Assembly (NCBI GenBank): GCA_030605415.1
Contig: JAUWIJ010000005.1
Span: 2,375 to 66,374 of the forward strand
Direction of reading: 5' to 3'
Length of the DNA stretch: 64,000 nucleotides
Source of the DNA: an archaeon
GTDB taxonomy: Archaea; Nanobdellota; Nanobdellia; Pacearchaeales; GW2011-AR1
The notes beneath the pieces were generated by a model. That model worked only from the letters and a program-made list of their open reading frames with translations. It did not search any database and was not told the origin of the DNA. How positions within the stretch are numbered: the first letter of the stretch is position 1; every line of letters starts with the position of its first letter. The position numbers and the translations under genes were made by a program. Positions 1 through 64,000 of the stretch are shown in pieces.

Positions 1-744
1 ACTGACTGGCAACCAGACAATCCAAGAACCGAGAATTGGAATCATTGATACAATGCATGCGATGAATGTTAAAGTTAGGGCGTTAGAAACTCCCAGAAAA
101 AATAGACACGCTCCGACCGCCAGACCTTGAACAATTCCAATGAAAACTTGTCCGAAAACTATTGCATTAGTTATTCCCCTGAATTCTTTAAGAATTTTTG
201 CTTCCGTAGCATCGGAAAACGGGGATAGTGTTGAAATATATTCCCGAAGTTCATTGGCGTCTCGTGTTGCAAAGTAAAATGTAAAAAAGAAAACTGCAAA
301 TTGAAGAAGTAATGACGGAAAATTTTTGACTAATATTTTGAATTGATCTAAAGATGTTGAGAAAAGTTTGCCTATAATATTATCAAGATTTATTGCTAAA
401 GTCGATGATATGTTGCTCTGAACAAAATTATTTATGTATTCTCCAAAATTGAAGTTTTGAAGCAGAACATATATTTCAAAGAGCTGGTTGACTAAAATTG
501 GAACCATATAAATTATTGGAATTGCGATTAGTATTATTAATCCGAAAAGAAGTATGAGAGCTGATAGGGTTTTTCTTTTGACTCGTGTTAGAATTTTTTT
601 ATAAACTGGATTAAAAATATAGGCAAAAAGAAGTCCGAATATTATCGGTATAATTATTTCTTTTAAAATAAAAAATGTCAGAACAAAAATACCGAGGATT
701 ATTGCACCGGCTATACCTCTCTTTATATCTTTATAATCTGCCAT
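1..744 (-). CDS. AI-2E family transporter (PerM/UPF0118-like permease), partial; C-terminus runs off the window
   Basis: Not in the ORF track because it is open at the window edge. My reverse-strand translation from ATG at 744 reads MADYKDIKRGIAGAIILGIFVLTFFILKEIIIPIIFGLLFAYIFNPVY... with no stop down to position 1. Multi-TM pattern and a MIPILGSW-type motif fit the family. Confidence 0.6.
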   Translation of the reverse strand, partial: MADYKDIKRGIAGAIILGIFVLTFFILKEIIIPIIFGLLFAYIFNPVYKKILTRVKRKTLSALILLFGLIILIAIPIIYMVPILVNQLFEIYVLLQNFNFGEYINNFVQSNISSTLAINLDNIIGKLFSTSLDQFKILVKNFPSLLLQFAVFFFTFYFATRDANELREYISTLSPFSDATEAKILKEFRGITNAIVFGQVFIGIVQGLAVGACLFFLGVSNALTLTFIACIVSMIPILGSWIVWLPVS

Positions 745-762
745 AATAATCTATGAATTGAC

Positions 763-854
763 AATTTATAAAGTTTCGGAAAACGGGCAGAAGAATTTAT
801 AAAGAGATTTCAGAGAAGTTTTATGAATAAATTTTCTACGGAAAATTTATAAAG
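763..854 (+). promoter_or_regulatory. three spaced TATA-box-like AATTTATAAAG motifs upstream of 872..1576
   Basis: AATTTATAAAG occurs at 763, 794 and 844. The same TTTATAAA(G) motif sits about 25-30 nt upstream of several other starts in this window. Confidence 0.4.
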
Positions 855-871
855 AGATTTTATGTTTTTGT

Positions 872-1576
872 GTGATGATTATGAAGAAGATTTTTGGTGG
901 TATTTTTGATAACGAGGTGCATGTGGCATTTTTGCGATTTGGTCGAGGGCAATATAAAAATAAATATTTGCTACATGGAAAAAGGCAGGCAAAGAATTGG
1001 GCAGTTAAAACGGGAGCGGAATATACAAATTTTTTGGTGAGAAGTTGTCTGGGAAAAATTGATGGATATGTTGCGATTAGGGGAGTTATTGTTTCGACTT
1101 TGGATTTGAAAAATGAGATTGAATTTGAAATTAAAAAAGTTAGTAATTTTCAGGGTGTTCGAAAATATATTATTGATATTGAAGTTGAGCCCTCGAAAAT
1201 TTTAGATTTGATGAATAAATATCCGAAGGGTTTTTTTGCTTTAAGTTTTAAGGGAGAGGGTTTTGTTTTGAAGATTAAAGCAAAGGCACCGAAAAATGGG
1301 AAGCCGGGAAAGGATGACAAGAAGCCGGTTGCTGATTTTTGTTCTCTGAAAACTGAGGATAGGGCAATTATTGATGAGTTGTTTTTCGGAGTTGGAGATT
1401 TTCAAGAGATTTCTATTAGCCATGAGATTGATGTAACCGATATTATTTATCCTGCAGATATAGAAAATTTGAAGCCGATTGAGATTAGAGAATTGGCGAA
1501 GAGAAAGGGTGTTATTAAAAGAGATATTGATGTGGACGGAATTATAAAAATGCGTGAAGTTGAATTTGTGGCGTAG
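872..1576 (+). CDS. hypothetical protein (start more likely ATG 875 or 881)
   Basis: Long ORF with a TATA-like motif about 30 nt upstream. I recognise no family. Confidence 0.5.
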   Translation: MMIMKKIFGGIFDNEVHVAFLRFGRGQYKNKYLLHGKRQAKNWAVKTGAEYTNFLVRSCLGKIDGYVAIRGVIVSTLDLKNEIEFEIKKVSNFQGVRKYIIDIEVEPSKILDLMNKYPKGFFALSFKGEGFVLKIKAKAPKNGKPGKDDKKPVADFCSLKTEDRAIIDELFFGVGDFQEISISHEIDVTDIIYPADIENLKPIEIRELAKRKGVIKRDIDVDGIIKMREVEFVA

Positions 1577-1610
1577 TAAGATTTAAATATAAGAAATTGT
1601 TTTAGATATC

Positions 1611-1982
1611 ATGAGGATTGATTGGGTTGCTGTTGTTGGAATTTTTGTTGCTTTGCTTTTGCTTGGTGGTATCCTTTGGGGAATTCCTAATTATAAGGTT
1701 TATGCTCGTGAGTTAAACGGGAAGGCACAATTGAGAGAGGCGGAATGGAATAGGCAGATTGCGGTTCAGGAAGCGGAGGCATTGAAGGAGTCGGCAAAAT
1801 TAAAAGCGGATGCTGAAGTTATTCGAGCGAAGGGAATTGCTGAGGCGAATGAAATTATTTCTGAAAGTTTAACTGAAAGATATATTCAATATAAGTTTGT
1901 CGAGGGGTTGAATGACGGAAATACCGAGGTGATATATGTACCGACTGAAGCGAATTTGCCAATTTTGGAAGCTAGGGGTTGA
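1611..1982 (+). CDS. N-terminally membrane-anchored SPFH/band-7 (prohibitin-like) short protein
   Basis: N-terminal TM helix followed by an Ala/Glu-rich coiled segment (AEALKESAKLKADAEVIRAKGIAEANEII) typical of SPFH C-terminal regions. Confidence 0.45.
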   Translation: MRIDWVAVVGIFVALLLLGGILWGIPNYKVYARELNGKAQLREAEWNRQIAVQEAEALKESAKLKADAEVIRAKGIAEANEIISESLTERYIQYKFVEGLNDGNTEVIYVPTEANLPILEARG

Positions 1983-2219
1983 TTAATCAAACCAGCCCAA
2001 CTTATCCCACTTATCCAATTTTTTAATTTGATATTCGGCTTTTTGTGCGTCAGATCTACTGGAACATTTTTTGGTTCGTAAAAGTTTTCTGAATTTTTTC
2101 TGGCGGACATATTTACTACCTTTGCCTTCGGCGTGAATTTTCATTCGTTTGTCGAGGTCGTTGGTAACGCCAGTATAAAAAGAACCATCTTGGCATTCGA
2201 GAATATAAACGAACCACAG
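1983..2219 (-). CDS. GIY-YIG nuclease domain protein (UPF0213/YhbQ-like); no canonical start at the domain boundary
   Basis: WFVYILECQDGSFYTGVTNDLDKRMKIHAEGKGSKYV matches the GIY-YIG core. The in-frame sequence upstream of 2219 is heptamer repeat, not protein-like. Confidence 0.65.
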   Translation of the reverse strand: MWFVYILECQDGSFYTGVTNDLDKRMKIHAEGKGSKYVRQKKFRKLLRTKKCSSRSDAQKAEYQIKKLDKWDKLGWFD

Positions 2220-2224
2220 TGCCT

Positions 2225-2410
2225 GGCACTGAGGTATTTGGTATTTGGGATTTGGGATTTGCAAGCGAGGGACACGAGCGAGGTATTTGGGATTTGGGAT
2301 TTGGGATTCGTGGGAGAGGGGAAGGGGAAACTGGTATTTGGGATTTGGGATTTGTGGGGACAGGGAACGGGGAAGCGAGGGACGAGACGAGGGATTTGGG
2401 ATTTGTGGAA
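2225..2410. repeat. mosaic repeat built from GGTATTT/GGGATTT heptamer arrays
   Basis: Runs of GGTATTT-GGGATTT-GGGATTT are separated by GAGGGACACGAGCGAGG-type linkers. Related copies lie at 54300-54480 and 60020-60095. Confidence 0.85.
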
Positions 2411-2476
2411 TGCTATGTGGTTTGTCAGTGCCGATTAGTCCAAGAAATGATTTTGGTTGCTTGGTTTTTATTTCCA

Positions 2477-3127
2477 TTATATATTGAGGTTTTTTTGTTT
2501 TGCACAGGATGAACAAATGAGGGCGGTATCTTTTAAGGACATATAATATCTGTTGCCTTGTTCAAGAATGTTGTTGAATTTCTCCCAGCCTTTTTCGATT
2601 GTTAGTTTGCCTGAAATAACTCTTTCTGGAACTTTTGATGCTTTTTCTAATAAATCGATTCGTTTCTTGAACATTTTGTAGTGATAGAGATTTGGCTTCG
2701 CGGATTTTGATATTTTTTTATTACAGCTGTAACAGTTTGTTTGTGTCATTAAAAGTTCCTGTTCGCGAATTGCCCACTGAAGTTGAAAGTCTGCGTCTTG
2801 TATTAGATGTTTGTAGTTTCCGATGCCACCGAGTCGATTAAATGTTAAAGTGATTGTTTCTTCTGCGGTATTTATATTGGAAATGATAATTTCGCCGATT
2901 TTTCGGGAGTATCTCCAGATTGGGTATTTCTTTTCTTTTCGCGGAGTTATGGTGAGTTTGCCTATCCGATAAGCTTTCGCACCTGCTTTGATTTTTCCAA
3001 TCATTAAATCTTTTTTTCTTCGAATAGCCCACTCTTTTTTTTCGGCAGACTTTTTCGCGATAGTTTTGTCTTTTTTAGAAATGTAACCTTTTTCGCCCGG
3101 GAGAATGTTCGGAGTTTTTATTGTCAT
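2477..3127 (-). CDS. hypothetical protein with CxxC...CxxC zinc-ribbon-like motifs
   Basis: 216-aa ORF containing CYSCNKK and CSSCAKQ pairs. No family recognised. Confidence 0.5.
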   Translation of the reverse strand: MTIKTPNILPGEKGYISKKDKTIAKKSAEKKEWAIRRKKDLMIGKIKAGAKAYRIGKLTITPRKEKKYPIWRYSRKIGEIIISNINTAEETITLTFNRLGGIGNYKHLIQDADFQLQWAIREQELLMTQTNCYSCNKKISKSAKPNLYHYKMFKKRIDLLEKASKVPERVISGKLTIEKGWEKFNNILEQGNRYYMSLKDTALICSSCAKQKNLNI

Positions 3128-3311
3128 AAAGGAAAAAGGGAAAGGAGGTTTTTAAGAGTTGTTGGTGGGGTAATTCGCTATAAATCGGAAATTAAAAATG
3201 TTTTATGAGCACAATAATTTATTTAAAGTCAAAATAGAAGTTAAATTTTTTCAACCTATTTATAAATCAGCTAAATAATCCTCTTTCTTAAATAATTAAA
3301 AATTGCAATAT

Positions 3312-3326
3312 AAAGTTTTATAAAGG
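3312..3326 (+). promoter_or_regulatory. TATA-box-like AAAGTTTTATAAAGG, candidate promoter of the L3 operon
   Basis: Motif and the following 20 nt resemble 54549-54585, which lies upstream of L21e. Confidence 0.4.
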
Positions 3327-3465
3327 CATTTTTCTGGTTATTTTTAAGGTTCCATCCAAAACTTAAATGTTTGGATGAAGAGAATTTTGTGATTGGTTGG
3401 TCACGATAAAACGCAAGTGCTATTGCTTAATTATCAGATAGTTAGAGCTATCAGGACATACAAGA

Positions 3466-4467
3466 ATGACAGATAACAATGGAATACGAAGTGGAAGTTT
3501 GCAGTTTTACCCGAGGGTGCGAGCTAAGAAAGTTGTGCCTAGTGTGAATTGGAAACCGGTTTCCAAAGACGGTGTTGGGCTTATGGGTTTTGTTGGGTAT
3601 AAGGTTGGGATGATTTCTGTTTGGGCAAAAGACGGGACTGAGCATTCTATGACAAAAGGTAAAAGGATTTCTATTCCGGCGACTGTTGTTGAGTGTCCTG
3701 TTATGAAAATTTATTCGGTTCGATTCTATAAAAATGGGAAAGTGAGTAAAGACGTTGTTGTTTCTAATGATAAAGATTTGAAAAAGAGTGTTAAACTTTC
3801 TAAGTCGGTTGGTGAATTTAAGGATGTCGTCGCACCCAAGGGTGTACCTCCTGCCCAGATGGCATCTGCTGACGCAGACAAGGTCGGCAATTTTGACGAC
3901 GTTAGGGTGATTATGTATTCTGGCGTGAGAAAAACTTGTGTTGACAAAAACAAGGCAGATATGATTGAGGTTGGGGTTTCGGGTTCTAACGACGAGAAAC
4001 TGGCTTTTATTAAAGAGAATATTGGAAAGGAAATTTTGGTTGGTGATGTTTTTAGTGAAGGGCTCGTTGATGTTCGGGGTGTTACAAAAGGTTATGGAAC
4101 ACAGGGTCCTATGAAAAGATTTGGCATTGCATTGAAATCGCATAAGTCTGAAAAGGGAAGGCGAAGACCTGGCTCTTTGGCACCGTGGCATCCGTCGAGA
4201 GTTACTTTCCGAGCACCTCAGGCTGGGCAAACTGGTTATCATAATAGAATTAGTTATAATAATTTGATTTTAGAAATTGGTAAAATTAAAGAAAAGGATA
4301 TTAACAAGAAAGGTGGGTTTGAACATTATGGGGTTATTAAGACTGATTATATAATTTTGAAGGGTTCGATTCCGGGACCGAAGAAAAGAGGACTTATGGT
4401 TACTACTGCTATTAGACCAACTAAATATCTTGCTAAGAAAAAATTTGAGGTAATTGAGTTACGATGA
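3466..4467 (+). CDS. rpl3: 50S ribosomal protein L3 (uL3), with an in-frame repeat insertion
   Basis: GYKVGM, TKGYGTQGPMKRFG and HKSEKGRRRPGSLAPWHPSRV motifs; first gene of an L3-L4-L23-L2 order. Confidence 0.95.
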   Translation: MTDNNGIRSGSLQFYPRVRAKKVVPSVNWKPVSKDGVGLMGFVGYKVGMISVWAKDGTEHSMTKGKRISIPATVVECPVMKIYSVRFYKNGKVSKDVVVSNDKDLKKSVKLSKSVGEFKDVVAPKGVPPAQMASADADKVGNFDDVRVIMYSGVRKTCVDKNKADMIEVGVSGSNDEKLAFIKENIGKEILVGDVFSEGLVDVRGVTKGYGTQGPMKRFGIALKSHKSEKGRRRPGSLAPWHPSRVTFRAPQAGQTGYHNRISYNNLILEIGKIKEKDINKKGGFEHYGVIKTDYIILKGSIPGPKKRGLMVTTAIRPTKYLAKKKFEVIELR

Positions 4468-4742
4468 AAACAAGAACACAAAACGATAACTCTTTATGTG
4501 GACAAAACTTGCAGTGTTTAAATTATAATAAAGAAGGTTGTTTGATGTATCATACTGGTGTTTGTGATGGTATTATTACATGGGATAATAATCAGCAAGT
4601 TTATTTTGCTGGAGGTGAAAAAAATGGGAGATGTTATTCTTCTGACATTTTAGTGGTGAGAGTATTGGGATTTAAAAGAGCAAGAAAACAAACTAAACTT
4701 CTTGAAAATATTGCAGATAAATTGGGGGCTGACTTTTTATAA
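4464..4742 (+). CDS. orphan small Cys-rich protein inserted between L3 and L4
   Basis: ATGA overlap with the L3 stop and TAATG overlap with the L4 start. Flanked by a direct repeat of ATGAAAACAA (4464 and 4742). No family recognised. Confidence 0.55.
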   Translation: MKTRTQNDNSLCGQNLQCLNYNKEGCLMYHTGVCDGIITWDNNQQVYFAGGEKNGRCYSSDILVVRVLGFKRARKQTKLLENIADKLGADFL

Positions 4743-5572
4743 TGAAAACAAAACTATTTGACAAAAACGGGAAAGCGAAAGGTGATGTAGCTTTGCCTAA
4801 GAATTTTTCGGTTAAGATTCGGGAAGATATTTTGGCTAAGGTGTTTGAAGCGCAGAAAGGTCTTTATGCTCAGGTCTATGGTGCGATGGAAGGTGCTGGT
4901 GCCCAGTATTCTGCTTCTGGTATTTCAAAGAAAAAACGGCATGATTGGAAGGCAACCTATGGTAAGGGAATTTCCAGAATTCCGAGAAAAATTATGTCGA
5001 GGCATGGTGCTTCGTTTAATTGGATTGGTGCAACCGTTGCAAGTACTCGAGGTGGACGAAGACCACATGCTCCAAGAAGTGCGAAGAATTTAATTAAGAA
5101 AATTAATAAGAAAGAACTTTTGATTGCTTTTGATTCTGCTTTAGCTGGAACGGTTGATGTGAAATCTTTGGAGAAAAAATATGGGGGGAAGGTAAATAGT
5201 GGTTTTGTTTTTGGCGCTGATATTTTAGAGATTAAAACAAAAGATTTTATTGCGGCTATGAAGAAAGTTTTTGGTGACGCTTTTGGTACTATTTTGAAAC
5301 ATAAGTCAATTCGGGCTGGTATCGGGAAGATGAGAGGTAGAAAATATAAGTCGAACGCTGGACTATTATTCGTTATCGGGAATGATGAGGGTATGAAAAG
5401 AAAAGGTGTAGAAGTTGTTCGGGTTGTTGATTTAACGATTAAGGATTTGTCGCCGAACGGAGAACCAGGGCGATTAGTTTGTTATAGTGAGAAGGCAATT
5501 AAAGATATTGAGGAAAGGTTTGGCAAAGCCAAATCATTTGCAAATGCAAACATTTCCAAGAGGTTTAAATAA
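4742..5572 (+). CDS. rpl4: 50S ribosomal protein L4 (uL4)
   Basis: KATYGKGISRIPR and GGRRPHAPR motifs plus operon position. Confidence 0.93.
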   Translation: MKTKLFDKNGKAKGDVALPKNFSVKIREDILAKVFEAQKGLYAQVYGAMEGAGAQYSASGISKKKRHDWKATYGKGISRIPRKIMSRHGASFNWIGATVASTRGGRRPHAPRSAKNLIKKINKKELLIAFDSALAGTVDVKSLEKKYGGKVNSGFVFGADILEIKTKDFIAAMKKVFGDAFGTILKHKSIRAGIGKMRGRKYKSNAGLLFVIGNDEGMKRKGVEVVRVVDLTIKDLSPNGEPGRLVCYSEKAIKDIEERFGKAKSFANANISKRFK

Positions 5573-5573
5573 A

Positions 5574-5963
5574 ATGTGGTGGAAAAAGAAGATTGTTGAA
5601 AGGAAGTTTGGGGACTTTAGGAAAGGAATAGAATATATGGATTATCTTGAAAGTATGGAAATATATCGCCGTAATGTAGTTAATATAAATAGTGATATAA
5701 AGACAAGAGTTCCTGTTAATTTAGAAGATCCAAAGGATATAGCTCAGGAACAAGAATGTATGGATGATTTTAAAAAAAGAGTTTTATTATTTGAAGATTG
5801 TTTTCAAAGTGCGTATAAAAAAGCACGAGATATAGAAGATGGATATGGATATGAATATAATAATAGAGGGAAATATGGATATAGGGGATTTGCTTGTGGA
5901 GCTGAAAGAGTATTAAAGGTTTTTGATGAAATTAAACAGGATACTTTGGAGAAACTTAAATAA
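5574..5963 (+). CDS. orphan protein inserted between L4 and L23
   Basis: ATG lies 1 nt after the L4 stop (internal Met of ORF-track 5487..5963). Flanked by a 12-nt direct repeat TTAAATAAAATG (5565 and 5956). Confidence 0.5.
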   Translation: MWWKKKIVERKFGDFRKGIEYMDYLESMEIYRRNVVNINSDIKTRVPVNLEDPKDIAQEQECMDDFKKRVLLFEDCFQSAYKKARDIEDGYGYEYNNRGKYGYRGFACGAERVLKVFDEIKQDTLEKLK

Positions 5964-5964
5964 A

Positions 5965-6222
5965 ATGGTAAAAACAATAATTTTAGAGAAGATTAAATCT
6001 ACGGAAAAACTTGTTCGGCAGATTGAGTCGGATAATATTTTGGCTTTTATAGTTGATAGAGCGATTAGCAAGAAGGAAGTTAGAGATGAAGTTGAGAATT
6101 TATTTGATGTTAAAGTTGCAAAAGTTCGAACACACACTTTGAAAAATAAGAAGATTGCTTATGTTAAATTAAAGGCGGATTATCCAGCGGTGGATGTTGC
6201 GACCAAGTTGGGGATGATGTAA
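5965..6222 (+). CDS. rpl23: 50S ribosomal protein L23 (uL23)
   Basis: MVKTIILEKIKSTEK...FIVDRAISKKEVRDEVENLFDVKVAKVRT is a typical L23. Start taken at the internal Met of ORF-track 5923..6222. Confidence 0.92.
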   Translation: MVKTIILEKIKSTEKLVRQIESDNILAFIVDRAISKKEVRDEVENLFDVKVAKVRTHTLKNKKIAYVKLKADYPAVDVATKLGMM

Positions 6223-6356
6223 ATGAAATCAAAGATTTCATTTACGGTGTTCGGAGTTCGGGTTGTCGGTGTTACCCTCACAAATATAAAGGAAAATCAG
6301 GTTGGGGCAGGCCCTCGGGGCTTGGGCAACTGTTGTTATGGGAGGTTATTGTTAAA
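6223..6356 (+). repeat. mosaic intercistronic element, copy E1 (hairpin + heptamers + core + tail)
   Basis: ATGAAATCAAAGATTTCAT hairpin directly after the L23 TAA; GGTGTTC-type words; core TACCCTCACAAATATAAAGGAAAATCAGGTTGGGGCAG at 6273-6310; GGGGCTTGGGCAACT tail; GGGAGG before the L2 ATG. Confidence 0.9.
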
Positions 6357-7055
6357 ATGGGAAAGAGAATAATTCAACAGCGACGCGGAAGGGGTGGACA
6401 TACTTATAAGACCAGAGAGAAAGCTGGGAAAATTAGGCCAGGTTATGCTTCTGGTTTGAAGGGTGAATTTGAGTGTGTGAAACTGATTGCGTCGGTTGGG
6501 CATTCTGTTCCAATTGCAAAGTTCATGAATAAGGGCGGTGAGATCTTCCATAATTTTTCGGTTGATTTATTATATGTTGGGCAGAAAATTGGCATTAATG
6601 GAAATAAGCCGGGTGATATTGCGAAGCTTGGGGATTTGAAGAATGGGACTGAGGTTTTTAATATTGAGTATAATCCTAAGGATGGAGGAAAGTTTGTCAG
6701 AACTGGTGGGAATTTTGGGACAATTATGGCGAAAGAGGGAGATGTTGTTAAGATTATGATGCCGTCGAAAAAGGTGAAGAAATTTAACGTGAATTGCAGG
6801 GCGACTGTTGGTCGGGCTGCGGGAGATGGTAGAATGGATAAGCCGATTTTGAAGGCGGGTAAGAAGTTTTATATAATGAAAACAAAATCTAAATTATGGC
6901 CGAGAACTTCTGCTGTTAAGATGAATGCTATTGACCATCCGTTTGGTAGTGGTCGGGGGAAAAGAATGAAAAGTAAAATTGCTAAGAGAAATGCGTCGCC
7001 GGGTAAGAAGGTTGGTTTAATTAGACCGAGAAGAACAGGGAGGAAGAAAAGATGA
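6357..7055 (+). CDS. rpl2: 50S ribosomal protein L2 (uL2)
   Basis: MGKRIIQQRRGRGG start, DHPFGSGRGK motif, operon position. Confidence 0.95.
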   Translation: MGKRIIQQRRGRGGHTYKTREKAGKIRPGYASGLKGEFECVKLIASVGHSVPIAKFMNKGGEIFHNFSVDLLYVGQKIGINGNKPGDIAKLGDLKNGTEVFNIEYNPKDGGKFVRTGGNFGTIMAKEGDVVKIMMPSKKVKKFNVNCRATVGRAAGDGRMDKPILKAGKKFYIMKTKSKLWPRTSAVKMNAIDHPFGSGRGKRMKSKIAKRNASPGKKVGLIRPRRTGRKKR

Positions 7056-7154
7056 AATCTTCGATTGCATCTTTTCGGGTGGTCGGTGGTTCGGACGCTT
7101 CGCTGGTCGGTGTTCGGGGCTTGAGCAACTTGACATGGAGGGGGATGAAATAAA
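7052..7154 (+). repeat. mosaic intercistronic element, copy E2 (core-less)
   Basis: ATGAAATC overlaps the L2 TGA; degenerate hairpin; GGTCGGTGGTTCGGACGCTTCGCTGGTCGGTGTTCGGGGCTTGAGCAACT; GGAGGGGG before the next ATG. Confidence 0.9.
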
Positions 7155-7466
7155 ATGGCAATTTTAATGGATGGCATGGAAAGAGAAAGGGCATGTGTTT
7201 CTTATTTGGAATCTCTTGGGGTACTTGATAGTGAAAGTTTATGTCTTGCTGGGCATAAATATATACTTCGTGTAGATGATGAAGATTCTTTTTATCAAAT
7301 AGCAGAAGCTACTGGAGTTGATAGAATTATAAATTATGATGGTGATGGTTTGGATTTTGAGATACAAATTCCATCAAAACCGCGTAACGATACATGGTTT
7401 GTGTTTTTGAGTTATTGCAAAAGTGACGCTTTTTTAAATAAATATAATATAGGGGGAACACAATAA
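7155..7466 (+). CDS. orphan protein inserted between L2 and S19
   Basis: 103-aa ORF preceded by element E2 and followed 2 nt later by the S19 ATG. No family recognised. Confidence 0.5.
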   Translation: MAILMDGMERERACVSYLESLGVLDSESLCLAGHKYILRVDDEDSFYQIAEATGVDRIINYDGDGLDFEIQIPSKPRNDTWFVFLSYCKSDAFLNKYNIGGTQ

Positions 7467-7468
7467 TA

Positions 7469-7867
7469 ATGGTAGAAACAATACAAAAGAGAGATAAAAG
7501 CAAATTTTATCGGGGGAAGAAAACTGAAGAATTAAAATCGGTTGATACCCGGGAGTTTGCGAAGTTGGTTAAGGCTCGAGAGAGAAGAACGATTTTGAGA
7601 AACTATGATGTTATCGAGGCTTTTGTTGCGAAGTGTGAGAAAAACACTCTGAAAAATAAACCAATAAAAACCCATGATAGAAGTTTGGTTATTGTTCCAA
7701 AAATGGTCGGTAAAACTATTGGGGTTCATAATGGAAAGGAGTTTAGTAAGGTTGTCATTGTTGAAGAAATGTTGGGACATAGATTGGGTGAATTTTCTAT
7801 GACGAGAAAAATTGCAAAACATACATCCGTTGGAGGCGGAGCTAAAAAGAAGGTGGTAGATAAATAA
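7469..7867 (+). CDS. rps19: 30S ribosomal protein S19 (uS19)
   Basis: GKTIGVHNGKEF and GHRLGEFSMTRK motifs. Confidence 0.95.
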   Translation: MVETIQKRDKSKFYRGKKTEELKSVDTREFAKLVKARERRTILRNYDVIEAFVAKCEKNTLKNKPIKTHDRSLVIVPKMVGKTIGVHNGKEFSKVVIVEEMLGHRLGEFSMTRKIAKHTSVGGGAKKKVVDK

Positions 7868-7868
7868 A

Positions 7869-8501
7869 ATGGCAGCACCGAGTGTACCCTTGAAGGGCAA
7901 AGAAATAAAAGAAACTGCACCCAAGGGTGTACCTCCTGCCCGGATGGCATCCGATAAATCGGACAAGGTCGGCAAAGAAAAATCAAAAGTAGACGAGACT
8001 CCAAAAATGAAAACAGATGTTGAAAAAGTGGAAAATATTAAAGCCGAGAAAGGCAAGAAAAAAAAGATTGTTAAACAAAAGGAGATTTCTAAAAAGGATG
8101 TTGCGGTTGCTAATGGTTTTTCGTTGAAGATTTCGCCTAAGCAATCTAAATATATTATGAGAATTATTCGAGGCAAGAGTCCTGACAATGCCGTTGTAAG
8201 ATTGCAGGATGTTATTAGCGAGAAAAGAGTTGTTCCTATGGCTGGTTTGGAAGTTGGACATAAGAAAGGAAAAGGACTTGCTGGTGGTAAATTTCCGAAA
8301 AATGCGTGTAAGGCGATTATTGAGATTGTGAAGCAGGTTAAAGCTAATTCCATTATTGCTGGAATTGAGAATTCTGTGATTAGTATTGCCAGATCTGATA
8401 GGGCTTCGGCCCCGTATAGAAAGGCCGGGCGAAAAGCCAAGAGGACTCATATTCATATTGAGATTCGAGATAGAACTAAATCGATTGGGAAAGCAAAATA
8501 A
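7869..8501 (+). CDS. rpl22: 50S ribosomal protein L22 (uL22) with a long Lys-rich N-terminal extension
   Basis: C-terminal two thirds (ISPKQSKYIMRIIRGKS...HIHIEI) is L22. The N-terminus contains the 59-nt repeat shared with L3. Confidence 0.9.
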   Translation: MAAPSVPLKGKEIKETAPKGVPPARMASDKSDKVGKEKSKVDETPKMKTDVEKVENIKAEKGKKKKIVKQKEISKKDVAVANGFSLKISPKQSKYIMRIIRGKSPDNAVVRLQDVISEKRVVPMAGLEVGHKKGKGLAGGKFPKNACKAIIEIVKQVKANSIIAGIENSVISIARSDRASAPYRKAGRKAKRTHIHIEIRDRTKSIGKAK

Positions 8502-9193
8502 TGGAAGAAAAGAAATTTGTTGGAGTAAGAAAGGACGAGTATAATATTAAACAGTTTGTAAAGCGAATGTTTGGCAAGGGAAAGGTTTCAAAAGTTCGGA
8601 TTGAGTATACTCCCGTCGGAGAGAGAATTGTTGTTTCGACGCATAAGCCGGGTTGGATAATTGGTAAGCGAGGTGAGAAGATTAATGAGCTGACTGAAAT
8701 TTTAAAGAAACGATTTAAGATGGAGAATCCCCACGTTGATATTGAGGAGATTATGCATCCTGAGTTTGATGCGCAGTTGGTTGCCGACGATATTGCTTTG
8801 ACTCTTGAGAGATTCGGTGCGATGAAATATAAAGCGGCAAGTTATAGAGCTCTTGGAAAAATTAAAAATTCTGGTGCATTGGGTGCTGAGCTGAGGTTAT
8901 CAGGTAAATTGCCAAGTGATAGGGCGAGGGTTTGGAGATTTCATTTTGGTTATTTGAAGAAAACTGGGGACGCTGCGAAAGTTGTAGATAGGGCTGAGTC
9001 TATTGCTCAGACGAAACAAGGTATTGTTGGAATTAAAGTTGCGATTTTGGCTCCGGGTATTAAGATGTGTGACCAAATTACTATTGATGAAGATTTTATG
9101 AATAAAGTTAGGAGTAATGCTGCTTTTGAAATTGTTGAAGAGGTTAAAGTTAAAAAGAAACGGAAGGTGGTGAGGAAAAATAATGGTAAATAA
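8501..9193 (+). CDS. rps3: 30S ribosomal protein S3 (uS3)
   Basis: KH-domain pattern GWIIGKRGEKINELTEILKKRF and operon position. Confidence 0.93.
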   Translation: MEEKKFVGVRKDEYNIKQFVKRMFGKGKVSKVRIEYTPVGERIVVSTHKPGWIIGKRGEKINELTEILKKRFKMENPHVDIEEIMHPEFDAQLVADDIALTLERFGAMKYKAASYRALGKIKNSGALGAELRLSGKLPSDRARVWRFHFGYLKKTGDAAKVVDRAESIAQTKQGIVGIKVAILAPGIKMCDQITIDEDFMNKVRSNAAFEIVEEVKVKKKRKVVRKNNGK

Positions 9194-9431
9194 AAAAATT
9201 ATGACAGCGAAGGAAATGAAGAGAAAAATTATTGATTTGAAGATTGAGTTATTGAAAAATGTAACGAAAAGAAAAAGCATTAAAAAGGAAATTGCGCGGT
9301 TATTAACTATGGCAAGAAGCTCTGCTTCTCGGGGTGTCGGTGTTCGGGGTGTCGGGGTGTCGGATGCTGAAACAACTGGGAACAAGAAGGGAAAGAAAAG
9401 TAATACTAAATCGGATGGAGGGAGCAAGTAA
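9183..9431 (+). CDS. rpl29: 50S ribosomal protein L29 (uL29) with a repeat-derived C-terminal extension
   Basis: The KEMKRKIIDLKIELLK...IKKEIARLLT core is L29. The tail SSASRGVGVRGVGVSDA is encoded by GGTGTTC/GGGTGTC words. Confidence 0.85.
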   Translation: MVNKKIMTAKEMKRKIIDLKIELLKNVTKRKSIKKEIARLLTMARSSASRGVGVRGVGVSDAETTGNKKGKKSNTKSDGGSK

Positions 9432-9732
9432 AGTGGAAATTTGTCCGAAGTGTGGATTGCCTATGCCGGCGTGTGTTTGTGGCGAGATTGCCAAGACGCA
9501 ACAGCAAATTACTGTGAAAACGGAGACAAGGCGTTTCGGAAAAGTTAATACTATAATAAGTGGATTCGACGACGGTGTTAATATTAAAGACCTCGCAAAA
9601 AAGCTCAAAATGAAAAGGGCTTGTGGCGGAACGGTTAAAAATAAAATTATCGAATTGCAAGGAAATCACAAGAGCTTCATAAAACCTATTTTGGTTTCAG
9701 AAGGTTTTAGCGAGGACCAAATAAATGATTAA
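9415..9732 (+). CDS. translation initiation factor SUI1/aIF1
   Basis: N-terminal zinc knuckle CPKCGLPMPACVCG followed by the SUI1 fold pattern ITVKTETRRFGKVNTIISGF...LAKKLKMKRACGGTV. Start could also be GTG 9433. Confidence 0.85.
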   Translation: MEGASKVEICPKCGLPMPACVCGEIAKTQQQITVKTETRRFGKVNTIISGFDDGVNIKDLAKKLKMKRACGGTVKNKIIELQGNHKSFIKPILVSEGFSEDQIND

Positions 9733-10090
9733 AATGGTAAAGAAAAAAATTGATAAGAAAATTGAGAAGATTGAAGATGTCGAATGTAAGGATAGACTTT
9801 GTCCTAAGCATGGAGATAGAAAATTGAAGATGCGAGGTCGGACTTTTGAGGGTGTTGTGATTAGAAAGCGAAATACTCGGGTTACAATTCAGTTTGAGAG
9901 AATGTTGAAACTGCCGAAGTATGAGAGATATGAAAAAAGGAAAACGAAGATTCACGCGAGACTGCCTGACTGTATGAAAAATGATGTTGCGATTGGAGAC
10001 TTGATTCAGATTACAGAAACTCGACCAATTAGCAAGATGATTCACTTTGTTGTTGTTAAAGTTGTTAAAAAAGTGGAGGCTAAAATATGA
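9725..10090 (+). CDS. rps17: 30S ribosomal protein S17 (uS17)
   Basis: CPKHG, RGRTFEGVVI and GDLIQITETRPISK motifs. Confidence 0.92.
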   Translation: MIKMVKKKIDKKIEKIEDVECKDRLCPKHGDRKLKMRGRTFEGVVIRKRNTRVTIQFERMLKLPKYERYEKRKTKIHARLPDCMKNDVAIGDLIQITETRPISKMIHFVVVKVVKKVEAKI

Positions 10091-10217
10091 AATCAAAGAT
10101 TTCATATTTGCGGTGGTCGGTGGTCGGACGCTACCCTCACAGATATAAAGGAGAAACAGGTTGGGGCACACTGTTCGCTGGTCGGGGTTCGGGGCTTGAG
10201 CAACTGGAGGTACTGAA
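10087..10217 (+). repeat. mosaic intercistronic element, copy E3 (core-bearing)
   Basis: ATGAAATCAAAGATTTCAT overlaps the S17 TGA. The 42-nt core (10132-10173) interrupts GGACGC^TTCGCTGG. GGGGCTTGAGCAACT tail, then GGAGGT. Confidence 0.9.
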
Positions 10218-10577
10218 ATGAAAGGTAGAATAGAAACACAAAAGGCATTTAATAAAGAATCTTTAATTAATAACAAATGGTACAGGATAAATATTGGCTG
10301 TATTTATACAGAAGCAATGTGGGCTAATAACCTCCCTTTTGAAAAAGAGTGCTTTATTAGATTAAACACTGCAGATTATCAAAAAGGAATGGAAGGAAGG
10401 GATATAGAATGTTGGAATGGAGAGATAATTGGATTTTCAAGGGAAGGGAGTGTTCTAATTAATCCCAAAGAATATGGATTAGAATTTATTTACCCAAGAG
10501 ACCCACAATATAATTCTTTACTAGAACAAATGACAAAAACAAAGGAATTTAGAAAATTATTGGAGGTAAAGAAATGA
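10218..10577 (+). CDS. orphan protein inserted between S17 and L14
   Basis: 119-aa ORF with an ATGA overlap at the L14 start. Flanked by a 16-nt imperfect direct repeat, GGAGGTACTGAAATGA at 10206 and GGAGGTAAAGAAATGA at 10562. Confidence 0.5.
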   Translation: MKGRIETQKAFNKESLINNKWYRINIGCIYTEAMWANNLPFEKECFIRLNTADYQKGMEGRDIECWNGEIIGFSREGSVLINPKEYGLEFIYPRDPQYNSLLEQMTKTKEFRKLLEVKK

Positions 10578-10975
10578 GAGCAATAAGTGGAAGAGCGACG
10601 AGGAGTTTGAATATTGGGAGTTTGTTGGAGGCTTGTGATAATAGCGGGGCACGGATTTGTCGGATTGTTTCGATTAAGCATGGGAAAACTTCTAAGGGTC
10701 GGCAGGGTTATGCGAAAATTGCGGACTGGGTTAAGGTTTCAGTTAGAAAGGGCGACCCGAAAATGAAAGGAGAGGTTTTCGACGCTGTTCTTGTCAGGCA
10801 GAGAAAACCATGGAGAAGAAATACTGGAGAGCGAGTCTGTTTCAGCGATAATGCGGTTGCGCTTTTAAAAGACGAAAAAGGGAATCCAAAAGGAACACAG
10901 GTTAAAGGAGTTGTTGCTCGAGAGATTCAGGAAAGATGGAAGGAGGTTGCTAAAATTGCGGGGGGGGTATATTAA
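10574..10975 (+). CDS. rpl14: 50S ribosomal protein L14 (uL14)
   Basis: CDNSGAR and FDAVLVRQRKPWRR motifs. Confidence 0.95.
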   Translation: MRAISGRATRSLNIGSLLEACDNSGARICRIVSIKHGKTSKGRQGYAKIADWVKVSVRKGDPKMKGEVFDAVLVRQRKPWRRNTGERVCFSDNAVALLKDEKGNPKGTQVKGVVAREIQERWKEVAKIAGGVY

Positions 10976-10976
10976 G

Positions 10977-11447
10977 ATGAAATCAAAATTTAGTAAATCG
11001 TGGAATTCGAGTAAGCAACCGAGGAAGCAGGTTAAGTTTAGGGTGAATGCGCCGAATCATATTAAGCGGACATTTATGGGAACCACTTTAGATAAGCCAT
11101 TGAGAGAGAAATATGGGAGACGAAATATTGAAGTTAGAAAGGGCGACGAGGTTAAAGTTATGCGAGGGAAGTTTAAAGGGAAGCAGGGGAAAGTTGGAAG
11201 TGTTGATGTTAAAAGGACAAGGATTCAGATTGAGGGAATTCAGAGAGTTAAAGCTGGTGGGGAAAAGTTGATTACGTGGTTCCATCCGTCAAATGTTAAG
11301 ATAATTATTTTAGACAATGAGGATGCTCGGAGATTGAAACGCGGGAAGAAGGTAGTTGGGGAAACGGTATCCGCTGACGTGGACAAGGTCGACAAAATTA
11401 AGAAGACTGTTAAGAAAACTAAAAAAATAACTAAGGAGAAAAAATAA
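10977..11447 (+). CDS. rpl24: 50S ribosomal protein L24 (uL24)
   Basis: SKQPRKQ and KGDEVKVMRGKFKGKQGKV (KOW) motifs. Start at the internal Met of ORF-track 10911..11447. Confidence 0.92.
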   Translation: MKSKFSKSWNSSKQPRKQVKFRVNAPNHIKRTFMGTTLDKPLREKYGRRNIEVRKGDEVKVMRGKFKGKQGKVGSVDVKRTRIQIEGIQRVKAGGEKLITWFHPSNVKIIILDNEDARRLKRGKKVVGETVSADVDKVDKIKKTVKKTKKITKEKK

Positions 11448-12106
11448 TGGCACATATTAAAAAAACTCAAATGTCCACTTTGTGGCCGGTTCCACGGAAG
11501 GGAAGAGGAAGGAGATTTGTAGCTGTGCCTAGTCATGCGACTTCAAAGGGTATTTCGATTTTGTTTTTACTTAGAGATGTTTTGAAAATTGTAAAGACGA
11601 GGAAGGAGGCTAGGCATATGACATTAAACGGAATGGTTAAGGTTAATAATCAAATCAGGAAGGATGAGAATTTCCCGGTACAGGTTTTCGACACGATTAA
11701 TCTTGAAAAGGCAAAGTTGAATTATAGACTGGAGATTGTTAATAAGAAATTTAGTCTGATTAAAATTTCGGTCAAGGATGCTGAGAATAAGATTGTTAAG
11801 ATTAGCGGGAAAAAGATTCTTGGAGTTAAAAAGATTCAGATGAATCTCGATGATGGGCAGAATATTATTATGAAAGAAAAGTTTTCGGTTGGGGATTCGG
11901 TTGTTTTGAATACTAAGGAAAAGAAAGTTGTGAAAATTTTGCCGTTGAAAGAGGGGGCCGATGTGGAAATTGTCGCAGGGAAGCATGCCGGGAAGAAAGG
12001 CAAGTTGATTGGCTTTGAAAGTTTGGTTCGAGGTAGAAGTTATCAAATTAAATTAAAAGATAGAACTGTGAGTTTGCCTTACAAGACTATTTTGGTGATT
12101 GGATAA
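11447..12106 (+). CDS. rps4e: 30S ribosomal protein S4e (eS4)
   Basis: WPVPRKGRGRRFVAVPSH motif and operon position after L24. Confidence 0.93.
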   Translation: MAHIKKTQMSTLWPVPRKGRGRRFVAVPSHATSKGISILFLLRDVLKIVKTRKEARHMTLNGMVKVNNQIRKDENFPVQVFDTINLEKAKLNYRLEIVNKKFSLIKISVKDAENKIVKISGKKILGVKKIQMNLDDGQNIIMKEKFSVGDSVVLNTKEKKVVKILPLKEGADVEIVAGKHAGKKGKLIGFESLVRGRSYQIKLKDRTVSLPYKTILVIG

Positions 12107-12636
12107 TGGCAAATAAAATGAGAGAAATTAAGTTGGATAAGGTCGTTTTGAATATTGGCGGAGTTGCTGATAAGTTGGATAAGGGAATTATTTTGCTTGA
12201 AACTATTAGCGGAAAGAAGGCGATTAAAGTTAAAGCTACTAAGAGAATTCCGACGTGGAGTGTTCGGCCTGGTTTGGAAGTTGGAACGAAGGTTACGTTA
12301 CGAGGCAAGGATGCTTTGAATATGGTTAAAAAATTGTTGCCGGCAATTGATAATACGTTGAAGGAGAAGCAGATTCAGGATAATTGTTTTTCGTTTGGGA
12401 TACATGAATATATTGAGATTCCGGGTGTTGAGTATATTAGAGAAGTTGGAATTATGGGATTTGAAGTTACGATTGTGTTTTCGAGGGCTGGCAAATCGGT
12501 CGAAAAGAAAAAGGTTAAAAGGGGAAAATCTCGTAGATTAATTGTTACGCGTAAAGAAATTGAAGATTATCTTGTAACTAAATTTAACACAGAAATTTTG
12601 CGGAAACAAAAGAAGATTATGGAGGACGAAGAATAA
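12106..12636 (+). CDS. rpl5: 50S ribosomal protein L5 (uL5)
   Basis: NCFSFGIHEYIEIPG and MGFEVTIV motifs. Confidence 0.93.
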   Translation: MANKMREIKLDKVVLNIGGVADKLDKGIILLETISGKKAIKVKATKRIPTWSVRPGLEVGTKVTLRGKDALNMVKKLLPAIDNTLKEKQIQDNCFSFGIHEYIEIPGVEYIREVGIMGFEVTIVFSRAGKSVEKKKVKRGKSRRLIVTRKEIEDYLVTKFNTEILRKQKKIMEDEE

Positions 12637-12637
12637 A

Positions 12638-12868
12638 ATGACAGCGAGTGATTGGAGAAAAATAACGAGACAGCTTCGGGGAAAGCCGGCTGTGCTTAAG
12701 AAGTTTTTGAAACATAATAAACCAAAAGCTAGAAAATTTGGCGTTGCTGCCTATAAATGTGAAGTCTGCGGACGACACGGTGCGCATATTTCATCTTATA
12801 ATCTAAATTTATGCCGACACTGTTTCAGAGAGTTGGCAGTTGAACTGGGGTTCAAAAAATACTCATGA
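12638..12868 (+). CDS. rps14: 30S ribosomal protein S14 (uS14, zinc type)
   Basis: CEVCGRHGAHISSYNLNLCRHCFRE zinc motif and operon position. Confidence 0.9.
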   Translation: MTASDWRKITRQLRGKPAVLKKFLKHNKPKARKFGVAAYKCEVCGRHGAHISSYNLNLCRHCFRELAVELGFKKYS

Positions 12869-12986
12869 TATTCGTATTTTCGGTGTTCGGTGTTACCCTC
12901 ACAAATATAAAGGAACATCAGGTTGGGGCAGGCCCTCGGATGGTCGGATGGTCGGGGCTTGAGCAACTAAAGATGGAGGTTTTGGA
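12865..12986 (+). repeat. mosaic intercistronic element, copy E4 (core-bearing, hairpin degenerate)
   Basis: ATGA overlap with the S14 stop; GGTGTTC words; core at 12894-12931; GGGGCTTGAGCAACT; GGAGGT before the S8 ATG. Confidence 0.9.
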
Positions 12987-13364
12987 ATGAGTCAAGATAT
13001 AGTAGCGGATGGGTTAAATCAGATAATGAACGCGAAGCAAATAGGGAAGATGGATATTGTTATTAAGCGGTGCTCTAAGGTCTTGTTGAATTTGTTTGAG
13101 ATAATGAAGGCGGAGGGTCATATTGATTATGAAGTTAATAAGGAAGAGAAAACGGTTAGTGTTAAGGTGATTAAACTGAATAAGTGCAGGGCGATTAAGC
13201 CGAGATATTATGTTGGCGTTGATGGTATTGATAAGTATATGAGGCGATTTTTGCCATCGAGGAATTTCGGCAGTTTGATTATCTCGACAAATATGGGATT
13301 ATTAAATCACAAAGATGCAATTAAAAATAAAGTAGGAGGAAGCGTTATCGCTTATTTTTACTGA
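12987..13364 (+). CDS. rps8: 30S ribosomal protein S8 (uS8)
   Basis: DIVADGLNQIMNA start and GGSVIAYFY end are typical of S8. Confidence 0.93.
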   Translation: MSQDIVADGLNQIMNAKQIGKMDIVIKRCSKVLLNLFEIMKAEGHIDYEVNKEEKTVSVKVIKLNKCRAIKPRYYVGVDGIDKYMRRFLPSRNFGSLIISTNMGLLNHKDAIKNKVGGSVIAYFY

Positions 13365-13552
13365 TGGTAGACGGAGTTGAGCGCTGTAATGATTGTATAT
13401 TTGAAGAAGGGGTCCTAAGAAATACGACCAAGAGCGTGGATGAAAGCTGTTATTGTATTCGTTTTGGGAAAACGAATTCAGATGGCGTAATAGGAGCTAA
13501 GGAATGTTCTATTAATCCTTATTATAAAACTAAGGGAGCCCAAAATGAATAA
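13364..13552 (+). CDS. orphan small Cys-rich protein inserted between S8 and L6
   Basis: TGATG overlap with the S8 stop and an 8-nt overlap (ATGAATAA) with the L6 start. 62 aa with 5 Cys. Confidence 0.45.
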   Translation: MVDGVERCNDCIFEEGVLRNTTKSVDESCYCIRFGKTNSDGVIGAKECSINPYYKTKGAQNE

Positions 13553-14087
13553 AGATTTAGAGAGAGTTGTCGAGATTCCTGAAGGAGTTGAAGTTATTAT
13601 TAGTGAGAATAATTTTGTTGTTAAGGGTGATGGTAATGAGTTAAGTAGAAGTTTTAATCTGGGAAAGATTGGCGCTGTGGTTAAGGATGATAAAGTTGTT
13701 TTGACGGCGAAGGGGGCAACTCGGCGAGAATCAAAAATGATTGGAACAGTTTGGGCGCATTTGAAGAATATGATTAAGGGAATAGGCGAGGAGTTTGTTT
13801 ATGAGCTTGAGGTTTGTAATGTGCATTTTCCTATGAATGTAAAAGTTGATGGAGATAGAATTGTTATCAAATCTTTTTTGGGTGAGACAATAGAGAGAGT
13901 TGCAAAGATTTTGCCAAATGTTAAGATAGATATTAAGGGAAATAAAATTACAGTTAGCTCAAACAATATTGAAGCGGCTGGACAGACTGCGGCAAATTTA
14001 GAAAAAGCGACTCGATTAACTGGGCGAGATAGGCGAATTTTTCAAGACGGAATTTTTATGACTAAAAAACCGTGGAGGGTTATTTGA
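13545..14087 (+). CDS. rpl6: 50S ribosomal protein L6 (uL6)
   Basis: Two-domain L6 pattern with a RIFQDGIF C-terminal motif; operon position. Confidence 0.92.
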   Translation: MNKDLERVVEIPEGVEVIISENNFVVKGDGNELSRSFNLGKIGAVVKDDKVVLTAKGATRRESKMIGTVWAHLKNMIKGIGEEFVYELEVCNVHFPMNVKVDGDRIVIKSFLGETIERVAKILPNVKIDIKGNKITVSSNNIEAAGQTAANLEKATRLTGRDRRIFQDGIFMTKKPWRVI

Positions 14088-14190
14088 TGAAATCAAAGAT
14101 TTCATCATCGGTGTTCGGTGGTTCGGACGCTTCGCTGGTCGGTATTCGGGGCTTGGGCAACTGGATGTTATATTGGAGTGTTAAAATAAA
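14087..14190 (+). repeat. mosaic intercistronic element, copy E5 (core-less)
   Basis: TGATGAAATCAAAGATTTCATCA hairpin on the L6 stop; GGTGTTCGGTGGTTCGGACGCTTCGCTGGTCGGTATTCGGGGCTTGGGCAACT. Confidence 0.9.
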
Positions 14191-14604
14191 ATGGTAGAAG
14201 AAAAGAAAACAGTGTCGAGAAAGAAGCCGAAGTTTTTGCGGACGGATTGGCATAAGAAGATTAGACTTGGGCGGGGCGTTAAGAAAAATCAGAAATGGCA
14301 TGGAGCGAAAGGAAGGCAAAATAAGTTAAGATTAAATAGAAAAGGGCGAGGACAGAGACCTAAAGTTGGTTGGGGAGCCCCAAAAGGAATTCGGGATTTG
14401 GTATTGGGAATTAGGTATGTTAGGGTTGAAAATATTAACGAACTTCTAAAAGTCAAAAAGGGATTTGGTATTATTATTGGGAAAGTTGGGGCGAAGAAAA
14501 GGGCTGATATTATTGTAAAGGCGAACGAAATGAAAATGAAAATTTTAAATAAATATAAAATGAAAGATGAGAAGCCAGTAGTTAAGCAGGGGGATAAGAA
14601 ATGA
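14191..14604 (+). CDS. rpl32e: 50S ribosomal protein L32e (eL32)
   Basis: KPKFLRTDWHKKIRLG...WHGAKGRQNK motif. Confidence 0.92.
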   Translation: MVEEKKTVSRKKPKFLRTDWHKKIRLGRGVKKNQKWHGAKGRQNKLRLNRKGRGQRPKVGWGAPKGIRDLVLGIRYVRVENINELLKVKKGFGIIIGKVGAKKRADIIVKANEMKMKILNKYKMKDEKPVVKQGDKK

Positions 14605-15002
14605 ATTTAGCAAAGAAGAAGAATTTGGCGGCGAAAGTTTTGAAGGTTGGAAGGAATCGGATTGTTTTTGTTAAGGAACATTTGTCTGAGATTAAGGAAG
14701 CGATTACGAGATTGGACATTTTGGATTTGAATAAAAGTGGGGCAATTCAGATTAAGGAAGTTAGCGGTAGGAAAAAAATTGTCAAAAGGAAGAATCGGAG
14801 AAGAGTTGGGAAGGTTAAAAATAAAGTTAATAACCGGAAGGCAGAGTATGTGATAATTACCAGGAAGTTGAGAAAATTTATTAGGGGACTTGTTAGAACT
14901 GGCGCGGTTGATAAAGAGAAAAATAGGGAAATTAGAAAACAGATTCGGGCGCGGAAGTTTAAAAGCAAAAGACATTTAAAAGAAAGTTTGGAGGAATTAT
15001 AA
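14601..15002 (+). CDS. rpl19e: 50S ribosomal protein L19e (eL19)
   Basis: LAAKVLKVGRNRI start and a basic repeat-rich body; operon position. Confidence 0.92.
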   Translation: MNLAKKKNLAAKVLKVGRNRIVFVKEHLSEIKEAITRLDILDLNKSGAIQIKEVSGRKKIVKRKNRRRVGKVKNKVNNRKAEYVIITRKLRKFIRGLVRTGAVDKEKNREIRKQIRARKFKSKRHLKESLEEL

Positions 15003-22223: not shown

Positions 22224-23105
22224 ATGATAGAACTGTTTATGAAACCAAAAAAGGCTGAGAGGCGGCCGTGGGAAATGTTTTTTGTAGGTTTAATTTGGGC
22301 GTCGATTTCTTTGCTGTTCGTAACATTTGTTTTCGGGAAGGATTCAATTTTGAAAGAAGGATCGGGACTATTGGTCGTGATTTTTACTGTGATGAGTTGT
22401 TTGCCGTTTATGTATTATATTATCAAGTTAGAGGAAGGGAAAGATATTGAGATTAATGATTCGGGTAAATTAATTAAGGAACACTCGAAGGCAATTCATG
22501 CTATGATGTGGATGTTTCTCGGGTTTGTTATTGCTTTTTCGTTTTGGTATCTTGTTCCTTCTTTTCAGGTTGGACCTTTTGCTTTTGATATAGATCATGG
22601 GCAAACTTTTAATTTTCAGATAAAAACTTTTTGTGCGATTAATAGTCCGTCCAATTATGATTACTGTATTGAGCAACACGGGATTCCTGCTGGAACTGGG
22701 GCGGTCACCAAGAGTAGTAGCACTTTGAGAATTTTTGCCAACAATATTTACGTTTTAATTTTTACCATTTTATTTTCGTTGGTGTTTGGGGCGGGGGCGA
22801 TTTTCATTTTGGTCTGGAATGCGTCGGTGATTGCGGCGGCGATTGGTATTTTTGCCAAAGGAAGTCTGGCTAGTTTGCCTATGGGAGTTTTGCGATATAT
22901 GATTCATGGAATTCCCGAGATTTCAGCGTATTTTGTCGGGGCATTGGCTGGTGGGATTGTTTCGGTGGCTGTGATTAGAAAGGATTTAAGAGGGGAGGGA
23001 ACATGGAAAATACTACAGGATTCGTTACTGATGGTTATTATTGCGATTGGGATTTTGGTTGTGGCGGCATTGATGGAAGTGTATTTGACTCCGCTTCTTT
23101 TTTAG
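22224..23105 (+). CDS. SpoIIM/DUF95-family integral membrane protein
   Basis: Multi-TM protein with LRYMIHGIPEISAYFVGALAGG, characteristic of the stage II sporulation M-like family. Confidence 0.55.
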   Translation: MIELFMKPKKAERRPWEMFFVGLIWASISLLFVTFVFGKDSILKEGSGLLVVIFTVMSCLPFMYYIIKLEEGKDIEINDSGKLIKEHSKAIHAMMWMFLGFVIAFSFWYLVPSFQVGPFAFDIDHGQTFNFQIKTFCAINSPSNYDYCIEQHGIPAGTGAVTKSSSTLRIFANNIYVLIFTILFSLVFGAGAIFILVWNASVIAAAIGIFAKGSLASLPMGVLRYMIHGIPEISAYFVGALAGGIVSVAVIRKDLRGEGTWKILQDSLLMVIIAIGILVVAALMEVYLTPLLF

Positions 23106-23176
23106 ATACCATGTTGGATATGGCACAAGAACCTGTAAACAGGTATATTTTTAAGTTGTGATTTGTAAAGTAGGTT

Positions 23177-24172
23177 ATGGAATATTTGCTTGTGATTTCG
23201 GTGTTGGTTAGTTTTTTATTAACCGTGTTGCTTTTGCCTAAATGGATTAAGACTTGTCGGAAGATTGGTTTGGTTTGGGAGGATATGAATAAGTTTGGGC
23301 ATCCTAAAAATGTTGCGGCGTCTGGCGGAATTGTGGTCATTATGGCTTTTGTGTTCGGTGTTTTGACTTATGTTGCTTTGAAAACTTTTGTTTTTGGCGG
23401 AACGGTCAGGGCACTGGAAATTTTTGCTTTACTTAGTGTTATTTTGATTTTGGGAATTGTTGGTTTGACTGATGATTTACTTGGATGGAGAAACAAGGGA
23501 TTGTCTGTGAGGATTAGATTGTTGTTGGCGACGACTGCATCGATACCTTTGGTTGTAATTAATGCCGGAACTCATTTGATGGTTTTGCCGTTTATTGGCT
23601 CGGTTAATTTTGGAATATTGTATCCGCTGATTTTGATTCCGCTGGGAATTGTCGGGGCTGGAACAACTTATAATTTTTTAGCTGGATTTAATGGACTTGA
23701 GTCTGGACAGGGAATTTTAATTTTGAGTTTTTTGTCTTTTGTGGCTTACGTTACGGGTTCACCATGGTTGGCAGCTGTCGGACTTTGTATGGTAGCGTCG
23801 CTGATTGGGTTTTATTATTTTAATAAAGTTCCTGCGAAAGTTTTCCCCGGAGATATTGTGACTTATTCTATTGGAGCTTTGATTGCGGGAATGGCTATTC
23901 TTGGAAATTTCGAGAAAATTGCGTTCGTTGTTTTTATCCCTTATATTTTCGAGGTTGTTTTGAAATTGCGTGGTGGGCTGGAAAAACATTCGTTTGGGGT
24001 TCCTGATAAAAATGGGAATTTAAGTTTGCCTTATGATAAGAGAATTTACGGGCTTACGCATTTGGCAATTAAAATTTTGAATAAGTTTGGCAAGGCGACG
24101 GAAAGGAAGGTGACTTACTTGATTCACGCGTTCCAGATATTGTTTATTTTGATTGCGTTTGTGATGCTTTGA
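23177..24172 (+). CDS. glycosyltransferase family 4 (UDP-HexNAc:dolichyl-phosphate HexNAc-1-P transferase, AglH/WecA/MraY-like)
   Basis: GLTDDLLGW and NFLAGFNGLESGQG motifs; about 10 TM segments. Confidence 0.8.
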   Translation: MEYLLVISVLVSFLLTVLLLPKWIKTCRKIGLVWEDMNKFGHPKNVAASGGIVVIMAFVFGVLTYVALKTFVFGGTVRALEIFALLSVILILGIVGLTDDLLGWRNKGLSVRIRLLLATTASIPLVVINAGTHLMVLPFIGSVNFGILYPLILIPLGIVGAGTTYNFLAGFNGLESGQGILILSFLSFVAYVTGSPWLAAVGLCMVASLIGFYYFNKVPAKVFPGDIVTYSIGALIAGMAILGNFEKIAFVVFIPYIFEVVLKLRGGLEKHSFGVPDKNGNLSLPYDKRIYGLTHLAIKILNKFGKATERKVTYLIHAFQILFILIAFVML

Positions 24173-24177
24173 ATTTT

Positions 24178-24258
24178 AAGAACTGGAAATTCAAAGCAGA
24201 ACTCAGGTCGTTTCACTCTTAGAGCTGAGAACTTAGAGGGAGAGGGGAATTCTGGGGA
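24178..24258. repeat. mosaic repeat (GAGAACT-type words, degenerate CGCTTCGCT motif)
   Basis: CAGAACTCAGGTCGTTTCACTCTTAGAGCTGAGAACTTAGAGGGAGAGGGG parallels 43095-43125. Confidence 0.7.
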
Positions 24259-24262
24259 AAAC

Positions 24263-24355
24263 CTTGTTTGCACAATCTGTCATATACGCTTTTCCATCAG
24301 ATGATTTCATTTTCAGTTGTACGATATTATCGTACAACTGAGAACCTTCTTTCAT
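24263..24355 (-). pseudogene. fragment of a DinD/Bro-N-like gene (paralog of 39499..40326)
   Basis: My translation MKEGSQLYDNIVQLKMKSSDGKAYMTDCANK aligns with KEGSQLVTNCNQLKLKAPDGKYYLTDVGTTK of the intact gene. It runs into the repeat and stops. Confidence 0.65.
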
Positions 24356-24471
24356 AAGTTTCTAATAATGCTTCTTGGTTTAAATAGATATCTCGTTTGG
24401 TGAGTTTAGTTTTGGAAATGAAGAATATTGATGGCAACAAGTTTTTTAAAGAAGAATCAATATAGGATTTT

Positions 24472-27180
24472 ATGGAATATAGTGAAGTGAAAAAAATTGG
24501 TTTGGATATTGTATCTAATAAAAAATATCAATGGATTGCGACTTTTGCTGTTTTGTTTATTGTGTTGATGATGAGTTCTTCGATTCGACTTTCTAATTGG
24601 GATTTGTTGACTGATTCGACGACGGGTGAGAAAATTCCTTTGGCTTTGGATCCATTTTATTTTTTAAGAGTTGCTGAAACAATTGTTGAAACTGATGGGG
24701 CGATGCCCGAGTTTGATGAGATGCGATATGTTGCGGGGAGTGATACTCCGTGGCATCCCGAGATTATGCCACAAGTTGTAGTTGGTATGTGGAAGATTGC
24801 GAATGTTTTTGGGAATTATACATTGAGGGAAGTTAATGTTTTTTCTCCGGTTTTGTTTTATGGGATTGGTTTGATTTTGTTTTTTATTCTGGTTTATGTT
24901 TTAACTAATAGTAAATTCGCTGGAGTTTTGGCTTCGACGTTTTTGGCTTTTACTCCGGCTTATCTTTATAGGACAATGGCTGGGTTTTCGGATCATGAGG
25001 CGATTGGTATGGTTGCGTTTTTTGGTGCGATAATTGTCTTCTCTGTTGCTTTGATATGGATTGAAAAGAAAAGGTGTGGATTGTGGTGTGCTGGAATTTC
25101 CGGGATTGCTGTTTCTTTAGTTACACTTTTTACTTACGCATCCTGGTCTGGAGTTACCTCTTTTTTGTTTATTATTATTCCTGTGAGTTTTTTCTTGTTT
25201 TGGATATTTAAGACTCAGGGTGGTGAGGATATAAAAAAATTTGCGTGGAAGGGGGTCTTGTTTTATATTTGTTGGATTGTTTTTAGTTTGCTACTTGCTC
25301 CTTTATTTAATAGAACTATTGGAAATGTTTGGAGTTTATTTTTGGGATCTACTAATATTATGTCGCTTGCTATTCTCGGGTTTATTGTTATAGATTTTGC
25401 TATAATTTTTATGAAACCTGATTTTATTAAAAAGAATTTTAGAATTTTGTATGGCTTGGGTGTTTCTGCTGTTATTGGGTTTATTGGTTTGTTTGCTATG
25501 GGAAGGAATCCTTTTTCTTTAATTTTTGGTATGATTGCTCGTTTAATTAGACCTTTTGGGTCTGGTAGATTTGGAACTACTGTCGCTGAGAATGCTCAGC
25601 CTTTTTTACAAGATTGGATTGGCACTGTTGGCTCTCAGATATTTTGGTTGTTTTTGTTTGGATCGATTTTTTTTGGAGTTTATTTAGCTCGAAAGATTAA
25701 GAATGTTAAACGGTCTATTATTCTTGGAGCTTTGTATGTGTTTATGATTATTGGGATTGTGTTTTCTAAATATTCTGCTTCTAGTGTTTTTAATGGCACT
25801 AATTTTATTAGTCAGGCGTTTTATATTATCTCGCTTTTTGCTTTTTGGGGTTATCTCTTTTATGTTTATTCACATGAGAAGTTTGAGTGGAATGCTAGAG
25901 ATGTTGTGATTTTTGGTATTTTGTTTTATACTATTGTTGCGGGTCGTGCGGCGGTTAGGGTGTTTTTTGCGATTACTCCGTTTGTTTGTTTTTTTGCTGC
26001 TTATTTTGTTATAAAAATGTATTCTGAGTGGCGAAATTCTAAGGAAGAAATATTAAAGATTGTTTTAGGAATTTTGCTTATTATTAGTTTAATTGCTTCT
26101 TGTTTCACTATTTATTCTTCTTATGAGGTTAGTACTTCTACTGCCGAAAGAACTGGTCCTTCAGCGAATGCTCAGTGGCAGGGTGCGATGAGTTGGGTTA
26201 GGAATAATACCAGTGAGACTTCAGTTTTTGCTCATTGGTGGGATTATGGATATTGGGTTCAAACGCTTGGAGAGAGAGCTACGATAGCTGATGGTGGGCA
26301 CTTCCAGGGTGCTGAGGACGGAAATCACAAAATTGGTAGATATGTTTTGACTACTACTAATCCAGAAAGTGCACTTTCTTACTTTAAGAGTATGGGAGTT
26401 AGTCATTTGTTGATTTATCAGACTGATTTGGGAAAATATCCTGCTTACTCAAAGATTGGTGGAGGCGAGGGAGAAAGTGAGTTTGATAGATATTCTGCGA
26501 TTCCCGTTATGTTAGCTGACGATAAACAAACCCGAGAAACTGCAAACGGGACAATGATTGTTTTTAGTGGTGGCTCTTATTTGTTCGAGGATATTATTTA
26601 TAATGATAATGGCAAAGATGTGTTTTTGCCTGCAGGGAAGGCGGCGGTCGTTGGAATTATTGTTAATTTGGTCCTCAACGGACATGACTCTGGTGAGCCC
26701 GAAGGAGTGATAATTAAGCAGCCCGAGGCGGTTTATATCTATAATAATATTCAGACACGAATTCCTGTCAGGTATATTTACATCAACGGCGAACTTGTCG
26801 ATTTTAAGAGTGGGCTGGATGTGATTATTGATATTATTCCTGCCTTCAGCGGAAGTTCAATGAATCAGGTGGGTGCGGCGATTTATTTGTCTCAGAAGGT
26901 ATCTAAGAGCTTGTTTGCACGGTTGTTTTTGTTGGATGATGTGTTTGGCGAATACGAGACTCTTGAACTTGTACACAGTGAGGATAGTCCTGTTGTTGCG
27001 AGCTTGAAAGGTCAGAGTGCTATGGTCGGTGACTTTGTTTATTATCAGGGATTTAGGGGTCCGATAAAAATTTGGGATGTCTCAGAAATTCCTGAGGAAA
27101 TTAAAGTTGTGCCTGAGTTTAGGGATAAAAACTATATAGCTAGAAATGGGTTTGGAAGTTTGGATGGGTTGTTTGGATAA
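24472..27180 (+). CDS. aglB: oligosaccharyltransferase AglB (STT3 family)
   Basis: 13-TM N-terminal domain, WWDYGYW motif (HWWDYGYWVQT), 902 aa. Confidence 0.92.
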   Translation: MEYSEVKKIGLDIVSNKKYQWIATFAVLFIVLMMSSSIRLSNWDLLTDSTTGEKIPLALDPFYFLRVAETIVETDGAMPEFDEMRYVAGSDTPWHPEIMPQVVVGMWKIANVFGNYTLREVNVFSPVLFYGIGLILFFILVYVLTNSKFAGVLASTFLAFTPAYLYRTMAGFSDHEAIGMVAFFGAIIVFSVALIWIEKKRCGLWCAGISGIAVSLVTLFTYASWSGVTSFLFIIIPVSFFLFWIFKTQGGEDIKKFAWKGVLFYICWIVFSLLLAPLFNRTIGNVWSLFLGSTNIMSLAILGFIVIDFAIIFMKPDFIKKNFRILYGLGVSAVIGFIGLFAMGRNPFSLIFGMIARLIRPFGSGRFGTTVAENAQPFLQDWIGTVGSQIFWLFLFGSIFFGVYLARKIKNVKRSIILGALYVFMIIGIVFSKYSASSVFNGTNFISQAFYIISLFAFWGYLFYVYSHEKFEWNARDVVIFGILFYTIVAGRAAVRVFFAITPFVCFFAAYFVIKMYSEWRNSKEEILKIVLGILLIISLIASCFTIYSSYEVSTSTAERTGPSANAQWQGAMSWVRNNTSETSVFAHWWDYGYWVQTLGERATIADGGHFQGAEDGNHKIGRYVLTTTNPESALSYFKSMGVSHLLIYQTDLGKYPAYSKIGGGEGESEFDRYSAIPVMLADDKQTRETANGTMIVFSGGSYLFEDIIYNDNGKDVFLPAGKAAVVGIIVNLVLNGHDSGEPEGVIIKQPEAVYIYNNIQTRIPVRYIYINGELVDFKSGLDVIIDIIPAFSGSSMNQVGAAIYLSQKVSKSLFARLFLLDDVFGEYETLELVHSEDSPVVASLKGQSAMVGDFVYYQGFRGPIKIWDVSEIPEEIKVVPEFRDKNYIARNGFGSLDGLFG

Positions 27181-27182
27181 AG

Positions 27183-28205
27183 TTATTTTTTAGAAATTTT
27201 ATTTAGAAATTTAATTAACTCTTTTTGTTTATTTTTTATACACGTTTTGTTGTTATCTGTAAACCAGTTTCTTAATAAAAATTCTTTGTATTTTTCATCA
27301 TCTTTATCTAATTGGATTATTTTTTTTATCATTTTGAAGTAACTTTTTCCGCAATCTTCATAATTAATGAAGGACTTCGTGTTGAAATATTTTAATATGT
27401 TCGGGGCGCCTCTATAGATTGGAATTGAATTTGCTAACATTGTGTTTGGAAGTTTTTCTGTAATATACTCTTCTTCAAAAGAATTTTCGAAGTTTATGAC
27501 AAATTTGTACCGGGAGAGGAATTTCGGATTTTCCGTCCAGCATTTTGGAAGTAGAGAATTGTCTGAATTCGTTAGGGATGTTTTTCCGAAACAGTCTACT
27601 TTTTTGTATTTTGATAGTTGTTTGAAGAAGTCAATTCTTTCGAAAGAAGATTCGTTAGATATTATTATACAGCAAAACTTTCTCTTTTTGTTCATGTCTA
27701 TGATTTTCTTTTTCTCTAATTTATTTAGGTTGTCGGTTATTTGTTTGACTTGTAGGAAAAAGGGAAGATTTAGAATATTTTTTCCTTTTATATTATTGGT
27801 TATTATGGCATATTCTCCCTTTGAGGAATTGTTGGCTATTTCTTTTATGTAGTTGTAATATTGTTTTCTTATTAGCCCTAGTTTTATATTTAGGAATTTT
27901 CTGGGGAGTGTTTTATTTAGTATGTTGAATTTTATGGAAGTTTTTTTTGTTAGATATTCTATAGCTTTGAAGATGTTGATTTTGTAGTTTAAGTTTTCTC
28001 CTGCGACTAGGATTTTTTTTGGGGAGACCTTAAATTCTTTTGTTAAGGGGGTTGGTTCTACTAGACCAATTGTTATGTCTGGATTTGTTTTAACTTTTTT
28101 TAGGTTGTGGGTTTTTGAAAGGATGTTTGTTAGGAAGTAATCTTTTAGTTTCCAGTGAAATTCGGCTCTAACTTTAATTTCTTTTTTCATATCTAAATGT
28201 AGCAA
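27183..28205 (-). CDS. glycosyltransferase family 10 (alpha-1,3/4-fucosyltransferase-like)
   Basis: KFCCIIISNESSFERIDFF, YKFVINFENSFEEEYITEKL and IPIYRG motifs. Confidence 0.75.
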   Translation of the reverse strand: MLHLDMKKEIKVRAEFHWKLKDYFLTNILSKTHNLKKVKTNPDITIGLVEPTPLTKEFKVSPKKILVAGENLNYKINIFKAIEYLTKKTSIKFNILNKTLPRKFLNIKLGLIRKQYYNYIKEIANNSSKGEYAIITNNIKGKNILNLPFFLQVKQITDNLNKLEKKKIIDMNKKRKFCCIIISNESSFERIDFFKQLSKYKKVDCFGKTSLTNSDNSLLPKCWTENPKFLSRYKFVINFENSFEEEYITEKLPNTMLANSIPIYRGAPNILKYFNTKSFINYEDCGKSYFKMIKKIIQLDKDDEKYKEFLLRNWFTDNNKTCIKNKQKELIKFLNKISKK

Positions 28206-28300
28206 TATTGGTTTAAATTATTTTAGGAATGATTTTAACCACTGGGTTACTTAAAAAATAAGGTACAAATAATTATAAACTGGATTTTATAGATTGAAAC

Positions 28301-29325
28301 ATGAACATAGTTACAAAAGTTATAGGAAAACTTTATAAAAATTTCAATGTCCTTATATATTCCTTGTTTATAAGTACTCAGACAAAGGTTAATGCTTCTA
28401 AGTCTTTTTTCATATGGCATAGGGCCATAGCAATTTCATGTGGAGTTTATCCAATATATTTTCCAAAAAGAAGAGAGATTACTGATACCTTCTTGGGTAA
28501 CATGTTTTTGTTAACGCGGTTTTTTGTGTGGATGAGTTATAGGAATATTAATGAAAAATTAAGAAAAAACAATTCTGTCTATGTTAGCTTAACTGAAATG
28601 GAAACTTTTACAAGAAGGGTTCTTCCCAAGATAAAAATTCCATTTGTTTTGGTGACTGGTGATTCGGATTATTCAACATCTAAATTTAAAGAAATTTTGA
28701 ATAATAAATATCTGCTTCATTGGTTTGCCCAAAATAATGATATTGATAGCGACAAGACTACTGCTCTTCCAATAGGTTTAGATTTGCAATCTTTAGTTAC
28801 ACAACCTTGGACTGGAGAGAAAATGAAAAGTGCTTTTGTTCAAGAAAATATACTCAATGATATTATTCAAAAGGATTCTAAAAAGAGACTTAAGATTTTT
28901 TCTAATTTCCAGTTAAGCAATACAAACCCTCGGAGAAAAGAATTATATAACCTGCTAAAAAACAATTCAATATATATTTTCAAAAAACTAGAATGCCCAG
29001 AACTAAAATGTGGAAGATTCAGGAGAAATTTGCTTTTAATCTTTCTCCTATTGGAAATGGATCAGATTGTATTAGGACTTGGGAATCTTTGTTGCTAAAA
29101 CAAATACCAATAGTAGAAAAAATAAATATTCCGATGGATAATCTACACCGACAGTTTCCTGTTGTGATTATTAATGATGTTTCTGAGATTAATGAAAAAA
29201 ATTTAAAAAGGTGGCATGAGAAGTATTCTAAAATGTTCACTTCAGAGATAAGGAAGAAATTGACTAATGAATATTGGATTAGTTTGATAAAAGAAAAACA
29301 AAGTATGTTTAATCTTTCAAATTAA
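28301..29325 (+). pseudogene. glycosyltransferase-like gene split by a frameshift near 28985-29000
   Basis: ORFs 28301..29098 and 28993..29325 overlap in different frames. The second continues a plausible single protein (KFAFNLSPIGNGSDCIRTWESLLLKQIPIV). An A-run lies at 28982-28987. Confidence 0.5.
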
Positions 29326-29370
29326 ATATATTATGATAATCTTTATAATACCTAAAGAACTGTTTTTTCT

Positions 29371-30555
29371 ATGAATAAAATAAAACTCATTAAATCTACT
29401 TTCTTAAGAGAACAGGATACAAAGGAGCGTCTATGTAATTTTATAAAGGATGCCTGTGTTTTAAGTATGGGTTCAGAATGTCGTAAGTTTGAAGAGAAAT
29501 TTTCATTAAAACAGGGAGTAAAATACTCTGTTTTTGTTACTAATGGAAGTTGTGCGAACCTCTTATTGATTCAAGTTATGTTAAACATGGGCAAATTAAA
29601 AAAAGATGACAAAGTTTTTATTTCCGGATTAACATGGGCAACAAATATAATGCCTATAATTCAACTAGGATTAGTACCTATTTTAATAGATGTTGAGAAA
29701 GAAACTTTTAATGTGTCTTCCAATATATTAAAAAAAAGTTATGAAAATAACAAAGATATAAAATGCCTTTTTCTAACAAATGCTTTGGGATTTTGTTCAG
29801 ACATTGATAATATAAAAAAATTTTGTGAAGAAAAAGATATCTTATTTTTAGAAGATAATTGTGAATCTTTGGGATCTGAATACAAACAGATTAAACTCGG
29901 TAATTTTGGTCTTGCTTCTACTTTCTCTTTTTTTGTTGGACATCATATATCAACCATAGAAGGTGGAATGATTTGCACAAATGACGAAGATTTATATGAA
30001 AATTTGAAACTTGCAAGAGCTCATGGATGGACTCGTAATAATTCGAACAAATTTAAAGAAAATATGAAATCTAAGTTTAGTATTAATAATTTCTATAATA
30101 CCTATGCTTTTTATGATCTAGCGTACAATTTTAGACCAACAGAAATTAATGGCTTCATTGGGAACCTACAAATAAATTATTGGGATGAAATTGTCAACAA
30201 GAGGGAATGTAATTTTAATAAATTTAATGAGGCGGCTTTAACAAATGACGATATTTTAAAATTGAAAATAGATAACTTAAATATTGTTTCTAATTTTGGC
30301 TTCCCTTTGTTATTTAGGGATAAAATAAAGTTCGAAAAATATAGAGATTTATTTATAAAAAACGAAATAGAAATTCGGCCTATAATTGGCGGAGATATTT
30401 CAAAGCAACCATTTTTTAGAAAATGGGTTGATTCTATTGAAGATTTTCCTAATATTAGTGACATACATGTAAATGGATTTTACTTTGGCAATAATCCTGA
30501 GATGAACGATGAGGAAATTGGAAGGATTGTAAAATTATTAAAGGTTACACAATGA
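29371..30555 (+). CDS. colD: PLP-dependent sugar 3-dehydratase of the DegT/ColD/E1 type (GDP-4-keto-6-deoxy-D-mannose 3-dehydratase-like)
   Basis: LEDNCESLGS and FFVGHHISTIEGGMICTNDEDLYENLKLARAHGWTRN. His-His replaces the usual Schiff-base Lys as in ColD/E1. EIRPIIGG also present. Confidence 0.7.
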   Translation: MNKIKLIKSTFLREQDTKERLCNFIKDACVLSMGSECRKFEEKFSLKQGVKYSVFVTNGSCANLLLIQVMLNMGKLKKDDKVFISGLTWATNIMPIIQLGLVPILIDVEKETFNVSSNILKKSYENNKDIKCLFLTNALGFCSDIDNIKKFCEEKDILFLEDNCESLGSEYKQIKLGNFGLASTFSFFVGHHISTIEGGMICTNDEDLYENLKLARAHGWTRNNSNKFKENMKSKFSINNFYNTYAFYDLAYNFRPTEINGFIGNLQINYWDEIVNKRECNFNKFNEAALTNDDILKLKIDNLNIVSNFGFPLLFRDKIKFEKYRDLFIKNEIEIRPIIGGDISKQPFFRKWVDSIEDFPNISDIHVNGFYFGNNPEMNDEEIGRIVKLLKVTQ

Positions 30556-31814
30556 AATCCAAAATGATTGGAATTACTGGCGCTAACGGTATCTTGGGAA
30601 AATTAGTCATAAAAAGATTAAAGAGAAATAATTTAGAATATCGAAGTTTTAATGGAGATATTCGTTCTAAGAACGACATACGCGGATGGCTTAGTGAAAA
30701 TAGTTTTAATTTTATAATACATCTGGCAGCTATTGTTCCTACAGCAAAGGTAAAAGATAATCCCGAAAAGGCTTATGCTGTTAATGTTATTGGTACTAAA
30801 AATTTAGTTGAAGAGATAAAGCTCTCGAGACAAAACCCTTGGCTGTTTTACGCGAGTACTTCTCATGTTTACAGGAGTAAAGATTCTCCTATTAATGAGG
30901 ATGATAAAATTTATCCTGTTTCGGAATATGGTAAGACAAAATATGAAGCAGAGAATATGATTATTGAGCATTGTGATAATTTTTGTATCGGTAGGATTTT
31001 TAGTTTTTATCATGAGAGTCAAAAGAAACCCTTTTTGTATCCTAACATCAAGGAAAGATTGGAAAAAGAGGATTTGAATAAACCTTTTGAATTGTATGGT
31101 GACAAGATAAAATATATTCGAAGGGAAAAGGATTTTGGTCCTCATTTTTGTTGGTTAGAAGGGATACTTAATGCTGATGCTGAATTTGTTCATTTGCAGT
31201 TTGATGATGATTGGATTGATAAGAAGTTTATTGCGAAGTGCATGAAGTTGATGAGGGATGATGTTGGAGTTGTTATTGCGGATGCTTATGGGATGTTTAA
31301 ATTTAAGAAGATATTTGGTAAGACTGGGGTTTTTCTTCGGAAAACATTAGAGAAGAGATTGCTTAAGGGAGCGATGTATTCTCCTAGTGCTAGTTTCTTT
31401 AGGAAGAAGGATTTGATTGATGCGTTATATCAGGGAGAATTGCCTGTTTCAAAATATAAGGGTTATCATGGAGTTGGTCCGGATTCTTTTATGACACTAC
31501 TTGCTGTTTTGAGATATAAAAAAGTTGGAATAATTACAGATCATTTAGTATTTTTCCGAGAACACAAAGGATCAATAACTTGTGATGCTCATAGCGATCC
31601 TAAGAAATATATGCAGTTAAGGAATGCTTATGAAAATGTTTCTAGTTATTATATGTTTTTGAAGTGGTATTGGTTGTTTGATAAGTTTAAGTATTTTAGT
31701 TTTGGATTTTGGATTAGGGGATTTAAGCGAGTGGTGAGAATTGTATTGAAGAGGCTTGGATTGTTTGAATCTGCTAAAAAACTTATTGGGAAGATTAAAA
31801 GAGTGCTAAAATAA
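30552..31814 (+). CDS. NAD-dependent epimerase/dehydratase (SDR) domain fused to an uncharacterised C-terminal domain
   Basis: N-terminal GITGANGILG Rossmann motif and YGKTK catalytic motif. The C-terminal ~230 aa (HLQFDDDWID...) are unrelated to SDRs. Confidence 0.6.
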   Translation: MKSKMIGITGANGILGKLVIKRLKRNNLEYRSFNGDIRSKNDIRGWLSENSFNFIIHLAAIVPTAKVKDNPEKAYAVNVIGTKNLVEEIKLSRQNPWLFYASTSHVYRSKDSPINEDDKIYPVSEYGKTKYEAENMIIEHCDNFCIGRIFSFYHESQKKPFLYPNIKERLEKEDLNKPFELYGDKIKYIRREKDFGPHFCWLEGILNADAEFVHLQFDDDWIDKKFIAKCMKLMRDDVGVVIADAYGMFKFKKIFGKTGVFLRKTLEKRLLKGAMYSPSASFFRKKDLIDALYQGELPVSKYKGYHGVGPDSFMTLLAVLRYKKVGIITDHLVFFREHKGSITCDAHSDPKKYMQLRNAYENVSSYYMFLKWYWLFDKFKYFSFGFWIRGFKRVVRIVLKRLGLFESAKKLIGKIKRVLK

Positions 31815-31845
31815 TTAATATTATTAAGCCAAGGATTAAAATAAA

Positions 31846-32655
31846 ATGAGAACAATAAAAAATATTCATAACATGATAAAACATTATTCTAACCAAATTG
31901 TTTTTAGAGCTTACTATCTCTTTTATTGTTTAAATCATAAAAAACCAAAAGTCGCTATTGCCCAAATGCCTAAACTTAAAGAAAAGATATATTGTATTGG
32001 GGATAGCCATGTGGTTCTTTTTTCTAAAAGGGATAAATTATTGCCGATATGGGATTTTAATAACCGTTGTTATAGAGAGAATGAAAACTTTATAGTTTAT
32101 CAAATCGGTCCGGCATTAGCTTACAACTTAATGAGACAAGACACAAAAACAAAATCTAAAGAAAAAATAGAGTGTATTTTGAGAGAAATACCAAAAGGGA
32201 GCAAAATAATTTTAAGTTTTGGCGAGATTGACTGTAGAGTTCATCTGTCAAAAAGAATATTGAAAGAACCGAGTAAAGAAAAACAACAACAAATTATTTA
32301 TAGTTGTGCAGAAAGATATATGGAGTTTATCAAAAGTCTAAAAAAAGATTACAACCCAATCGTGTTTGGTGTCCCTCCAAGTAATAATTTCCCGTTTAAA
32401 GATAGACAGTACCCTCATCTTGGTTCTGGTATTTTTAGAAACAAAATCACTAAGGAATTCAACGAGTATCTTGAGAGAAATTTGTCAAAGTTTAATGTTC
32501 CCGTGGTATCTCTGTATGATTATTTAGTAGATAAAAAGGGGCAAACCCTTGTGCATTATCAAATCGATGGTGTACATCTTTCTCAAAGAGCTGTACCTTT
32601 TTTGATAAAAGAGTTAGAAAAAATGGGTTTATTTAGAGAATGTTGTAATGGCTAA
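31846..32655 (+). CDS. SGNH/GDSL-like hydrolase or acyl-esterase
   Basis: IGDSHV block I and DGVHLS block V motifs. Confidence 0.55.
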   Translation: MRTIKNIHNMIKHYSNQIVFRAYYLFYCLNHKKPKVAIAQMPKLKEKIYCIGDSHVVLFSKRDKLLPIWDFNNRCYRENENFIVYQIGPALAYNLMRQDTKTKSKEKIECILREIPKGSKIILSFGEIDCRVHLSKRILKEPSKEKQQQIIYSCAERYMEFIKSLKKDYNPIVFGVPPSNNFPFKDRQYPHLGSGIFRNKITKEFNEYLERNLSKFNVPVVSLYDYLVDKKGQTLVHYQIDGVHLSQRAVPFLIKELEKMGLFRECCNG

Positions 32656-33480
32656 TATTTTTTTAGGGACCATTAATACAATTCTTTTAATGAAATCTAA
32701 TTTATTTTTAGAACAAGCTTTTTGATATATAATTTTTTCTCTGATTGTCCTATTGTTTGCTCTTGCGTGAATAACTATTTGTGGATAATCATCAGGCCAT
32801 AATTGAGTCTCTTTTTGTCCATATTGACAGTGGTGTCTAAATGGCCTTAGATTGTTTTTTTTATATAATAAACTAAAGATACTCTGGTCATGTCGATTCT
32901 GCACAAATCCTGAATAATTTTTACCCAACTGACTTGGAATATCTGTTATGATTCTTTCGTCTTGAGCATAATTTAGATAATCCTTAATAAAGCTAATAGA
33001 CTTTGGGCTTTTTTTAAAAAGCATGCTACCCGCACCTCTTTGAGGAGTGTTATAATATTTTTTGGAATCAGTATTCATTAAAATAAAAGCATCTCTTTTT
33101 GTCCATACTTTTTCTAGATGTCCCTTTTTATTTGAAAATCCCATTATATCTTGATTATATTTTTTAGATAAATCAATCAAATAATCTATCTTGTTAATGA
33201 AATAAGAACCCGAATCTGCATAAAAAATAAAATCTCCATGCTTAATATCTTTTCTCATTAAGGTCTTTAATATTATATAAGGTTTCCAAAGCCAGTAACC
33301 TCCGCCTCTTAGTTGCTTCAGGATGTGTTTGTTTTTTTTGTAGAATTTTTCATCTATGTCTTTTGGTGAATATTCTATTACTCGATCGAAGTTTCCGACT
33401 TCCATCCCGGTTTTTGAGTTTAGTTTTTGAGACTTTTTGTAGGCATCGTTTGTGTAGTTGATTAAAATCTTTTTTGCCAT
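32629..33480 (-). CDS. putative glycosyltransferase (family not determined)
   Basis: 283-aa ORF in a glycan cluster with a GGGYWLWKPYII motif. Family assignment is not secure. Confidence 0.35.
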   Translation of the reverse strand: MAKKILINYTNDAYKKSQKLNSKTGMEVGNFDRVIEYSPKDIDEKFYKKNKHILKQLRGGGYWLWKPYIILKTLMRKDIKHGDFIFYADSGSYFINKIDYLIDLSKKYNQDIMGFSNKKGHLEKVWTKRDAFILMNTDSKKYYNTPQRGAGSMLFKKSPKSISFIKDYLNYAQDERIITDIPSQLGKNYSGFVQNRHDQSIFSLLYKKNNLRPFRHHCQYGQKETQLWPDDYPQIVIHARANNRTIREKIIYQKACSKNKLDFIKRIVLMVPKKILAITTFSK

Positions 33481-34445
33481 TACCAGTAGGAATTCCCATC
33501 TTTTATTTCTTTTAGCTTTTTCGGAGTATCTTCAAGAAGTGGATAAATCCAATTTTTTGGAAAATTTATTTTTTCCACTTCTTCCCATCTTCTACCTTTA
33601 ATTCCGAATAATAATTGTAATGTGCCTCCTATATGGATTGCCTGCTTTCCAATTTTTTTAACATGTGCTGCTAATGGAAATCCGTAGGCACCGCAACCGA
33701 TTAAGGCAATATCGAAATTGTTTTTATTTTTGTTTATTTGTTTTTTTATATATTCCAATGCTTCAAACCAATCTTTGAATTTTATTTTTTCTCCTCTTGA
33801 ACTTTGCACGGCTTGAATTACTTTTAGACTTTTAAAGTTGGGAATTATTTTAATTTGTTTTTTGTTTTTATATTGATATTCGATAGTCTTTTTGAAAGGG
33901 TGAATGATTAAAACTCTTTTTCCTACTAATGACTGTGTCCAATTATTTTTATAAGTATTTAGAGATTCTAAGCTAATCAAAGCGTTAATATTGGGTAGTG
34001 ATACTATAACTTCTTTTTTTTTATTAAAATAATATTTGTAAAGCCATATTGCTAATACATCTACTTGCCTTGCGGATTCTGCATATATTTTTTTAAACTT
34101 TGGGAGCAATTGTTTGTCTTTTGGAAAAAATCCAGAGAGTCTATTTAATTCCTCTATTGCATCGTCTTCGTTTTTTAATTTAAATAATGTTGAAAACTCT
34201 GTGCCCCCATATCTCCCTATCATAAAAGGTTTTTCGGAATTAATCATTTTTTTTATTAAATCGTTTGCTGTTTTATCCGATAGTAATTTTAAACGTTTTT
34301 TGCCATTGTTGATTCCAAGTATTTTTACGATATATGTCAAGAAAGAGAATTTTATTTTTTTGATTAAATTATAAGGGATTCTAAATATTTTTTCTAATGC
34401 TTTGTTTTTTTTTATGAGATTTCTTAATTGCTTATTCATTTTCAT
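33480..34445 (-). CDS. putative GT-D-fold glycosyltransferase (DUF1792-like)
   Basis: MIGRYGGTEF and ALIGCGAYGFPLAAHVKKIGKQAIHIGG motifs. Confidence 0.5.
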   Translation of the reverse strand: MKMNKQLRNLIKKNKALEKIFRIPYNLIKKIKFSFLTYIVKILGINNGKKRLKLLSDKTANDLIKKMINSEKPFMIGRYGGTEFSTLFKLKNEDDAIEELNRLSGFFPKDKQLLPKFKKIYAESARQVDVLAIWLYKYYFNKKKEVIVSLPNINALISLESLNTYKNNWTQSLVGKRVLIIHPFKKTIEYQYKNKKQIKIIPNFKSLKVIQAVQSSRGEKIKFKDWFEALEYIKKQINKNKNNFDIALIGCGAYGFPLAAHVKKIGKQAIHIGGTLQLLFGIKGRRWEEVEKINFPKNWIYPLLEDTPKKLKEIKDGNSYW

Positions 34446-35176
34446 GGAATCACTCGCCTGAGGATTCTCTTGATTTTTTGTGGAATTATGGAAGAAATTT
34501 GATGATATCTTTGTGCCTTTGGGGAAAATAACTTCGGGTGAACTATATTTAATGGAACTTTCCCGTTTTTACTGAATATCTTTTTTAACTTAGGCTCCTT
34601 TTCCAATCGGCTTCTCTTTACAAATAGAAACATGTTTTGAGCAAACCAAAAACTTACGTCGTCATTGTTCCAAAGTTTATTTCTAAAACAATCTATTGGA
34701 ACATATCCATAATTTTTGAATATATTTACCCAATAAGTTTGCCATTGCTCGTTTATGTGATTAACTCCTCCCTGTAAGGGTATCGCTGCGGAAAAAAGTA
34801 CCATGTCTGATTCGCTAGTTATGTTTTTAATAAATTGCCTTGCTGTCCCTTTTGACAAATGCTCTGCCACTTCTAGCGATATTGCTAAATTAAAATTTTT
34901 TCCCGTAGGTACAAATTTTTCTAGGTTTTCTTCTAAGAATTCTTTTTCAGAAATTAAAAGCTGTTCTTTTTTAATCCATGGCCCATCAACTCCTAGGACG
35001 TCTTTCACACTATTATCCTTAAACACTTTGAGAAAGCTTCCGTTGCCACACCCAATGTCAATAACACTTCGTGGGTTGATTAAGTCTATTACTATTGGAA
35101 CTATTACTTTTGCAGATTTTAGAGATGCCGTACGGTTATTATAAAAATCTTTTGAGTATTCCATTTTATTTTTCAT
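34442..35176 (-). CDS. class I SAM-dependent methyltransferase
   Basis: VIDIGCGNGSF motif I and a LEVAEHL motif. Confidence 0.8.
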   Translation of the reverse strand: MKNKMEYSKDFYNNRTASLKSAKVIVPIVIDLINPRSVIDIGCGNGSFLKVFKDNSVKDVLGVDGPWIKKEQLLISEKEFLEENLEKFVPTGKNFNLAISLEVAEHLSKGTARQFIKNITSESDMVLFSAAIPLQGGVNHINEQWQTYWVNIFKNYGYVPIDCFRNKLWNNDDVSFWFAQNMFLFVKRSRLEKEPKLKKIFSKNGKVPLNIVHPKLFSPKAQRYHQISSIIPQKIKRILRRVIP

Positions 35177-35976
35177 CTTCTTATAATTTTCCTATAATTT
35201 TTTCTTAAAAAATCGTATAGACCTATCTTCTTAAGTGTTGTTAGAATAAGCCATTTTCTTTTCAGGGCTACAGCTTGTTTCTGATATATTAGATTGTATT
35301 TTAGTAAAACTCCTAGTCTTTCCTTGATATGTTGTCTTGCAATTTTATAAGTAGTACTCATTCCATTTAAATCAAAAACCGAAACAATAACTGGTAGATA
35401 TTTCACTTTAACTCTGCCTTTAACAATTGTCTTTATCCAGAATTCATAATCACTAACAATTTTATATTTCTCATCATATCCCCCAAATTTCTTGAATAAA
35501 TTTTTTTTAATAAAGGTTGCCTGATGGGAAATTGTTTTGTTAATAAAAAATTTCTTGCTTAGTTTTGCTTCACCGTAATCTACAACTTCTTCGTTATCAT
35601 AAACTAAATCTCCGTAATATATCTCATTTTTCTTTTTATCTTTTTGAATGAAATCAGAGACTTTTCGTAAAACATTTTTATCCTTTAGGTAATCTCCTCC
35701 GTTGAGAAATAGAAGATATTCTCCTTTTGATTTTAATATTCCTTTGTTCATTGCATTATAGATTCCTGTATCTTTTTCGGAGGTAATTGAGGTTGTATAT
35801 TTTTTATATTCTTTTATTATAGAGAGAGTTTTATCTGTTGATTTCCCGTCAATTATTATCCATTCAAAATCTTTGTAAGTTTGTTTGGCGATACTTTCGC
35901 AGGTTGCCTTTATCTTTTTTTCTTCGTTGTAGCAGACTGTTATTATTGAAATTATAGACCTTGTCATTCTACCCAA
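35173..35976 (-). CDS. glycosyltransferase family 2
   Basis: ISIITVCYNEE...IIIDGKSTDKT and FLNGGD motifs. Confidence 0.85.
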   Translation of the reverse strand: MGRMTRSIISIITVCYNEEKKIKATCESIAKQTYKDFEWIIIDGKSTDKTLSIIKEYKKYTTSITSEKDTGIYNAMNKGILKSKGEYLLFLNGGDYLKDKNVLRKVSDFIQKDKKKNEIYYGDLVYDNEEVVDYGEAKLSKKFFINKTISHQATFIKKNLFKKFGGYDEKYKIVSDYEFWIKTIVKGRVKVKYLPVIVSVFDLNGMSTTYKIARQHIKERLGVLLKYNLIYQKQAVALKRKWLILTTLKKIGLYDFLRKNYRKIIRR

Positions 35977-36008
35977 AGCAATAAAAAGTATTTAAGGCTA
36001 TTTGTTGT

Positions 36009-37028
36009 ATGAATAAAATTCTTGCCGTGTCTGTTATTATGCCTGTTTATAATTCTAGGAAATATTTGGAAAAAGCTATTAGTTCGGTTTTAAATCAGAG
36101 CCTGAAAGATGTGGAAATTATTTGTGTGGATGACTGTTCGAGTGATGGTTCATTGGAGGTTCTTCGGAAACTTGAGAGGAGTGATAGAAGAGTTAGGGTC
36201 TTTAGAAATAAGAAAAATGTTGGGCCTGGTTTGTCTCGGAATGTTGGAATAAAAAAGGCTCGTGGTGAGTATGTTTGTTTTCTTGATTCGGATGATTGGT
36301 TGGAGGGGGATGCTTTGGAGAGATTGCATAAGAAGGGGAAGAGTGAGAATTTGGATGTTGTTTACATTTGGCCGAAGTTGGTTTTTGCTGACAGGGTTGT
36401 TTTGGATAAGAGGTTACTTAGTTTGGAGGATGTTGAGGATAAGGATGTTATTTTTAGAAAGAATCTTATGAGGAAGGTTGCTTGGGCACCGTGGTCGAAA
36501 TTTATTAAGAGAGAATTATTGATTAAGAATAGGATTAATTTTCCTGATATTTATATTGCGGAGGATATGAATTTTTCTGCTAAGGTTATTTATTATGCTA
36601 AGAAAATTAGTTTTGTGGATGAGTATTTTTACAACTACAATCTTCGTGAGGGATCGTTGATGTCTTATACTAAACCTAAAAGAAGAATTGAAAATTATTT
36701 TGAGAGTATTCGGCTAATGGAGGGGCTTTTGAAAGAGAAAAGAATTTTAGAGAAATATCAAAGAGAATTTCTTTATTTTAAGCTTTATAATTATTTGGCT
36801 ATTTATGGCGTGATGTTTTATGCCAGTGAAGAACTCGATGAGATATTGCACAAGAAGAAGATTTGGAATGATGAGGATTTTAAAATTATAAATATTTTAA
36901 AAGTTGGAATTTTTGATTCTGTTATGGTTGGATCTTTTTTGATTAAGATTGGTTTATTCAGCCCAGTTTTTAAAATTAGAGAATTTTTTAGGATTTTATT
37001 TAGGAAATGGGGGAAAAGAAATAGTTAG
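36009..37028 (+). CDS. glycosyltransferase family 2
   Basis: VSVIMPVYNSRKYL, VDDCSSDGS and FLDSDDW motifs. Confidence 0.85.
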   Translation: MNKILAVSVIMPVYNSRKYLEKAISSVLNQSLKDVEIICVDDCSSDGSLEVLRKLERSDRRVRVFRNKKNVGPGLSRNVGIKKARGEYVCFLDSDDWLEGDALERLHKKGKSENLDVVYIWPKLVFADRVVLDKRLLSLEDVEDKDVIFRKNLMRKVAWAPWSKFIKRELLIKNRINFPDIYIAEDMNFSAKVIYYAKKISFVDEYFYNYNLREGSLMSYTKPKRRIENYFESIRLMEGLLKEKRILEKYQREFLYFKLYNYLAIYGVMFYASEELDEILHKKKIWNDEDFKIINILKVGIFDSVMVGSFLIKIGLFSPVFKIREFFRILFRKWGKRNS

Positions 37029-37030
37029 TT

Positions 37031-38389
37031 TCAATTTAATTTTCTTGATATTACTAATCCCGCCAAATAAACATATCTTGAAATAATTGTCGCTATACAT
37101 GCTCCCATAACTGCGTGAAACATTGAATAGTGTAGTCCAATATTAATGAATGCGTAATTTAGAATTATATTTAATATTGTTGAGATGATTAATAAAACTG
37201 AAATAATTTTTGTTCTTTTTTGAGATGTGTAGTATGTTGTGTATAAACTAATCATTGGAAAGCTGATTAAAAGAAGCGATAGTACTTTTAGATAACTAAT
37301 TGCCGTTAGATATTCTGCGCCATAAATAAATTGAATAAGTAGTGGGGCTACGATAAATGTAAATATTGCTGCCGCGATTGAAATTAGAAGTGTAATGTTT
37401 CTGGTTTTTTTGAATCCCTGCTCAAGCTTCTTCCCTTTAAGTCTGGCGAATATTGGAAAGGTGGCGGCGGCAGAAAACGCAATTATAACTGAAGCTGAGG
37501 CTACTAGATTGAAAGCCGCCTGATAAAATCCGAGGAATTGGCCTTCGACATAATGTCCGAGCATAATTTGATCAATATAGCCAAAAAATATTCCGGAGAG
37601 AGCTGTGATAGATAGTGGAAGGATGAATTTTATTAATTCGCTTTTTTCTTTGGAATTTAATTTTTGCGCTTTTGTTTTTCTGAATGGATGTTTTAGTTTT
37701 GCTGTTATAAAGAGATAGGCGCCTCCAAGAAAATTGCAGAGAGAGAGGGCTATAAAAATCCACAGCAAATAAAATTCTACTGAGGAGACTTTGGCTAAAA
37801 AATAAATTATGAAAAGTGGGACTATTGTTAATCTGGATAGCTGGACAATTATTTCTTTTGTGAATTGGGGACGGAAGTCGTTTTTAGCGGTGAAAATTGG
37901 TCCTAAATATCCTGAGAAAATTACTATTGGAAGATAGATTGCACCTGCGAGTAGGGCATAATAAATTGGTTTATTGTAGTATGAATTAGCAAGCCATCCT
38001 GCCGAGGCCAAAAGTATTATGGATGATAGTGCAATTAATAAAATTTTATATTTTGTCAGAAGATAGAGATACCCTTTAGCTTTGGCGGGATTTTTGTCTA
38101 TTGTTTTTGACATGAATGTCATCAGCGCCGAACTTATTCCAAAATCACTAAAAACTCCCATAAGTAAAATAGTTGAGAGAGCCAGACCATATAGTCCATA
38201 AATTTCTGGCAGCATTAGTCTCGCTATAATGATAGTAAAGAGAAGTGAGCCTATTTTTGCGACCAAGGTTGTTGCAATTTGCCAAGTTGAATTTTTTATA
38301 GCTCGTCCCTCGTTTCCCGAAAAATCCCTCCGCTTAAATCTGCCTAAAATTTCTTTGGCTTCGCCTGTTTCTTTTTTTATTATATTCAT
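37031..38389 (-). CDS. polysaccharide/oligosaccharide flippase (Wzx, MOP superfamily)
   Basis: 452 aa, about 12-14 TM segments, position in a glycan cluster. Confidence 0.75.
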   Translation of the reverse strand: MNIIKKETGEAKEILGRFKRRDFSGNEGRAIKNSTWQIATTLVAKIGSLLFTIIIARLMLPEIYGLYGLALSTILLMGVFSDFGISSALMTFMSKTIDKNPAKAKGYLYLLTKYKILLIALSSIILLASAGWLANSYYNKPIYYALLAGAIYLPIVIFSGYLGPIFTAKNDFRPQFTKEIIVQLSRLTIVPLFIIYFLAKVSSVEFYLLWIFIALSLCNFLGGAYLFITAKLKHPFRKTKAQKLNSKEKSELIKFILPLSITALSGIFFGYIDQIMLGHYVEGQFLGFYQAAFNLVASASVIIAFSAAATFPIFARLKGKKLEQGFKKTRNITLLISIAAAIFTFIVAPLLIQFIYGAEYLTAISYLKVLSLLLISFPMISLYTTYYTSQKRTKIISVLLIISTILNIILNYAFINIGLHYSMFHAVMGACIATIISRYVYLAGLVISRKLN

Positions 38390-38856
38390 AGTTTTTTGAA
38401 TTTTCCTCTTATATTATCTACCTCTTCAGCTTTTAAATTGTTTACAGTAATCTTTATTTTTAAATTGAATTTTTGACATAGTCTCATTGTTTCGATCAAA
38501 TCGTCTTTTGTTGCATTGGTCTCGTGATAATATTGCTTATCTATTCTATCCAGTTTAATATTTGTAGCTATATCGCAAAGTTCCTTATCGTTAAATAATT
38601 CCTTAATTAGTTCTATCGAGGCATTATGGTTTTCTGATTTTATACCACAGAAAAATAATAATGCTAGAATTGAATTATAAATTGAATAGTAAAAATCACT
38701 AGTAGATGATTCATAAAAGTTATTATTAAATAAAAGTTTGGCACTCTGAAAGAATTTGATGGAAGTTAAAAAATAATTTTGAGTTAGGTTTTTATTCGGT
38801 TTGACCAGCTGTATTATATCCTTCTTTTTTAAAAATTTATAATTTACTTTAACCAT
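38386..38856 (-). CDS. HEPN-domain protein (toxin-like partner of the upstream nucleotidyltransferase)
   Basis: Helical 156-aa protein overlapping the MNT gene by 13 nt; genomic pairing is typical of HEPN-MNT modules. Confidence 0.5.
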   Translation of the reverse strand: MVKVNYKFLKKKDIIQLVKPNKNLTQNYFLTSIKFFQSAKLLFNNNFYESSTSDFYYSIYNSILALLFFCGIKSENHNASIELIKELFNDKELCDIATNIKLDRIDKQYYHETNATKDDLIETMRLCQKFNLKIKITVNNLKAEEVDNIRGKFKKL

Positions 38857-39440
38857 TTTAATTTATAAAATAACTCCGAATTTAATATGGGAATTCCTGT
38901 CAAAACTTCCACGGTAAGCGGATGATTTATTTGTTTAATAAACTCTTTCTTGTTTAATACTTTAATGTTTATATCAATTCCATAATTCTCAGAAACTCTA
39001 CGGGTTATAGGATTGAGTTTTTCTTTTTTTAGATTTGTGATAAAAAACAGGTCCACGTCCGACTTTTTGTTATTTGACCCAGTCGAATAGCTTCCGAATA
39101 AAATCATACAATCAATATTAAAAATTTCTTTGTTTATTTCCAACATTAGTTCTTCAATAACTATTTTTAGTTTTGGATTTTTTACTATAATTTCTATTAG
39201 TTTTTGTTTGGATAACGCTACCAAATATTGCTTTGCTACAAAATTTTTATTGATAAAATAAACTATGCTTTTTCCAAACTTTTTCTTTTCTAATACACCC
39301 TGCTGATAAAAAAAATTTAAAATTTTTGTTATCTGAGCGTGAGAAATATTTATCTTCCTAGAGATTCTTCTGCTGTGATTTTCTCCAATTTCTAATACTC
39401 TTAAAACTTGATAATAGCTATTGGTAACTTTTGTTTCCAT
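38844..39440 (-). CDS. wHTH + minimal nucleotidyltransferase (MNT) protein
   Basis: ILFGSYSTGSNNKKSDVDLFFI (GS...DxD) motif and an N-terminal HTH-like region. Confidence 0.7.
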   Translation of the reverse strand: METKVTNSYYQVLRVLEIGENHSRRISRKINISHAQITKILNFFYQQGVLEKKKFGKSIVYFINKNFVAKQYLVALSKQKLIEIIVKNPKLKIVIEELMLEINKEIFNIDCMILFGSYSTGSNNKKSDVDLFFITNLKKEKLNPITRRVSENYGIDINIKVLNKKEFIKQINHPLTVEVLTGIPILNSELFYKLKWLK

Positions 39441-39498
39441 GTGTAATTTAAATATTACAATACTATTTAAACTTTTGGTTAAACTTTATAGTTCTTTT

Positions 39499-40326
39499 TT
39501 ATTTTAGGATTTTTGTAGGATTTTTCTCAATGAAATTATTTATAGAGACGACTCTTTTGCCGGTTTTCTTTTCAATTTCTTTTTTCGCGTTTCCTGCGAT
39601 AGTGCCTCCTTCTTTTGCGATAACTTTGCTTTCTTCAAACCCCTTTGGTAATTTGTTTTTAGAAATCTCCGCCGTTGTAGCTTCGGCTAACATATTCAAA
39701 ACTAACTCTATATTACTCATATTGTCCCTTAATCCTTCTTTTTTTAAATTTTTGAAATTCTTATATTCTTTTGTAGTCATTTCTGACCATGCTTTAGAAA
39801 TTTCGTCTGTTAGAATTGCGAACTCCTTTCCTTTCTGAACACCTCTCTTTTCCCATTCGTTAGTCAAATCTTTTCTAATTTCAATAGATTTCAATCTTTG
39901 GTTAATCCATTCTTTTGAATAGCCCTTTTCTAGATAAGTCTTAAGCGCTCGATTAATTGCAAGTTCGGGGTCAGCCGTTTCGTTAATTCTCTCATTTCCA
40001 ACATTTGCAAGCCATAATTTAAATGGTTCGGCTTTCTTTGATGGAATAGACTGAACTAATCTCAAAATTTGCTTAGTTGTTCCAACGTCTGTTAAATAAT
40101 ATTTTCCATCAGGGGCTTTCAATTTCAGTTGGTTACAATTTGTAACCAACTGACTTCCTTCTTTTTTAAGCCTATATTTGAGAACCTTCCAATAATTTCG
40201 TGGATTGGGGCTATCTGTTAAAATGTCAATAATGTCCACAATACTAAACAACCATTCTTCGTCCTCGCTAATCCATGCATGACGGATTTCTTTTCCTTTG
40301 AATATAAGTTTTTTTGGCTTAATCAT
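39499..40326 (-). CDS. DinD/Bro-N-like DNA-damage-inducible-type protein
   Basis: Overall architecture and motifs (N-terminal Bro-N-like region, C-terminal NIELVLNMLAEATTAEI...GGTIAGNAKKEIE) resemble E. coli DinD-type proteins. Confidence 0.55.
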   Translation of the reverse strand: MIKPKKLIFKGKEIRHAWISEDEEWLFSIVDIIDILTDSPNPRNYWKVLKYRLKKEGSQLVTNCNQLKLKAPDGKYYLTDVGTTKQILRLVQSIPSKKAEPFKLWLANVGNERINETADPELAINRALKTYLEKGYSKEWINQRLKSIEIRKDLTNEWEKRGVQKGKEFAILTDEISKAWSEMTTKEYKNFKNLKKEGLRDNMSNIELVLNMLAEATTAEISKNKLPKGFEESKVIAKEGGTIAGNAKKEIEKKTGKRVVSINNFIEKNPTKILK

Positions 40327-40541
40327 TTAATCTATAAAACTCCTTATTTATTAAAGATATGCCTTAAAATTTTGTATGGGTAATCCGGATTTTCGAAAAA
40401 ATTAGAAATAAATCCTGCTCCAAAGAATAAAATTAAAGAACTCTATTTTAGAATTTTCTTTTTTTAATTTTTAATTTTTTGTAATCCCAAAATTTCTGTT
40501 TCATAATAATCGGAAAGTTCTATTCCCCCTTTTTCATAAAC

Positions 40542-41003
40542 TTATAAATCTTTCAAGCTCCTCTTGCCCTCATTTCTTCCCATAATATAAAGTGGGAAAA
40601 TTTTATTATATAGTGGTTCGCCTCTCATAGTCAGGTCGATCCAGTCTGCAACCATATGAATTGCGACACCAATTAAAATCCAAAAGAATAAGTTATAAAC
40701 AAGTGATAGTGACGCTATAATTGCCCAGAATAGAATTCCGTGAAAGATAAATACTCCTTGTTTGAATTTTTCCCTTTCTTGTAAAGACAAACTGTGCCAT
40801 TTTGGAATTGATTTTATGTACCATTTTATTGCACGAATTGGATTCCAATTTTTCATTTCAAAGCCATACCAAAGATAGTGGTCAAAGTCAATTATCCATG
40901 AGGCGAGAAATATAATTAAACCCGCTGAGAATGAGAGGTTGAAAAGTTGGACTAAAGCAAGAGACGTTACGAGACCGATGAGAAGGTGATATTTGAATTT
41001 CAT
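40542..41003 (-). CDS. hypothetical integral membrane protein
   Basis: 153 aa with 4-5 predicted TM helices. No family recognised. Confidence 0.45.
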   Translation of the reverse strand: MKFKYHLLIGLVTSLALVQLFNLSFSAGLIIFLASWIIDFDHYLWYGFEMKNWNPIRAIKWYIKSIPKWHSLSLQEREKFKQGVFIFHGILFWAIIASLSLVYNLFFWILIGVAIHMVADWIDLTMRGEPLYNKIFPLYIMGRNEGKRSLKDL

Positions 41004-41057
41004 TTTGTTTATTTTAAATGTAGAAACCTATAAAAAGCTAATGTCTTTTTCTTGATA

Positions 41058-42113
41058 ATGAAGAAGGCATTGATTACTGGCATCACTGGACAGGATGGTT
41101 CTTACTTGGCAGAACTTCTTTTGGAAAAGGGATATGAAGTTCATGGGCTAGTTCGTAGGATTAGTTCTATTGGCACGTGGAGGATTGACCACTTGTATAA
41201 AGATAAAGAAATTCGTGATAAAAAATTATTTTTACATTATGGGGATATGACTGATGCGATTTCTATGACTAATCTTATTACAAAAATAAAGCCTGACGAA
41301 ATTTATAATTTGGCGGCTCAGAGTCATGTTAAGATTTCATTTGAGATTCCTGAAATAACTGCGAATATTGATGCGCTTGGAACTTTAAAATTGTTGGAGG
41401 TGGTGAAAAATCTTGGACTGAGAAATAAAATCAGGATATATCAGGCTTCGACTTCGGAATTATATGGGAAAGTTGTAGAGACACCACAGAGTGAAAAAAC
41501 TCCTTTTTATCCAAGAAGTCCGTATGCAGTCGCAAAATTATATGCATTTTGGATTATAAAAAATTATCGTGAAGCATATAATATGTTTGCGTGTAATGGG
41601 ATTCTATTTAATCATGAAAGTGAGAGGAGGGGTTTTAATTTTGTCACGAGAAAAATAGCTATTGCTTTATCTAAAATTAAATTGGGAAAGCGGGAGGTTC
41701 TCGAATTGGGAAATCTTGATTCCAAAAGAGATTGGGGCTATGCGAAAGAATATGTCGAGGCGATGTGGTTAATGTTGCAGCAGGATAAGCCTGAAGATTT
41801 TGTTATTGCTACAGGAGAGACTCATTCTGTTCGGGAATTTATTGAGGCATGTTGTGAAGAATTGGATATTAAATTGAAATGGGAGGGCGAGGGGACTGAT
41901 GAGGTTGGGATTGATGAGAATAGTGGGAAAATTATAATTAAAATTAATTCTAAATATTTTAGACCAACTGAGGTTGATGTTTTATTAGGAAACCCTACAA
42001 AGGCTAAAGAAAAATTAGGGTGGGAAGCTAAAATTAAATTCAGTGAATTGGCAAGATTGATGGTTAAAAGTGATTATGACCTGATTTCTCGAGGGGAAAA
42101 AGTTCTTTATTAA
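41058..42113 (+). CDS. gmd: GDP-mannose 4,6-dehydratase
   Basis: [39 protein letters not shown] and [10 protein letters not shown] motifs. Confidence 0.92.
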
Positions 42114-42114
42114 A

Positions 42115-43056
42115 ATGAAAAGAATTTCTAAAATCGTTATTTTTGGAGGAAATGGCTTATTAGGTAGTGCGGTAAAAAGAGTGTTGGTTGAAAAAAATTT
42201 TGAAAATATAAAATCTCCGCGGAGTTCTGAGGTTAATTTATTGGAAAAGGATGGTTTGGAGAATTATCTTGAAGTGGAGCAACCAGAATATATTTTTATG
42301 ATAGCAGGATTAGTTGGCGGAATTCTGGGAAATAAAACTAGACCTGCAGATTTTCTTTATCAGAATTCAATGATGATATTAAATTTATTGGAAGGTGTTA
42401 GAAAGTTTTCGCCAAAAAGTAAGATTTTGTATACTGGCTCAACTTGTATTTATCCGAAGGATAATCCTCAACCGATTAATGAGAATAGATTTATGTGTGG
42501 GAAATTAGAAGAAACAAATAGGGGATATGCTGTTGCGAAGGGAATGGGTATTGTTGCTTGTCAGTTGTATCGGCAACAGTATGGCCTCGATACGATTTGT
42601 GTTATGCCTACTAATATATACGGATTAAATGATAATTACGATTTAGAAAATGGACATATGATTCCTAGTTTGATTAAGAAATTTTTGGTTGCAAAAAAAG
42701 ATGGTGGTAGTGTAACTTTGTGGGGCTCTGGCACTCCCCGACGAGAAACTATGTACAGTGAAGATTGTGCAGATGCAATTGTCTATTTAATGGAAAATTA
42801 TTCTTCTGAAAAAATTGTTAATATTGGAACTGGATTTGATTACTCTGTTAAAGAGATTGCTGACACAATAAAAGAGGAGGTTGGCGGGGAATATAAAATT
42901 GAATGGGATAACTCGAAACCAGACGGAACTTTTGAAAAAAGGACTGATATTTCTAAACTGAAAAATATTTATCCTGAATTTAATCCTCGAAGTTTGTCGA
43001 AAGGTGTTCGTGAAATTTTAGACAACAAGAAAGAAGTTGAAAGAATTCTTGGTTAG
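42115..43056 (+). CDS. fcl: GDP-4-keto-6-deoxy-D-mannose epimerase/reductase family (GDP-L-fucose synthase Fcl or GDP-L-colitose synthase ColC)
   Basis: SDR fold; GSTCIYPK and YAVAKGMG motifs; immediately after gmd. Confidence 0.8.
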   Translation: MKRISKIVIFGGNGLLGSAVKRVLVEKNFENIKSPRSSEVNLLEKDGLENYLEVEQPEYIFMIAGLVGGILGNKTRPADFLYQNSMMILNLLEGVRKFSPKSKILYTGSTCIYPKDNPQPINENRFMCGKLEETNRGYAVAKGMGIVACQLYRQQYGLDTICVMPTNIYGLNDNYDLENGHMIPSLIKKFLVAKKDGGSVTLWGSGTPRRETMYSEDCADAIVYLMENYSSEKIVNIGTGFDYSVKEIADTIKEEVGGEYKIEWDNSKPDGTFEKRTDISKLKNIYPEFNPRSLSKGVREILDNKKEVERILG

Positions 43057-43067
43057 TTATTAAGAAA

Positions 43068-43325
43068 TTAGGTCGCTTCGCTCCCAAATCTCAGAACTGA
43101 GGTCGTTTCACTCTGAGAACTTAGACCGCTTCGCTCTTTGCTTTAGAACTGAGACCGCTCATTTCATTCGCTCTTAGAACTGAGTACCCTCACCTATATA
43201 AAAGAAAAATAGGTTGGGGCAGACTCACCGCTTCGCTCTGAGAACTGCCCCCCGCTTCCCCTCTAAGTTCTCAGTTCTGAGTTCTTGCCAAAGATAGATA
43301 AATAGTTGTTAAAGGTTATGGATTA
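43068..43325. repeat. large composite mosaic element (CGCTTCGCT x3, AGAACT words, one core, conserved 3' tail)
   Basis: Core at 43185-43221. Left AGAACTGAG/GAGAACTTAGA words are mirrored on the right by CTCTAAGTTCTCAGTTCTGAG. Near-duplicate at 63285-63590. Confidence 0.9.
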
Positions 43326-43329
43326 AATT

Positions 43330-44892
43330 TTATTCTGCAAGTTGGCGTGCGATGTCGGCGAAAGCTGGTCGTGAAATTAAAACGCCTGTTGTGATTCCTA
43401 TCAATGTCGTTACTGCGAAACCTTTTAGAAGCCCTGCCGACGCTGCCCCAATACCCATAAAGCTCAAGAACCCTGTCAGCGGAATCATCGCTACGCATGT
43501 TGTTGCGAAAGCTGTTATGATAATGAAAAGTGCTTTTTTAATTCGTTGAACAATTGATTCAAATTTAGAACGCGCCTCGTCGAGAATAATTAGTTGGGAA
43601 TCTATACCTGTCCCGACTGCGGCGATGATTCCTGCGATTGAAGGCAGGTCTAGATTCCATCCTACCAGTGTCGCGACTCCGAGAATAATTAAGACTTCTG
43701 ACAGTGAGACTGTTACCAATGCCAACGAGACTTTGATTTTTCTGTATCTAACAAAGACGACGATTGAAACTGCGAGGATTGCGAAGAGTCCTGCCAGCAT
43801 AATCTGTTTTGTAAATTCTTCTCCCAGATTTGGAGAAATTTTATCGATTTTTACGATTTCTAATTTGAATGGTAGTGAGCCGGTGATAAGGATTGTTTGG
43901 AGTTTTTTCATTTCGAGTTTTGCTGCGTCGATTGCTTCGTCCCGTGTTGTTCCTGAGCCAGAGCCTGAAATTGCGATTTGTGTTGTTACCGAGCCCTTAA
44001 GCCCCGAACCTATATTGAGAGATGATGTTAATTTTTCGTCTATAAAAAAATCTAATTTCTTACTTAGGTATGAGCCGTTGATTGTTAGTTTGTCCGTTAT
44101 GTCTGCGTGTCTTTGTGCGGCTTCCTCACTTAGAAAAATTGTGAACTGGAAATTACAGTATTCTCCGCCGTCTTGAGACTGGTGACATTCTGTTATAAGT
44201 GCGTCCTGCCCCGTTCTGCCAACGTGCGTTATGTCTTTATCTCCTCCAATGAAAACTGTATCGTTTCCGATTTTTGCTTCGAACTTTCCCTGTTTTGCAA
44301 TTAGTTCCTCCAGGTCATCTGGCGATGTTCCGGCTATTTCGATTCCCATTAAGTTGTCTCCGGAAGATGTTAAGACTTTGAAAAATTTGACGTCGGAAAA
44401 TCCGTAGACATTTAGTCGTTGCTCGGAAACTGCGATTAGGTCATTCAGCTGGGCATCATTTAGTGGGATGTCTGCTTTGATAAATGCCCGCGCGCCGCCT
44501 CGTAAATCTAAGCCTGTTTTGATTCTTGAGATTGGAATTTCTTCTGCTGAAATGTCGTCGATGATTTGTTTGGTAAATAAATTTATAATTTCAAGTCCTT
44601 CTGTTTGAATGGTTAATTTTTGCGTTTCGTTTTCGTCTAAGTTGCTGAATGACTTAAGTGATATTTTGTAATCTTCTATGGATTCGATTATTTGTCCGTT
44701 TATTGATAGGATTGTCATTCCTTCCCGAAGTCCATGTTCAAAAATTGTTGAGTTTTGTTTGACTGATGTTACAACTACTCCGTCTCTGAGAATCATTGGG
44801 GGTATTGAAAAAATAGAAATTAAAGAAAGTGTGACTACCACTATTAATACCCATATTTTAAAGGTTATTTTCATTGTTTCTCGACGTGCCAT
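43330..44892 (-). CDS. secD: protein-export membrane protein SecD (alternative start 44874)
   Basis: Large periplasmic-type domain plus a C-terminal 6-TM domain with GWNLDLPSIAGIIAAVGTGIDSQLII; adjacent secF. Confidence 0.9.
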   Translation of the reverse strand: MARRETMKITFKIWVLIVVVTLSLISIFSIPPMILRDGVVVTSVKQNSTIFEHGLREGMTILSINGQIIESIEDYKISLKSFSNLDENETQKLTIQTEGLEIINLFTKQIIDDISAEEIPISRIKTGLDLRGGARAFIKADIPLNDAQLNDLIAVSEQRLNVYGFSDVKFFKVLTSSGDNLMGIEIAGTSPDDLEELIAKQGKFEAKIGNDTVFIGGDKDITHVGRTGQDALITECHQSQDGGEYCNFQFTIFLSEEAAQRHADITDKLTINGSYLSKKLDFFIDEKLTSSLNIGSGLKGSVTTQIAISGSGSGTTRDEAIDAAKLEMKKLQTILITGSLPFKLEIVKIDKISPNLGEEFTKQIMLAGLFAILAVSIVVFVRYRKIKVSLALVTVSLSEVLIILGVATLVGWNLDLPSIAGIIAAVGTGIDSQLIILDEARSKFESIVQRIKKALFIIITAFATTCVAMIPLTGFLSFMGIGAASAGLLKGFAVTTLIGITTGVLISRPAFADIARQLAE

Positions 44893-45881
44893 TTAATTAT
44901 TGAAGCGTTTGTTATCCATGTGTTGAAAAGATCGAAGCCGAGGCCGATTAATAGGATTGTGAAAATTTGATTAAGGACGGATGCGAAAGAGTAAACGGTG
45001 ATTAGTGCTACGGTGATTGCGATGATAGATGTGACTGTCATTGTTGTTCCGGTTTTGAACGCCCCGAAAAGTGCTTTGTTCACGCTCTCTTTTCTTTTTA
45101 GAAGTCGTGTCGTTAGAAGAATATCTGTGTCTACGGAGTAACCTATAAGCATAAGGAACGCGACTATCCCCGCAGTTGATATTTTTATTCCAATGATGTC
45201 AACAATTGTGAGTGTCATAATAATACTCGAAAAGGCGCAAAGCATTACTGCGAAAGCGGGGACTGAGTTTTTGATATATATTCTGATAAGCGTTATCGCA
45301 AACGCAAGAAAAATAATTGCTGAAATAATTGGATTAATTGTTAAGAAAAATTTTCCCAGAAAAAATCCAAATAATATATTTAGAACAATTATCCAAAATT
45401 TTGTTTTATTGCCTTTGGAGAAAATTAGAAAAACGACTGCCGCCATCCAGAAGAATGCGAGTATAACCGCAACAATTAGTTGTTTGTAAAAGTCTGCGGA
45501 AAGTGAAGCGCTTGTTGTCTCTTTCGATGAATTTTCGGAAGTTAGGTTATAGCCGAGAAAATCTTCCAGAAGTATTTCGAGGGTTTCTGTATTTGATTCT
45601 CCGACAGTGACCATTAATTGTATTTGGTTTCCTGCGTTGTCTGAAATTGTTTTGATTTCAAAATCGGAGATATTTTTTGAAATTGTATTTTCTATTTCTT
45701 GTGATGAAATTTCGGTTTGGATTGTAATCGTGGTTCCGCCGGTCAGGGATACGTCTTTGTTAATTATGTCGCCGGTTTGCATGTAAAAAAATCCTAGATA
45801 TAATATAGATAGCGTTAATACGACGGCTGGAATAATTAGAAGTGTTTTGTGATTTTTGTTGTACCACTGTTCGAATTCCAT
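44871..45881 (-). CDS. secF: protein-export membrane protein SecF
   Basis: N-terminal TM, extracytoplasmic domain, C-terminal TM bundle (GYSVDTDILLTTR). Confidence 0.88.
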   Translation of the reverse strand: MEFEQWYNKNHKTLLIIPAVVLTLSILYLGFFYMQTGDIINKDVSLTGGTTITIQTEISSQEIENTISKNISDFEIKTISDNAGNQIQLMVTVGESNTETLEILLEDFLGYNLTSENSSKETTSASLSADFYKQLIVAVILAFFWMAAVVFLIFSKGNKTKFWIIVLNILFGFFLGKFFLTINPIISAIIFLAFAITLIRIYIKNSVPAFAVMLCAFSSIIMTLTIVDIIGIKISTAGIVAFLMLIGYSVDTDILLTTRLLKRKESVNKALFGAFKTGTTMTVTSIIAITVALITVYSFASVLNQIFTILLIGLGFDLFNTWITNASIIKWHVEKQ

Positions 45882-45969
45882 AATATATTTAGAAAATGTC
45901 GGGTTTTAAATGTTTGTTGGGAAGAGTGTGGTATACAAACTTTTATAAAGGTTAGTATCCTATAATTTC

Positions 45970-46302
45970 ATGCCATATAAAGATCATGAAAAAAGAAAAG
46001 CTTTTCGCAGAGAATGGTATGCCAAGAATAAAAATTCTGAAAAAGCTCATATAAAGAGAAGGAAATTAGAAATTAGAAAATGGTTTTGGGAATATAAGTC
46101 TAAGCTTAAATGTTTAAAATGTGGGGAGAGGCATGTCTCAACAATTGATTTTCATCATAGAATTGGAAGCAAAGAAAAAGGTGTTTCAATAATGGTAGCG
46201 GATGGATATTCTATTAAAAGAATCAAAGAGGAGCTCGAAAAGTGTGATGCACTTTGTGCTAATTGTCATAGAAAGCTTCATTTCAAAAACAATAAAGTTT
46301 AA
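45970..46302 (+). CDS. HNH endonuclease-domain protein
   Basis: CLKCGE...DFHHR...CANCHRKLH zinc-finger/HNH pattern. Confidence 0.7.
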   Translation: MPYKDHEKRKAFRREWYAKNKNSEKAHIKRRKLEIRKWFWEYKSKLKCLKCGERHVSTIDFHHRIGSKEKGVSIMVADGYSIKRIKEELEKCDALCANCHRKLHFKNNKV

Positions 46303-46328
46303 AACGTTAAATTAGGTATTTGTTTTAT

Positions 46329-46414
46329 GCGTGGATAGTTTAGAGGAAGAATAATTGGCTTCCATAATCTTTTGAAGAGACCAATTGACCGGGGTTCGAG
46401 TCCCCGTCCGCGCA
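46329..46414 (+). tRNA. tRNA, anticodon most likely UCC (Gly), with a 15-nt intron after position 37
   Basis: Hand fold: acceptor GCGTGGA/TCCGCGC; D arm GTTT..GAAT; anticodon stem ATTGG/CCAAT; loop CT-TCC-A then intron TAATCTTTTGAAGAG (46365-46379); T arm CGGGG-TTCGAGT-CCCCG; discriminator A. Confidence 0.7.
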
Positions 46415-46556
46415 TTGAGGGAATGCCTCTGTTGTTCGTAAAATACATTTCGCAAAAATATTTTTGAATTTTGTTTTGCTCAAAGTGTTTCACTCAGTCA
46501 AACGCCCGCTTGCCCACTCCAAATATTTTTATACTCTGATTTTTGTATTTTATAAT

Positions 46557-46639
46557 GAGAGAATGCCGGAGTGGTCAAACGGGGCAGACTCAAAATCTGT
46601 TGGCTTATGCCTACGGGGGTTCGAATCCTCCTTCTCTCA
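46557..46639 (+). tRNA. tRNA-Leu (CAA)
   Basis: Acceptor GAGAGAA/TTCTCTC, anticodon loop CTCAAAA, long variable arm TGGCTTATGCCTAC, T loop TTCGAAT. Confidence 0.85.
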
Positions 46640-46644
46640 TTTAT

Positions 46645-46726
46645 TCGAATCCTGTGTTTCGATTCCTTGCTTGTGAGATTTATCGAGTCAAGCAGCGAGG
46701 ATTTTTAATCTGACGCCCTTCTCTCA
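46645..46726 (+). other. second copy of the 19-nt tRNA-Leu 3' end, split by a 63-nt insert
   Basis: TCGAATCCT (46645-46653) plus CCTTCTCTCA (46717-46726) concatenate to exactly TCGAATCCTCCTTCTCTCA, which is 46621-46639. Confidence 0.75.
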
Positions 46727-46762
46727 TTAACTTTTTATATTAAGTATTTTTCAATTAATTAT

Positions 46763-46837
46763 GCCCTTGTAGCTCAGTTGGATTAGAGTGCTTCCCTCCT
46801 AAGGAAGATGTCGCAGGTTCAAGTCCTGCCAAGGGCG
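46763..46837 (+). tRNA. tRNA-Arg (CCU)
   Basis: GCCCTTG/CAAGGGC acceptor, AGCTCAGTTGGATTAGAG D arm, anticodon stem CTTCC/GGAAG with loop CTCCTAA, T loop TTCAAGT. Confidence 0.85.
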
Positions 46838-46896
46838 TATTGAAATATATTTTTAACTATAACAATTCTTAAAAAGTTGTTTTTATGATATAAAAT

Positions 46897-47238
46897 ATGG
46901 GAAATTATAACATAGCCAAGGAAAGTTTTAGGAAGTTAGACAAAAGGGATATTGTAGAATATATAGCAGATAAAATTCCTTTTGTAGGATTACGCTTGAA
47001 GATGGAAAGATTGAAAGAGAAAAGGCAGGTTATTTTGTGTGATTTGGAAAAAGAAATATTTAGTGGCTCAAGAGATATTAATATGGTGGATATTGTCATG
47101 GTGGATAAAATAATGGTTGCACATAATCAAGAAAATATTAATAATGTACAAGGTAATCATTATTTATTTGGAGCGTTTTGTGGCGTCAGTGGACTGATTG
47201 GCATAGGATATGCTCTTGGAAATTATTTTGCCAATTAG
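46897..47238 (+). CDS. hypothetical protein with a C-terminal TM helix
   Basis: 113-aa ORF; C-terminal YLFGAFCGVSGLIGIGYALGNYF. Confidence 0.4.
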   Translation: MGNYNIAKESFRKLDKRDIVEYIADKIPFVGLRLKMERLKEKRQVILCDLEKEIFSGSRDINMVDIVMVDKIMVAHNQENINNVQGNHYLFGAFCGVSGLIGIGYALGNYFAN

Positions 47239-47288
47239 TTATTTTTCACAATCGGCAGTTTTATAAACGAAGATTTTCTATCAAAATT

Positions 47289-47395
47289 AGACGGCCATAG
47301 TAATTTGGTTACACCTGATCCCATCCCGAACTCAGAAGTTAAGCTTATTACGTTCGTGTTTGTACTGTCTTTGATGGGAACACACGGAGCTGTCT
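47289..47395 (+). rRNA. rrf: 5S ribosomal RNA (short, about 107 nt)
   Basis: CCCATCCCGAACTCAGAAGTTAAGC loop B/C signature; terminal helix AGACGGC/GCTGTCT; followed by a T-run. Confidence 0.85.
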
Positions 47396-47439
47396 GTTTA
47401 TTTTTTTAAATAAAGATAGATAACTATTTATATAAATCT

Positions 47440-47637
47440 TTAAAATTTCTTAAATTTATTAACTAATTCTAAAGTATCTGTTTGTCCTAGAATCTGCGCT
47501 CGGCAACAATATCTTTTGATTCCTAATTTATCTAACGCCTCTTTTTGAGACATGTCATCTTCTACCATTTTTTTATATTTTGGATACAGGTGTGCTATTG
47601 GCTTCCCGCAACTAAAACATCTTATCGGAATTATCAT
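47440..47637 (-). CDS. rpoN: DNA-directed RNA polymerase subunit N (Rpo10)
   Basis: MIIPIRCFSCGKPIA...YCCRAQIL. Start at the internal Met of ORF-track 47440..47679. Confidence 0.9.
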   Translation of the reverse strand: MIIPIRCFSCGKPIAHLYPKYKKMVEDDMSQKEALDKLGIKRYCCRAQILGQTDTLELVNKFKKF

Positions 47638-47664
47638 AATTGAGTAGCGAAAAATTAGTTTATA

Positions 47665-47803
47665 AAACTTACGTTGCAAGTTTTATAAATAATATTTAAT
47701 AGTTTGCCCAGTAGGCGCTTCTGGTGAAGCGTAAAACTTACGTTGCAAGTTTTATAAATAATTGTACTTTCTATTCACCCAGTAGGTATCTCTGGTGAGA
47801 TAA
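47665..47803 (+). promoter_or_regulatory. tandemly duplicated (about 68-71 nt) divergent-promoter/leader unit with covarying hairpins
   Basis: AAAACTTACGTTGCAAGTTTTATAAATAAT at 47665 and 47733. CCCAGTAGG + CGCTTC-TGGT-GAAGCG at 47707 and CCCAGTAGG + TATCTC-TGGT-GAGATA at 47778. Confidence 0.6.
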
Positions 47804-47846
47804 ATCTTATGGCTAAATTTATATATGTGGATTGTTTATTGATGTT

Positions 47847-48620
47847 ATGGAAAGAGGGAGGGAGATAATTAGATTGCGAGATGTTTCGAGGCATTACCCG
47901 ATGGGGGATTCTGTTGTGAAAGCTCTTAGTCATTTGGAGTTTAAGGTTTTTAAAGGGGAGTTTGTGGCGATTATGGGACCGAGTGGTTCTGGAAAATCCA
48001 CAATGATGAATCTTGTCGGGAGTTTGGATATGCCTACTTATGGTGCGATTTATTTGGATGGCGGTGATATTTCGGAACTGGACGAATCTGACTTGGCGCA
48101 AATTAGGGGGAAGAAGATTGGGTTTATTTTTCAGTCGTTTAATTTGATTCCTAATTTGACGGTGAAGGAAAATGTGATGTTGCCGATGATGTTTCAGGGG
48201 ACAGATATTGATGATAGGATGGATAGGGCAGAGGAACTTTTAGGACTAGTTGATTTGGAGGATAGGATGGACCATTACCCCGGAGAAATTTCTGGTGGCG
48301 AAATGCAGAGGGTTGCGATTGCGCGGAGTTTGGCGAATGACCCTGAAGTTATTTTGGCTGATGAGCCGACTGGGAATCTGGACACTAAGACCGGGACGAT
48401 TGTTATGGAATTTTTGGAAAAGTTAAACAAACAGGGGAAGACTGTTATTATGGTTACTCACGATTCTGATTTAGCTGAAGAGTATGCCGATGTTGTTTAT
48501 TGGCTTTTGGATGGGAAACTTGATAAGGTTACTAAGAGAGTTGGGAAAAGATTTGTTGATGTTACGAAGAAGAAAAAGAAGGAAGATAGGGAAACTACTA
48601 AGAAAAAGAGGAGAAAATAA
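47847..48620 (+). CDS. ABC transporter ATP-binding protein (MacB/LolD-type)
   Basis: Walker A GPSGSGKST, signature ISGGEMQRVAIARSL, Walker B ILADEPTGNLD. Confidence 0.92.
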   Translation: MERGREIIRLRDVSRHYPMGDSVVKALSHLEFKVFKGEFVAIMGPSGSGKSTMMNLVGSLDMPTYGAIYLDGGDISELDESDLAQIRGKKIGFIFQSFNLIPNLTVKENVMLPMMFQGTDIDDRMDRAEELLGLVDLEDRMDHYPGEISGGEMQRVAIARSLANDPEVILADEPTGNLDTKTGTIVMEFLEKLNKQGKTVIMVTHDSDLAEEYADVVYWLLDGKLDKVTKRVGKRFVDVTKKKKKEDRETTKKKRRK

Positions 48621-49840
48621 TGAGGCTTGATCATTTAATTCTGGCGTTGAAGAATTTGAGGCATCGTGGAATTCGTTCTTGGTTGACTTTGCTTGGGATT
48701 TTTATTGGCGTGACCGCTGTTGTTTCTTTGATGAGTTTGGGTGCTGGGTTGCAGGCGGCGGTTGGCGCTCAATTTGGAATCAGTTCTACAGAAGTTATAA
48801 CTGTTCAGGCAGGGGGGGTTAATGCTTTTGGCGCACCTGGAAGCGGGGCTGTTGATCGTCTGACAAATGCCGATGTTCGAGCCATTGAAAGTTTGTCTAG
48901 TGTAGATTTAGCCATCGGAAGAAATATCGAGACATTTAAAGTAGAATATAATGACCGGGTTGTATTTAATATGGGGGCGGGATTTCATGAGGGAGAAAAA
49001 GGGAAATGGGATTATGAGATGCAAGATATCGAAGCGGAAAAAGGACGGCTTCTGCAGGCGGGAGATAGAAAAAAGGTTATCTTGGGGTATAACTATATGT
49101 TTGAGGATAAAAATGGTTTTGATAAAGCGGTGCAAGTAGGCGATAAGATAAATTTGAATGATGTTTCTTTTAGAGTTGTTGGGATAATGAGCAAAAAGGG
49201 TAGTCTTATTATTGATAATATTATTGGGATTACAATTGATGATTTGGACGACCTTGTAGATAATGAAGATTATGTCGACGTTGTTTCTGTTAAGGTTAAA
49301 CGAAGTGATTTAATGGATAAGGCAGTAGGGGATATTACTAAGTTATTGAGGGACAGGAGAGATGTCGACGAGGGAGAAGAGGATTTTGAAGTTTCTACTC
49401 CGGAGGCAATGATGGAAACTGTTAATAGTATTCTTGGGGGCGTTCAGGCTTTTATTATAATTATTGCATCGATTTCAATTTTGGTCGGGGCGCTTGGAAT
49501 TGTTAATACGATGACGGCTTCTGTTTTGGAAAGGAGAAAAGAGATTGGAATTATGAAAGCGATTGGCGCTACAAATTTTCAGGTTTTTTTGCAGTTCTTT
49601 TTTGAGTCTGGGATGTTGGGTTTTATTGGTGGCTTGATTGGTGTGATTTTTGGGACTTTGATTGGTGTTGCGGGAATTATGGGAATTAATAGTTATCTTG
49701 GGGCGGAACTTTCTTTTGTGATTGATTTTGTGTTGATTGCGGGAGCTTTGATTGGAAGTTTTGTGGTTGGAGCCGTTGCGGGGATTGTTCCGGCGATGAG
49801 TGCAGCTAAACAAAATCCGGTGGAGGCGCTACGAGGATGA
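48620..49840 (+). CDS. ABC transporter permease (MacB-like periplasmic domain + FtsX domain)
   Basis: N-terminal TM, large extracytoplasmic domain, C-terminal FtsX TM bundle (ERRKEIGIMKAIGAT). Confidence 0.88.
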   Translation: MRLDHLILALKNLRHRGIRSWLTLLGIFIGVTAVVSLMSLGAGLQAAVGAQFGISSTEVITVQAGGVNAFGAPGSGAVDRLTNADVRAIESLSSVDLAIGRNIETFKVEYNDRVVFNMGAGFHEGEKGKWDYEMQDIEAEKGRLLQAGDRKKVILGYNYMFEDKNGFDKAVQVGDKINLNDVSFRVVGIMSKKGSLIIDNIIGITIDDLDDLVDNEDYVDVVSVKVKRSDLMDKAVGDITKLLRDRRDVDEGEEDFEVSTPEAMMETVNSILGGVQAFIIIIASISILVGALGIVNTMTASVLERRKEIGIMKAIGATNFQVFLQFFFESGMLGFIGGLIGVIFGTLIGVAGIMGINSYLGAELSFVIDFVLIAGALIGSFVVGAVAGIVPAMSAAKQNPVEALRG

Positions 49841-49924
49841 AATTAAAATCAAAGATTTTAATTTCGGTGTTCGGTGTTCGGTGTTCGGTGTTCGGTGACT
49901 TGGGCAACTTAAGGAGGTTCGGGA
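49837..49924 (+). repeat. mosaic intercistronic element, copy E8 (core-less, four GGTGTTC heptamers)
   Basis: ATGA overlap with the permease stop; 12-bp hairpin GAAATTAAAATC-AAA-GATTTTAATTTC; (GGTGTTC)x4; CTTGGGCAACT tail; AGGAGG. Confidence 0.9.
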
Positions 49925-51136
49925 ATGGTGATTAGTAAAGAGAGTGTGAAATATTCTTTGAATAATATTAAGAAAAGCAAGGCGAGAAGTGTGCTTACGA
50001 TTTTATCTATTTTTGTTGGGATTGCTACGATTTTTATTTTTGTTAGTTTTGGGTGGGGACTTTATGATTATATTGATGAGTTTACTTCGTCGTCGTCGGC
50101 AGATAAGTTGATGATTATGCCCAAGGGTGGTCTTATTCCTGGTCTGGATACGACGTTTAAACTTTTGGATGATGACGTGGAGGCGATTAAAAAAACGGCA
50201 GGGGTTTATGAGGCGACGGGAGTGCATATGGGTGTAGCTGAGGTGATACAAGGCGATTCGAAAAAATATGTATTTGTTGCAAGTTACGATCCTGACTTAC
50301 CGATGATAATGGAACTTTCTGACGTTGAGGTAGTTGAGGGACGGGCTCTTCGGGATGGCGATTCTGGGAAGGTTACTTTGGGATATAATTATATGATTAA
50401 GAATAAAATTTTCCCTAAAGCGTATTCTTTGAATAGTAAAATTAATGTGCAGGGGCAGGATCTTCGGGTCGTCGGGTTTTACGAGAAAATTGGGAACCCG
50501 CAGGATGATTCTAATATTTATGTGACGAATGATTTTGTGTCTGAGCTTTATCCGGATAAAATTATTTCTTATGGTATGATAATTGCGCGGGCGGATAAGG
50601 ATAATGTTGATGAGGTCGGTGAAAGGGTTGAGAAGAAGCTGGGGCAGTTTAGAGATTTGGACGAAGGGAAAGAGGATTTTACCGTCGAGTCTTACGCCGG
50701 CTTGTTGGAATCTTATATGATTGTTTTGGATATTATTGTCGGGTTTATTATTTTGATTGCTTTAATTTCCGTACTTGTGTCGGCGGTTAATACTGCGAAT
50801 ACTATGATTACTTCGGTGCTTGAGAGATTTAAGGAGATTGGGGTTTTGAAATCTATTGGCGCCCGGAATAGTGAAATTTTTAAGATATTTTTATTTGAGT
50901 CTGGGTTTCTTGGATTTGTCGCTGGGGTGATTGGAGTTTTGGCTGGATGGGGAATGACGATTTTTGCGGCGAATGCTTTGGATAGTTTTGGATATGGGTT
51001 TTTGAGTCCGCATTATTCCTGGGTTTTGTTTAGCGGGCTGGTTTTATTTGCAACTTTAACTGGTGCGATTTCTGGGATGATTCCAGCTTGGAGAGCGAGT
51101 AAGATTAATGCTGTTGATGCGCTTCGCTACGAGTAA
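49925..51136 (+). CDS. ABC transporter permease (second MacB/FtsX-type subunit)
   Basis: Same architecture as 48620..49840 (ERFKEIGVLKSIGAR). Confidence 0.88.
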   Translation: MVISKESVKYSLNNIKKSKARSVLTILSIFVGIATIFIFVSFGWGLYDYIDEFTSSSSADKLMIMPKGGLIPGLDTTFKLLDDDVEAIKKTAGVYEATGVHMGVAEVIQGDSKKYVFVASYDPDLPMIMELSDVEVVEGRALRDGDSGKVTLGYNYMIKNKIFPKAYSLNSKINVQGQDLRVVGFYEKIGNPQDDSNIYVTNDFVSELYPDKIISYGMIIARADKDNVDEVGERVEKKLGQFRDLDEGKEDFTVESYAGLLESYMIVLDIIVGFIILIALISVLVSAVNTANTMITSVLERFKEIGVLKSIGARNSEIFKIFLFESGFLGFVAGVIGVLAGWGMTIFAANALDSFGYGFLSPHYSWVLFSGLVLFATLTGAISGMIPAWRASKINAVDALRYE

Positions 51137-51138
51137 TC

Positions 51139-51296
51139 GACGGAACCTAAGGTTCCCTACAAGTAGCCTCCTCATATTGCGATAATCAAAATTTATTTTC
51201 TATGGAAAATAAATTTTATCTTATCGTATTTAATGCAAATTAAAATTTTTTAACGGTTCCGTCCAGAGGACACCTGAACCTAAAATTTTAATTTGC
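51139..51296 (+). other. densely structured intergenic segment (interleaved inverted repeats); candidate structured RNA or miniature element
   Basis: GACGGAACC (51139) pairs with GGTTCCGTC (51255). GCAAATTAAAATTTT (51235) pairs with AAAATTTTAATTTGC (51282). A 13-bp hairpin spans 51188-51217. Confidence 0.4.
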
Positions 51297-51454
51297 GGAC
51301 TTGTTCGGCTTGGATGGATGGATGGAGTGAGGTGTAGCAAGAAGTAAAGTGATGCAGAGTTTTAATTTTTATTTTCAGGTTGAGGGAGGGCGGTGGGACG
51401 ACCAATGTATTAGAGAGATAAGCCTACTTTTTGTTTCTGTTTTCTAAAAGAAGA

Positions 51455-52138
51455 TTATTTTCCAATTTTTAATAAAAATTCTTCTCTTGTTATTTCTTTG
51501 AGAGTTTTCAAATCAAGATAATAATTCTTTGGTTCAACTTCAACTTGCATTGATAAAGAATTTATTCTACCACAATCACATTCTATAACATAAAAATTGG
51601 ATGTGTCTGAAGTATAACTCATCAAATTACCTTCACATTTAAGAGAACATATTTCCTTTGATTCTAAATCTGTAAGAACATTTACTTTAGGATAATCTCT
51701 CTGATTAGCCAATTCTATAAATGAATTTTCTTCCTTAATAGTTTGAGAGTTTTCAGTAATGCTATTAATTTTGTTTGGAATTGAAGGATAAAATTGTAAA
51801 AATAAAACTACCAAAATTAATAATGTTATAATTAATAACCAAAAGAAACCTTTTCTATTCTGTTTTTTATATTTGTTTTTATGATAATTATCTTGGGATA
51901 AAGATTTAATAGCCCAATAAATTTTTTTGCTCTTAAAGATAAATACCAATAAAATAACCGGAATTGATATAATTAAAGCGATAGTAGAGTTATGATTAAA
52001 TCCTAATGTTCGGATGTAATTGTAAGCTAAATACAATAAAAATATTAAAGCTCCTACAACAAAGAGATAAACAATCATCTTATATTTTTCTTCTTGCTCT
52101 TCTTTTGTTATAACCCTAACCTTAAGAGATTTTGCCAT
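51455..52138 (-). CDS. hypothetical membrane protein
   Basis: Start taken at MAKSLKVRV. Three TM helices, then a Cys-containing extracytoplasmic domain. Confidence 0.45.
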   Translation of the reverse strand: MAKSLKVRVITKEEQEEKYKMIVYLFVVGALIFLLYLAYNYIRTLGFNHNSTIALIISIPVILLVFIFKSKKIYWAIKSLSQDNYHKNKYKKQNRKGFFWLLIITLLILVVLFLQFYPSIPNKINSITENSQTIKEENSFIELANQRDYPKVNVLTDLESKEICSLKCEGNLMSYTSDTSNFYVIECDCGRINSLSMQVEVEPKNYYLDLKTLKEITREEFLLKIGK

Positions 52139-52436
52139 AAAGAATAAATTAAAAAGAGGTTTATAATCATTTCGGCAAAACCGACAAATTATCCGAAAGA
52201 TTAGGAATTCCCCTATCAATGAAAAATTTGGGGGAGAAAGGCGAACCTTTTATCCTTGGTTATGCGAAATTTTAATTTCGTTGTTTTTGATTTTGTGGTC
52301 GGATAAAAGAAGTTTTTCTCTTTTGTCGAAGACAAAAGCTATTTGCTTGAAGAGCTATGGACAATCTCTCACTATCTTGAGTGAGCAAAACAATCGCCCC
52401 TAAAATAATATATGTTGCTAAAGAGTTAATTAAATA

Positions 52437-52757
52437 TTAATTTATTTCAATCCCAGTTTTGAGTGCTTCGCTTACAATGTTTAATCCGTTTTTTCTTTCC
52501 TCAAATTCCTCAGGAGTATAGCATAATAATTCTAAAGCAAAATCATTTTTCCAAAGTCGATAGCTAAGTAAAACTCTATTGCCCTGTTTTAAATTTTCAA
52601 ATTTTTTAGAGACTACGATTAAATCAAAATCGCTATCATTATGGAAATTGCCTTTCGCTCGGCTTCCAAAAAAAATAACTCTTTCAGCATTGATTTTTTT
52701 CAATTTCTTAAAATAATTTTTTATAATTTTTAAATTTTTAGCTGTTGTTTGCACCAT
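52437..52757 (-). CDS. minimal nucleotidyltransferase (MNT) of a HEPN-MNT pair
   Basis: IFFGSRAKGNFHNDSDFDLIVV motif. Confidence 0.75.
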   Translation of the reverse strand: MVQTTAKNLKIIKNYFKKLKKINAERVIFFGSRAKGNFHNDSDFDLIVVSKKFENLKQGNRVLLSYRLWKNDFALELLCYTPEEFEERKNGLNIVSEALKTGIEIN

Positions 52758-53122
52758 TTTAATATCTCCTGTGAATATTTCAAGGCGTCAATAGAACTTT
52801 CCTTGTCAAAAATCTCATTGTTTTTATCAGGATATCTTGAAAAACTTTCATATGGATTTAATAAAATTCCTTTTTCTTGAATATTTTTTGGAGCGTTTAT
52901 TCTTCTAGATAAAGAACCAAGTTCGTGCGTTTTAATAAGTCCTAATCCTTTATAGATGTGAACTGCTTTAAGTCCTTTCTCGGCAGTTTGCTGTGAGTAA
53001 AATAAGGCACCATCATACTCTCCAGCTTGAAAAAGTATTCTTGCTTTTCTTAAATCACTTTCGGCTTTTTTAATCCAAGCCACAGATTCAATTTTCCCGA
53101 TATCTCCCTTTTTGTTTTCCAT
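52730..53122 (-). CDS. HEPN-domain protein
   Basis: Helical 130-aa protein with QQTAEKGLKAVHI...HELGSL (Rx4-6H-like context); overlaps the MNT gene. Confidence 0.65.
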   Translation of the reverse strand: MENKKGDIGKIESVAWIKKAESDLRKARILFQAGEYDGALFYSQQTAEKGLKAVHIYKGLGLIKTHELGSLSRRINAPKNIQEKGILLNPYESFSRYPDKNNEIFDKESSIDALKYSQEILKWCKQQLKI

Positions 53123-53191
53123 TTTATTATGTTATTATCACTATAGATAAAATAGTATTTAATTGTTTTGGAAGTTTTTTATTGCAAAAAA

Positions 53192-54028
53192 TTATTTCTT
53201 TTTCTTCTTCGTAATTTTTTTGTAGCCGAAATAAATTATTAGCAGAACAACTAATCCTAAAAAGAAATATGTCGTTATGGAGGCTGTTGACTGGTCGGCT
53301 ATTCTGTCTGTGAAATATGAGGAGTCGAATGTGAGTGTTTTTTCGATTGTTCTTCTTGTATTTATTGCATCTGAGTAAGTTAATATTACTTTAAATTCTC
53401 CGTCGGTTGGAATTGCTTCAAATTCGGCCGAGGTGTATTCGTTTGAGTCGAGGTCTCCGACGATTATTTGGCTTGCTCCTTTAATTGTGATACCGTCTTG
53501 TTTTGGAATTTTTATACTCAGTGCCTCGACGTCTGAGGATTCGATATTTAAAATTTCTATTATTAATTCGTGAGTTTGGTAATCATAGTTTTGGACTCTG
53601 ACTTCAAAGTCGGCCCGGACGTCGTCCACTTCTATGTCGAATGTTTTTAAAATTGGTGCGTCGTAATTGTTTTGTATTCTAACTTCAATTGGGTTCGCAC
53701 CGTTCAGTGCGTCTTTGTTTATTCTGACTTTGTATGGAATTAGCAGGTTCGATTCGTAATCTTTTAGATAGTCTACTTTTTTGAAAGTTCTTAATCCCGA
53801 TTCCCCTGGGTCAAATTCTATTGGGTAGTCTGATAATAAATTGAATGTTATGTCGTCGCAGTATGGGTTATCGGTTCCTTCAATTTGGAAAACCAGTTTT
53901 ACGTAATCGCCCGGGACAGCTGGGTAGGGGTCTTGATTTAATAGTGTAACGTCGAGGTCGCATGCCGTTTCTGCCGTCGCCATTGCAATTGATAAAACCA
54001 GTAATAACATCATCACGCTTTTTTTCAT
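53192..54028 (-). CDS. secreted, C-terminally anchored cell-surface protein (S-layer-domain/CARDB-like)
   Basis: Signal peptide MKKSVMMLLLVLSIAMATA, beta-rich body, C-terminal TM followed by KKITKKKKK. Confidence 0.55.
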   Translation of the reverse strand: MKKSVMMLLLVLSIAMATAETACDLDVTLLNQDPYPAVPGDYVKLVFQIEGTDNPYCDDITFNLLSDYPIEFDPGESGLRTFKKVDYLKDYESNLLIPYKVRINKDALNGANPIEVRIQNNYDAPILKTFDIEVDDVRADFEVRVQNYDYQTHELIIEILNIESSDVEALSIKIPKQDGITIKGASQIIVGDLDSNEYTSAEFEAIPTDGEFKVILTYSDAINTRRTIEKTLTFDSSYFTDRIADQSTASITTYFFLGLVVLLIIYFGYKKITKKKKK

Positions 54029-54179
54029 AGTATATATTATATTCTTTTATTTTTAAATACTTCTAATTTTAAAAACCGGTGATTGTTTAAATTATCTCAG
54101 AAAAATTTAAAAAGGAAACTTGGCAGAAATGTGAGATGGTTCTCAAAGAGTACCATAAATAAAAAAGGTGATTAATTAA

Positions 54180-54341
54180 ATGGCAAAAAAATGTATTTAT
54201 TGTTCTGTGGAAATTGATTCTGGTTCGGTTGTTGACATATGCCAGCGTTGTATGTATCAGGTTTGGGGTGAGAAGATGACGAAGGCGATTGTCGAGGGAA
54301 TGGAGAAAGAGAGGGACACGAGCGAGGCATTTGGGACATAA
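54180..54341 (+). CDS. small zinc-ribbon protein (53 aa) whose C-terminus and stop lie in the heptamer repeat
   Basis: My translation is [53 protein letters not shown]. Below the ORF-track size cutoff. Confidence 0.45.
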
Positions 54342-54480
54342 GCGAGGGATTTGGTATTTGGGATTTGGGATTCGTGGGGAACGGGAGCGGGGACAGGGGA
54401 GCGAGGTATTTGGCATTTGGGATTTGGAATTCGTGGGAACGGGGAAACTGAGGAAGGGGGAAGTTGGTAGTGGGGTTGAT
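54300..54480. repeat. mosaic repeat with GGTATTT/GGGATTT heptamers
   Basis: GAGGGACACGAGCGAGGCATTTGGGA and GGTATTTGGGATTTGGGATTCGTGGGG parallel 2255-2320. Confidence 0.85.
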
Positions 54481-54548
54481 TCTGAGAACATTGTTGATTG
54501 TTCTGAAGTTGGAGATGCAGAGAAATTTTGCGTATAAATTTCGGCGAA

Positions 54549-54563
54549 AAAGTTTATAAAGGG
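54549..54563 (+). promoter_or_regulatory. TATA-box-like AAAGTTTATAAAGGG, candidate promoter of the L21e cluster
   Basis: Motif and downstream T-rich segment resemble 3312-3345. Confidence 0.4.
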
Positions 54564-54734
54564 AATTTTTCTTGATTTGTTAGGATAATTATTGTCCGAG
54601 TTGTTTGCAGCGCAAGTAGTTCTGTAATCATTTGGTATAGCGAGAAAACGGGGGAGTTTCGTTTATATTAATAAAAGTTAAAATAGTAACTACAAGGGTC
54701 ACGAGAACCTTTTTTAAAAATCTCGAATTAGAAA

Positions 54735-54986
54735 ATGGCAAGACGAGGAAAGCGAGTTAGGGAAAAGGGAAAGTTGAAACTTAGTTCTTACTTTAAAAAA
54801 ATTGATGATGATGCGGATGTTGCTCTGGTAACTGATGCTGGGATTCGGGCTTCGTTTCCCAAGAGACTGAAGGGAATGAGTGGGAAAGTTTGCGGAAGTC
54901 GGGGAAAATTTAAGTTAGTAAAAATTAAAGATGGGGACAAGTTGAAGACATTTATAATTCATCCTGTTCACCTGAGAAAGTTATAA
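54735..54986 (+). CDS. rpl21e: 50S ribosomal protein L21e (eL21)
   Basis: RRGKRVREKGK start, SH3-like body, conserved L21e-RpoF-DUF655 neighbourhood. Confidence 0.88.
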   Translation: MARRGKRVREKGKLKLSSYFKKIDDDADVALVTDAGIRASFPKRLKGMSGKVCGSRGKFKLVKIKDGDKLKTFIIHPVHLRKL

Positions 54987-54987
54987 A

Positions 54988-55290
54988 ATGACGATAAAAG
55001 AAAAAACACCTATTACTATGGCAGAAGTCGTTGTCTTGGCTGAAGGCTCAGACAAAGGCAAAGCGATTAAGGATTTTATTAAGAATTTTGATACGGTGAA
55101 TATTAAGAAGGCGAGAGAGATGAAAGAAGAGTTAAAGGGTCTTGATTTGATTAAGTTGAAAGACGAGAATATTGTGAAAATTGTAGATTTTATTCCGACT
55201 GATGTTTCCGAATTAAATAAAATTCTTGTTGGAGTTTCTCTTGATCAGGACGAAGTAAATAAAATTTTAGATGTTACTAAAAAATATTAA
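54988..55290 (+). CDS. rpoF: DNA-directed RNA polymerase subunit F (Rpo4)
   Basis: 100-aa helical protein in the conserved position after L21e. Confidence 0.7.
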   Translation: MTIKEKTPITMAEVVVLAEGSDKGKAIKDFIKNFDTVNIKKAREMKEELKGLDLIKLKDENIVKIVDFIPTDVSELNKILVGVSLDQDEVNKILDVTKKY

Positions 55291-55292
55291 CT

Positions 55293-55402
55293 ATGGCTAA
55301 AGTAATATTTTCAATATTTCATAAATCCATTTTTAGGAGATTGAAAAATGGCTAAAGTAACATTAGAAATGTTTCATGAATCCATTTTTAGGAGATTGAA
55401 AA
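55293..55402 (+). repeat. two tandem 55-nt copies of the DUF655 gene's leader plus start codon, each an upstream mini-ORF
   Basis: The units ATGGCTAAAGTAAT...TAGGAGATTGAAAA (55293) and ATGGCTAAAGTAAC...TAGGAGATTGAAAA (55348) differ at 6 of 55 positions. The gene itself starts ATGGCTAAAGAAG at 55403. Confidence 0.85.
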
Positions 55403-55939
55403 ATGGCTAAAGAAGAGAATGCGGTTATATTGGATTTTTTGCCTTATGGCTATCCGTTGGAAAATAAAAGAATGCCTATGGCTCAAGCTATCGGAACTAT
55501 CGGACTTACTTTGCTTCAACTTGTTCCTCGACGAGGAGAAAGGTTTGAAGTTGGAGAGGTTGTTTATATTGGTGATGGGAAGCGAGAGAAGGTTCAATAT
55601 ATTCTTGGACGATGTCCGAGGGAAAAGTTAACTGAGGCGGCGAAGCGTGAGATGGAAGAGTTTGTTAAGAATGCGGTCGAAAAAGATGAGCAAAAATTTG
55701 TTAAGTTTTTTAATGAGGCGCAAGCTATAAATACTCGACTTCATCAATTTGAATTGTTGCCTGGACTTGGAAAGAAACATACGAGAGCGATTCTTGCGGC
55801 GAGAAAAGAAAAGGATTTCGAGTCATTTGATGATATCAAAAAGCGAATTCCCAATATACCCTCTCCGGAGAAGCTTATTGAAAAAAGAATTATGGAAGAG
55901 TTGACAGAAATACAGAGACATAATTTGTTTATTTTGTAA
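55403..55939 (+). CDS. DUF655-family nucleic-acid-binding protein (OB + helix-hairpin-helix)
   Basis: AVILDFLPYGYP start, LHQFELLPGLGKKHTRAIL HhH motif, conserved neighbourhood with rpoF. Confidence 0.75.
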   Translation: MAKEENAVILDFLPYGYPLENKRMPMAQAIGTIGLTLLQLVPRRGERFEVGEVVYIGDGKREKVQYILGRCPREKLTEAAKREMEEFVKNAVEKDEQKFVKFFNEAQAINTRLHQFELLPGLGKKHTRAILAARKEKDFESFDDIKKRIPNIPSPEKLIEKRIMEELTEIQRHNLFIL

Positions 55940-55946
55940 TATTAAA

Positions 55947-56423
55947 ATGGAAAAAATAAAGAAAAAATACAACAAGGAAGAACAAAACGACGTTACATTA
56001 GTGAGGGTGTTGGGAAAGGATATCCGAGGAGATACTAAGGTTGGTCAAGCACTTACTAAGATTAGCGGAATTTCCTGGACATTTGCTAATGCTATTTGTA
56101 AAATTTTGAAACTTGATAAGCAACAAAGAATTCAAGACGTGAACAAGGAAGAGATGGTGGTGATTGAAGAATTTATTAAGAATCCTGAGGTTCCTGGGTT
56201 TTTGAAAAATAGACAAAAAGATTTTGAGGATGGTGAGGATAAACATATTGGCGGAATGGATTTGAAGCTGAGGAAGGAGTTTGATATTAAGAGGTTGAAA
56301 AAAATCAGGTCGTATAAGGGTGTTCGACATGCGGCCAATTTACCTGTGAGGGGACAAAAAACTAAAGCAAATTTCAGGCGTAATAGGAAAAAATCTGTTG
56401 CGGCTGCTAAGAAAACGAAATAA
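55947..56423 (+). CDS. rps13: 30S ribosomal protein S13 (uS13)
   Basis: VRVLGKDIRGDTKVGQALTKISGI and YKGVRHAANLPVRGQKTK motifs. Confidence 0.93.
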   Translation: MEKIKKKYNKEEQNDVTLVRVLGKDIRGDTKVGQALTKISGISWTFANAICKILKLDKQQRIQDVNKEEMVVIEEFIKNPEVPGFLKNRQKDFEDGEDKHIGGMDLKLRKEFDIKRLKKIRSYKGVRHAANLPVRGQKTKANFRRNRKKSVAAAKKTK

Positions 56424-56424
56424 A

Positions 56425-56967
56425 ATGGGAGGCATTAAAAGAAAACGAAAATTGTTTAGTCGACCTAAAAAATTATTTGATCGGGTTAGAATGGACGAGG
56501 AGAATGTTTTGGTTAAGCGATATGGTTTGAAAAATAAGCGGGAAATATGGAAAGCAAAAACTACTGTTTCAAAACTGAGACGAAGAGCCAAGACTTTAAT
56601 TGGTAAAGATATGACTGAACAGCAAATATTTTTTGATAGGTTAAATAAAATTGGTATGAACATTACGGATGTTTCTGATGTGTTGGCTTTGACCGAGGAA
56701 AATATTTTTGAGAGGCGACTACAAACTTTCCTTTTTAAAAAGAAGTTAGCTAATACAATAAAGCAGGCGCGACAATTAATTATTCATAAGAATGTTTTGG
56801 TTGATGGCTCTGTTGTTAATATCCCTTCGTTTATTGTAACCAAAGAATTGGAAGATAAGATTGTCCTGAAAGAAAAGAGGGTTAAGAAAAAAGCTCCTGT
56901 GGAAAAGGTAATGGATGAAGAAAATAAGGAAGTAAAGGAGGAAGTTATTGAAGATGGTAAAGTATGA
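56425..56967 (+). CDS. rps4: 30S ribosomal protein S4 (uS4)
   Basis: KRYGLKNKREIWK and an S4 RNA-binding domain (QARQLIIHKNVLVDG). Start at an internal Met of the ORF track. Confidence 0.92.
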   Translation: MGGIKRKRKLFSRPKKLFDRVRMDEENVLVKRYGLKNKREIWKAKTTVSKLRRRAKTLIGKDMTEQQIFFDRLNKIGMNITDVSDVLALTEENIFERRLQTFLFKKKLANTIKQARQLIIHKNVLVDGSVVNIPSFIVTKELEDKIVLKEKRVKKKAPVEKVMDEENKEVKEEVIEDGKV

Positions 56968-57015
56968 TTCAAGAATCGTTCATGAACTATTTTATTTAAA
57001 GATAGGTTTAAAAAA

Positions 57016-57402
57016 ATGGTAAAGAATGAAGATAATGTTGGGGTTTTGAATATTTATGCGAGTTTTAATAATACGATTGCGACCGTGACTGATTTGGCTG
57101 GGAATACTATTGGGCGGATTTCTGGTGGGCAGATTACGAAGCATGACCGGATGAGGGCGAATCCTACGATTGCTATGTTTATTGCGAAGAAGGTGCATGA
57201 CGCGTGTAGGGATTATAGGATTAAAACGCTTTATGTCAGGATGAAGGGGCAAACTGGGGCGACTGGAATCGGACCTGGGGCGCATGCGATTGTTCGGACT
57301 TTGACTAAAGAGGGATTTAAAATTTTAAGTATAGTTGAGACGACTGCTGTTGCTCGTGGTGGTCCAAAAAAGAAGGGCGGAAGAAGGGGGCGGAGAGTAT
57401 GA
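57016..57402 (+). CDS. rps11: 30S ribosomal protein S11 (uS11)
   Basis: ASFNNTIATVTDLAGNTI and GPGAHAIVRTLTKEGFKI motifs. Confidence 0.95.
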   Translation: MVKNEDNVGVLNIYASFNNTIATVTDLAGNTIGRISGGQITKHDRMRANPTIAMFIAKKVHDACRDYRIKTLYVRMKGQTGATGIGPGAHAIVRTLTKEGFKILSIVETTAVARGGPKKKGGRRGRRV

Positions 57403-57508
57403 TGAAATCAGAGATTTCATCATCGGTGTTCGGACGCTTCGCTGTTCGGTGTTCGGACGCTTCGCTGTTCGGGGCTTGGCGGTTAAGTAAAGTTGGGGGA
57501 ATGAAATA
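57399..57508 (+). repeat. mosaic intercistronic element, copy E7 (core-less, two GGACGCTTCGCTGTTCGG units)
   Basis: ATGATGAAATCAGAGATTTCATCA hairpin on the S11 stop. GGTGTTCGGACGCTTCGCTGTTCGG occurs twice. GGGGCTTGGCGG tail variant. Confidence 0.88.
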
Positions 57509-57814
57509 ATGGGAGAAGAACATGTTGCGCCTTATAGTGAGAAAGTTGCTCGAGCTAATGTGAGGGAGGGAAATTTTAGAGATTATGATGGGAATGAGAT
57601 TGGGACTGTAGAAAATTTAGTTGCAGAGTTTACTGATGCTTTTTATCAAATTAATATGTGGGTAAGTGGCAGGATGGCTGGCACAAGAATCAAAGATACT
57701 GTGAATAATTATAAAGCCATAAGATACTGCTATAATCATGATACGCATGGAATGGATGATAAAATAAATGAAGAATTGAGGCATTATTCTTGCACTTTTG
57801 GTGTTAAGATATAA
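57509..57814 (+). CDS. orphan protein inserted between S11 and RpoD
   Basis: 101-aa ORF whose start overlaps the stop (TAATG) of the element-spanning frame. No family recognised. Confidence 0.45.
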   Translation: MGEEHVAPYSEKVARANVREGNFRDYDGNEIGTVENLVAEFTDAFYQINMWVSGRMAGTRIKDTVNNYKAIRYCYNHDTHGMDDKINEELRHYSCTFGVKI

Positions 57815-57844
57815 ACTTATAAACTAAAAACTGAATAAAATAAA

Positions 57845-58552
57845 ATGGAAATGATTATAAAAACGCCGGAAGAGATTAGTTTTGTTAGTGAGATGAATGT
57901 TAGTTTGGCTAATGCGATTCGAAAAAGTGTTGGGGAGGTTCCGATTTTGGCGATTGTCGAGGCTGATATTTATAAAAATGACTCTGCTCTTTACGATGAA
58001 GTTATTGCGCATAGACTTGGACTTATACCTTTGAAGAATCAAAAAATGAAGGCCAACCAGAGTGTTGAAATGAAATTAAAGGTTAAGGGGAAAGGCGAGG
58101 TGACTGAGGTTTTTGCTGGCGAACTTGGTGGTGATGTTATTTATCCTGAAGCTCCGATTGTTTTGCTTAGTGATGGACAGGAAATTGAGTTGGTTGCTCG
58201 GGCTAAAATTGGAAAAGGGATTGAACACGCGAGGTTTATGCCCGGACTTGCTTTCTATAAACATTTACCCAAGATTAAAATTTCTGGCGAGGGTGAAAAG
58301 CAGAGTGAGTTGGCTGAAATTTATCCTGAAGTTTTTGAAATGTTCGGCGAGAAGTTGAAGGTTAAAAATGCCGTGGCTTGTGATTTGGATCAGGACGACA
58401 TGGTCGACTATCCTGGCATTAGTGTTGAATTTGATAATCATTTGGTTTTCACAATTGAATCGTGGGGGCAGATTGAAGCTAAAGAAATTTTTACCGAAGC
58501 GTGTAAGGCTTTGAAGGGAAATCTTTCGGAAGTCTCTAAGGCAATTAAATAA
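57845..58552 (+). CDS. rpoD: DNA-directed RNA polymerase subunit D (Rpo3)
   Basis: ANAIRKSVGEVPILAI and DEVIAHRLGLIPLK motifs; position after S11. Confidence 0.9.
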   Translation: MEMIIKTPEEISFVSEMNVSLANAIRKSVGEVPILAIVEADIYKNDSALYDEVIAHRLGLIPLKNQKMKANQSVEMKLKVKGKGEVTEVFAGELGGDVIYPEAPIVLLSDGQEIELVARAKIGKGIEHARFMPGLAFYKHLPKIKISGEGEKQSELAEIYPEVFEMFGEKLKVKNAVACDLDQDDMVDYPGISVEFDNHLVFTIESWGQIEAKEIFTEACKALKGNLSEVSKAIK

Positions 58553-58608
58553 TTAACTAAAAGTTCTTGAGGAATTTTTAGGGAATATATTATTCCCAGT
58601 ATGAGAAA

Positions 58609-58971
58609 ATGGATATAAAAATAAGCAAAACAAAAATAGAGAAAAGAATGAAACACAAGATGAATGTTTCTTTAGTCGAGGTTATCGTAAAATTGAAAAA
58701 GACTAATCCTATTGTTGCGAAAGAGTTAGCTCGACCGAAGCGAAGATGGCCTGCGATTAATTTGAAAGATATCGATATGATTAAGGGCGATGTTTTGATT
58801 GCGGGGAAAGTTTTGAGTGCTGGTGATTTGAGTGGGGCGAAGAAAATTGTTGCGTGGTCTGCGTCGGGTAGGGCGGCTGAAAAAATTAAGGGCGCGAAGG
58901 GAACATTTATTTCGATTATTGATGAAATGAAGAAAAATCCTGAACTAAATGGTTATGATATTTTGCGATGA
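58609..58971 (+). CDS. rpl18e: 50S ribosomal protein L18e (eL18)
   Basis: Position between rpoD and L13; ARPKRRWPAINL and GKVLSAGDL motifs. Confidence 0.85.
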   Translation: MDIKISKTKIEKRMKHKMNVSLVEVIVKLKKTNPIVAKELARPKRRWPAINLKDIDMIKGDVLIAGKVLSAGDLSGAKKIVAWSASGRAAEKIKGAKGTFISIIDEMKKNPELNGYDILR

Positions 58972-59210
58972 ATCCACTTAACGATAAAGAATATTGCGGA
59001 ATAATCGTTCATGAGAATTCTGGAACTACTGAGGTTAATTTATATGGAGCCAACAGAAAATATATGTATGGTAATGTGTTGTCTAGTCAAGTGGCCCTTT
59101 TGGAGGGAAAATCTTGCCTTGCCGGAGGGAAAATGAGTCATTTTTGGACGGACACTCCTTCTGTATTTGAAGAATTGATTAGGAATGCGAAGGAGTTGAA
59201 AAATGAGTAA
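58968..59210 (+). CDS. orphan protein inserted between L18e and L13
   Basis: ATGA overlap with the L18e stop and an 8-nt overlap (ATGAGTAA) with the L13 start. No family recognised. Confidence 0.45.
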   Translation: MNPLNDKEYCGIIVHENSGTTEVNLYGANRKYMYGNVLSSQVALLEGKSCLAGGKMSHFWTDTPSVFEELIRNAKELKNE

Positions 59211-59616
59211 ATTAATTTATGACGGCGAGGGGACAATTTTTGGCAGGTTGGCGAGTGTTGTTGCTAAGAATTTATTGAAAGGTAATTCTGTTGAACTTAT
59301 TAATTGTGAGGAGATAATTGTTTCAGGGGATAAGAAACTTTTTGTGGCGAAGATTTTAGCTAAGAGAGAAATGGGAGCAGGCAGTTCGCTGAAGGGTCCG
59401 AAATATCCGAGAGTTGCAGACAGACTGGTCAAGCGGATGATTCGGGGAATGTTGCCGAGGGATAGAATGAAGGGACAAGATGCGTTTAGGAGATTGAAGT
59501 GTTATGTTGGGAATGGTAGGTTGGGAGCAGATGAGATGAAAGATGTCGTAAAATTAAATCATAAGAAGCCTATGAGATATTCGTCAATTAAAGAAATTGT
59601 GAGGTTGTTGAAGTAA
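59203..59616 (+). CDS. rpl13: 50S ribosomal protein L13 (uL13)
   Basis: DGEGTIFGRLASVVAK and RMIRGMLP motifs. Confidence 0.93.
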   Translation: MSKLIYDGEGTIFGRLASVVAKNLLKGNSVELINCEEIIVSGDKKLFVAKILAKREMGAGSSLKGPKYPRVADRLVKRMIRGMLPRDRMKGQDAFRRLKCYVGNGRLGADEMKDVVKLNHKKPMRYSSIKEIVRLLK

Positions 59617-59617
59617 T

Positions 59618-60019
59618 ATGAATAAAATAGTTGTTTCGGGAAAAAGAAAAACTGCGGTTGCCAAGGCGACAATTGAAGACGGTAGTGGAGTCGTGACTTT
59701 CAACAAGAGGCCGTTAAGTTTTTTGAGTAATTTGCAACAGTTAGAGATTAATGAGCCATTGGTTATTGCGAAGGATGTTTTGGGTAAATTGAATTTTAAT
59801 ATTGCTTTGAATATTAAGGGTGGCGGAACTGCTTGTCAGGTTGAAGCTGGTCGATTGGCGATTGCAAGAGCGATTGTTAAATTCACGAAGAATAAAGATT
59901 TGAAAAATGCGTTTTTGATGTATGATAGAAATATGTTGATTGCTGATACTCGGAGAAAAGAAGCTTGTAAGCCGGGTGACTCTAAGGCTCGGGCGATGAG
60001 ACAGACTTCATTCCGTTAA
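59618..60019 (+). CDS. rps9: 30S ribosomal protein S9 (uS9)
   Basis: SGKRKTAVAKA start; GGGTACQVEAGRLAIARA; C-terminal KARAMRQTSFR. Confidence 0.95.
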   Translation: MNKIVVSGKRKTAVAKATIEDGSGVVTFNKRPLSFLSNLQQLEINEPLVIAKDVLGKLNFNIALNIKGGGTACQVEAGRLAIARAIVKFTKNKDLKNAFLMYDRNMLIADTRRKEACKPGDSKARAMRQTSFR

Positions 60020-60095
60020 ACGGAATGAGGCATTTGGGATTTGGTCGCTTCGCTTTTTGGGATTTGTGGGGAAAGGGAATTGAGGGGGAAGGATG
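60020..60095. repeat. short mosaic repeat (GGGATTT words around GGTCGCTTCGCT)
   Basis: GGCATTTGGGATTTGGTCGCTTCGCTTTTTGGGATTTGTGGGGAAAGGG. Confidence 0.8.
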
Positions 60096-60623
60096 TTAAT
60101 AATATTTATTTTTTCTTGTTATTCCCGTGAACAACATACCTCTTTCATTATCCACAAATATTAAATCACAAATTGAATAAATTGTTTTTGTTCCTACGCC
60201 AAATCCTACATTTCTTATGTTTATAATATGTTTTTCTGGATGATGTTTTCTCGCTTCCCAATGTTGTTTGACATCTTTCTTGGTAAAATATAAGCCTCCG
60301 TCGCAAAAAGAATAAGTTATTCCAACAGGTGTTAAAAACGTGCCAAATTCGAGAGCGATAGATTTTCCATTACCACCATGATAGTGAGCATTTTTCAAGG
60401 CTTCGTTTGGTATCGTATAGTGGTTTGGAAAATCGCATATAGAATTATCTATTCCGTGATATTGGCGAATCTTTTTCATGGTGCTATAAACAAGATGACT
60501 TCTAATATCGTTCCAGTTAAATTTTTTGTCAAATTGTTTAATATCTATTAGGCATTCTTCTAATGAAAAATCTGAGACTTTTAAAAAATCTGAAACGGGT
60601 TTTGGTAAATCACATATGTCCAT
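60096..60623 (-). CDS. hypothetical protein, possibly a GHKL-type ATP-binding fold
   Basis: EALKNAHYHGGNG (N-box-like), CDGGLY and GFGVGTK (G-box-like). Weak motif-only call. Confidence 0.3.
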   Translation of the reverse strand: MDICDLPKPVSDFLKVSDFSLEECLIDIKQFDKKFNWNDIRSHLVYSTMKKIRQYHGIDNSICDFPNHYTIPNEALKNAHYHGGNGKSIALEFGTFLTPVGITYSFCDGGLYFTKKDVKQHWEARKHHPEKHIINIRNVGFGVGTKTIYSICDLIFVDNERGMLFTGITRKNKYY

Positions 60624-60647
60624 CTTAATTATAATGATTTATGTCAT

Positions 60648-61187
60648 TTAAGTTTTGTGTTTCCGAGGTCTCAAATATGTTTTTAGTTTTCTTTGAACTG
60701 CGTAAAATATTTCTGGGTTGATTATTGGTTGGTGGTCGCCTTTGTGAATTTTGCCGTCGAATTTTATTTCTCCGAGATATGTTCTATTTGTCAGAATTTT
60801 TTTTAGACCGTTGACTGAAAGAGAGAAATTTTTTGCAAGAGAATTTAGGGAGTAGTTTCGATTTAAGAATGTTCGGAATAGTGAGTGGACTCTGACTGCG
60901 TCTTCATTTGGTATTAAATTGCCGTTGACAACGTCGTATCCGAGGGGGGCTCGTGTGACAAGTCGTCCGATGCTCGCCATTTTTTCCATTCCTTGTTTTT
61001 GTTTTTTGCCCGGAAATTGTTTGTATTTTCTAAAGGTATCAAGAATTTTCCAGTCAATTTTTTCGGCAATATAATTTTGGAAGTCGTGAATTTTATCTGG
61101 AGCAAATGTAGTACAAATCGGACATAAAGGACTTCCGAAAATTACCTTTTCTTTTTTATCTGAGTAGCCACATTTTTTACATGTCAT
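60648..61187 (-). CDS. zinc-ribbon + 'recombinase' domain protein lacking a resolvase catalytic domain
   Basis: RAPLGYDVVNGNLIPNEDAVRVHSLFRTFL...LKKILTNRTYLGEIKF...HQPIINPEIFYAVQ matches the middle domain of large serine recombinases. The N-terminus is CxxC...CxxC instead of a Ser-catalytic domain. Confidence 0.6.
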   Translation of the reverse strand: MTCKKCGYSDKKEKVIFGSPLCPICTTFAPDKIHDFQNYIAEKIDWKILDTFRKYKQFPGKKQKQGMEKMASIGRLVTRAPLGYDVVNGNLIPNEDAVRVHSLFRTFLNRNYSLNSLAKNFSLSVNGLKKILTNRTYLGEIKFDGKIHKGDHQPIINPEIFYAVQRKLKTYLRPRKHKT

Positions 61188-61237
61188 GTAGATTAGTGTT
61201 CAGAAGAATTTATAAAATGTGTTGTTGCTATATTTTG

Positions 61238-61666
61238 ATGGGGAAGAGAGGCGGTGCGTTATTAATTATTGGAATTGTGATTTTAGTTTTGTTAATCGGG
61301 GTTATTGGAGCAGGAGTTTATTTTTATAATTTTTATGTTTTTAAGACGGTGCGGGTTTGTGTTGGTGATGCGATTGATACTACGATGCCTTGTGGTGTAA
61401 CTCAGGATTGTGTTGATATTGATAGGATTGCCGAATTTGGTATCGATTTAAATAATGTTCCGGATTTTGTTCGGGATAATTTTCAGAAGATTCTTAATGA
61501 GGTTGTTTATTGTGACGGAAGTTGTTTTGTTAAAAATATTCGGGGTGTGAATTGGGAAACGCAGGAGTTGGAAATGTTAGATAATTGTAAAGATGAAGAG
61601 GTTGAGTTTTTAATTGAGATTCGTGGGAAGGAAGTTTTGGCAATTTGGAAATGGATTGAGGGTTAG
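61238..61666 (+). CDS. N-terminally anchored Cys-rich extracytoplasmic protein
   Basis: Start at MGKRGGALLIIG, about 27 nt downstream of GAATTTATAAAA (61206-61217), suggesting a leaderless mRNA. Confidence 0.45.
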   Translation: MGKRGGALLIIGIVILVLLIGVIGAGVYFYNFYVFKTVRVCVGDAIDTTMPCGVTQDCVDIDRIAEFGIDLNNVPDFVRDNFQKILNEVVYCDGSCFVKNIRGVNWETQELEMLDNCKDEEVEFLIEIRGKEVLAIWKWIEG

Positions 61667-61770
61667 TGAGTAGTGAGTAGTTGGTAGCTCAACATCAAAG
61701 ATGTTGAAGTTGGTAGTTGGTAGTTGGTAGTGGGGAAGGGAACTACAAACTAAAGACTACAAACTGAGTA
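61665..61770. repeat. mosaic repeat with TAGTGAG and AGTTGGT heptamers and an ATCAAAGAT-apex hairpin
   Basis: TAGTGAG-TAGTGAG-TAGTTGG, hairpin TCAACATC-AAA-GATGTTGA, then AGTTGGT x3. Confidence 0.8.
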
Positions 61771-61821
61771 ACGGGGATGGGTTTTTATAGTTGAATTACT
61801 TGTTGGTTTTGGAGATGTGGT

Positions 61822-62058
61822 ATGTTAAAAGATACTTATGTTTTGGATAAGTGGACGATTGCTTTAGGTAAAGTTGGCACTATGGTTTTTGTGATTATTA
61901 TCTTGAAGATTTGGGGTGGTGCGATGAACTGGGTTCACAACACAAATATTTGGTGGTTTGTTGGAGCTTTTGTGATTATTATTATAAAGATTGGAATGAG
62001 TCATGGATGTTGCCAGTGCAGTGTTCCAGATAAAGTTGCGAAGAAAAAGAAAAAATAG
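61822..62058 (+). CDS. small hypothetical membrane protein
   Basis: 78 aa, two TM helices, C-terminal CCQC and KKKKK. Confidence 0.35.
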   Translation: MLKDTYVLDKWTIALGKVGTMVFVIIILKIWGGAMNWVHNTNIWWFVGAFVIIIIKIGMSHGCCQCSVPDKVAKKKKK

Positions 62059-62065
62059 TTTAATT

Positions 62066-62890
62066 TTATAAGTTATCTATTGGGGATTTTATTTTTTTTA
62101 TTTGTTCTGTTGAGACGTGAGTGTATATTTGTGTCGTCGATAAATCGGCGTGTCCGAGTAGTTCCTGAATGTGCCTTATATCGATTCCGCTTTCTAATAG
62201 GTGAGTTGCGAATGAGTGTCTGAGCGTGTGACAATGGACGCCTTTTAGTCCGGCTCGGTTGGCGGCCGATGAAACTATTTTTTGGATGTTTCTCGTGGAG
62301 AGTTTTCCGTTTCGCCCCGTGAATAGATATTCTTTTCCTTTTTGTTTTTCCGTCTGATATTGAAGTTCGTCGGTTAAAAATTCTGGGATGTTAAAAATTC
62401 TGTCTTTGTTTCCCTTTGCCTGACGAATGTAACCAATTTTTTCTGGGAAATTTAGGTTTGCAATTTTTAAATTTACTAATTCAGAAACTCGGAACCCACA
62501 GGCATACATTAGACTGACTATTAGTTTTGATTTTTCGGTTTTGAGTTCTTCGAGTAATTTTTTAATTTCGTCTTTTGATAAAATTGTCGGGAGTTGTTGT
62601 TCTTTTTTTGGTCGTTTGATTGAGGCGGTGATATCGTTGTTGAAGATTGAGAGGTAGGCATATTTGATTGCGGAGAGAAAAAGTATGATTGACATTGCGG
62701 CCTTGTCGGTTAGGTTTTCGGCGATGAAAAGTTTGACATCTTCTGTTGTGATTTTATCTGGAGATTTATTTATGAAGTTTAATAATTTTTTATTTGATTT
62801 GACGTAATTACGAATAGTGTGGCTTGAGTTTTTTGATATTTTTAGCTCTACCTCTATTTTTTTTAGAAATTCGTCTGAGTTCATTTTCAC
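62066..62890 (-). CDS. xerA: tyrosine recombinase, XerA/XerC/D-like
   Basis: GFRVSEL, HTLRHSFATHLL and LLGHADLSTTQIYTHV catalytic motifs. Confidence 0.88.
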   Translation of the reverse strand: MKMNSDEFLKKIEVELKISKNSSHTIRNYVKSNKKLLNFINKSPDKITTEDVKLFIAENLTDKAAMSIILFLSAIKYAYLSIFNNDITASIKRPKKEQQLPTILSKDEIKKLLEELKTEKSKLIVSLMYACGFRVSELVNLKIANLNFPEKIGYIRQAKGNKDRIFNIPEFLTDELQYQTEKQKGKEYLFTGRNGKLSTRNIQKIVSSAANRAGLKGVHCHTLRHSFATHLLESGIDIRHIQELLGHADLSTTQIYTHVSTEQIKKIKSPIDNL

Positions 62891-62964
62891 CTAATATATT
62901 GTGCGAACTTTAGTTTATAATTTTTTGGGGGGAAGGTTTTTATAGGGTGATTCTGTGTAATTTT

Positions 62965-63219
62965 ATGGATAGAGAAAAATTTAAGGCGGTTTGTGCTGAT
63001 TGTGGCAAGGAATGTGAGGTTCCGTTTAAGCCGACCGAGGGGCGACCGGTTAAGTGCAATGATTGTTTTAGAAAAGGGCGACCTCAACGAAGTTTTAATA
63101 AGCGGAGAGATGTTGATGTGGTTTGTGCTGAGTGTGGCAAAGCGACGACTGTTCCGTTTAAGCCCGTATCTGGGAGACCTGTTCTTTGCAGGGATTGTTT
63201 TAGGAAGAGTAAAAATTAG
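62965..63219 (+). CDS. tandem zinc-ribbon protein (2 x CxxCG...PFKP..GRPV.C..CF)
   Basis: CADCGKECEVPFKPTEGRPVKCNDCFRK and CAECGKATTVPFKPVSGRPVLCRDCFRK. Confidence 0.6.
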   Translation: MDREKFKAVCADCGKECEVPFKPTEGRPVKCNDCFRKGRPQRSFNKRRDVDVVCAECGKATTVPFKPVSGRPVLCRDCFRKSKN

Positions 63220-63284
63220 GTATTTTGATTTTCGTCTAACCGAATAACTATTATTTTGTTTGATGTGGTTGGTTTATATGATTA

Positions 63285-63590
63285 GGTCGCTTCGCTCCCC
63301 ATAGAACTTAGAATTGAGTACCCTCACTTATATAAAAGAAAAATAGGTTGGGGCAGACTCACCGCTTCGCTCTTTGCTTTAGAATTGAGACCGCTCATTT
63401 CATTCGCTCTTAGAACTGAGTACCCTACCATATATAAAAGATAAATATGTTGGGGCAGACCCACCGCTTCGCTCTGAGAACTGTCCCCCGCTTTCCCCTC
63501 TGAGTTCTGAGATCTGAGTTCTGGAAAAACATAATGTTTTTCCTACAGTTCTTGCCAGAGATAGATGAATAGTCGTTAAAGGTTATATAT
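63285..63590. repeat. large composite mosaic element with two cores; paralog of 43068-43325
   Basis: Cores at 63319-63355 and 63421-63458. Shares CGCTTCGCT units, AGAACT/AGAATT words and the tail GTTCTTGCCAGAGATAGATGAATAGTCGTTAAAGGTTAT with 43068-43325. Confidence 0.9.
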
Positions 63591-63663
63591 TAGAATTTAC
63601 CGTGCATCTCTCACATTTCTGCTAAGAAACAATATTTTTAACTCTCATTATTTTATGTTTCTC

Positions 63664-63780
63664 TAATTTTGGGGCATCTTTTTCTGGAAAAAGATGAGAG
63701 TTAACTCGCGCCACCTGGCGTACCCCAATACCCAATACTTTGGGGCAACTTTTTCTGGAAAAAGATGAGAGTTAACTCTC
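63664..63780. repeat. two about 40-nt direct repeats, each with a 9-bp hairpin, separated by about 31 nt
   Basis: TTTGGGGCA(TC/AC)TTTTTCTGGAAAAAGATGAGAGTTAACTC at about 63666 and about 63738. Confidence 0.7.
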
Positions 63781-64000
63781 ACTTTTTCGCTTAAAAATTG
63801 GTTGTTTTTAATAATTTTGAGAAGGCGACAGAGATAATGTAAAAAACGGTGATTTTGTGCTTTAAGGGGTGTTTGTGCGTGTTTTTGATAGAAGTTGATG
63901 GTTTTATTGTTTATAATGTTAAAATTCAATAGAGATATGTTAAAATTTGAAAAATGGTCTATAAAATTGGGGTATTATCCGTGGAATTTGAGCTTTTCGT

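What the first reader, a model, noticed from the sequence alone, without database searches (positions are those of the whole stretch)
4464..4751. Cassette A is flanked by a 10-nt direct repeat that recreates the L3/L4 junction
ATGAAAACAA occurs at 4464-4473 (start of ORF A, overlapping the L3 TGA) and again at 4742-4751 (start of L4). Deleting 4464-4741 (278 nt) restores ...TTACGATGAAAACAAAAC..., a perfect ATGA-coupled L3/L4 junction. This is the signature of an insertion that duplicated its target, or of junction-homology-mediated capture.
Basis: seen in the sequence. Interest (0 to 1): 0.7.

Follow-up and report, generated by a model that had tools for sequence, protein, structure and literature searches.

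The report
Small gene between ribosomal L3/L4
A 92-codon cysteine-rich gene sits exactly between ribosomal protein genes L3 and L4 of a DPANN archaeon, bracketed by a 10-base repeat of the L4 start. Close relatives have the predicted uninterrupted junction, but the gene belongs to a fast-evolving family found at this same spot across the clade, so the repeat is more likely a by-product of two coupled gene starts than the scar of a mobile insertion.

Summary
ATGAAAACAA occurs at 4464-4473 and at 4742-4751. Removing 278 nt gives GAGTTACGATGAAAACAAAACTATTT, which is exactly the L3/L4 junction of relatives L008 and L061. The sister genome L003 differs there by one base and aligns both repeat copies to its single copy.

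The insertion-scar reading is only partly supported.
- ORF A belongs to a fast-evolving Cys-rich small-protein family (C...C-x-G...Y...C). Every member examined, about a dozen lineages, lies at the L3|L4 junction.
- The two members whose genomic context was looked up after a context-free profile search also lie at L3|L4.
- The other family members share only 0-5 nt with their L4 start.
- ORF A has no inverted ends, no second copy, no transposase, and no viral or plasmid relatives.
- In this operon 3.9% of all gene-start pairs share an exact run of at least 10 nt across the start codon. L4 and L15 share 13 nt.

Best reading (confidence about 0.6): ORF A is a resident, translationally coupled junction gene with filled and empty alleles. 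Relatives lost it cleanly, by deletion between the two coupled starts or by allele replacement. The rival (about 0.25) is a recent gain in this lineage that duplicated the first 10 nt of L4. The direction of the event is not resolved. Interest is moderate to low.

The parts
3466..4467 (+). Ribosomal protein L3 gene (333 aa). Its stop TGA at 4465-4467 overlaps the ORF A start.
   Evidence: Pfam PF00297, E 1.9e-57; ORF list.
4447..4451 (+). GAGGT, a Shine-Dalgarno-like motif inside the L3 3' end (codons F-E-V). It lies 13-17 nt before the ORF A start. In empty-site relatives the same motif precedes L4.
   Evidence: The sequence is conserved as TTTGAGGT in relatives. A role in initiation is inferred.
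4464..4473 (+). Repeat copy 1, ATGAAAACAA: the start of ORF A (M-K-T-R).
4464..4742 (+). ORF A, 92 aa, Cys-rich (C12, C18, C26, C34, C57). A member of a small-protein family found at the L3|L4 junction. GC3 is 19.6%.
   Evidence: No Pfam, PHROG or PDB match.
4467..4481 (+). 15 nt (K-T-R-T-Q) that may be an N-terminal extension relative to other family members. Those begin M-N-D/E a few residues before the first Cys. This is tentative.
   Evidence: 5'-end comparison by eye; not statistically tested.
4724..4728 (+). GGGGG inside the ORF A 3' end, 14-18 nt before the L4 start. It is a possible Shine-Dalgarno-like motif for L4 in the filled allele.
   Evidence: function inferred.
4742..4751 (+). 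Repeat copy 2, ATGAAAACAA: the start of L4 (M-K-T-K).
4742..5572 (+). Ribosomal protein L4 gene (276 aa).
   Evidence: Pfam PF00573, E 1.3e-17.
6876..6885 (+). Third copy of ATGAAAACAA, inside L2 (…IMKTKSK…). Not part of the structure; it shows that the 10-mer recurs in this A-rich, Lys-rich genome.

Best explanation
ORF A is a resident gene, not a recent mobile insert. It belongs to a fast-evolving, Cys-rich small-protein family whose members lie between L3 and L4 in a clade of Pacearchaeota/Woesearchaeota-type DPANN archaea.

How it is expressed (inferred). It is translated by termination-reinitiation coupling. Its start overlaps the L3 stop (ATGA) and uses the Shine-Dalgarno-like GAGGT inside L3. 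Its stop overlaps the L4 start (TAATG).

The two alleles (shown). The junction exists in a filled state and an empty state across the clade.

How empty alleles arise (inferred). They arise by exact loss. One route is deletion between the two coupled start regions, which always share at least ATG(A). The other is replacement by an empty allele through homologous recombination in the conserved flanks. Only exact events survive, because L4 is essential.

The repeat. It is mostly forced or compositional. ATGA comes from coupling and AAA from the preferred Lys second codon; the remaining 4 nt are chance or come from a small N-terminal extension. It is not a target-site duplication. It is the longest such microhomology in the family and would be a good substrate for clean loss.
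For: Family and position.
- ORF A against the 93-aa ORF at the same junction in L009: 28% identity over 87 aa, four aligned Cys, E 7e-6.
- ORF A against L068: 40% over 48 aa.
- A 12-sequence alignment shows C34 and G36 conserved in at least 90% of sequences, C57 invariant, and a shared C-terminal helix motif.
- A profile search with no genomic context returned P0003-P0007. The two I looked up, P0005 (24 contigs read) and P0006, are again between L3 and L4.

Vertical signal.
- ORF A's three best family matches (L009, L068, L073) are in the three nearest hosts that carry a member. By my count that happens by chance about 1 time in 120.
- Between L011 and L131, the Cys ORF has dN/dS 0.42 and 73% aa identity, while L4 has 0.12 and 92%. 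The family is a real gene evolving about 5 times faster than L4. By my extrapolation that rate is enough to give about 30-40% identity at the host distances seen.
- L022 and L093 carry a 38-aa remnant with the C-V-G motif, consistent with decay in place.

Not a scar.
- 25 other cassettes at this junction share 0-8 nt with their L4 start; family members share 0-5 nt.
- Family members have different 3' junctions: ATGA, TAATG, or 1-3 nt gaps.
- No terminal inverted repeats, no second copy or paralogue, no phage, plasmid or viral relatives.
- 3.9% of operon gene-start pairs share a run of at least 10 nt.

Flanks. They are native. L003 is the nearest relative in every segment on both sides.

Coupling. 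ATGA and overlap by 1 nt are the common coupled overlaps in archaea and bacteria (PMC6728339, PMC10666635).
Against: - Local parsimony favours a gain. The nearest lineages on both flanks (L003, L061, then L007/L074 and L004/L005/L067) are all empty. An ancestral gene would need about 13 losses on the L3+L4 tree.
- The window lineage has gained other inserts that L003 and the outgroups lack: ORF C and the repeat module between L23 and L2.
- Cassette B shows that cassettes do move laterally.
- A 10-nt shared prefix after the ATG is rare: 0.1-0.4% of pairs.
- Cassette starts collectively resemble the start of the next gene more than random pairs do (Fisher p about 0.02, computed by hand from the fractions).
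- ORF A and all family members are AT-rich at third positions compared with their hosts. This could mean foreign origin. Fast evolution under AT-biased mutation explains it equally well.
- The overall correlation between host similarity and Cys-protein similarity is weak (rho 0.21, p 0.13).
Confidence: 0.6

Rival explanations
1. Recent gain in the window lineage. A family member from a related genome, or another promoterless ORF, was joined into an empty ATGA L3/L4 junction. The mechanism would be microhomology or one-sided homology: illegitimate recombination facilitated by homology, or template switching. The left joint fell just after nt 10 of the recipient's L4 and the right side was anchored in L4. 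The first 10 nt of L4 are therefore present twice. The left copy became the ORF A start, and the ORF is now expressed by coupling to L3.
For: - The empty site in relatives equals the prediction, and both repeat copies map to one copy in L003.
- The nearest relatives are all empty.
- ORF A may carry an N-terminal extension (MKTRTQ) in front of the family-typical N-D…C-G start, as expected for a fusion behind the first codons of L4 (tentative).
- A shared prefix of at least 10 nt occurs in only 0.1-0.4% of gene-start pairs.
- Cassette starts collectively resemble the start of the next gene (p about 0.02).
- The window lineage gained ORF C and a repeat module.
- Cassette B is 100% identical to L003 over 330 nt amid flanks of about 85%, so cassettes can spread laterally.
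- Identity to L003 is slightly lower next to the cassette: 84% in the last 83 nt of L3 plus the first 300 nt of L4, against about 88-89% elsewhere.
Against: - No donor was found. The closest homologue is 28-40% identical.
- Strict site fidelity of the family and agreement with host relatedness mean that any donor would be a close relative that itself inherited the gene. Losses in L003 and L061 are then needed anyway.
- Other family members show no repeat.
- L003 remains the nearest relative in both flanks.
- The in-frame joint and the exact TAATG end would require luck or strong selection.
Confidence: 0.25
2. Classical mobile element or integron-like cassette. The 268-nt insert would be a non-autonomous transposon or a site-specific recombination cassette, and the 10 nt would be its target-site duplication or attachment core.
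For: - A direct repeat flanks the insert, with a single copy at the empty site.
- Several junctions of the same operon carry orphan, AT-rich small ORFs.
Against: - No terminal inverted repeats and no attC-like palindrome at the ends.
- Single copy in 64 kb.
- No transposase or integrase was seen among the neighbouring ORFs that were scanned.
- Inserts at the same site in relatives have unrelated ends and repeats of 0-8 nt.
- No viral, phage or plasmid homologues.
Confidence: 0.03
3. ORF A is not a gene. The 278 nt would be a non-coding spacer or a decaying remnant, and the open frame and repeat would be accidents of an A-rich sequence.
For: - No database family and an orphan at HMMER level.
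- Low-confidence structure model, pLDDT 50.
- Low GC3.
Against: - The frame is open for 92 codons, exactly from the L3 stop to the L4 start, with coupling overlaps at both ends.
- Cys and Gly positions are conserved across a family at the same site.
- dN/dS is 0.42 in a close pair of the family.
- One member is identical in at least 24 contigs from many samples.
Confidence: 0.04

Closest known systems
Deletions and indels between short direct repeats (replication slippage or microhomology-mediated deletion). The classic case is the E. coli lacI deletions of Albertini et al. 1982; cited from my own knowledge, not checked here.
   Same: The filled allele has two copies of a short repeat flanking the segment. 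The empty allele has one copy and an otherwise seamless junction.
   Different: The direction of the event is not established here. The repeat coincides with two translation starts, so much of it is functionally forced. Selection on an essential downstream gene (L4) would filter for exact events whatever the mechanism.
Target-site duplication by IS elements or MITEs
   Same: A 10-nt direct repeat flanks a short insert, with a single copy at the empty site.
   Different: There are no terminal inverted repeats, no transposase, a single copy, and no constant duplication length at other inserts at this site.
Translational coupling by termination-reinitiation at ATGA and TAATG overlaps (Huber et al. 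2019, PMC6728339; PMC10666635)
   Same: L3/ORF A overlap by 4 nt (ATGA). ORF A/L4 overlap by 1 nt (TAATG). Shine-Dalgarno-like motifs lie in the 3' end of each upstream gene.
   Different: Coupling was not measured here. What is unusual is that a non-ribosomal orphan is spliced into a coupled pair of ribosomal protein genes while coupling geometry is preserved on both sides.
Illegitimate recombination facilitated by homology on one side (de Vries & Wackernagel 2002; Prudhomme et al. 2002; cited from my own knowledge)
   Same: It would produce exactly this structure: one homologous anchor (L4), one microhomology joint, and a duplicated short segment.
   Different: No donor and no anchor-side mosaic could be shown. 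The mechanism is known from naturally transformable bacteria, not from DPANN archaea.
Integron gene cassettes, and free-standing homing-endonuclease genes lodged between conserved genes (cited from my own knowledge)
   Same: Promoterless small ORFs of one orientation are lodged between conserved genes, vary in presence, and are expressed from upstream signals.
   Different: There is no attC, no integrase and no nuclease domain. The ORF A family is fixed to one position rather than shuffled among positions.

Membership tests
Transposable-element insertion with target-site duplication (IS/MITE) | Direct repeat flanking the insert, with a single copy at the empty site | tested here: met
   L003 5001-5010 aligns to both 4464-4473 and 4742-4751.
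Transposable-element insertion with target-site duplication (IS/MITE) | Terminal inverted repeats at the insert ends | tested here: not met
   no inverted repeat pairs the two ends of 4474-4741. The best pairs are internal and AT-rich, 75-82% complementary.
Transposable-element insertion with target-site duplication (IS/MITE) | Transposase, or several copies of the element in the genome | tested here: not met
   single copy in 64 kb; orphan. The rest of the genome was not available.
Transposable-element insertion with target-site duplication (IS/MITE) | Duplication of constant length at other insertions of the same family | tested here: not met
   family members in relatives share 0-5 nt with their L4 start; all other cassettes share 0-8 nt.
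Integron-type gene cassette | attC-like imperfect palindrome at the 3' end of the cassette | tested here: not met
Integron-type gene cassette | Adjacent tyrosine-recombinase integrase with attI | tested here: inconclusive
   None was seen among the ORFs scanned near the operon. Not every ORF of the window was scanned.
Indel between short direct repeats (slippage or microhomology deletion) | Two repeat copies in the long allele, one in the short allele, and a seamless junction | tested here: met
Indel between short direct repeats (slippage or microhomology deletion) | The long (filled) allele is ancestral | tested here: inconclusive
   For: site fidelity, agreement with host relatedness, dN/dS. 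Against: the nearest relatives are all empty.
Indel between short direct repeats (slippage or microhomology deletion) | Repeat longer than expected from local sequence constraints | tested here: inconclusive
   0.1-0.4% by the shared-prefix measure, but 3.9% by an exact run across the start codon.
Translationally coupled overlapping gene pairs (termination-reinitiation) | Stop/start overlap of 4 nt (ATGA) or 1 nt (TAATG), same strand | tested here: met
   ATGA at 4464-4467; TAATG at 4740-4744.
Translationally coupled overlapping gene pairs (termination-reinitiation) | Shine-Dalgarno-like motif within the 3' end of the upstream gene | tested here: met
   GAGGT at 4447-4451 and GGGGG at 4724-4728. 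The spacing resembles other genes of the operon.
Translationally coupled overlapping gene pairs (termination-reinitiation) | Translation of the downstream gene depends on translation of the upstream gene | not testable with these tools
   Needs reporter fusions or ribosome profiling.
Cys-rich small-protein family at the L3|L4 junction (uncharacterised; one member is named 'hypothetical protein IH845_00080' in NCBI) | Encoded between L3 and L4, on the same strand, coupled | tested here: met
Cys-rich small-protein family at the L3|L4 junction (uncharacterised; one member is named 'hypothetical protein IH845_00080' in NCBI) | Conserved C…C-x-G…Y…C pattern with a C-terminal helix | tested here: met
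   C34 and G36 conserved in at least 90% of sequences, C57 invariant; four Cys aligned with L009.
Cys-rich small-protein family at the L3|L4 junction (uncharacterised; one member is named 'hypothetical protein IH845_00080' in NCBI) | Statistically supported sequence similarity to other members | tested here: met
   Pairwise E 7e-6 against L009. The ORF A fragment P0001 scores E 7e-9 against the family profile, which includes ORF A itself. Not detectable by single-sequence search of 1.8 billion proteins.

The most novel reading that the evidence does not exclude
The L3|L4 and L4|L23 junctions of this DPANN clade might work as recombinase-free landing pads. Promoterless small-ORF cassettes would be captured through microhomology with the start region of the downstream gene, duplicating it. 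They would then be expressed at once by translational coupling to highly expressed ribosomal protein genes, and spread among relatives by recombination in the conserved flanks. The 10-nt repeat around ORF A would be a fresh capture scar. Three observations are compatible with this:
- Cassette starts resemble the start of the next gene more than random pairs do (p about 0.02).
- The cassette B block is 100% identical to L003 over 330 nt.
- About 30% of relatives carry something at each of these two junctions.
Probability: 0.12. Interest if true: 0.75.

Novelty: new member of a known kind. Interest (0 to 1): 0.35.

Why it matters
If the best reading holds, the finding itself is ordinary: a presence/absence polymorphism whose ends fall in a short repeat that is largely dictated by two coupled gene starts.

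Two things go beyond the finding.
- An unannotated, fast-evolving Cys-rich small-protein family is always encoded between L3 and L4 in part of the Pacearchaeota/Woesearchaeota radiation. Given its position and coupling, it is a candidate lineage-specific ribosome-associated protein.
- Two junctions of the most conserved operon in cellular life are variable in this clade, each filled in about 30% of relatives. Every variant preserves the coupling geometry.

This gives a natural system for asking how new small genes gain expression by riding on translational coupling, and how they are removed without damaging essential neighbours.

Tried and rejected
1. Extended duplication. I asked whether the last ~60 nt of ORF A are a diverged copy of the last ~60 nt of L3, prompted by a 14/17 match at 4416-4432 and 4688-4704. 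Shuffle tests on 8 family loci, at DNA and protein level, gave p 0.04-0.98 with no consistent signal. Rejected.
2. Import of ORF A with long flanks from a distant donor. L003 is the nearest relative in every flanking segment. The 188-nt region next to the junction is too conserved to resolve anything; there is only a slight hint that -50..+44 is closer to L061.
3. Strain-level empty site. Every contig on record that encodes the exact L3 or L4 protein also carries ORF A. Reads could not be examined.
4. Function by homology. Pfam, PHROGs and PDB profile searches found nothing. The only distant HMMER hit, P0002, is an fn3-repeat protein and is judged spurious.
5. Structure. The single-sequence AlphaFold2 model has pLDDT 50, so no fold search was run.
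6. Viral or plasmid origin. A viral-contig scan with the family alignment was not possible. The single-protein scan and tblastn against phages and plasmids found nothing.
7. Composition as a sign of foreign origin. ORF A is AT-rich at third positions, but so are all family members in hosts of very different GC3. Fast evolution explains this equally well, so it does not discriminate.
8. Rfam on 1-20000 found nothing.
9. The 12-nt repeat around cassette B (TTAAATAAAATG) is mostly the common start context AAATAAAATG of this operon.
10. Literature. Searches for inserted small ORFs in DPANN or archaeal ribosomal protein operons found no direct precedent.
Full report
SETTING
The window carries the large archaeal ribosomal protein gene cluster: L3, L4, L23, L2, S19, L22, S3, L29, SUI1, S17, L14, L24, S4e and onward to SecY. 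It comes from metagenome contig ENA ERZ4220937 NODE_20 (99.8 kb). An identical 3.3-kb contig exists in SRR12623522. The nearest genomes are MAGs labelled Pacearchaeota, Woesearchaeota or Nanoarchaeota, that is, DPANN archaea.

THE OBSERVATION
ATGAAAACAA is at 4464-4473 and again at 4742-4751, 278 nt apart.
- The first copy is the start of a 92-codon ORF (ORF A). Its ATG overlaps the L3 stop, giving an ATGA overlap.
- The second copy is the L4 start, which overlaps the ORF A stop, giving a TAATG overlap.
- The repeat extends to 15 nt with two mismatches.
- A third copy lies inside L2.

THE EMPTY SITE
I fetched 61 loci from species-representative genomes and 65 from metagenomes, using L4 as the query.
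- In most of them, and in archaea as distant as Nitrososphaeraceae and Bathyarchaeia, L3 and L4 overlap by ATGA.
- L008 and L061 read gagttacgATGAAAACAAAACTATTT. This is identical to the window after removal of 4464-4741. L003, L006 and L024 differ by one or two bases.
- L003 is the sister genome: colinear and 86-92% nucleotide identity over 10 kb. Its single copy at 5001-5010 aligns to both window copies.

WHAT ORF A IS
It has no Pfam, PHROG or PDB relative. At single-sequence level it is an orphan, both in 5.8 billion clustered proteins and in an exhaustive HMMER scan of 1.84 billion representatives.

Position gives it away. In the clade with at least 68% L4 identity, 16 of 51 loci have something between L3 and L4. 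Most of these are small Cys-rich ORFs of 58-94 aa.
- ORF A aligns with the 93-aa ORF of L009 over 87 residues: 28% identity, four Cys aligned, E 7e-6.
- It aligns with L068 at 40% over 48 aa.
- Twelve such sequences align. C34 and G36 are conserved in at least 90% of them and C57 in all. A tyrosine and a C-terminal helix motif (R-x-Q..LLEKIADK) are shared.
- A profile of this alignment, searched without any genomic context, returned five other proteins. The two whose context I looked up lie between L3 and L4 in every contig read, including 24 contigs for P0005.
- For the close pair L011/L131, the Cys ORF has dN/dS 0.42 at 73% aa identity. The adjacent L4 has 0.12 at 92%.
So this is a real gene under relaxed purifying selection, evolving about five times faster than L4. 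By my extrapolation, that rate accounts for 30-40% identity at the host distances involved. L022 and L093 carry a 38-aa remnant with the C-V-G motif. The single-sequence structure model is unreliable (pLDDT 50).

IS THE REPEAT A SCAR?
Mobile-element hallmarks are absent.
- No inverted ends.
- No second copy or paralogue in 64 kb.
- No viral, phage or plasmid relative.

The repeat is not a property of the family.
- The other members share 0-5 nt with their own L4 start.
- The 25 other distinct cassettes at this junction share 0-8 nt with their L4 start.
- Their 3' junctions all differ.

How unusual 10 nt is depends on the null model.
- As a shared prefix it is rare: 0.1% of all gene-start pairs in the window, 0.4% of pairs that both start ATGA.
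- Start regions in this operon are stereotyped: an A/T-rich spacer, ATG, then AAA. An exact run of at least 10 nt containing the start codon occurs in 3.9% of the 465 pairs. L4 shares 13 nt with L15.
- With five orphan cassettes in this operon, one such pair is expected about one time in five.
- Taken together, the five cassette/next-gene pairs are somewhat more alike than random pairs. Combining the fractions by Fisher's method, by hand, gives p about 0.02. This is a hint, not a demonstration.

I also tested whether the duplication extends into the 3' ends of L3 and ORF A. It does not.

DIRECTION OF THE EVENT
For long residence of the gene, with loss in relatives:
- The family keeps strictly to one site.
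- ORF A's three best matches are in the three nearest hosts that carry a member.
- The evolutionary rates are consistent with vertical descent.
- A remnant is decaying in place (L022/L093).
- L003 is the nearest relative in every flanking segment, so no foreign flanks came in with ORF A.

For a gain in the window lineage:
- L003, L061, L007/L074 and L004/L005/L067 are all empty. An ancestral gene needs about 13 losses on the L3+L4 tree.
- The window lineage has gained ORF C and a repeat module that L003 and the outgroups lack.
- Cassette B with its flanks is identical to L003 over 330 nt, where about 35 nt is the longest run expected at 86% identity. Cassettes therefore do move between lineages by recombination.

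Third-position AT-richness does not discriminate. ORF A has GC3 19.6%, against a genome mean of 33.2% (sd 7.2). All family members are AT-rich in hosts whose L3/L4 GC3 ranges from 24% to 48%.

If filled and empty alleles are exchanged by homologous recombination in the conserved flanks, both the patchy distribution and the perfect junctions follow without repeated precise deletions.

MECHANISM I COMMIT TO (confidence about 0.6)
ORF A is a resident gene of the junction, translated by termination-reinitiation coupling from L3. It passes ribosomes on to L4 through the TAATG overlap. A Shine-Dalgarno-like GAGGT lies in L3 and a GGGGG in ORF A. ATGA and overlaps by 1 nt are the common coupled overlaps (PMC6728339, PMC10666635).
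- Shown: the anatomy, the family, the two alleles.
- Inferred: the coupling, the direction of the event, the mode of loss.
The repeat is largely forced: ATGA by coupling and AAA by the preferred second codon. The remaining 4 nt are chance, or the result of a small N-terminal extension (tentative). It is the best microhomology in the family for a clean loss.

The main rival (about 0.25) is a recent gain mediated by microhomology or one-sided homology that duplicated the first 10 nt of L4. A classical transposon or integron cassette is close to excluded (0.03).

COMPARISON WITH KNOWN SYSTEMS
The structure matches indels between short direct repeats, and it matches coupled overlapping gene pairs. 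It fails three of the four defining features of a transposon insertion, and it lacks the attC of integron cassettes. Literature searches found no description of small ORFs inserted in DPANN ribosomal protein operons. The Cys-rich family is annotated only as a hypothetical protein.

VERDICT
The thing is a new member of a known kind. Interest is 0.35. The by-products are more interesting than the repeat itself: the family fixed at the junction, the two variable junctions, and the repeats listed below.

Noticed in passing
window 6223-6332, 7048-7150, 10083-10208, 12871-12988, 14087-14165, 16651-16793; partial copy at 15298-15366 inside the L18 coding sequence: A GC-rich repeat module of about 100-140 nt occurs six times, always on the + strand, always between genes of the ribosomal protein cluster, and nowhere else in the 64 kb. 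It starts with the palindrome ATGAAATCAAAGATTTCAT. It contains TACCCTCACAAATATAAAGGA (TATA-like) and TCGGGGCTTGGGCAACT. It ends in a Shine-Dalgarno-like motif plus the next gene's start. It may be a repeated terminator/promoter/leader unit. There is no Rfam match. The copy between L23 and L2 is absent from the sister genome L003, where the junction is TAATG.
   Followed up: partly
window 3834-3890 (inside L3), 7919-7975 (N-terminus of L22), 11366-11395 (C-terminus of L24): A GC-rich, in-frame block of about 57 nt encoding …PKGVPPAQMASADADKVG… is 88% identical between L3 and L22 and partly present in L24. L3 of L003 and L061 lacks it (314 aa against 333 aa). L3 of L007 and L074 has it. It looks like a small repeat that inserts in frame into ribosomal protein genes, reminiscent of Rickettsia palindromic elements (from my own knowledge).
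   Followed up: partly
window 5512-5841 (L4 3' end plus most of ORF B), L003 5771-6100: This stretch is identical to L003 over 330 nt, with only 4 mismatches across 5512-5987. The flanking L4 sequence is 82-91% identical, and about 35 nt is the longest run expected at that identity. ORF B (129 aa, orphan, between L4 and L23) and a 16-aa C-terminal extension of L4 occur only in the window and L003. This suggests recent lateral exchange of cassette B by recombination.
   Followed up: partly
window 5574-5963, 7155-7466, 10218-10577, 15568-15819: Four further orphan small ORFs (B, C, D, E) are lodged between ribosomal protein genes: L4|L23, L2|S19, S17|L14 and L18|S5. All have GC3 of 17.5-23.5%, in the lowest tenth of the window's genes, and no Pfam or PHROG match. 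ORF C is absent from L003 and from nearly all relatives.
   Followed up: partly
related loci L003-L128, junctions L3|L4 and L4|L23: In the clade with at least 68% L4 identity, L3|L4 is occupied in 16 of 51 loci and L4|L23 in 15 of 52. L23|L2 is occupied in 5 of 47, and the other junctions in 0-3 loci each. Besides the Cys family there are several unrelated ORFs at L3|L4 (for example L013/L077/L078 at 102 aa, L065/L066 at 96 aa, L089 at 109 aa). Most (9 of 12) overlap the L3 stop by ATGA; the others start 1-3 nt after it.
   Followed up: partly
window 2231-2408, next to 1986-2477 (-): Tandem GGGATTTGGGATTTG-type repeats overlap the 5' half of a GIY-YIG domain gene (Pfam E 2.6e-17) upstream of the operon. 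The repeat region differs in length from L003. A GIY-YIG gene in the same position is present in distant relatives (L134, L135).
   Followed up: no
window 4737-4749 and 17134-17146: L4 and L15 share a 13-nt exact run across their start codons (TTATAATGAAAAC). This is longer than the ORF A/L4 repeat and shows how stereotyped start regions are in this operon.
   Followed up: yes
window 17650-18194: Two small overlapping ORFs (85 and 96 aa) lie between L15 and SecY. From memory they look like an antitoxin/toxin pair. Pfam gave only a sub-threshold DUF7515 hit for the first and nothing for the second.
   Followed up: partly
L022 1494-1610 and L093 (same ORF): A 38-aa ORF between L3 and L4 retains a C-V-G…C motif of the Cys-rich family. 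It looks like a truncated remnant.
   Followed up: no

What the first reader, a model, noticed from the sequence alone, without database searches (positions are those of the whole stretch)
10132..10173. The 42-nt core is a discrete insert at one precise point of the core-less element
Core-less copies read ...TCGGACGCTTCGCTGGTCGG... (7093-7106, 14125-14138). Copies at 10087-10217, 16655-16794 and 20623-20735 have the same backbone interrupted at GGACGC^TTCGCTGG by the same 42 nt, TACCCTCACAGATATAAA(G/A)GAGAAACAGGTTGGGGCAC(A/G)CTG. This length is a multiple of three. A second subtype (6273-6310, 12894-12931) places the core between GGTGT and GCCCTCGG. Fixed boundaries and fixed length inside another repeat look like a site-specific or templated insertion (an element within an element) rather than drift.
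Basis: seen in the sequence. Interest (0 to 1): 0.75.

Follow-up and report, generated by a model that had tools for sequence, protein, structure and literature searches.

The report
Self-nesting 42-nt archaeal mobile mini-element
The 42-base "core" is a real, discrete mobile DNA unit of an uncultured DPANN-type archaeon that inserts precisely and without duplicating its target into other repeats, into copies of itself and in frame into essential genes, where it is translated; the enzyme that moves it was not found.

Summary
The same 42 nt interrupts GGACGC^TTCGCT at 10132, 16700 and 20649 (0 chance matches expected), and uninterrupted backbones lie at 7093, 14125, 57432 and 57455.

The unit is always 42 nt: arm TACCCTCAC, an 18-nt loop, arm GGTTGGGGCA and a 5-nt tail.

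- **Empty site.** A close relative (L015/L016/L020) has the identical S14|S8 spacer lacking exactly 12894-12935, with no target duplication.
- **Reverse case.** A site that is empty here (3844/3845, 7929/7930) is filled in another archaeal genome bin.
- **Nesting.** Related bins show units nested up to three deep, always after nt 23-24 of the host unit.
- **Coding copies.** In-frame, stop-free copies occur in PolD, L31e, RNase Z-like, PP-loop ATPase and this window's L18 (15321-15362).

Insertion is not site-specific: 38 different flank contexts share only a loose A^W preference. The three identical junctions are copies of one composite element.

No transposase was seen in about 81 kb. I infer a REP/RPE-like non-autonomous element, possibly moved as single-stranded DNA. 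The mechanism is inferred, not shown.

The parts
10132..10173 (+). 42-nt unit, a-type (tail CACTG), in the S17|next-gene composite spacer between GGACGC and TTCGCT. This is the reported finding.
16700..16741 (+). 42-nt unit, a-type, 42/42 identical to 10132, in the S5|L30 spacer
   Evidence: composite 90% identical to 10067-10208
20649..20690 (+). 42-nt unit, a-type (2 substitutions, tail CGCTG), in the HIT|EMC3-like spacer
12894..12935 (+). 42-nt unit, b-type (tail GGCCC), in the S14|S8 spacer at GGTGT^TCGG. Shown to be an insertion by an empty orthologous site.
   Evidence: the L015 spacer is identical apart from lacking exactly these 42 nt, with no target duplication. L016 and L020 have the same short gap.
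6273..6314 (+). 42-nt unit, b-type, in the L23|L2 composite spacer. The whole 135-nt composite is absent in L015.
15321..15362 (+). 42-nt unit inside the L18 coding sequence, in frame (VPSQIQKKKRLGQT). The loop reads ATACAAA rather than ATATAAA, which removes the TAA stop in this phase. It is nested in a CTCAGAA-type insert.
15002..15568 (+). L18 gene, 188 aa against 161-162 aa in the closest relatives. It carries a 26-aa insert (about 15281-15375) that contains the unit.
43185..43226 (+). 42-nt unit, d-type (tail GACTC, arms extended by CCTAT/ATAGG), at CTGAG^ACCGC in a repeat cluster between convergent genes
63319..63360 (+). 42-nt unit, d-type, downstream of the zinc-ribbon gene
63421..63462 (+). 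42-nt unit, d-type, diverged. It differs from the public contig at 5 positions.
7093..7104 (+). uninterrupted GGACGC^TTCGCT (an a-type site without the unit), in the L2|next-gene spacer
14125..14136 (+). uninterrupted GGACGC^TTCGCT in the L6|L32e spacer
57432..57466 (+). two tandem uninterrupted GGACGCTTCGCT modules in the S11|next-gene spacer
3832..3890 (+). 59-nt coding module (APKGVPPAQMASADADKVG) in L3. The GGGTG^TACC point (3844/3845) is empty here and filled by a 42-nt unit in L003.
7917..7975 (+). second copy of the same coding module, in L22. The insertion point 7929/7930 is empty.
10078..10217 (+). composite spacer element that hosts the unit: a hairpin over the stop codon, G-rich GGTGKTC heptads, the GGACGC/TTCGCT module, GGGGCTTGAGCAACT, then a Shine-Dalgarno sequence. 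It is absent in L015.

Best explanation
The 42-nt core is one member of a family of very small non-autonomous mobile DNA elements in a low-GC, DPANN-type (Nanoarchaeota-like) archaeal lineage.

Anatomy. Each unit has an invariant left arm TACCCTCAC, a variable 16-20-nt loop, an invariant right arm GGTTGGGGCA and a 5-nt tail (NNCNN). The total is 42 nt in the purine-loop subfamily and 41-43 nt in the AT-loop subfamilies.

Shown:
- It is added as an exact unit with no target-site duplication.
- In nests and tandem arrays, and relative to local transcription, it almost always lies in one orientation.
- Insertion points share only A^(A/T).
- It lands in other short repeats, in the loop of its own copies (after nt 23-24) and in coding sequence. 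There its length (14 codons) keeps the frame, surviving copies carry no stop codon, and so it is read as protein.
- In this window it entered pre-existing G-rich composite spacers of the ribosomal-protein operon. A composite that already carried it was then copied, which explains the three identical junctions.

Inferred:
- An enzyme supplied in trans recognises the two invariant arms.
- The features point to strand-specific, single-strand cut/copy-and-paste of the HUH type (like REP/RAYT, IS200/IS605 or IS91-Helitron). These features are no terminal inverted repeats reaching both ends, no duplication, strict strand polarity, conserved mismatches between the arms and a preference for the G-rich non-template strand of highly transcribed operons.
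- No such enzyme was found.

The confidence given (0.7) is for 'discrete mobile, translated mini-element'. The HUH single-strand step alone I put at about 0.3.
For: - **Precise filled/empty pair.** The S14|S8 spacer of L015 is identical to the window except for 12894-12935. The reverse pair is a site empty at 3844/3845 and 7929/7930 here but filled in L003.
- **Nested stacks.** In L002, L004 and L001, removing the inner 42-mer restores an intact 42-mer. This works up to 3 levels, with the insertion always after nt 23 or 24 and always in direct orientation.
- **Fixed size and ends.** Of 42 copies, 29 are 42 nt, 9 are 43 nt and 4 are 41 nt. They sit in 38 flank contexts. Position +1 is A/T in 31/31 non-tandem contexts (P about 1e-6), and -1 is A in 21/38.
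- **Invariant arms.** Both arms are invariant across copies whose loops are unrelated, including the fixed A.C and C.T mismatches and the T.G pair.
- **Coding copies.** They keep long ORFs open in all three phases: PolD DP2, PP-loop ATPase, a metallo-beta-lactamase/RNase Z-like protein, L31e and L18. All phase-1 copies lack the TAA that the canonical loop would give. This includes the single T>C change in this genome's L18 copy.
- **L18 length.** L18 is 188 aa here against 161-162 aa in relatives that are 88-89% identical.
- **Recent activity.** The copies at 10132 and 16700 are identical. Relatives with about 95% identical flanking genes lack the units and most composites.
- **Orientation.** 11 of 12 copies on the contig are on the + strand. 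The one - strand copy lies on the - gene side of a convergent spacer.
Against: - **No mobilising enzyme found.** About 81 kb of the contig showed none. The only candidates are a XerA-like tyrosine recombinase (62066-62884) and a Recombinase-domain ORF (60648-61187).
- **Weak hairpin.** Most copies fold no better than shuffled sequence as DNA or RNA; only the d-type and the L011 copy reach z < -2. There is no covariation, because the arms never vary. A structured single-strand substrate is therefore not demonstrated.
- **No conserved upstream target.** No 4-5-nt target lies 5' of the unit as in IS200/IS605, and there is no GTAG/CGTC tag as in REPs.
- **Antisense cases.** One coding copy (L008, 1355) and the endA-adjacent locus are antisense to the local genes.
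- **Polarity not proven.** Insertion versus precise excision at the S14|S8 site rests on parsimony: three relatives are empty.
- **Limited sample.** All copies come from metagenome assemblies of a few populations.
Confidence: 0.7

Rival explanations
1. The unit is mainly a functional cis-element: a promoter, terminator, insulator or protein-binding site. On this view it spreads with its backbone by recombination or gene conversion, not by transposition.
For: The window's loops contain ATATAAA. Read on the minus strand this is TTTATAT, which resembles the native TTTTATA(T/A) boxes upstream of the tRNA and 5S genes. Copies sit 70-100 nt upstream of SD-led start codons. A 43-nt relative is kept at the same place, from the endA stop codon to the next gene's TATA box, in five diverged contigs, with invariant arms and drifting loops. 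The a-type composites were clearly copied as wholes.
Against: The TATA-like loop is not conserved in other subfamilies (ATTCAAAACAAA, ATAAAAGGGAAA, AT-rich loops). Units occur inside coding sequences of five unrelated proteins, nested in each other and in tandem, which no regulatory role explains. The S14|S8 pair differs by the unit alone, inside an otherwise identical backbone.
Confidence: 0.1
2. The element moves through RNA. It would be an intron-like or retro-inserted small RNA, handled for example by the tRNA splicing endonuclease/ligase or by a reverse transcriptase. That would explain why it lies in the sense orientation of transcripts.
For: There is a strong sense-orientation bias relative to transcription, including opposite orientations on the two sides of a convergent spacer. 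The invariant T6.G32 is a good pair only in RNA, and the same RNA fold is predicted for all copies. A conserved relative abuts the endA gene.
Against: No bulge-helix-bulge motif can form, because the flanks differ in every context and the arms give no 3-nt/4-bp/3-nt geometry (my inspection of the sequences). Coding copies avoid stop codons in the frame used, which is unnecessary if the unit were spliced out. No reverse transcriptase was found in the contig. No Rfam family matches. The endA-adjacent copy is antisense to endA.
Confidence: 0.08
3. A site-specific recombinase inserts a folded single-stranded or tiny circular form of the unit. The enzyme could be a tyrosine recombinase (integron-IntI-like or Xer-like) or a serine recombinase.
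For: There is no target duplication. The right arm GTTGGGG resembles the integron GTTRRRY core. A XerA-like recombinase gene (62066-62884) lies about 400 nt from the 63319/63421 cluster, and a Recombinase-domain ORF lies nearby.
Against: The targets share no core sequence. The observed unit boundaries are not at G^TT. The arms are too short for two recombinase-binding boxes. The recombinase looks like the ordinary single-copy archaeal XerA and has no units on its other side.
Confidence: 0.06
4. The unit is a conventional double-strand MITE moved by a DDE transposase that recognises the 9-bp imperfect inverted repeats.
For: The arms TACCCTCAC and TGCCCCAAC (the complement of the right arm) match at 6 of 9 positions. 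The arm-to-arm part begins TA and ends CA-3', as many DDE transposon ends do.
Against: Both verified filled/empty pairs lack a target-site duplication. The right repeat is 5 nt from the element end. Nests and arrays are strictly in direct orientation. No DDE gene was seen.
Confidence: 0.04

Closest known systems
REP / BIME elements with RAYT (HUH Y1) transposases of bacteria
   Same: Both are 20-40-nt imperfect palindromes with conserved mismatches and a short conserved extension at one end. Both are highly repeated and are combined with other short motifs into mosaic spacer elements. Both are occasionally found inside genes (PMC3733652). Neither makes a target duplication.
   Different: This unit has no GTAG/CGTC tag. 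It occurs in direct tandem and nested arrangements, not in inverted REPIN pairs. It often lies in coding sequence. The hairpin is weak. The host is archaeal. No RAYT gene was found.
Rickettsia palindromic elements (RPE)
   Same: Both are selfish repeats that insert in frame into protein-coding genes, including essential ones, and are translated as extra peptide segments (my knowledge of Ogata et al. 2000; RPE-1 is mentioned in PMC3733652).
   Different: RPEs are about 100-150 nt, bacterial and unrelated in sequence. Self-nesting at a fixed internal position has not been described for them.
IS200/IS605-derived PATEs and IS91/Helitron-type rolling-circle elements (HUH enzymes)
   Same: Shared features are no terminal inverted repeats at both ends, no target duplication, strand-specific insertion and a hairpin near the 3' end followed by a few nucleotides. 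The A^W preference recalls the Helitron A^T site.
   Different: Those elements have two distinct ends and are far longer. IS200/IS605 requires a fixed 4-5-nt target 5' of the left end, which is not seen here. No HUH gene was identified.
Archaeal MITEs (for example in Sulfolobus and Haloquadratum)
   Same: Both are short non-autonomous repeats in archaeal genomes.
   Different: Archaeal MITEs are 80-350 bp with true terminal inverted repeats and target duplications. They derive from known insertion sequences.
Archaeal bulge-helix-bulge introns and transposed tRNA introns
   Same: Both are short, archaeal and oriented inserts. In Thermoproteales they spread between genes (my knowledge, Fujishima et al. 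2010).
   Different: There is no BHB motif here, and the unit is translated rather than removed.

Membership tests
REP/RAYT (REPtron, BIME) | short (20-40 nt) imperfect palindrome repeated many times | tested here: inconclusive
   The 37-nt arm-loop-arm part has 6 Watson-Crick pairs plus one T.G among the 9 arm positions. Folding is no better than shuffles for most copies.
REP/RAYT (REPtron, BIME) | conserved GTAG or CGTC tag at one end | tested here: not met
   Units begin TACC and end in the tail NNCNN. No GTAG/CGTC tag is present.
REP/RAYT (REPtron, BIME) | cognate RAYT (HUH Y1) gene in the genome, usually flanked by REPs | tested here: inconclusive
   None was seen in about 81 kb of the 99.8-kb contig.
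REP/RAYT (REPtron, BIME) | mostly extragenic, often in inverted pairs (REPINs) | tested here: not met
   There are many in-frame coding copies. The arrangements are direct tandem or nested.
MITE (DDE-mobilised) | terminal inverted repeats at both ends | tested here: not met
   The right arm lies 5 nt inside the 3' end, and the arms match at only 6 of 9 positions.
MITE (DDE-mobilised) | target-site duplication | tested here: not met
   Neither filled/empty pair (S14|S8 and the D14 module) shows one.
IS200/IS605-type PATE | fixed 4-5-nt target immediately 5' of the left end | tested here: not met
   Positions -6 to -1 are variable. Only -1 leans to A, in 21/38 contexts.
IS200/IS605-type PATE | no duplication and strand-specific insertion | tested here: met
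IS200/IS605-type PATE | distinct subterminal hairpins at the left and right ends | tested here: not met
   The unit has a single arm pair only.
Rickettsia palindromic element-like in-frame coding invader | inserted in frame in conserved genes with the ORF preserved | tested here: met
   Found in PolD DP2, PP-loop ATPase, a metallo-beta-lactamase/RNase Z-like protein, L31e and L18. All three phases occur and no copy has a stop.
Rickettsia palindromic element-like in-frame coding invader | sequence and size of RPE families (about 100-150 nt, Rickettsia) | tested here: not met
   The unit is 42 nt and the host is archaeal.
Archaeal BHB intron | bulge-helix-bulge motif at the two junctions | tested here: not met
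   The flanks differ in every context, and the predicted folds show no 3-4-3 geometry.
Archaeal BHB intron | removed from RNA, so internal stops are tolerated | tested here: inconclusive
   Coding copies avoid stops in the frame used, which argues against removal. No RNA data were available.
Archaeal promoter cassette | BRE/TATA matching native promoters, oriented toward a gene and conserved across copies | tested here: not met
   The TATA-like loop fits native boxes only on the minus strand and is absent from other subfamilies.
CRISPR array | identical repeats separated by unique spacers of at least 25 nt, with cas genes | tested here: not met
   Tandem units would imply 24-nt 'repeats' and 16-20-nt low-complexity 'spacers'. 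Solitary, nested and coding copies also exist.
Any Rfam RNA family | covariance-model match | tested here: not met
   No match over the units at gathering threshold or at E<=1.

The most novel reading that the evidence does not exclude
The unit may be a new class of minimal mobile element that carries nothing but two 9-10-nt recognition arms. It would be moved by a host or unknown archaeal enzyme acting on exposed single strands of DNA or RNA. Possibilities are the non-template strand of highly transcribed operons, or a route that uses RNA-processing enzymes such as the splicing endonuclease whose gene a conserved relative abuts. Because it is exactly 14 codons long and stop-poor, it would colonise essential proteins of tiny DPANN genomes. 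It would then be a steady source of new peptide loops and of layered, nested spacers.
Probability: 0.15. Interest if true: 0.85.

Novelty: new variant of a known kind. Interest (0 to 1): 0.66.

Why it matters
DPANN archaea have very small, gene-dense genomes and are thought to carry little selfish DNA. This lineage has about one 42-nt unit per 5-7 kb. The units sit in the ribosomal-protein operon, in the replicative polymerase and inside each other, and they differ between relatives whose genes are about 95% identical.

It would be an archaeal counterpart of REPs and Rickettsia palindromic elements, and a source of 14-residue insertions in essential proteins.

It also has practical consequences:
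- The units break assemblies.
- They create spurious small ORFs.
- They inflate the apparent divergence of marker proteins used for phylogeny.

Finding the enzyme could reveal a new strand-specific DNA insertion activity that makes no target duplication.

Tried and rejected
- **Mistyped metagenome scan.** My metagenome contigs pattern was one N too long, giving 38 nt instead of 37 nt from arm to arm. The true abundance of the 42-nt form in metagenomes is therefore unknown.
- **Viral contigs.** The scan gave two hits in contigs of about 50% GC with no other copies. I treat them as chance.
- **Peptide search.** A search with the three translated frames found nothing (one search was a parameter error). 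The word index does not reach 14-residue inserts.
- **Rfam.** No match at gathering threshold or at E<=1.
- **Promoter idea.** Rejected, because the TATA-like loop is specific to one subfamily and fits native boxes only in the reverse orientation.
- **Hairpin covariation.** No information, because the arms are invariant and positions 10-18 pair no more often than shuffled partners do. The 'compensatory' changes I first saw in copy 63421 are exactly the 5 positions where the window differs from the public contig, so I do not use them.
- **Target-duplication parses.** I tested 5-nt tail = duplication, a TA duplication and a TACC duplication. All fail on the S14|S8 pair.
- **Tail/flank pairing.** I looked for a relation between the tail and the left flank, as in IS608 guide pairing. 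None was found.
- **Transposase hunt.** Pfam on 30+ ORFs and the precomputed Pfam hits on both contig extensions show no HUH, DDE or RT gene.
- **Contig look-ups.** Two failed because I chose the wrong start codon.
- **Literature.** Full-text searches found no description of these motifs.

Full report
**What the window is.** The region around the finding is an archaeal ribosomal-protein operon. Pfam identifies L2, S17, S14, S8, L6, L32e, L18/L5e and L30, followed by SecY and an EMC3-like gene. The DNA has 30-40% G+C and a very strong G-over-C skew on the coding strand, about +0.4. The closest L18 proteins come from uncultured archaea, and one is labelled Nanoarchaeota. The window corresponds to positions 21751-85750 of a 99,802-nt metagenomic contig, ENA ERZ4220937 NODE_20.

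**Checking the observation.** The 42-mer is present at 10132-10173, 16700-16741 and 20649-20690, where shuffles predict no matches. In each case it separates GGACGC from TTCGCT. The uninterrupted GGACGCTTCGCT occurs at 7093, 14125, 57432 and 57455.
- A looser search finds nine units in the window, all on the + strand.
- Three more lie just left of the window on the same contig. One of these is on the - strand, on the - gene side of a convergent spacer.
- An alignment of the composite spacers shows the shared backbone. It consists of a hairpin overlapping the upstream stop codon, G-rich GGTGKTC heptads, an optional GGACGC/TTCGCT module, GGGGCTTGRGCAACT and a Shine-Dalgarno sequence. The unit appears in this alignment as a clean block.

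**True extent of the unit.** Copies from this window and from two archaeal genome bins all share four parts: TACCCTCAC, an 18-nt loop, GGTTGGGGCA and five further bases with a central C. The total is 42 nt. It occupies 6273-6314 and 12894-12935, ends in GGCCC and sits at GGTGT^TCGG.

**Filled and empty sites.** I found close relatives through the L18 protein.
- In L015 the flanking genes are about 95% identical to the window. Its S14|S8 spacer has the same backbone base for base but lacks exactly 12894-12935. Nothing is duplicated and nothing else is missing. L016 and L020 have the same short spacer.
- The reverse case also exists. A 59-nt coding module (GCACCCAAGGGTG^TACCTCC...) is uninterrupted in this window's L3 and L22 genes (3832-3890 and 7917-7975). 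In L003 the same module carries a 42-nt unit at that point, in both of its copies.
- The larger composites at L23|L2, S17|next gene and L6|L32e are absent from L015 altogether. The 24 nt containing GGACGCTTCGC are themselves an indel at L2|S19.
- The a-type context is therefore a unit inside a module inside a heptad spacer.

**Nesting and arrays.** In the related bins, removing the innermost complete unit restores another complete 42-mer. This can be repeated up to three levels in L002, and it also works in L004 and L001. The inner unit always sits after nt 23 or 24 of the outer one, at A^A in the loop, and always in the same orientation. Head-to-tail arrays also occur in L002, L005, L007, L008 and L012. 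Some decayed or truncated fragments exist in L005, but precise units dominate.

**Where it inserts.** Across 42 copies there are 38 distinct flank contexts.
- No target sequence is shared. The base after the unit is A or T in all 31 non-tandem contexts (P about 1e-6 given the composition). The base before it is A in 21 of 38. The next four downstream positions are enriched in C.
- Junction ambiguity is 1-4 nt (T, TA or TACC).
- Insertion is therefore not site-specific in the usual sense.
- The three identical a-type junctions arise because a composite already carrying the unit was copied. The stretches 10067-10208 and 16635-16776 are 90% identical over 142 nt, and their units are identical.

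**Coding copies.** The window's L18 is 188 aa, whereas relatives that are 88-89% identical have 161-162 aa. The extra 26 residues comprise a CTCAGAA-type insert that itself contains the unit, read as VPSQIQKKKRLGQT.
- In the related bins, units lie within long intact ORFs for four more proteins. These are DNA polymerase D large subunit (five units, one a triple nest), a PP-loop ATPase (a double nest), a metallo-beta-lactamase/RNase Z-like protein and L31e.
- All three phases are used.
- In the phase where the canonical loop ATATAAA would give TAA, every coding copy has a variant loop. The L18 copy differs from its eleven genomic siblings by exactly that T>C change.
- This shows selection for an open frame, so the unit is translated and not spliced out.

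**Structure.** The arms can pair as T-A, A.C, C-G, C-G, C-G, T.G, C.T, A-T, C-G. All of these, mismatches included, are essentially invariant, so there is no covariation to test. Predicted folding is weak. Only the d-type copies, whose arms are extended by CCTAT/ATAGG, and one AT-loop copy beat shuffles. No Rfam family matches. Conservation therefore looks like sequence recognition of two arms, perhaps in a folded single strand. A stable hairpin is not shown.

**Mechanism.** The following is shown: exact unit length, no duplication, strict polarity in nests and arrays, a sense bias relative to transcription, a loose A^W target, tolerance in coding sequence and recent turnover. The rest is inferred.
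- Enzymes that insert DNA without making a duplication are HUH single-strand transposases, site-specific recombinases and RNA-based reverse splicing.
- The stop-codon avoidance, the absence of any bulge-helix-bulge geometry and the absence of a reverse transcriptase argue against RNA routes.
- The lack of a common core sequence argues against recombinases.
- The lack of duplication and of true terminal repeats argues against DDE-type MITEs.
- I therefore favour a REP/RAYT-, IS200/IS605- or IS91/Helitron-like single-strand mechanism. It would possibly act on the G-rich non-template strand of heavily transcribed operons. My confidence in this specific step is only about 0.3.
- No such gene was seen in about 81 kb. 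The defining tags and targets of those families are not present.

**Comparison with what is known.** In kind, this resembles bacterial REP/BIME mosaics, for which intragenic REPs have been reported (PMC3733652), and Rickettsia palindromic elements. It fails the defining tests for REP, MITE, PATE, BHB intron, CRISPR and promoter (see the membership table). Full-text searches found no description of these motifs or of such elements in this lineage. I classify it as a new variant of a known kind.

**Limits.** All data are metagenome assemblies from a few populations. My metagenome scan was mis-specified, so the distribution is under-sampled. The polarity of the S14|S8 difference rests on parsimony. 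The enzyme is unknown.

Noticed in passing
window 63427, 63428, 63430, 63442, 63448 (inside unit 63421-63462): The window is identical to the public ENA contig over about 24 kb of overlap except at these five positions, all inside one unit. The public version reads TACCCTCACCTATATAAAAGAGAAATAGGTTGGGG. Two of the changes look compensatory. They may reflect a strain or assembly variant, or an edit of the window.
   Followed up: partly
window 3832-3890 (L3), 7917-7975 (L22); L021 2361 (P0/L10 C-terminus); L003 two copies: A second repeat lives inside genes. It is a 59-nt module encoding APKGVPPAQMASADADKVG, present in three different ribosomal-protein genes of this contig and in two genes of another bin. 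It also serves as a target for the 42-nt unit.
   Followed up: partly
L008, L010, L012, L013, L014 (e.g. L010 1231-1273, minus strand): One or two 43-nt relatives of the unit fill the whole spacer between the stop codon of the tRNA-splicing endonuclease gene endA (Pfam tRNA_int_endo, E=3e-27) and the TATA box of the next gene. This holds in five diverged metagenome contigs. The arms are invariant and the loops drift. It could be coincidence or a functional link.
   Followed up: partly
window 7078-7101 versus L015 L2|S19 spacer: The 24 nt TGGTCGGTGGTTCGGACGCTTCGC, which hold the 'core-less' GGACGCTTCGC motif, are a clean indel relative to the close relative. The backbone module is therefore also a discrete insert or duplication. 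It is tandemly doubled at 57417-57466.
   Followed up: partly
window 19581-19597 and 20601-20617: The last 17 nt of secY (AAGGGATTTTTTGGGGC) are repeated about 1 kb downstream. The two copies bracket two genes, a 23S-rRNA-IVP-family protein (19712-20089) and a HIT protein (20102-20578), which are absent between secY and the EMC3-like gene in L015. This looks like a gene cassette inserted with a 17-nt direct repeat.
   Followed up: partly
window 7155-7466: A 103-aa ORF with no Pfam match sits between L2 and S19, directly after a core-less composite spacer. It is absent in L015. Several other small unknown ORFs are interleaved in the ribosomal operons (4464-4742, 10218-10577, 13364-13552, 57509-57814, 58968-59210).
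   Followed up: no
alignment A1, columns 111-140 (L18 homologues P0022, P0025, P0040, P0047, P0068, P0094): Other archaeal L18 proteins carry different 12-22-aa inserts (for example GASPGITSKKGTS.E..SSSG) at the same position as the window's insert. This loop is a recurrent landing site for short in-frame modules.
   Followed up: no
whole window, e.g. 2220-2405, 49855-49902, 54333-54450, 60020-60079: Strand-asymmetric G-rich heptad arrays are common. GGGATTT occurs 35 times against 2 for its complement, and GGTGTTC 14 times against 1. Overall GC skew is about +0.4 on the coding strand. Many spacers are mosaics of a few short modules.
   Followed up: partly
window 10090-10102 versus 16658-16670: The stop-codon hairpin ATGAAATC-NNNN-GATTTCAT has its loop inverted between otherwise 90% identical composites (AAAG versus CTTT).
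   Followed up: no
window 63668-63707 and 63739-63778; Cdc6/Orc1 gene about 7 kb further right on the contig (L023 1459-2673): A 40-nt repeat TTTGGGGCA-N-CTTTTTCTGGAAAAAGATGAGAGTTAACTC occurs twice. It contains a dyad and the octamer TTGGGGCA shared with the unit's right arm. It lies in a gene-poor stretch between the XerA-like gene and cdc6 and may be origin-related.
   Followed up: no
window 46329-46414: Rfam calls an 86-nt tRNA here (54 bits), but ARAGORN does not. It may be an intron-containing tRNA.
   Followed up: no

What the first reader, a model, noticed from the sequence alone, without database searches (positions are those of the whole stretch)
10206..10577. Cassette D is flanked by a 16-nt imperfect repeat of SD plus ATGA and preceded by an element
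GGAGGTACTGAAATGA (10206-10221) and GGAGGTAAAGAAATGA (10562-10577) match at 14 of 16 positions. The first is the 3' end of element E3, and the second drives L14. Excising 10206-10561 would leave element E3 feeding directly into L14, as elements do at other junctions. This links the two phenomena: orphan cassettes may insert at the element's SD/ATG module. A looser version (AGGGGGA...ATAA.ATGG) flanks cassette C at 7137-7157 and 7450-7471.
Basis: seen in the sequence. Interest (0 to 1): 0.65.

Follow-up and report, generated by a model that had tools for sequence, protein, structure and literature searches.

The report
Shared ribosome-binding modules flank an inserted gene
The two similar 16-base stretches are mostly the ribosome-binding and stop/start-overlap signals that every gene in this archaeal ribosomal-protein operon carries, but the rare gene they flank is one of many small inserted genes that differ between sister species.

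Summary
The repeat is real: 14/16 identical, extending to 17/20 (10205-10224 vs 10561-10580). Ten of the 16 positions are functional consensus: the ribosome-binding (Shine-Dalgarno, SD) motif GGAGGT, a 6-nt spacer, and an ATGA stop/start overlap. This exact pattern occurs four times in the window, always at gene junctions. Unrelated junction pairs (L5/L30, L29/S4e) also reach 14/16. The likeness is therefore borderline as a sign of duplication.

The setting is a Pacearchaeota-like (DPANN archaea) ribosomal-protein operon. In 47 of 79 relatives S17 and L14 overlap directly by ATGA. Here a lineage-specific mosaic repeat (E3) and a 119-codon gene (orfD) sit between them.

orfD has only two homologues among 1.84 billion representative proteins. 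Both lie in the same operon at a different junction (S19|L22), flanked by their hosts' own junction style (TAAAATG). The GGAGGT..ATGA repeats therefore belong to the site, not to the cassette.

The sister species has E2 feeding S19 directly where the window has E2-orfC-S19. It also carries other cassettes at junctions without any element.

Flank duplications inferred from empty sites vary from 6 to at least 16 nt, so this is not a fixed-length target duplication.

The wider cassette turnover is the interesting part.

The parts
9725..10090 (+). Ribosomal protein S17 gene. Its last 16 nt (10075-10090, GGAGGCTAAAATATGA) are a third SD+ATGA module.
   Evidence: Pfam Ribosomal_S17, E 6.5e-18. Module listed. 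In relatives this tail directly drives L14.
10083..10109 (+). Perfect 12-bp hairpin (AAATATGAAATC / GATTTCATATTT, 3-nt loop) that encloses S17's stop codon and the ATG of the bridging reading frame. It is the 5' module of element E3.
   Evidence: Inverted repeat I2, 100% complementary. It is the only robust stem in the RNA fold. The copy at 49843 keeps the stem through two compensatory changes.
10087..10221 (+). Element E3: a lineage-specific mosaic repeat (hairpin, GGTGKTCGG heptads, 42-nt core, GGGGCTTGRGCAACT). It is read through by a 44-codon frame that starts on S17's stop (ATGA) and ends on orfD's start (ATGA).
   Evidence: nhmmer match 10085-10212, E 2.7e-40. 90% identical to E6 over 10067-10208. 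Only frame 0 is open; P is about 0.09 by shuffling. No Rfam match.
10132..10173 (+). 42-nt (14-codon) nested core, TACCCTCAC...GGGGCACACTG, with imperfect terminal inverted repeats.
   Evidence: Nine copies in the window. It is exactly present or absent between the window's E4 and the sister species' E4. It is absent from E2 and E5.
10206..10221 (+). Left 16-mer GGAGGTACTGAAATGA: SD motif, 6-nt spacer, orfD start overlapping the stop of the E3 frame.
10218..10577 (+). orfD ('cassette D'), 119 codons, GC 0.30. A real but very rare gene family.
   Evidence: It fills the gap exactly, with ATGA overlaps at both ends. Exhaustive phmmer finds only P0002 (46% identity, E 8e-18) and P0003 (37%, E 1e-13), with 36 invariant columns. 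No hit in Pfam, PHROGs, PADLOC, PDB or phages. GC.
10548..10577 (+). 3' tail of orfD (TTTAGAAAATTATTGGAGGTAAAGAAATGA = FRKLLEVKK*). It is junction-specific, lies beyond the homology with P0002/P0003, and resembles the S17 tails of relatives.
   Evidence: Alignment A1. Its best score among about 1,200 gene tails is with an S17 tail; S17 tails as a class score higher (Mann-Whitney U test, P 6e-7). The sister species' S17 tail is ATTAGAAAATTGGAGGT.
10562..10577 (+). Right 16-mer GGAGGTAAAGAAATGA: SD motif, spacer, L14 start overlapping orfD's stop.
10574..10975 (+). Ribosomal protein L14 gene.
   Evidence: Pfam Ribosomal_L14, E 1.3e-31.
7052..7466 (+). The parallel case: element E2 (7052-7154) followed by cassette orfC (7155-7466) in front of S19.
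   Evidence: The sister species L193 has L2-E2-S19 without orfC. The breakpoint overlap is about 6 nt (AATGGC).

Best explanation
The two 16-mers are the translational-coupling modules of two consecutive genes, orfD and L14. Each consists of an SD motif (GGAGGT) inside the tail of the preceding reading frame, a 6-nt A-rich spacer, and an ATGA in which the upstream stop overlaps the downstream start. Ribosomes finishing one frame restart on the next.

The ancestral S17|L14 junction was a single such overlap. In this lineage it now holds two inserts: mosaic repeat E3 and the rare accessory gene orfD. Each is read through, so the chain S17 -> E3 frame -> orfD -> L14 stays unbroken.

The likeness of the two modules is mainly consensus that any surviving insert in this highly expressed operon must carry or acquire. 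A short duplication or microhomology around the start codon (ATGA[A/G]AG, perhaps with the SD motif) may have arisen when orfD was placed. It is not a fixed-length target-site duplication and does not depend on the element.

Shown here: the modules, the overlaps, the insert status, the rarity of the family, its presence at another junction, and the variable flank overlaps.

Inferred: coupling by termination-reinitiation, selection as the cause of the likeness, and exchange of cassettes by homologous recombination through the flanking ribosomal-protein genes.
For: - GGAGGTN6ATGA occurs 4 times, only at junctions. Nearly every junction has GGAGG- or GGGGG-like bases 5-10 nt before an ATG that overlaps or abuts a stop.
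- Unrelated pairs are equally alike.
- S17/L14 overlap by ATGA in 47 of 79 relatives.
- In relatives, 69 of 84 gaps of 150-700 nt are at least 90% one forward open frame, against 3 of 84 on the reverse strand and 2 of 84 after shuffling.
- All 8 elements carry a frame running from the upstream stop to the downstream start (E2's ends 1 nt before it); the other two frames are closed in all but E1 and E2.
- orfD's homologues lie at S19|L22 and carry their host's TAAAATG junctions. Both ends of the protein are junction-specific.
- Breakpoint overlaps are 6, 10, at least 13 and at least 16 nt.
- Identity between the window and the sister species is mosaic: orfB 99%, L4 87%, S17 86%, SUI1 95%.
- Termination-reinitiation at ATGA overlaps with intragenic SD motifs has been shown experimentally in an archaeon (PMC6728339).
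Against: - At fixed register the pair is in the top 0.6% of module pairs.
- Taken together, the flanks of 10 cassettes are somewhat more alike than random junction pairs: mean 10.7 vs 8.9, P = 0.022. Across 64 cassettes in relatives the figures are 8.44 vs 8.08 of 16, P = 0.03. Some duplication or microhomology signal therefore seems real.
- Two cassettes in the sister species (cas138, cas75) show flanks that copy the empty site over at least 13-16 nt, in one case across reading frames.
- No translation data exist for this organism.
Confidence: 0.58

Rival explanations
1. E3 first sat between S17 and L14 with its tail driving L14. Cassette D then inserted at that SD/ATG module, which was duplicated like a target site or attachment site, so the two 16-20-mers are true copies.
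For: - 17/20 identity, in the top 0.6% of module pairs.
- orfD begins ATGAAAGG, like the usual L14 start ATGAAAGC in relatives, and has two extra N-terminal residues relative to P0002/P0003.
- The analogous empty site exists for cassette C: E2 feeds S19 in L193.
- There is a weak collective excess of flank similarity.
Against: - No S17-E3-L14 site was found among 80 genomes, the closest assemblies, or a metagenome scan.
- E3/E6 homology stops at 10208, and E6's own tail differs.
- For cassette C the right-hand module is not a copy of E2's tail: it has indels, and only about 6 nt overlap the empty site.
- Duplication lengths vary from 6 to at least 16 nt.
- Most cassettes have no element.
- The 14 nt upstream of the right copy look like an S17 tail, not like E3.
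Confidence: 0.2
2. The right-hand module is the retained ancestral S17-tail/L14 junction. orfD was placed inside the 3' end of S17 with a roughly 27-34-nt duplication (about -27 to +7) that rebuilt S17's tail, or it was imported by recombination together with another lineage's S17-like tail. E3 entered later between S17 and orfD. On this view the likeness of E3's edge to the L14 module is secondary.
For: - orfD's tail TTAGAAAATT(ATT)GGAGGT matches the S17 tails of L193, L013 and L005 (16/16 plus one 3-nt indel). Its best hit among about 1,200 tails is an S17 tail, and S17 tails score higher as a class (P 6e-7).
- Homology with P0002/P0003 ends just before this tail.
- cas138 in the sister species likewise ends in a copy of L14's tail, read in another frame.
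Against: - The window's own S17 tail is only 12/16 (17/26) like it.
- L5, L29 and L24 tails also score 15-16, so generic 'A-rich + TTGGAGG' features explain part of the match.
- AAATT may be the cassette's own ..KF.. codons.
Confidence: 0.15
3. Pure coincidence between two A-rich, SD-bearing junctions, with no shared history and no selection beyond that acting on any gene start.
For: Four of 703 module pairs reach 14/16, two of them clearly unrelated. 7.5% of random junction pairs reach the same local score.
Against: The pattern of gap-filling frames and exact overlaps is far from random. The collective flank excess has P of about 0.02-0.03.
Confidence: 0.07

Closest known systems
Termination-reinitiation junctions of overlapping gene pairs (ATGA/TGATG with an intragenic SD motif); Huber et al. 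2019, PMC6728339
   Same: 4-nt ATGA stop/start overlap; an SD motif inside the upstream frame 6 nt before the start; the setting is ribosomal-protein operons. The hairpin over the restart codon would block de novo initiation, as that paper proposed for E. coli gene pairs.
   Different: Here the chain is relayed through inserted, non-conserved frames (a 44-codon repeat-encoded frame and an orphan gene). Coupling has not been measured in this organism.
Target-site duplications of transposable elements and MITEs
   Same: Direct repeats immediately flank an insert that is absent from relatives.
   Different: There are no terminal inverted repeats at orfD's ends and no transposase among the ORFs checked in the window. 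Inferred overlap lengths vary (6, 10, at least 13, at least 16 nt). The repeated bases coincide with functional signals.
Integron gene cassettes (attC x attI, IntI)
   Same: Promoter-less, co-oriented small ORFs of unknown function are stacked in an expressed array. Content differs between close relatives, and the same family appears at different positions.
   Different: No attC-like palindrome at cassette 3' ends. No integrase among 20 large ORFs checked. Cassettes are interleaved singly between essential genes rather than stacked at one attI site.
Rickettsia palindromic elements (RPE): selfish repeats inserted in frame in coding genes (Ogata et al. 2000, from my own knowledge; reviewed in PMC10969869, found; I did not read the text)
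   Same: Short multi-copy repeats with palindromic parts are tolerated because they keep reading frames open. The 42-nt core lies in frame inside L18, and other 30-60-nt repeats lie in frame in L3, L22 and L29.
   Different: The sequence family is unrelated and the host is archaeal. Here most copies lie between genes as bridging frames rather than inside proteins.
REP/BIME mosaic intergenic repeats of enterobacterial operons (from my own knowledge)
   Same: Mosaic, multi-copy, hairpin-bearing repeats lie between co-transcribed genes.
   Different: REP/BIME elements are untranslated. These elements always carry an open frame linking the two neighbouring genes.

Membership tests
Termination-reinitiation (translational coupling) junction | Stop codon of the upstream frame overlaps or abuts the start codon of the downstream gene (ATGA, TAATG) | tested here: met
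   ATGA at 10087-10090, 10218-10221 and 10574-10577.
Termination-reinitiation (translational coupling) junction | SD-like motif within the upstream frame, 5-10 nt before the start | tested here: met
   GGAGG(C/T) lies 6 nt before each of the three starts. The 16S rRNA 3' end is not in the window, so complementarity is assumed rather than checked.
Termination-reinitiation (translational coupling) junction | Downstream translation depends on upstream translation | not testable with these tools
   This needs reporter assays or ribosome profiling. Indirect support: 69 of 84 inserts in relatives keep one forward frame open, and all 8 elements carry a frame from the upstream stop to the downstream start.
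Transposon-type target-site duplication | Near-identical direct repeats directly flanking the insert | tested here: inconclusive
   14/16 and 17/20, but equally similar unrelated junction pairs exist.
Transposon-type target-site duplication | Constant duplication length across insertions of the same kind | tested here: not met
   Overlaps with sister-species empty sites are 6 nt (orfC), 10 nt (orfA), at least 16 nt (cas138) and at least 13 nt (cas75).
Transposon-type target-site duplication | An empty site with a single copy of the repeat in a relative | tested here: not met
   For orfD none was found. Relatives have either the direct S17|L14 overlap or other cassettes. It is met for orfC (E2|S19 in L193).
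Transposon-type target-site duplication | Terminal inverted repeats and/or a transposase | tested here: not met
   No inverted repeats at orfD's ends. No transposase among the cassettes or the 20 large ORFs checked.
Integron cassette array | attC recombination site (imperfect palindrome) at the 3' end of each cassette | tested here: not met
   No such inverted repeat in 10060-10640.
Integron cassette array | Adjacent tyrosine-recombinase integrase and attI site | tested here: not met
   None among the 20 largest non-ribosomal ORFs of the window. The rest of the genome was not seen.
In-frame selfish repeats (RPE-like), applied to E3 and its core | Multi-copy short repeat with palindromic ends that keeps host reading frames open | tested here: met
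   Nine element copies by nhmmer plus four core-only matches, and nine cores in all. The core is 42 nt (14 codons). It is open in three different frames, including inside L18, where TATAAA has become TACAAA. This is a functional resemblance only; the sequence is unrelated to Rickettsia RPEs.
Known structured RNA families (Rfam) | Match to a covariance model | tested here: not met
   No match at gathering scores over the window (other than 5S rRNA and tRNAs), and none at E <= 1 over 9900-10700.

The most novel reading that the evidence does not exclude
The start-codon junction modules of translationally coupled operons (SD motif, spacer, ATG plus the first few codons) act as de facto attachment sites. 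A pool of promoter-less mini-genes uses them to hop between junctions of the ribosomal-protein operon in Pacearchaeota-like archaea. This would be an integron-like cassette system without attC or integrase. Each insertion duplicates part of the junction, so it keeps the coupling chain intact and can later be excised precisely.
Probability: 0.15. Interest if true: 0.8.

Novelty: new variant of a known kind. Interest (0 to 1): 0.5.

Why it matters
The repeat itself is ordinary. It shows what a coupling junction looks like and why two junctions in one operon resemble each other.

What lies around it is less ordinary. One of the most conserved gene arrays in biology is loaded here with six orphan genes and six translated mosaic repeats. 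About 10% of junction observations in 80 related genomes hold such gap-filling frames. Content differs between sister species that share 83-99% DNA identity across the shared genes. At least two cassette families occupy different junctions in different genomes.

If the junction modules really guide insertion, this would be a simple, enzyme-free route for new genes to gain instant high expression. It would also be a natural system for studying gene birth and selfish DNA under the constraint of translational coupling.

Tried and rejected
- orfD as a known operon member (RNase P protein Rpp29 or similar): no Pfam hit at E <= 0.1.
- orfD as a viral or defence gene: no hit in PHROGs, PADLOC, phage tblastn or viral contigs.
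- Function from structure: the AlphaFold model built from a 3-sequence alignment has pLDDT 54. Foldseek finds nothing with E below 0.4 (TM about 0.2), and the PDB profile search finds nothing.
- E3 as a known RNA or tRNA-like gene: no Rfam or ARAGORN match. The whole-element fold is not better than shuffles (z -0.64); only the 5' hairpin is robust.
- Finding more element copies: the metagenome scan with TCGGGGCTTGRGCAACT gave 106 chance hits and no real element. The E3-encoded peptide has only E6's peptide as a relative among 5.8 billion proteins. Among 80 relatives, only L003 and L020 have one copy each.
- Element-cassette association: 2 of 6 elements precede cassettes against about 1.2 expected by chance, which is not significant (my arithmetic).
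- A tandem-duplication origin of cassettes (downstream 5' end fused to upstream 3' end): rejected because cassette interiors are unrelated to their neighbours and orfD has homologues elsewhere.
- A general 16-nt flank duplication in 64 older cassettes: only 8.44 vs 8.08 of 16.

Full report
**1. The observation.**
The window region 3.4-19.6 kb is an archaeal-type ribosomal-protein operon on the + strand, running from L3 to SecY. Between S17 (9725-10090) and L14 (10574-10975) lie a 44-codon frame (10087-10221) and a 119-codon ORF, orfD (10218-10577).

The two 16-mers read exactly as reported and match at 14/16. The match extends to 17/20 over 10205-10224 vs 10561-10580. Each contains GGAGGT, six bases, then ATGA, in which the stop of the preceding frame overlaps the next start.

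**2. Is it more than chance?**
- The pattern GGAGGTN6ATGA occurs four times in 64 kb against 0.18 expected. All four are gene junctions: orfD, L14, S8, and the S5 stop/E6 start.
- I listed the -12..+4 module of 38 starts in the operon. Nearly all have a GGAGG- or GGGGG-like stretch and an ATG that overlaps or abuts a stop.
- Of 703 module pairs, 4 reach 14/16: orfD/L14, L5/L30, L29/S4e and the E3/E6 heads. Nine reach 13/16.
- Given the shared Shine-Dalgarno (SD) motif, spacing and ATGA, the residual likeness is 4 of 6 spacer bases. I estimate P at about 0.09.
- With local alignment of the -30..+15 segments, the pair scores 14, and 7.5% of random junction pairs do as well.

The repeat is real but only borderline beyond the functional consensus.

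**3. What the two inserts are: E3.**
E3 belongs to a mosaic repeat family with eight further element copies in the window: E1 at 6223, E2 at 7052, E4 at 12865, E5 at 14087, E6 at 16655, and copies near 20626, 49837 and 57399. The modules are:
- a hairpin over the upstream stop and ATG (ATGAAATCnnnGATTTCAT);
- GGTGKTCGG heptads;
- an optional 42-nt core, TACCCTCAC..GGGGCA;
- GGGGCTTGRGCAACT;
- then an SD motif and ATG.

The core is an independent nested insertion of exactly 14 codons. It is present in the window's E4 and absent from the sister species' E4.

In the eight elements that sit between two coupled genes, a frame runs from the ATG on the upstream stop to the downstream start. The other two frames are closed in all but E1 and E2. 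The per-element probability is 0.05-0.17 by shuffling.

Only the 12-bp 5' hairpin is a robust RNA structure. There is no Rfam match.

The family is confined to this lineage. Among 80 relatives, one copy each occurs in L003 and L020. None was found in a metagenome scan or among 5.8 billion proteins.

E3/E6 homology (90%) ends at 10208, so the 16-mer sits at or beyond the conserved edge of the element.

**4. What the two inserts are: orfD.**
orfD has no Pfam, PHROG, PADLOC, PDB or phage match. A word-indexed search of 5.8 billion proteins found only orfD itself.

An exhaustive phmmer search against 1.84 billion cluster representatives found two true homologues: P0002 (46% identity, E 8e-18) and P0003 (37%, E 1e-13). 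A third hit is a repetitive artefact.

The three-way alignment has 36 invariant columns, so this is a real protein family. The structure model is of low confidence and uninformative.

Both homologues lie in ribosomal-protein operons of distant relatives (L14 64% identical), but between S19 and L22. There they are flanked by the TAAAATG junction style that those genomes use at many junctions.

Homology ends at ...YNSLLEQMTKTKEF. orfD's first residues (MKGR) and last residues (RKLLEVKK*) are specific to this junction.

**5. State of the junction in relatives.**
I compared 80 genomes of Pacearchaeota, Woesearchaeota and Nanoarchaeota (L14 95-68% identical). In 47 of the 79 with a complete S17|L14 junction, S17 and L14 overlap by ATGA. 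Thirteen have inserts of 169-683 nt there. None has orfD.

Inserts of at least 90 nt occur at most junctions, for example 18 of 80 at L14|L24. They make up roughly 10% of about 1,160 junction observations.

Of 84 gaps of 150-700 nt, 69 are at least 90% covered by a single forward open frame. The figure is 3 on the reverse strand and 2 after shuffling.

Few of these frames are related to one another. One family occurs at L23|L2 in L042 and at L2|S19 in L077.

The window's cassettes have GC 0.30-0.33 (orfE 0.38), against 0.34-0.46 for its ribosomal-protein genes.

**6. The sister species.**
L193 (same species as L003; SUI1 95% and L14 91% DNA identity to the window) gives the whole operon.
- It lacks orfA, E1, orfC, E3+orfD, E5, orfF and the gene pair between L15 and SecY.
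- It shares orfB.
- It has its own cassettes at S17|L14 (cas99), L14|L24 (cas138), S4e|L5 (cas75) and S8|L6 (cas66).

A more distant relative (L192) carries a 38%-identical homologue of cas99 at S17|L14. The window's E3+orfD therefore most likely replaced a cas99-type cassette.

Identity between the window and L193 is mosaic: orfB 99%, L4 87%, S17 86%, SUI1 95%. This points to homologous recombination between lineages, a simple route for swapping whatever lies between conserved genes.

**7. Tests of the insertion-signature idea.**
- For cassette C the predicted empty site exists. In L193, E2 feeds S19 directly, and the window's left flank is identical to it through ATGGC. The right-hand module differs by indels, and only about 6 nt are shared.
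- For orfA the shared stretch is ATGAAAACAA (10 nt).
- For cas138 it is at least 16 nt and is read in a different frame by the cassette.
- For cas75 it is at least 13 nt and includes L5's first codons.
- The flanks of ten cassettes are collectively a little more alike than random junction pairs: 10.7 vs 8.9, P = 0.022.
- Across 64 cassettes in relatives the excess is 8.44 vs 8.08 of 16, P = 0.03.

There is therefore a weak signal of duplication or microhomology around the start codon, with variable length. It is independent of elements, since most cassettes have none.

**8. A competing origin for the right-hand module.**
The 30 nt before L14's ATG resemble the S17 tails of other lineages. TTAGAAAATT(ATT)GGAGGT compares with ATTAGAAAATTGGAGGT in L193, L013 and L005. 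The best score among about 1,200 gene tails is with an S17 tail, and the class effect has P 6e-7. Tails of L5, L29 and L24 also score fairly high, so this is suggestive rather than proven.

**9. Conclusion.**
Its main cause is that both 16-mers are coupling modules of the kind shown experimentally to mediate termination-reinitiation (PMC6728339). A contribution from a short junction duplication cannot be excluded.

The more general idea, that small orphan genes enter and leave at start-codon junctions of this operon, is supported and is the part worth following up.

Noticed in passing
window 6273, 10132, 12894, 15321, 16700, 20649, 43185, 63319, 63421 (each about 42 nt): A 42-nt (14-codon) mini-element, TACCCTCAC..ATATAAA..GGTTGGGGCA, with imperfect inverted ends occurs nine times. 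It is exactly present or absent between the window's E4 and the sister species' E4. It also lies in frame inside the L18 gene (15321), where TATAAA has become TACAAA and so avoids a stop codon.
   Followed up: partly
window 3832-3890 (L3), 7917-7975 (L22), 11366-11395 (L24): A 59-nt stretch encoding APKGVPPA(Q/R)MAS..DKVG is 88% identical in L3 and L22 and is partly present in L24's tail. The sister species' L3 lacks these 19 residues, so this is an in-frame repeat insertion in essential ribosomal proteins.
   Followed up: partly
window 7872-7904 (L22 N-terminus); L193 12788-12830 (L32e) and 14100-14130 (S5): A second in-frame mini-repeat, GCAGCACCGAGTGTACCCTTGAAGGGCAARGAA (AAPSVPLKGKE), sits at the N-terminus of L22 in the window. 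In the sister species it sits at the N-termini of L32e and S5.
   Followed up: partly
window 9340-9385 (3' part of L29): L29 has a C-terminal extension built from the same GGTGTCGG heptads as the intergenic elements (..RGVGVRGVGVSDAETTG..). It is longer than in the sister species.
   Followed up: no
window 2220-2410 and 54330-54450; 21160-21215, 24197-24245, 43062-43295, 63280-63540: Other heptad-repeat arrays occur in intergenic regions: (GGGATTT)n and (AGAACTY)n. The AGAACTY arrays flank core copies as long inverted arms at 43.1-43.3 kb and 63.3-63.5 kb.
   Followed up: no
window 5574-5963 (orfB) vs L193 4335-4724: Cassette orfB is 99% identical to the sister species' copy, while the flanking L4 gene is only 87% identical and L23 is 95%. 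This mosaic points to recent recombination or transfer of this segment.
   Followed up: partly
window 17650-18194: Two small overlapping ORFs (85 and 96 aa; weak DUF7515 and Gp49/toxin-like hits) lie between L15 and SecY. They are absent from the sister species and may be a toxin-antitoxin-like pair.
   Followed up: partly
window 4464-4742, 7155-7466, 13364-13552, 15568-15819: Four further gap-filling orphan ORFs (orfA, orfC, orfE, orfF) have no Pfam, PHROG or PADLOC match. orfA, orfC and orfF are absent from the sister species, and a different ORF occupies orfE's junction there.
   Followed up: partly
window 49837-49927 and 57399-57512: Element copies also bridge non-ribosomal gene pairs (two FtsX/MacB-like permease genes at 48620-51136, and 57016-57402 | 57509-57814). 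They again carry an open frame from the upstream stop to the downstream start. The 49843 copy keeps the 5' hairpin through two compensatory base changes.
   Followed up: partly
window 39502-40326 (- strand): An ORF with a BRO-N domain (usually viral or phage-associated) lies inside a glycosylation gene cluster (about 22-43 kb).
   Followed up: no
window 46329-47398: Three tRNA genes lie next to a 5S rRNA gene. ARAGORN calls only two of the three tRNAs that Rfam finds.
   Followed up: no

What the first reader, a model, noticed from the sequence alone, without database searches (positions are those of the whole stretch)
12865..12990. Element-spanning reading frames start on the upstream stop codon and often end on the downstream start codon
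All eight junction copies begin with an ATG overlapping or abutting the upstream stop. ATGA occurs at 7052, 10087, 12865, 16655 and 49837; TGATG at 14087; ATGATGA at 57399; TAAATG at 6223. In four cases (L2, S17, S5, permease) the upstream gene's TGA is the TGA inside the element's ATGAAATC terminus. The frame opened by that ATG stays open across the element. In five of eight copies it stops on, or 1 nt before, the next gene's start: ATGA at 10218 and 12987, TAATG at 16795 and 57509, TAA-a-ATG at 7151-7157. The shared DNA is read in different frames in different copies: the core reads VTLTNIKE.QVGAG in two copies and RYPHRYKGETGWGT in two. Any selection therefore seems to be for ribosome transit and coupling, not for a peptide. 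Caveats: G/T-rich words contain no stops by composition, and the naive chance of landing in the right end frame is about 1 in 3, so 5 of 8 is only suggestive.
Basis: seen in the sequence. Interest (0 to 1): 0.7.

Follow-up and report, generated by a model that had tools for sequence, protein, structure and literature searches.

The report
Ribosome-relay repeats between archaeal operon genes
A small archaeon (DPANN/Pacearchaeota-like) has short repeated DNA inserts at the stop/start junctions of its ribosomal-protein genes, and each insert keeps a throw-away reading frame that runs from the upstream stop codon to the next gene's start, apparently so ribosomes pass from gene to gene, much like the MIRU repeats of mycobacteria.

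Summary
All eight junction copies carry an ATG that overlaps or abuts the upstream stop. That frame is open across the element in 8/8 copies and ends 4 nt before to 13 nt after the next start codon (five on it or 1 nt before it).

Within the window this is only moderately beyond chance (P about 0.005-0.02). Comparative data make it convincing. Related genomes without the element have direct ATGA/TAATG overlaps at these junctions. The S14|S8 element has orthologues in four other diverged lineages. All five start with ATGA on the S14 stop and end with ATGA on the S8 start. Their ATG-to-ATG distances are 122, 80, 86, 83 and 83 nt, all 2 mod 3. This holds despite 1-2 nt indels that compensate each other and a precise 42-nt nested insertion. 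The peptides differ.

The best explanation is a lineage-specific repeat family that survives in translationally coupled operons only if translation stays continuous (termination-reinitiation relay). The idea is known from mycobacterial MIRUs, so I rate this a new, sequence-unrelated archaeal variant. Translation itself is inferred, not shown. How the element spreads is unknown.

The parts
6223..6372 (+). L23|L2 junction element and its 49-codon ORF. The ATG abuts the L23 TAA. The stop at 6370 lies 13 nt past the L2 ATG at 6357.
7052..7154 (+). L2|ORFan junction element without the core. The 33-codon ORF starts at an ATGA on the L2 stop and ends TAA-a-ATG at 7151-7157. GATGAAAT occurs at both ends.
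10087..10221 (+). S17|ORFan junction element. The 44-codon ORF has an ATGA on the S17 stop and an ATGA on the next start (10218).
12865..12990 (+). S14|S8 junction element (the finding's coordinates). The 41-codon ORF has an ATGA at both ends. Orthologues exist in L012/L017, L018, L019 and L020.
14087..14197 (+). L6|L32e junction element without the core. The 36-codon ORF starts at TGATG. Its stop is TAG in ATGGTAG, 4 nt past the L32e ATG at 14191.
16655..16795 (+). S5|L30 junction element. The 46-codon ORF starts at ATGA and ends at TAATG (16793-16797). The copy is 90% identical to the one at 10087.
   Evidence: (D5)
49837..49935 (+). FtsX|FtsX permease junction element with five perfect TTCGGTG heptamers. 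The 32-codon ORF starts at ATGA and stops 8 nt past the next ATG at 49925.
57399..57509 (+). S11|ORFan junction element, upstream of the RNA polymerase Rpb3/RpoA-family subunit gene (archaeal subunit D; Pfam PF01000, PF01193). The 36-codon ORF starts at ATGATGA and ends at TAATG (57507-57511). ATGAAAT occurs at both ends.
10082..10110 (+). Example of the 5' hairpin (AAATATGAAATC-AAA-GATTTCATATTT), which encloses the upstream stop and the ATG. The same hairpin lies at 6218-6246, 7047-7075, 14082-14110, 16650-16678, 49838-49866 and 57397-57425. A weaker form lies at about 12855-12880.
   Evidence: (folds): 92% of cells paired, 7 of 13 pairs changed on both sides, 0/500 shuffles as good
12894..12935 (+). 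42-nt nested 'core' insertion (TACCCTCAC..ATATAAA..AGGTTGGGGCA+5). Other copies start at 6273, 10132, 15321, 16700, 20649, 43185, 63319 and 63421.
   Evidence: L020 is an exact empty site, GGTGT|TCGG.
15321..15362 (+). Core copy inside the L18 gene. It is translated in the third frame, and the family's TAA is CAA here. It is part of an insert of about 21-26 aa that relatives lack.
12954..12968 (+). 3' module GGGGCTTGRGCAACT, followed by GGAGG and the next ATG. It also lies at 6317, 7116, 10191, 14148, 16759 and 49895 (variant).
9320..9431 (+). Degenerate GT-repeat element translated as a C-terminal tail of L29 (..RGVGVRGVGV..). The frame ends 1 nt before the SUI1 start.
55293..55410 (+). Two tandem 55-nt units upstream of the DUF655 gene. 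Each starts ATGGCTAAAG and carries a 20-codon ORF. Each ORF ends at a TAA that lies 5 nt into the next ATGGCTAA (8-nt overlap).
   Evidence: (D13)

Best explanation
What it is. The element is a lineage-specific, strand-oriented, modular repeat. It sits exactly at the stop/start overlaps of translationally coupled genes in a DPANN (Pacearchaeota-like) archaeon. Its parts, in order:
- a 5' hairpin that contains the upstream stop and an ATG;
- a stop-free run of G/T heptamers;
- an optional nested 42-nt core;
- a 3' module;
- GGAGG and then the next ATG.

How it works (inferred). A ribosome that terminates on the upstream gene melts the hairpin and reinitiates at the overlapping ATG. In most copies this ATG sits where the ancestral downstream start was, still served by the ancestral Shine-Dalgarno sequence. 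The ribosome translates a meaningless 27-49-codon ORF through the insert. It terminates on or within a few nucleotides of the real downstream start and reinitiates there. This bridges an 84-136 nt gap that would otherwise be too long for coupling. It also keeps the mRNA covered by ribosomes, which could prevent polarity.

Why copies look this way. Copies persist only if they keep this continuity. That is why length mod 3 and frame openness are conserved while the peptide is not.

What is shown and what is inferred.
- Shown: the anatomy, the ancestral state of the junctions, frame and phase conservation among orthologues, and hairpin covariation.
- Inferred: translation, reinitiation and the fitness effect.
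- Unknown: how copies spread.
For: 1. 8/8 ORFs start on the upstream stop and are open. Their ends lie between -4 and +13 nt of the next start.

2. Relatives with 80-84% identical S4e have no element and have direct ATGA/TAATG overlaps at these junctions. The upstream proteins end at the same residue.

3. GGAGG lies 7-10 nt upstream of 5/8 element ATGs and 7-13 nt upstream of 6/8 downstream ATGs.

4. Five orthologous S14|S8 elements have ATGA at both ends. Their distances are 122/80/86/83/83 nt, all 2 mod 3. The ATG frame has no stop in 5/5. Another frame has at least one stop in 5/5. Indels compensate each other. The naive probability of the phase conservation is about (1/3)^4 = 0.012, on top of the within-window result.

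5. Genomes with an identical S14 protein but no element read TAT AGT TAG at the end of S14. All element-bearing genomes read TAC TCA TGA. An overlapping ATGA was therefore created at a junction that had none.

6. The nested core is exactly 42 nt, so it preserves the frame, and it was inserted precisely relative to the empty site in L020. Its TAA-containing frame is avoided at junctions and is repaired to CAA inside L18.

7. Other junction inserts in relatives also keep translation continuous:
- L018 L14|L24 (start +2, end -1);
- L018 L5|S14 (ATGA at both ends);
- L020 S5|L30 (7-nt overlap at both ends);
- in-frame N- or C-terminal extensions;
- the 55-nt tandem units at 55293.

8. Literature. 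Coupling by termination-reinitiation works in archaea and is lost at spacings above about 30-40 nt. MIRUs are thought to exploit the same trick (PMC12548453).
Against: - There are no expression or ribosome data.
- The sample is small and the copies are related: eight paralogues and five orthologues of one site.
- The G/T-rich body has few possible stops. In 5/8 copies two of the three frames are open downstream of the hairpin.
- Stops at or next to gene starts are common in this genome in the relevant phase (63%).
- The downstream genes have their own strong GGAGG and could initiate independently.
- Three window copies overshoot the start by 4-13 nt.
- Some inserts in relatives break the pattern. 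The L012 S4e|L5 ORF ends 17 nt (16-nt gap) before L5. The L019 L5|S14 insert is split into two ORFs.
- The stable hairpin could just as well block initiation at the ATG.
Confidence: 0.62

Rival explanations
1. By-product. The ATG is only a relic of the ancestral downstream start (or of a gene start carried along by the element). The frame stays open because the insert is A-poor. It closes near the next gene because the spacer between the Shine-Dalgarno sequence and the ATG, and the 5' ends of genes, are A/T-rich. There is no selection on translation.
For: - In 5/8 copies two of the three frames are open downstream of the hairpin.
- P(open) in shuffles is 0.19-0.58 per copy.
- 63% of gene starts have a stop within 1 nt in the relevant phase.
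- The element's 5' ends resemble gene starts. ATGAAATCAAAGATTT resembles the L24 start ATGAAATCAAAATTT. ATGATATTCGTA equals an L30 start.
Against: - Phase is conserved (2 mod 3) in five diverged orthologues with four different lengths and compensating 1-2 nt indels.
- The joint within-window probability is about 0.005.
- The TAA frame of the core is never used at junctions and is repaired inside L18.
- d=0 never occurs.
- ATGA was newly created at the S14 stop.
Confidence: 0.2
2. The element acts at the RNA or DNA level, and the ORF is incidental. The conserved 5' hairpin could be an mRNA processing or stabilising site, an attenuator, or the recognition or recombination site of whatever machinery copies the element (REP/BIME-like or IS200/IS605-derived).
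For: - The hairpin shows strong covariation. Its 3' arm is tailored to pair with the ancestral coding bases of each upstream gene.
- 12 of the 13 core copies lie on the + strand; in the spot checks made here (eight junction copies, copies between convergent genes, the single minus-strand copy) each is in sense with its upstream gene.
- The core inserted precisely, with at most 1 nt of target duplication.
- Assemblies break inside the repeats.
Against: - This does not explain conservation of length mod 3 or stop avoidance.
- The rest of the element is not significantly structured (z from -1.3 to +0.6).
- There is no Rfam match.
- No Y1 transposase or RAYT was found among about 45 proteins scanned.
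- The S14|S8 orthologues have only a weak hairpin.
- This explanation is compatible with the best explanation rather than exclusive of it.
Confidence: 0.1
3. The core provides an internal promoter (TATA-like ATATAAAG) that splits the operon into separate transcripts. Coupling would then be irrelevant.
For: The centre of the core resembles the TATA boxes seen about 30 nt upstream of tRNA, 5S and leaderless genes here. A variant lies about 75 nt upstream of the L1 gene.
Against: - Half of the junction elements lack the core.
- Several core copies lie between convergent genes or inside L18, where a promoter makes no sense.
- No BRE-like AAC/G precedes the core's TATA-like centre (comparison by eye with the promoters listed).
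- The G-rich stretch between the TATA-like centre and the predicted start site is atypical.
Confidence: 0.04
4. The mini-ORFs encode functional small proteins.
For: The N-terminus (MKSKIS / M.FVFS) and some C-termini (..L.MEVLE) recur. The gene caller annotated them.
Against: - The shared DNA is read in different frames in different copies.
- The L012 orthologue is frameshifted through its middle.
- The recurring residues coincide with the hairpin and the GGAGG DNA motifs.
- A search of 5.8 billion proteins found nothing.
Confidence: 0.03

Closest known systems
MIRU (mycobacterial interspersed repetitive units; Supply et al. 1997, as summarised in PMC12548453)
   Same: Both are short repeats found inside operons in the sense orientation. 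Both insert at start codons. Both carry a small ORF whose ends overlap the flanking stop and start (4-nt overlap). In both cases the ORF is thought to keep downstream translation coupled. The 55-nt tandem units at 55293-55402 resemble MIRUs even in being tandem.
   Different: - The host is an archaeon (DPANN), and nothing here points to a shared sequence (not aligned against a MIRU consensus).
- The element is composite: hairpin, heptamer run, optional 42-nt nested core, 3' module. It is not a tandem array of 46-101 bp units.
- It invades ribosomal-protein operons.
- Frame conservation is documented here across orthologues.
Rickettsia palindromic elements (RPE; PMC10969869)
   Same: Both are short repeats tolerated inside protein-coding genes as in-frame insertions. 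Here these are the core in L18, the GT repeats in the L29 tail, and the 19-aa module shared by L3 and L22.
   Different: RPEs are about 150 bp, palindromic, and encode a conserved peptide. Here the inserts are 42-60 nt, no peptide is conserved, and most copies lie at junctions rather than inside genes.
REP/BIME, ERIC and Correia-type intergenic repeats and MITEs
   Same: All are multi-copy, short, and lie between genes of operons. All contain a hairpin. All can affect mRNA fate.
   Different: No terminal inverted repeats span the element. There is no clear target-site duplication. No RAYT or transposase was found nearby. The defining trait here is reading-frame continuity, which those families do not show.
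Translational coupling by termination-reinitiation at ATGA/TGATG overlaps (Huber et al. 2019, 2023, cited in PMC12548453)
   Same: The same 4-nt and 1-nt overlap configurations occur at both ends of every mini-ORF. The mechanism has been demonstrated in an archaeon (Haloferax).
   Different: Here two coupling steps are chained through a non-coding 'relay' ORF supplied by a repeat element. This is untested experimentally.

Membership tests
MIRU-like intercistronic relay repeats (functional class) | Located between co-oriented genes of an operon, in the sense orientation | tested here: met
   All eight copies lie on the + strand between + strand genes of the ribosomal-protein, FtsX and S13-S11 (RNA polymerase subunit) operons.
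MIRU-like intercistronic relay repeats (functional class) | Internal ORF whose start overlaps the upstream stop and whose stop overlaps the downstream start | tested here: met
   The start overlaps or abuts the upstream stop in 8/8 copies. The stop is on or 1 nt before the next start in 5/8 copies and within +4 to +13 nt in 3/8. Five of five S14|S8 orthologues have ATGA at both ends.
MIRU (the mycobacterial family itself) | Mycobacterial host and the MIRU consensus sequence, with tandem 46-101 bp units | tested here: not met
   The host is a DPANN archaeon. The element is a single composite unit with internal heptamers. Only the 55-nt units at 55293 are tandem. No alignment against a MIRU consensus was run.
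MITE | Terminal inverted repeats and target-site duplication | tested here: inconclusive
   No inverted repeat between the element's ends was found (and inspection). Direct repeats (G)ATGAAAT flank 3/8 copies, and ATGGTARТ-like 8-mers (ATGGTAGT / ATGGTAAT) flank the L020 S5|L30 insert. The core inserted with at most 1 nt of duplication.
REP/BIME or IS200/IS605-derived palindromic elements | Conserved hairpin with an adjacent guide or target motif, and a cognate Y1 transposase (RAYT or TnpA) in the genome | tested here: inconclusive
   The hairpin is real. No Y1 transposase was found among about 45 proteins of the 64-kb window. The rest of the genome was not available.
RPE-like in-frame intragenic repeats | Repeat copies inserted in frame inside conserved protein genes | tested here: met
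   L18 carries an insert of about 21-26 aa that contains the 42-nt core with TAA changed to CAA. L29 has a translated tail. L3 has a 19-aa insert shared with L22.
Known RNA families (Rfam 15) | Match to a curated covariance model | tested here: not met
   The whole window at the gathering threshold gives only tRNAs and 5S rRNA. Positions 6000-17000 at E<=1 give no match.

The most novel reading that the evidence does not exclude
These may be a previously undescribed class of 'operon-safe' selfish elements in DPANN archaea. They would be built to invade the stop/start overlaps of the most highly expressed, translationally coupled operons. Each would carry a relic start codon inside a hairpin, a stop-free spacer and a fresh Shine-Dalgarno sequence. 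They would be colonised in turn by a 42-nt, codon-neutral element that leaves no target duplication and can also sit inside genes. Together with the ORFan genes that swap at the same junctions, this would make ribosomal-protein operons of these reduced genomes hotspots of insertion governed by ribosome continuity, spread by a still unknown copying mechanism.
Probability: 0.3. Interest if true: 0.75.

Novelty: new variant of a known kind. Interest (0 to 1): 0.6.

Why it matters
- It would be the first archaeal counterpart of the MIRU idea. It is also a rare case where sequence comparison alone shows selection on 'being translated' rather than on the product.
- It offers a natural test bed for termination-reinitiation and polarity in archaea.
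- It shows that even the universally conserved ribosomal-protein operons of streamlined DPANN genomes can be colonised, provided ribosome flow is preserved.
- It warns annotators that dozens of 27-49-codon 'hypothetical proteins' in such genomes are relay ORFs, and that these repeats fragment assemblies.

Tried and rejected
- The strict core pattern found 0 matches in both genome contigs and metagenome contigs. The core is confined to this lineage.
- A search of 5.8 billion proteins with the concatenated mini-ORF peptides gave nothing at E<=10. It yielded no extra copies and no conserved peptide.
- Extending the contig added 8.4 kb upstream and 6 kb downstream. This gave four more core-like copies (three on the + strand, including a shorter variant upstream of L1, and one on the minus strand), but no more junction elements. 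The downstream part looks like a separate repeat-rich mobile region.
- Two look-ups failed because the exact product was not on record.
- An RNA hairpin within the core was rejected: pairing holds only in the CT/TT..AT subclass (and inspection).
- A promoter role for the core was rejected as a general explanation because of where the copies lie.
- There is no Rfam match.
- No transposase or RAYT was found in the window.
- An association between elements and the ORFans that follow them (3/8) is not beyond chance.
- Identical-protein look-ups for L14 and S11 found only the same strain.

Full report
**Context**

The window is part of a 99.8-kb metagenomic contig (ENA ERZ4220937 NODE_20, record positions 21751-85750). 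The organism is a DPANN archaeon. Its S4e protein is at most 87% identical to anything else in the database, and the named hits are Pacearchaeota or Nanoarchaeota. Positions 3466-19601 hold the archaeal L3-to-SecY ribosomal-protein operon. An S13-S4-S11 and RNA polymerase (Rpb3/RpoA-family) subunit operon lies at about 55.9-60 kb, and an FtsX permease pair at 48.6-51.1 kb. The coding strand has an unusually strong GC skew of about +0.4.

**Check of the observation**

- Eight junction copies start with an ATG that overlaps or abuts the upstream stop: ATGA five times, ATGATGA, TGATG and TAA-ATG.
- The frame opened by that ATG has no stop across the insert in 8/8 copies.
- It ends on the next start (ATGA at 10218 and 12987; TAATG at 16795 and 57509), 1 nt before it (7151), or 4-13 nt after it (14195, 49933, 6370).
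- The shared core is read in two different frames in different copies.

Within the window the signal is moderate.
- Dinucleotide shuffles give P(open) of 0.19-0.58 per copy (product 6e-5).
- The fairer question is which of the three frames is open downstream of the hairpin. That gives 0.0049, or roughly 0.01-0.02 after discounting related copies.
- 'Ends on the start' largely reduces to the phase. d=2 occurs in 6/8 copies, d=1 in 2/8 and d=0 in none. In the d=2 phase, 63% of all gene starts here have a stop within 1 nt.

**Anatomy**

The element is modular.
1. A 5' hairpin..ATGAAATC-nnn-GATTTCAT.., with stems of 9-13 bp, encloses the upstream stop and the ATG. Seven of 13 stem pairs change on both sides, 92% of cells are paired, and 0/500 shuffles do as well. 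The 3' arm is tailored to the ancestral last codons of each upstream gene (L2 AAAAGA/TCTTTT, L23 GTAA/TTAC).
2. A run of G/T heptamers (GGTGTTC and variants) cannot contain stops.
3. An optional 42-nt core follows.
4. The 3' module GGGGCTTGRGCAACT comes next.
5. GGAGG and the next ATG end the element.

Apart from the hairpin the RNA is not significantly structured. Nothing matches Rfam.

**Ancestral state**

Relatives with 80-84% identical S4e (L001, L003, L005, L006) have compact operons with neither elements nor the extra ORFans. Their junctions are direct ATGA or TAATG overlaps, or a 9-12 nt spacer at S14|S8. The upstream proteins end at the same residue with or without the element. In 5/8 copies the ancestral GGAGG still lies 7-10 nt upstream of the element's ATG. 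The element therefore interrupts sites of ancestral translational coupling, and its ATG usually sits where the old downstream start was.

**Decisive comparative evidence**

Two searches recovered orthologous S14|S8 elements in four further lineages: a look-up of contigs that encode an identical S14 protein, and a DNA pattern taken from the S14 end of the element. The lineages are L012 (= L017), L018, L019 and L020. Their other ribosomal proteins (S4e, L5, S8, SecY) are about 68-99% identical to the window's.
- All five orthologues begin with ATGA on the S14 stop and end with ATGA on the S8 start.
- The ORFs are 41, 27, 29, 28 and 28 codons long.
- The ATG-to-ATG distances are 122, 80, 86, 83 and 83 nt, all 2 mod 3.
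- The ATG frame has no stop in 5/5. The +1 frame has stops in 5/5 and the +2 frame in 3/5.

The alignment shows one 3-nt indel, a +1/+2 pair about 50 nt apart in L012, and a -1/+1 pair in L019. It also shows the 42-nt core inserted precisely into GGTGT|TCGG in the window, with L020 as the exact empty site. The peptide changes, and L012 is frameshifted through its middle, yet the frame closes on the S8 start every time. The naive probability of the phase conservation alone is about (1/3)^4.

Genomes that encode the identical S14 protein but lack the element end S14 with TAT AGT TAG. Every element-bearing genome has TAC TCA TGA. The overlapping ATGA therefore arrived with the element at a junction that had no overlap before.

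**The same rule elsewhere**

The core's third frame contains a TAA. That frame is never the one used at junctions. In the copy that lies inside the L18 gene, which is read in that frame, the TAA is CAA.

Other inserts also keep translation continuous.
- A degenerate element forms an L29 tail that ends 1 nt before SUI1.
- L3 and L22 share an in-frame 19-aa module.
- The relatives carry relay ORFs at L14|L24, L5|S14 and S5|L30, and in-frame N- or C-terminal extensions.
- Two 55-nt tandem units upstream of the DUF655 gene each carry a 20-codon ORF that ends 5 nt into the next ATGGCTAA.

There are exceptions. The L012 S4e|L5 ORF stops 17 nt (16-nt gap) short of L5. The L019 L5|S14 insert is split into two ORFs.

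**Mechanism**

The best-supported reading is a termination-reinitiation relay. The terminating ribosome opens the hairpin and restarts at the overlapping ATG. It translates the stop-free spacer, terminates on or next to the true start, and restarts there with help from the new GGAGG.

The literature supports the premises. ATGA and TGATG overlaps couple translation in archaea, and coupling fades beyond about 30-40 nt, whereas the inserts are 84-136 nt. Untranslated RNA provokes polarity in archaea. MIRUs are proposed to exploit exactly this arrangement (PMC12548453).

The steps are inferred, and no expression data were available. The alternative benefit, ribosome coverage that prevents polarity, cannot be separated from reinitiation here.

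**Origin and spread**

This is unresolved.
- The canonical 5' end ATGAAATCAAAGATTT resembles the L24 start ATGAAATCAAAATTT.
- The 5' end of the S14|S8 element, ATGATATTCGTA, equals an L30 start.
- Short direct repeats of start regions flank some inserts.

These points suggest that junction or start sequences are duplicated and carried along. No terminal inverted repeats and no transposase were found.

**Comparison and verdict**

Functionally this matches the MIRU concept and, for the intragenic copies, Rickettsia RPEs (PMC10969869). It is not a member of either family: the host domain and the architecture differ, and nothing points to a shared sequence. I rate it a new variant of a known kind.

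Noticed in passing
window 12894-12935 versus L020 (reverse complement, about 530-545); also 6273, 10132, 16700, 20649, 43185, 63319, 63421; L008 about 482-525, 5872, 5952, and about 6198 (minus strand): A 42-nt 'core' (TACCCTCAC..ATATAAA..AGGTTGGGGCA+5 nt) behaves as a separate nested insertion. L020 is an exact empty site with at most 1 nt of duplication. The 72 kb examined hold 13 copies, 12 of them on the + strand; in the spot checks made each is in sense with its upstream gene. The centre is TATA-like. The strict pattern has no match in the public genome or metagenome collections.
   Followed up: partly
window 4464-4742, 5574-5963, 7155-7466, 10218-10577, 13364-13552, 15568-15819, 57509-57814; L020rc 963-1169; L018 1182-1433; L007 1023-1262: Small ORFan genes without Pfam matches are inserted between ribosomal-protein genes, usually with ATGA overlaps on both sides. 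Close relatives carry unrelated ORFans at the same junction (S8|L6 in the window versus L020) or none. This suggests cassette-like turnover inside ribosomal-protein operons.
   Followed up: partly
window 3832-3890 and 7917-7975; L020rc 1713-1750 and 3025-3070: Translated repeat modules lie inside ribosomal-protein genes. A 19-aa insert in L3 (APKGVPPAQMASADADKVG) recurs at the L22 N-terminus. A 'PSVPLKGKE' module (AGTGTACCC..GGGCAA) sits at the N-termini of L22 (window) and of L32e and S5 (L020). Related versions lie upstream of L5 in L018 and L019 and in the S3 tail of L018.
   Followed up: partly
window 19561-19597 and 20581-20617: The last 37 nt of SecY are duplicated (92% identity) on the far side of two inserted genes: a 23S-rRNA-IVP-family protein at 19712-20089 and a HIT-family protein at 20102-20578. 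Relatives lack both genes. This looks like an insertion flanked by a long direct repeat of the target.
   Followed up: partly
window 55293-55402: Two tandem 55-nt units duplicate the start (ATGGCTAAAG) and the Shine-Dalgarno sequence of the DUF655 gene. Each carries a 20-codon ORF that overlaps the next start by 8 nt. This is a MIRU-like tandem relay.
   Followed up: yes
window 2236-2405, 54346-54431, 21177-21208, 43262-43285, 61708-61731, 49863-49897; L003 13395-13428: Many heptanucleotide tandem arrays occur: GGGATTT, CAGAACT/ACTCAGA, TTCGGTG and AGTTGGT. They lie in intergenic regions and even inside L18 of a relative (ACTCAGA x4.9). Heptamer slippage seems typical of this lineage.
   Followed up: no
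whole window, especially 1-27000 and 48000-62000: GC skew on the coding strand is very strong (+0.3 to +0.47), far above typical values. A low-GC island (0.28-0.33) with little skew at 28-40 kb holds glycosylation genes.
   Followed up: no
window 17650-18194; 38386-39440; 52437-53122: A candidate toxin-antitoxin-like pair (guessed from size and arrangement; only a sub-threshold DUF7515 match) sits between L15 and SecY. It is absent in the relatives (L001-L006, L020) whose loci span L15-SecY. Two HEPN/nucleotidyltransferase pairs lie elsewhere in the window.
   Followed up: no
L010 14384-20402 (about 64-70 kb in window coordinates); window 60648-61187 (minus strand) and 62066-62890 (minus strand): Downstream of the window lies a repeat-rich, gene-poor stretch with N-masked gaps, several other tandem repeat families and tRNA-like fragments. 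It is next to a tyrosine integrase and a serine-recombinase-like gene, so it is probably an integrated mobile element.
   Followed up: no
L022 start and L025 end (Logan contigs of SRR12623522): Independent short-read contigs (Logan, run SRR12623522), identical to the window over the stretches printed, end inside the elements, within the core and within the GT repeats. The repeats fragment assemblies and may be under-represented in MAGs.
   Followed up: partly
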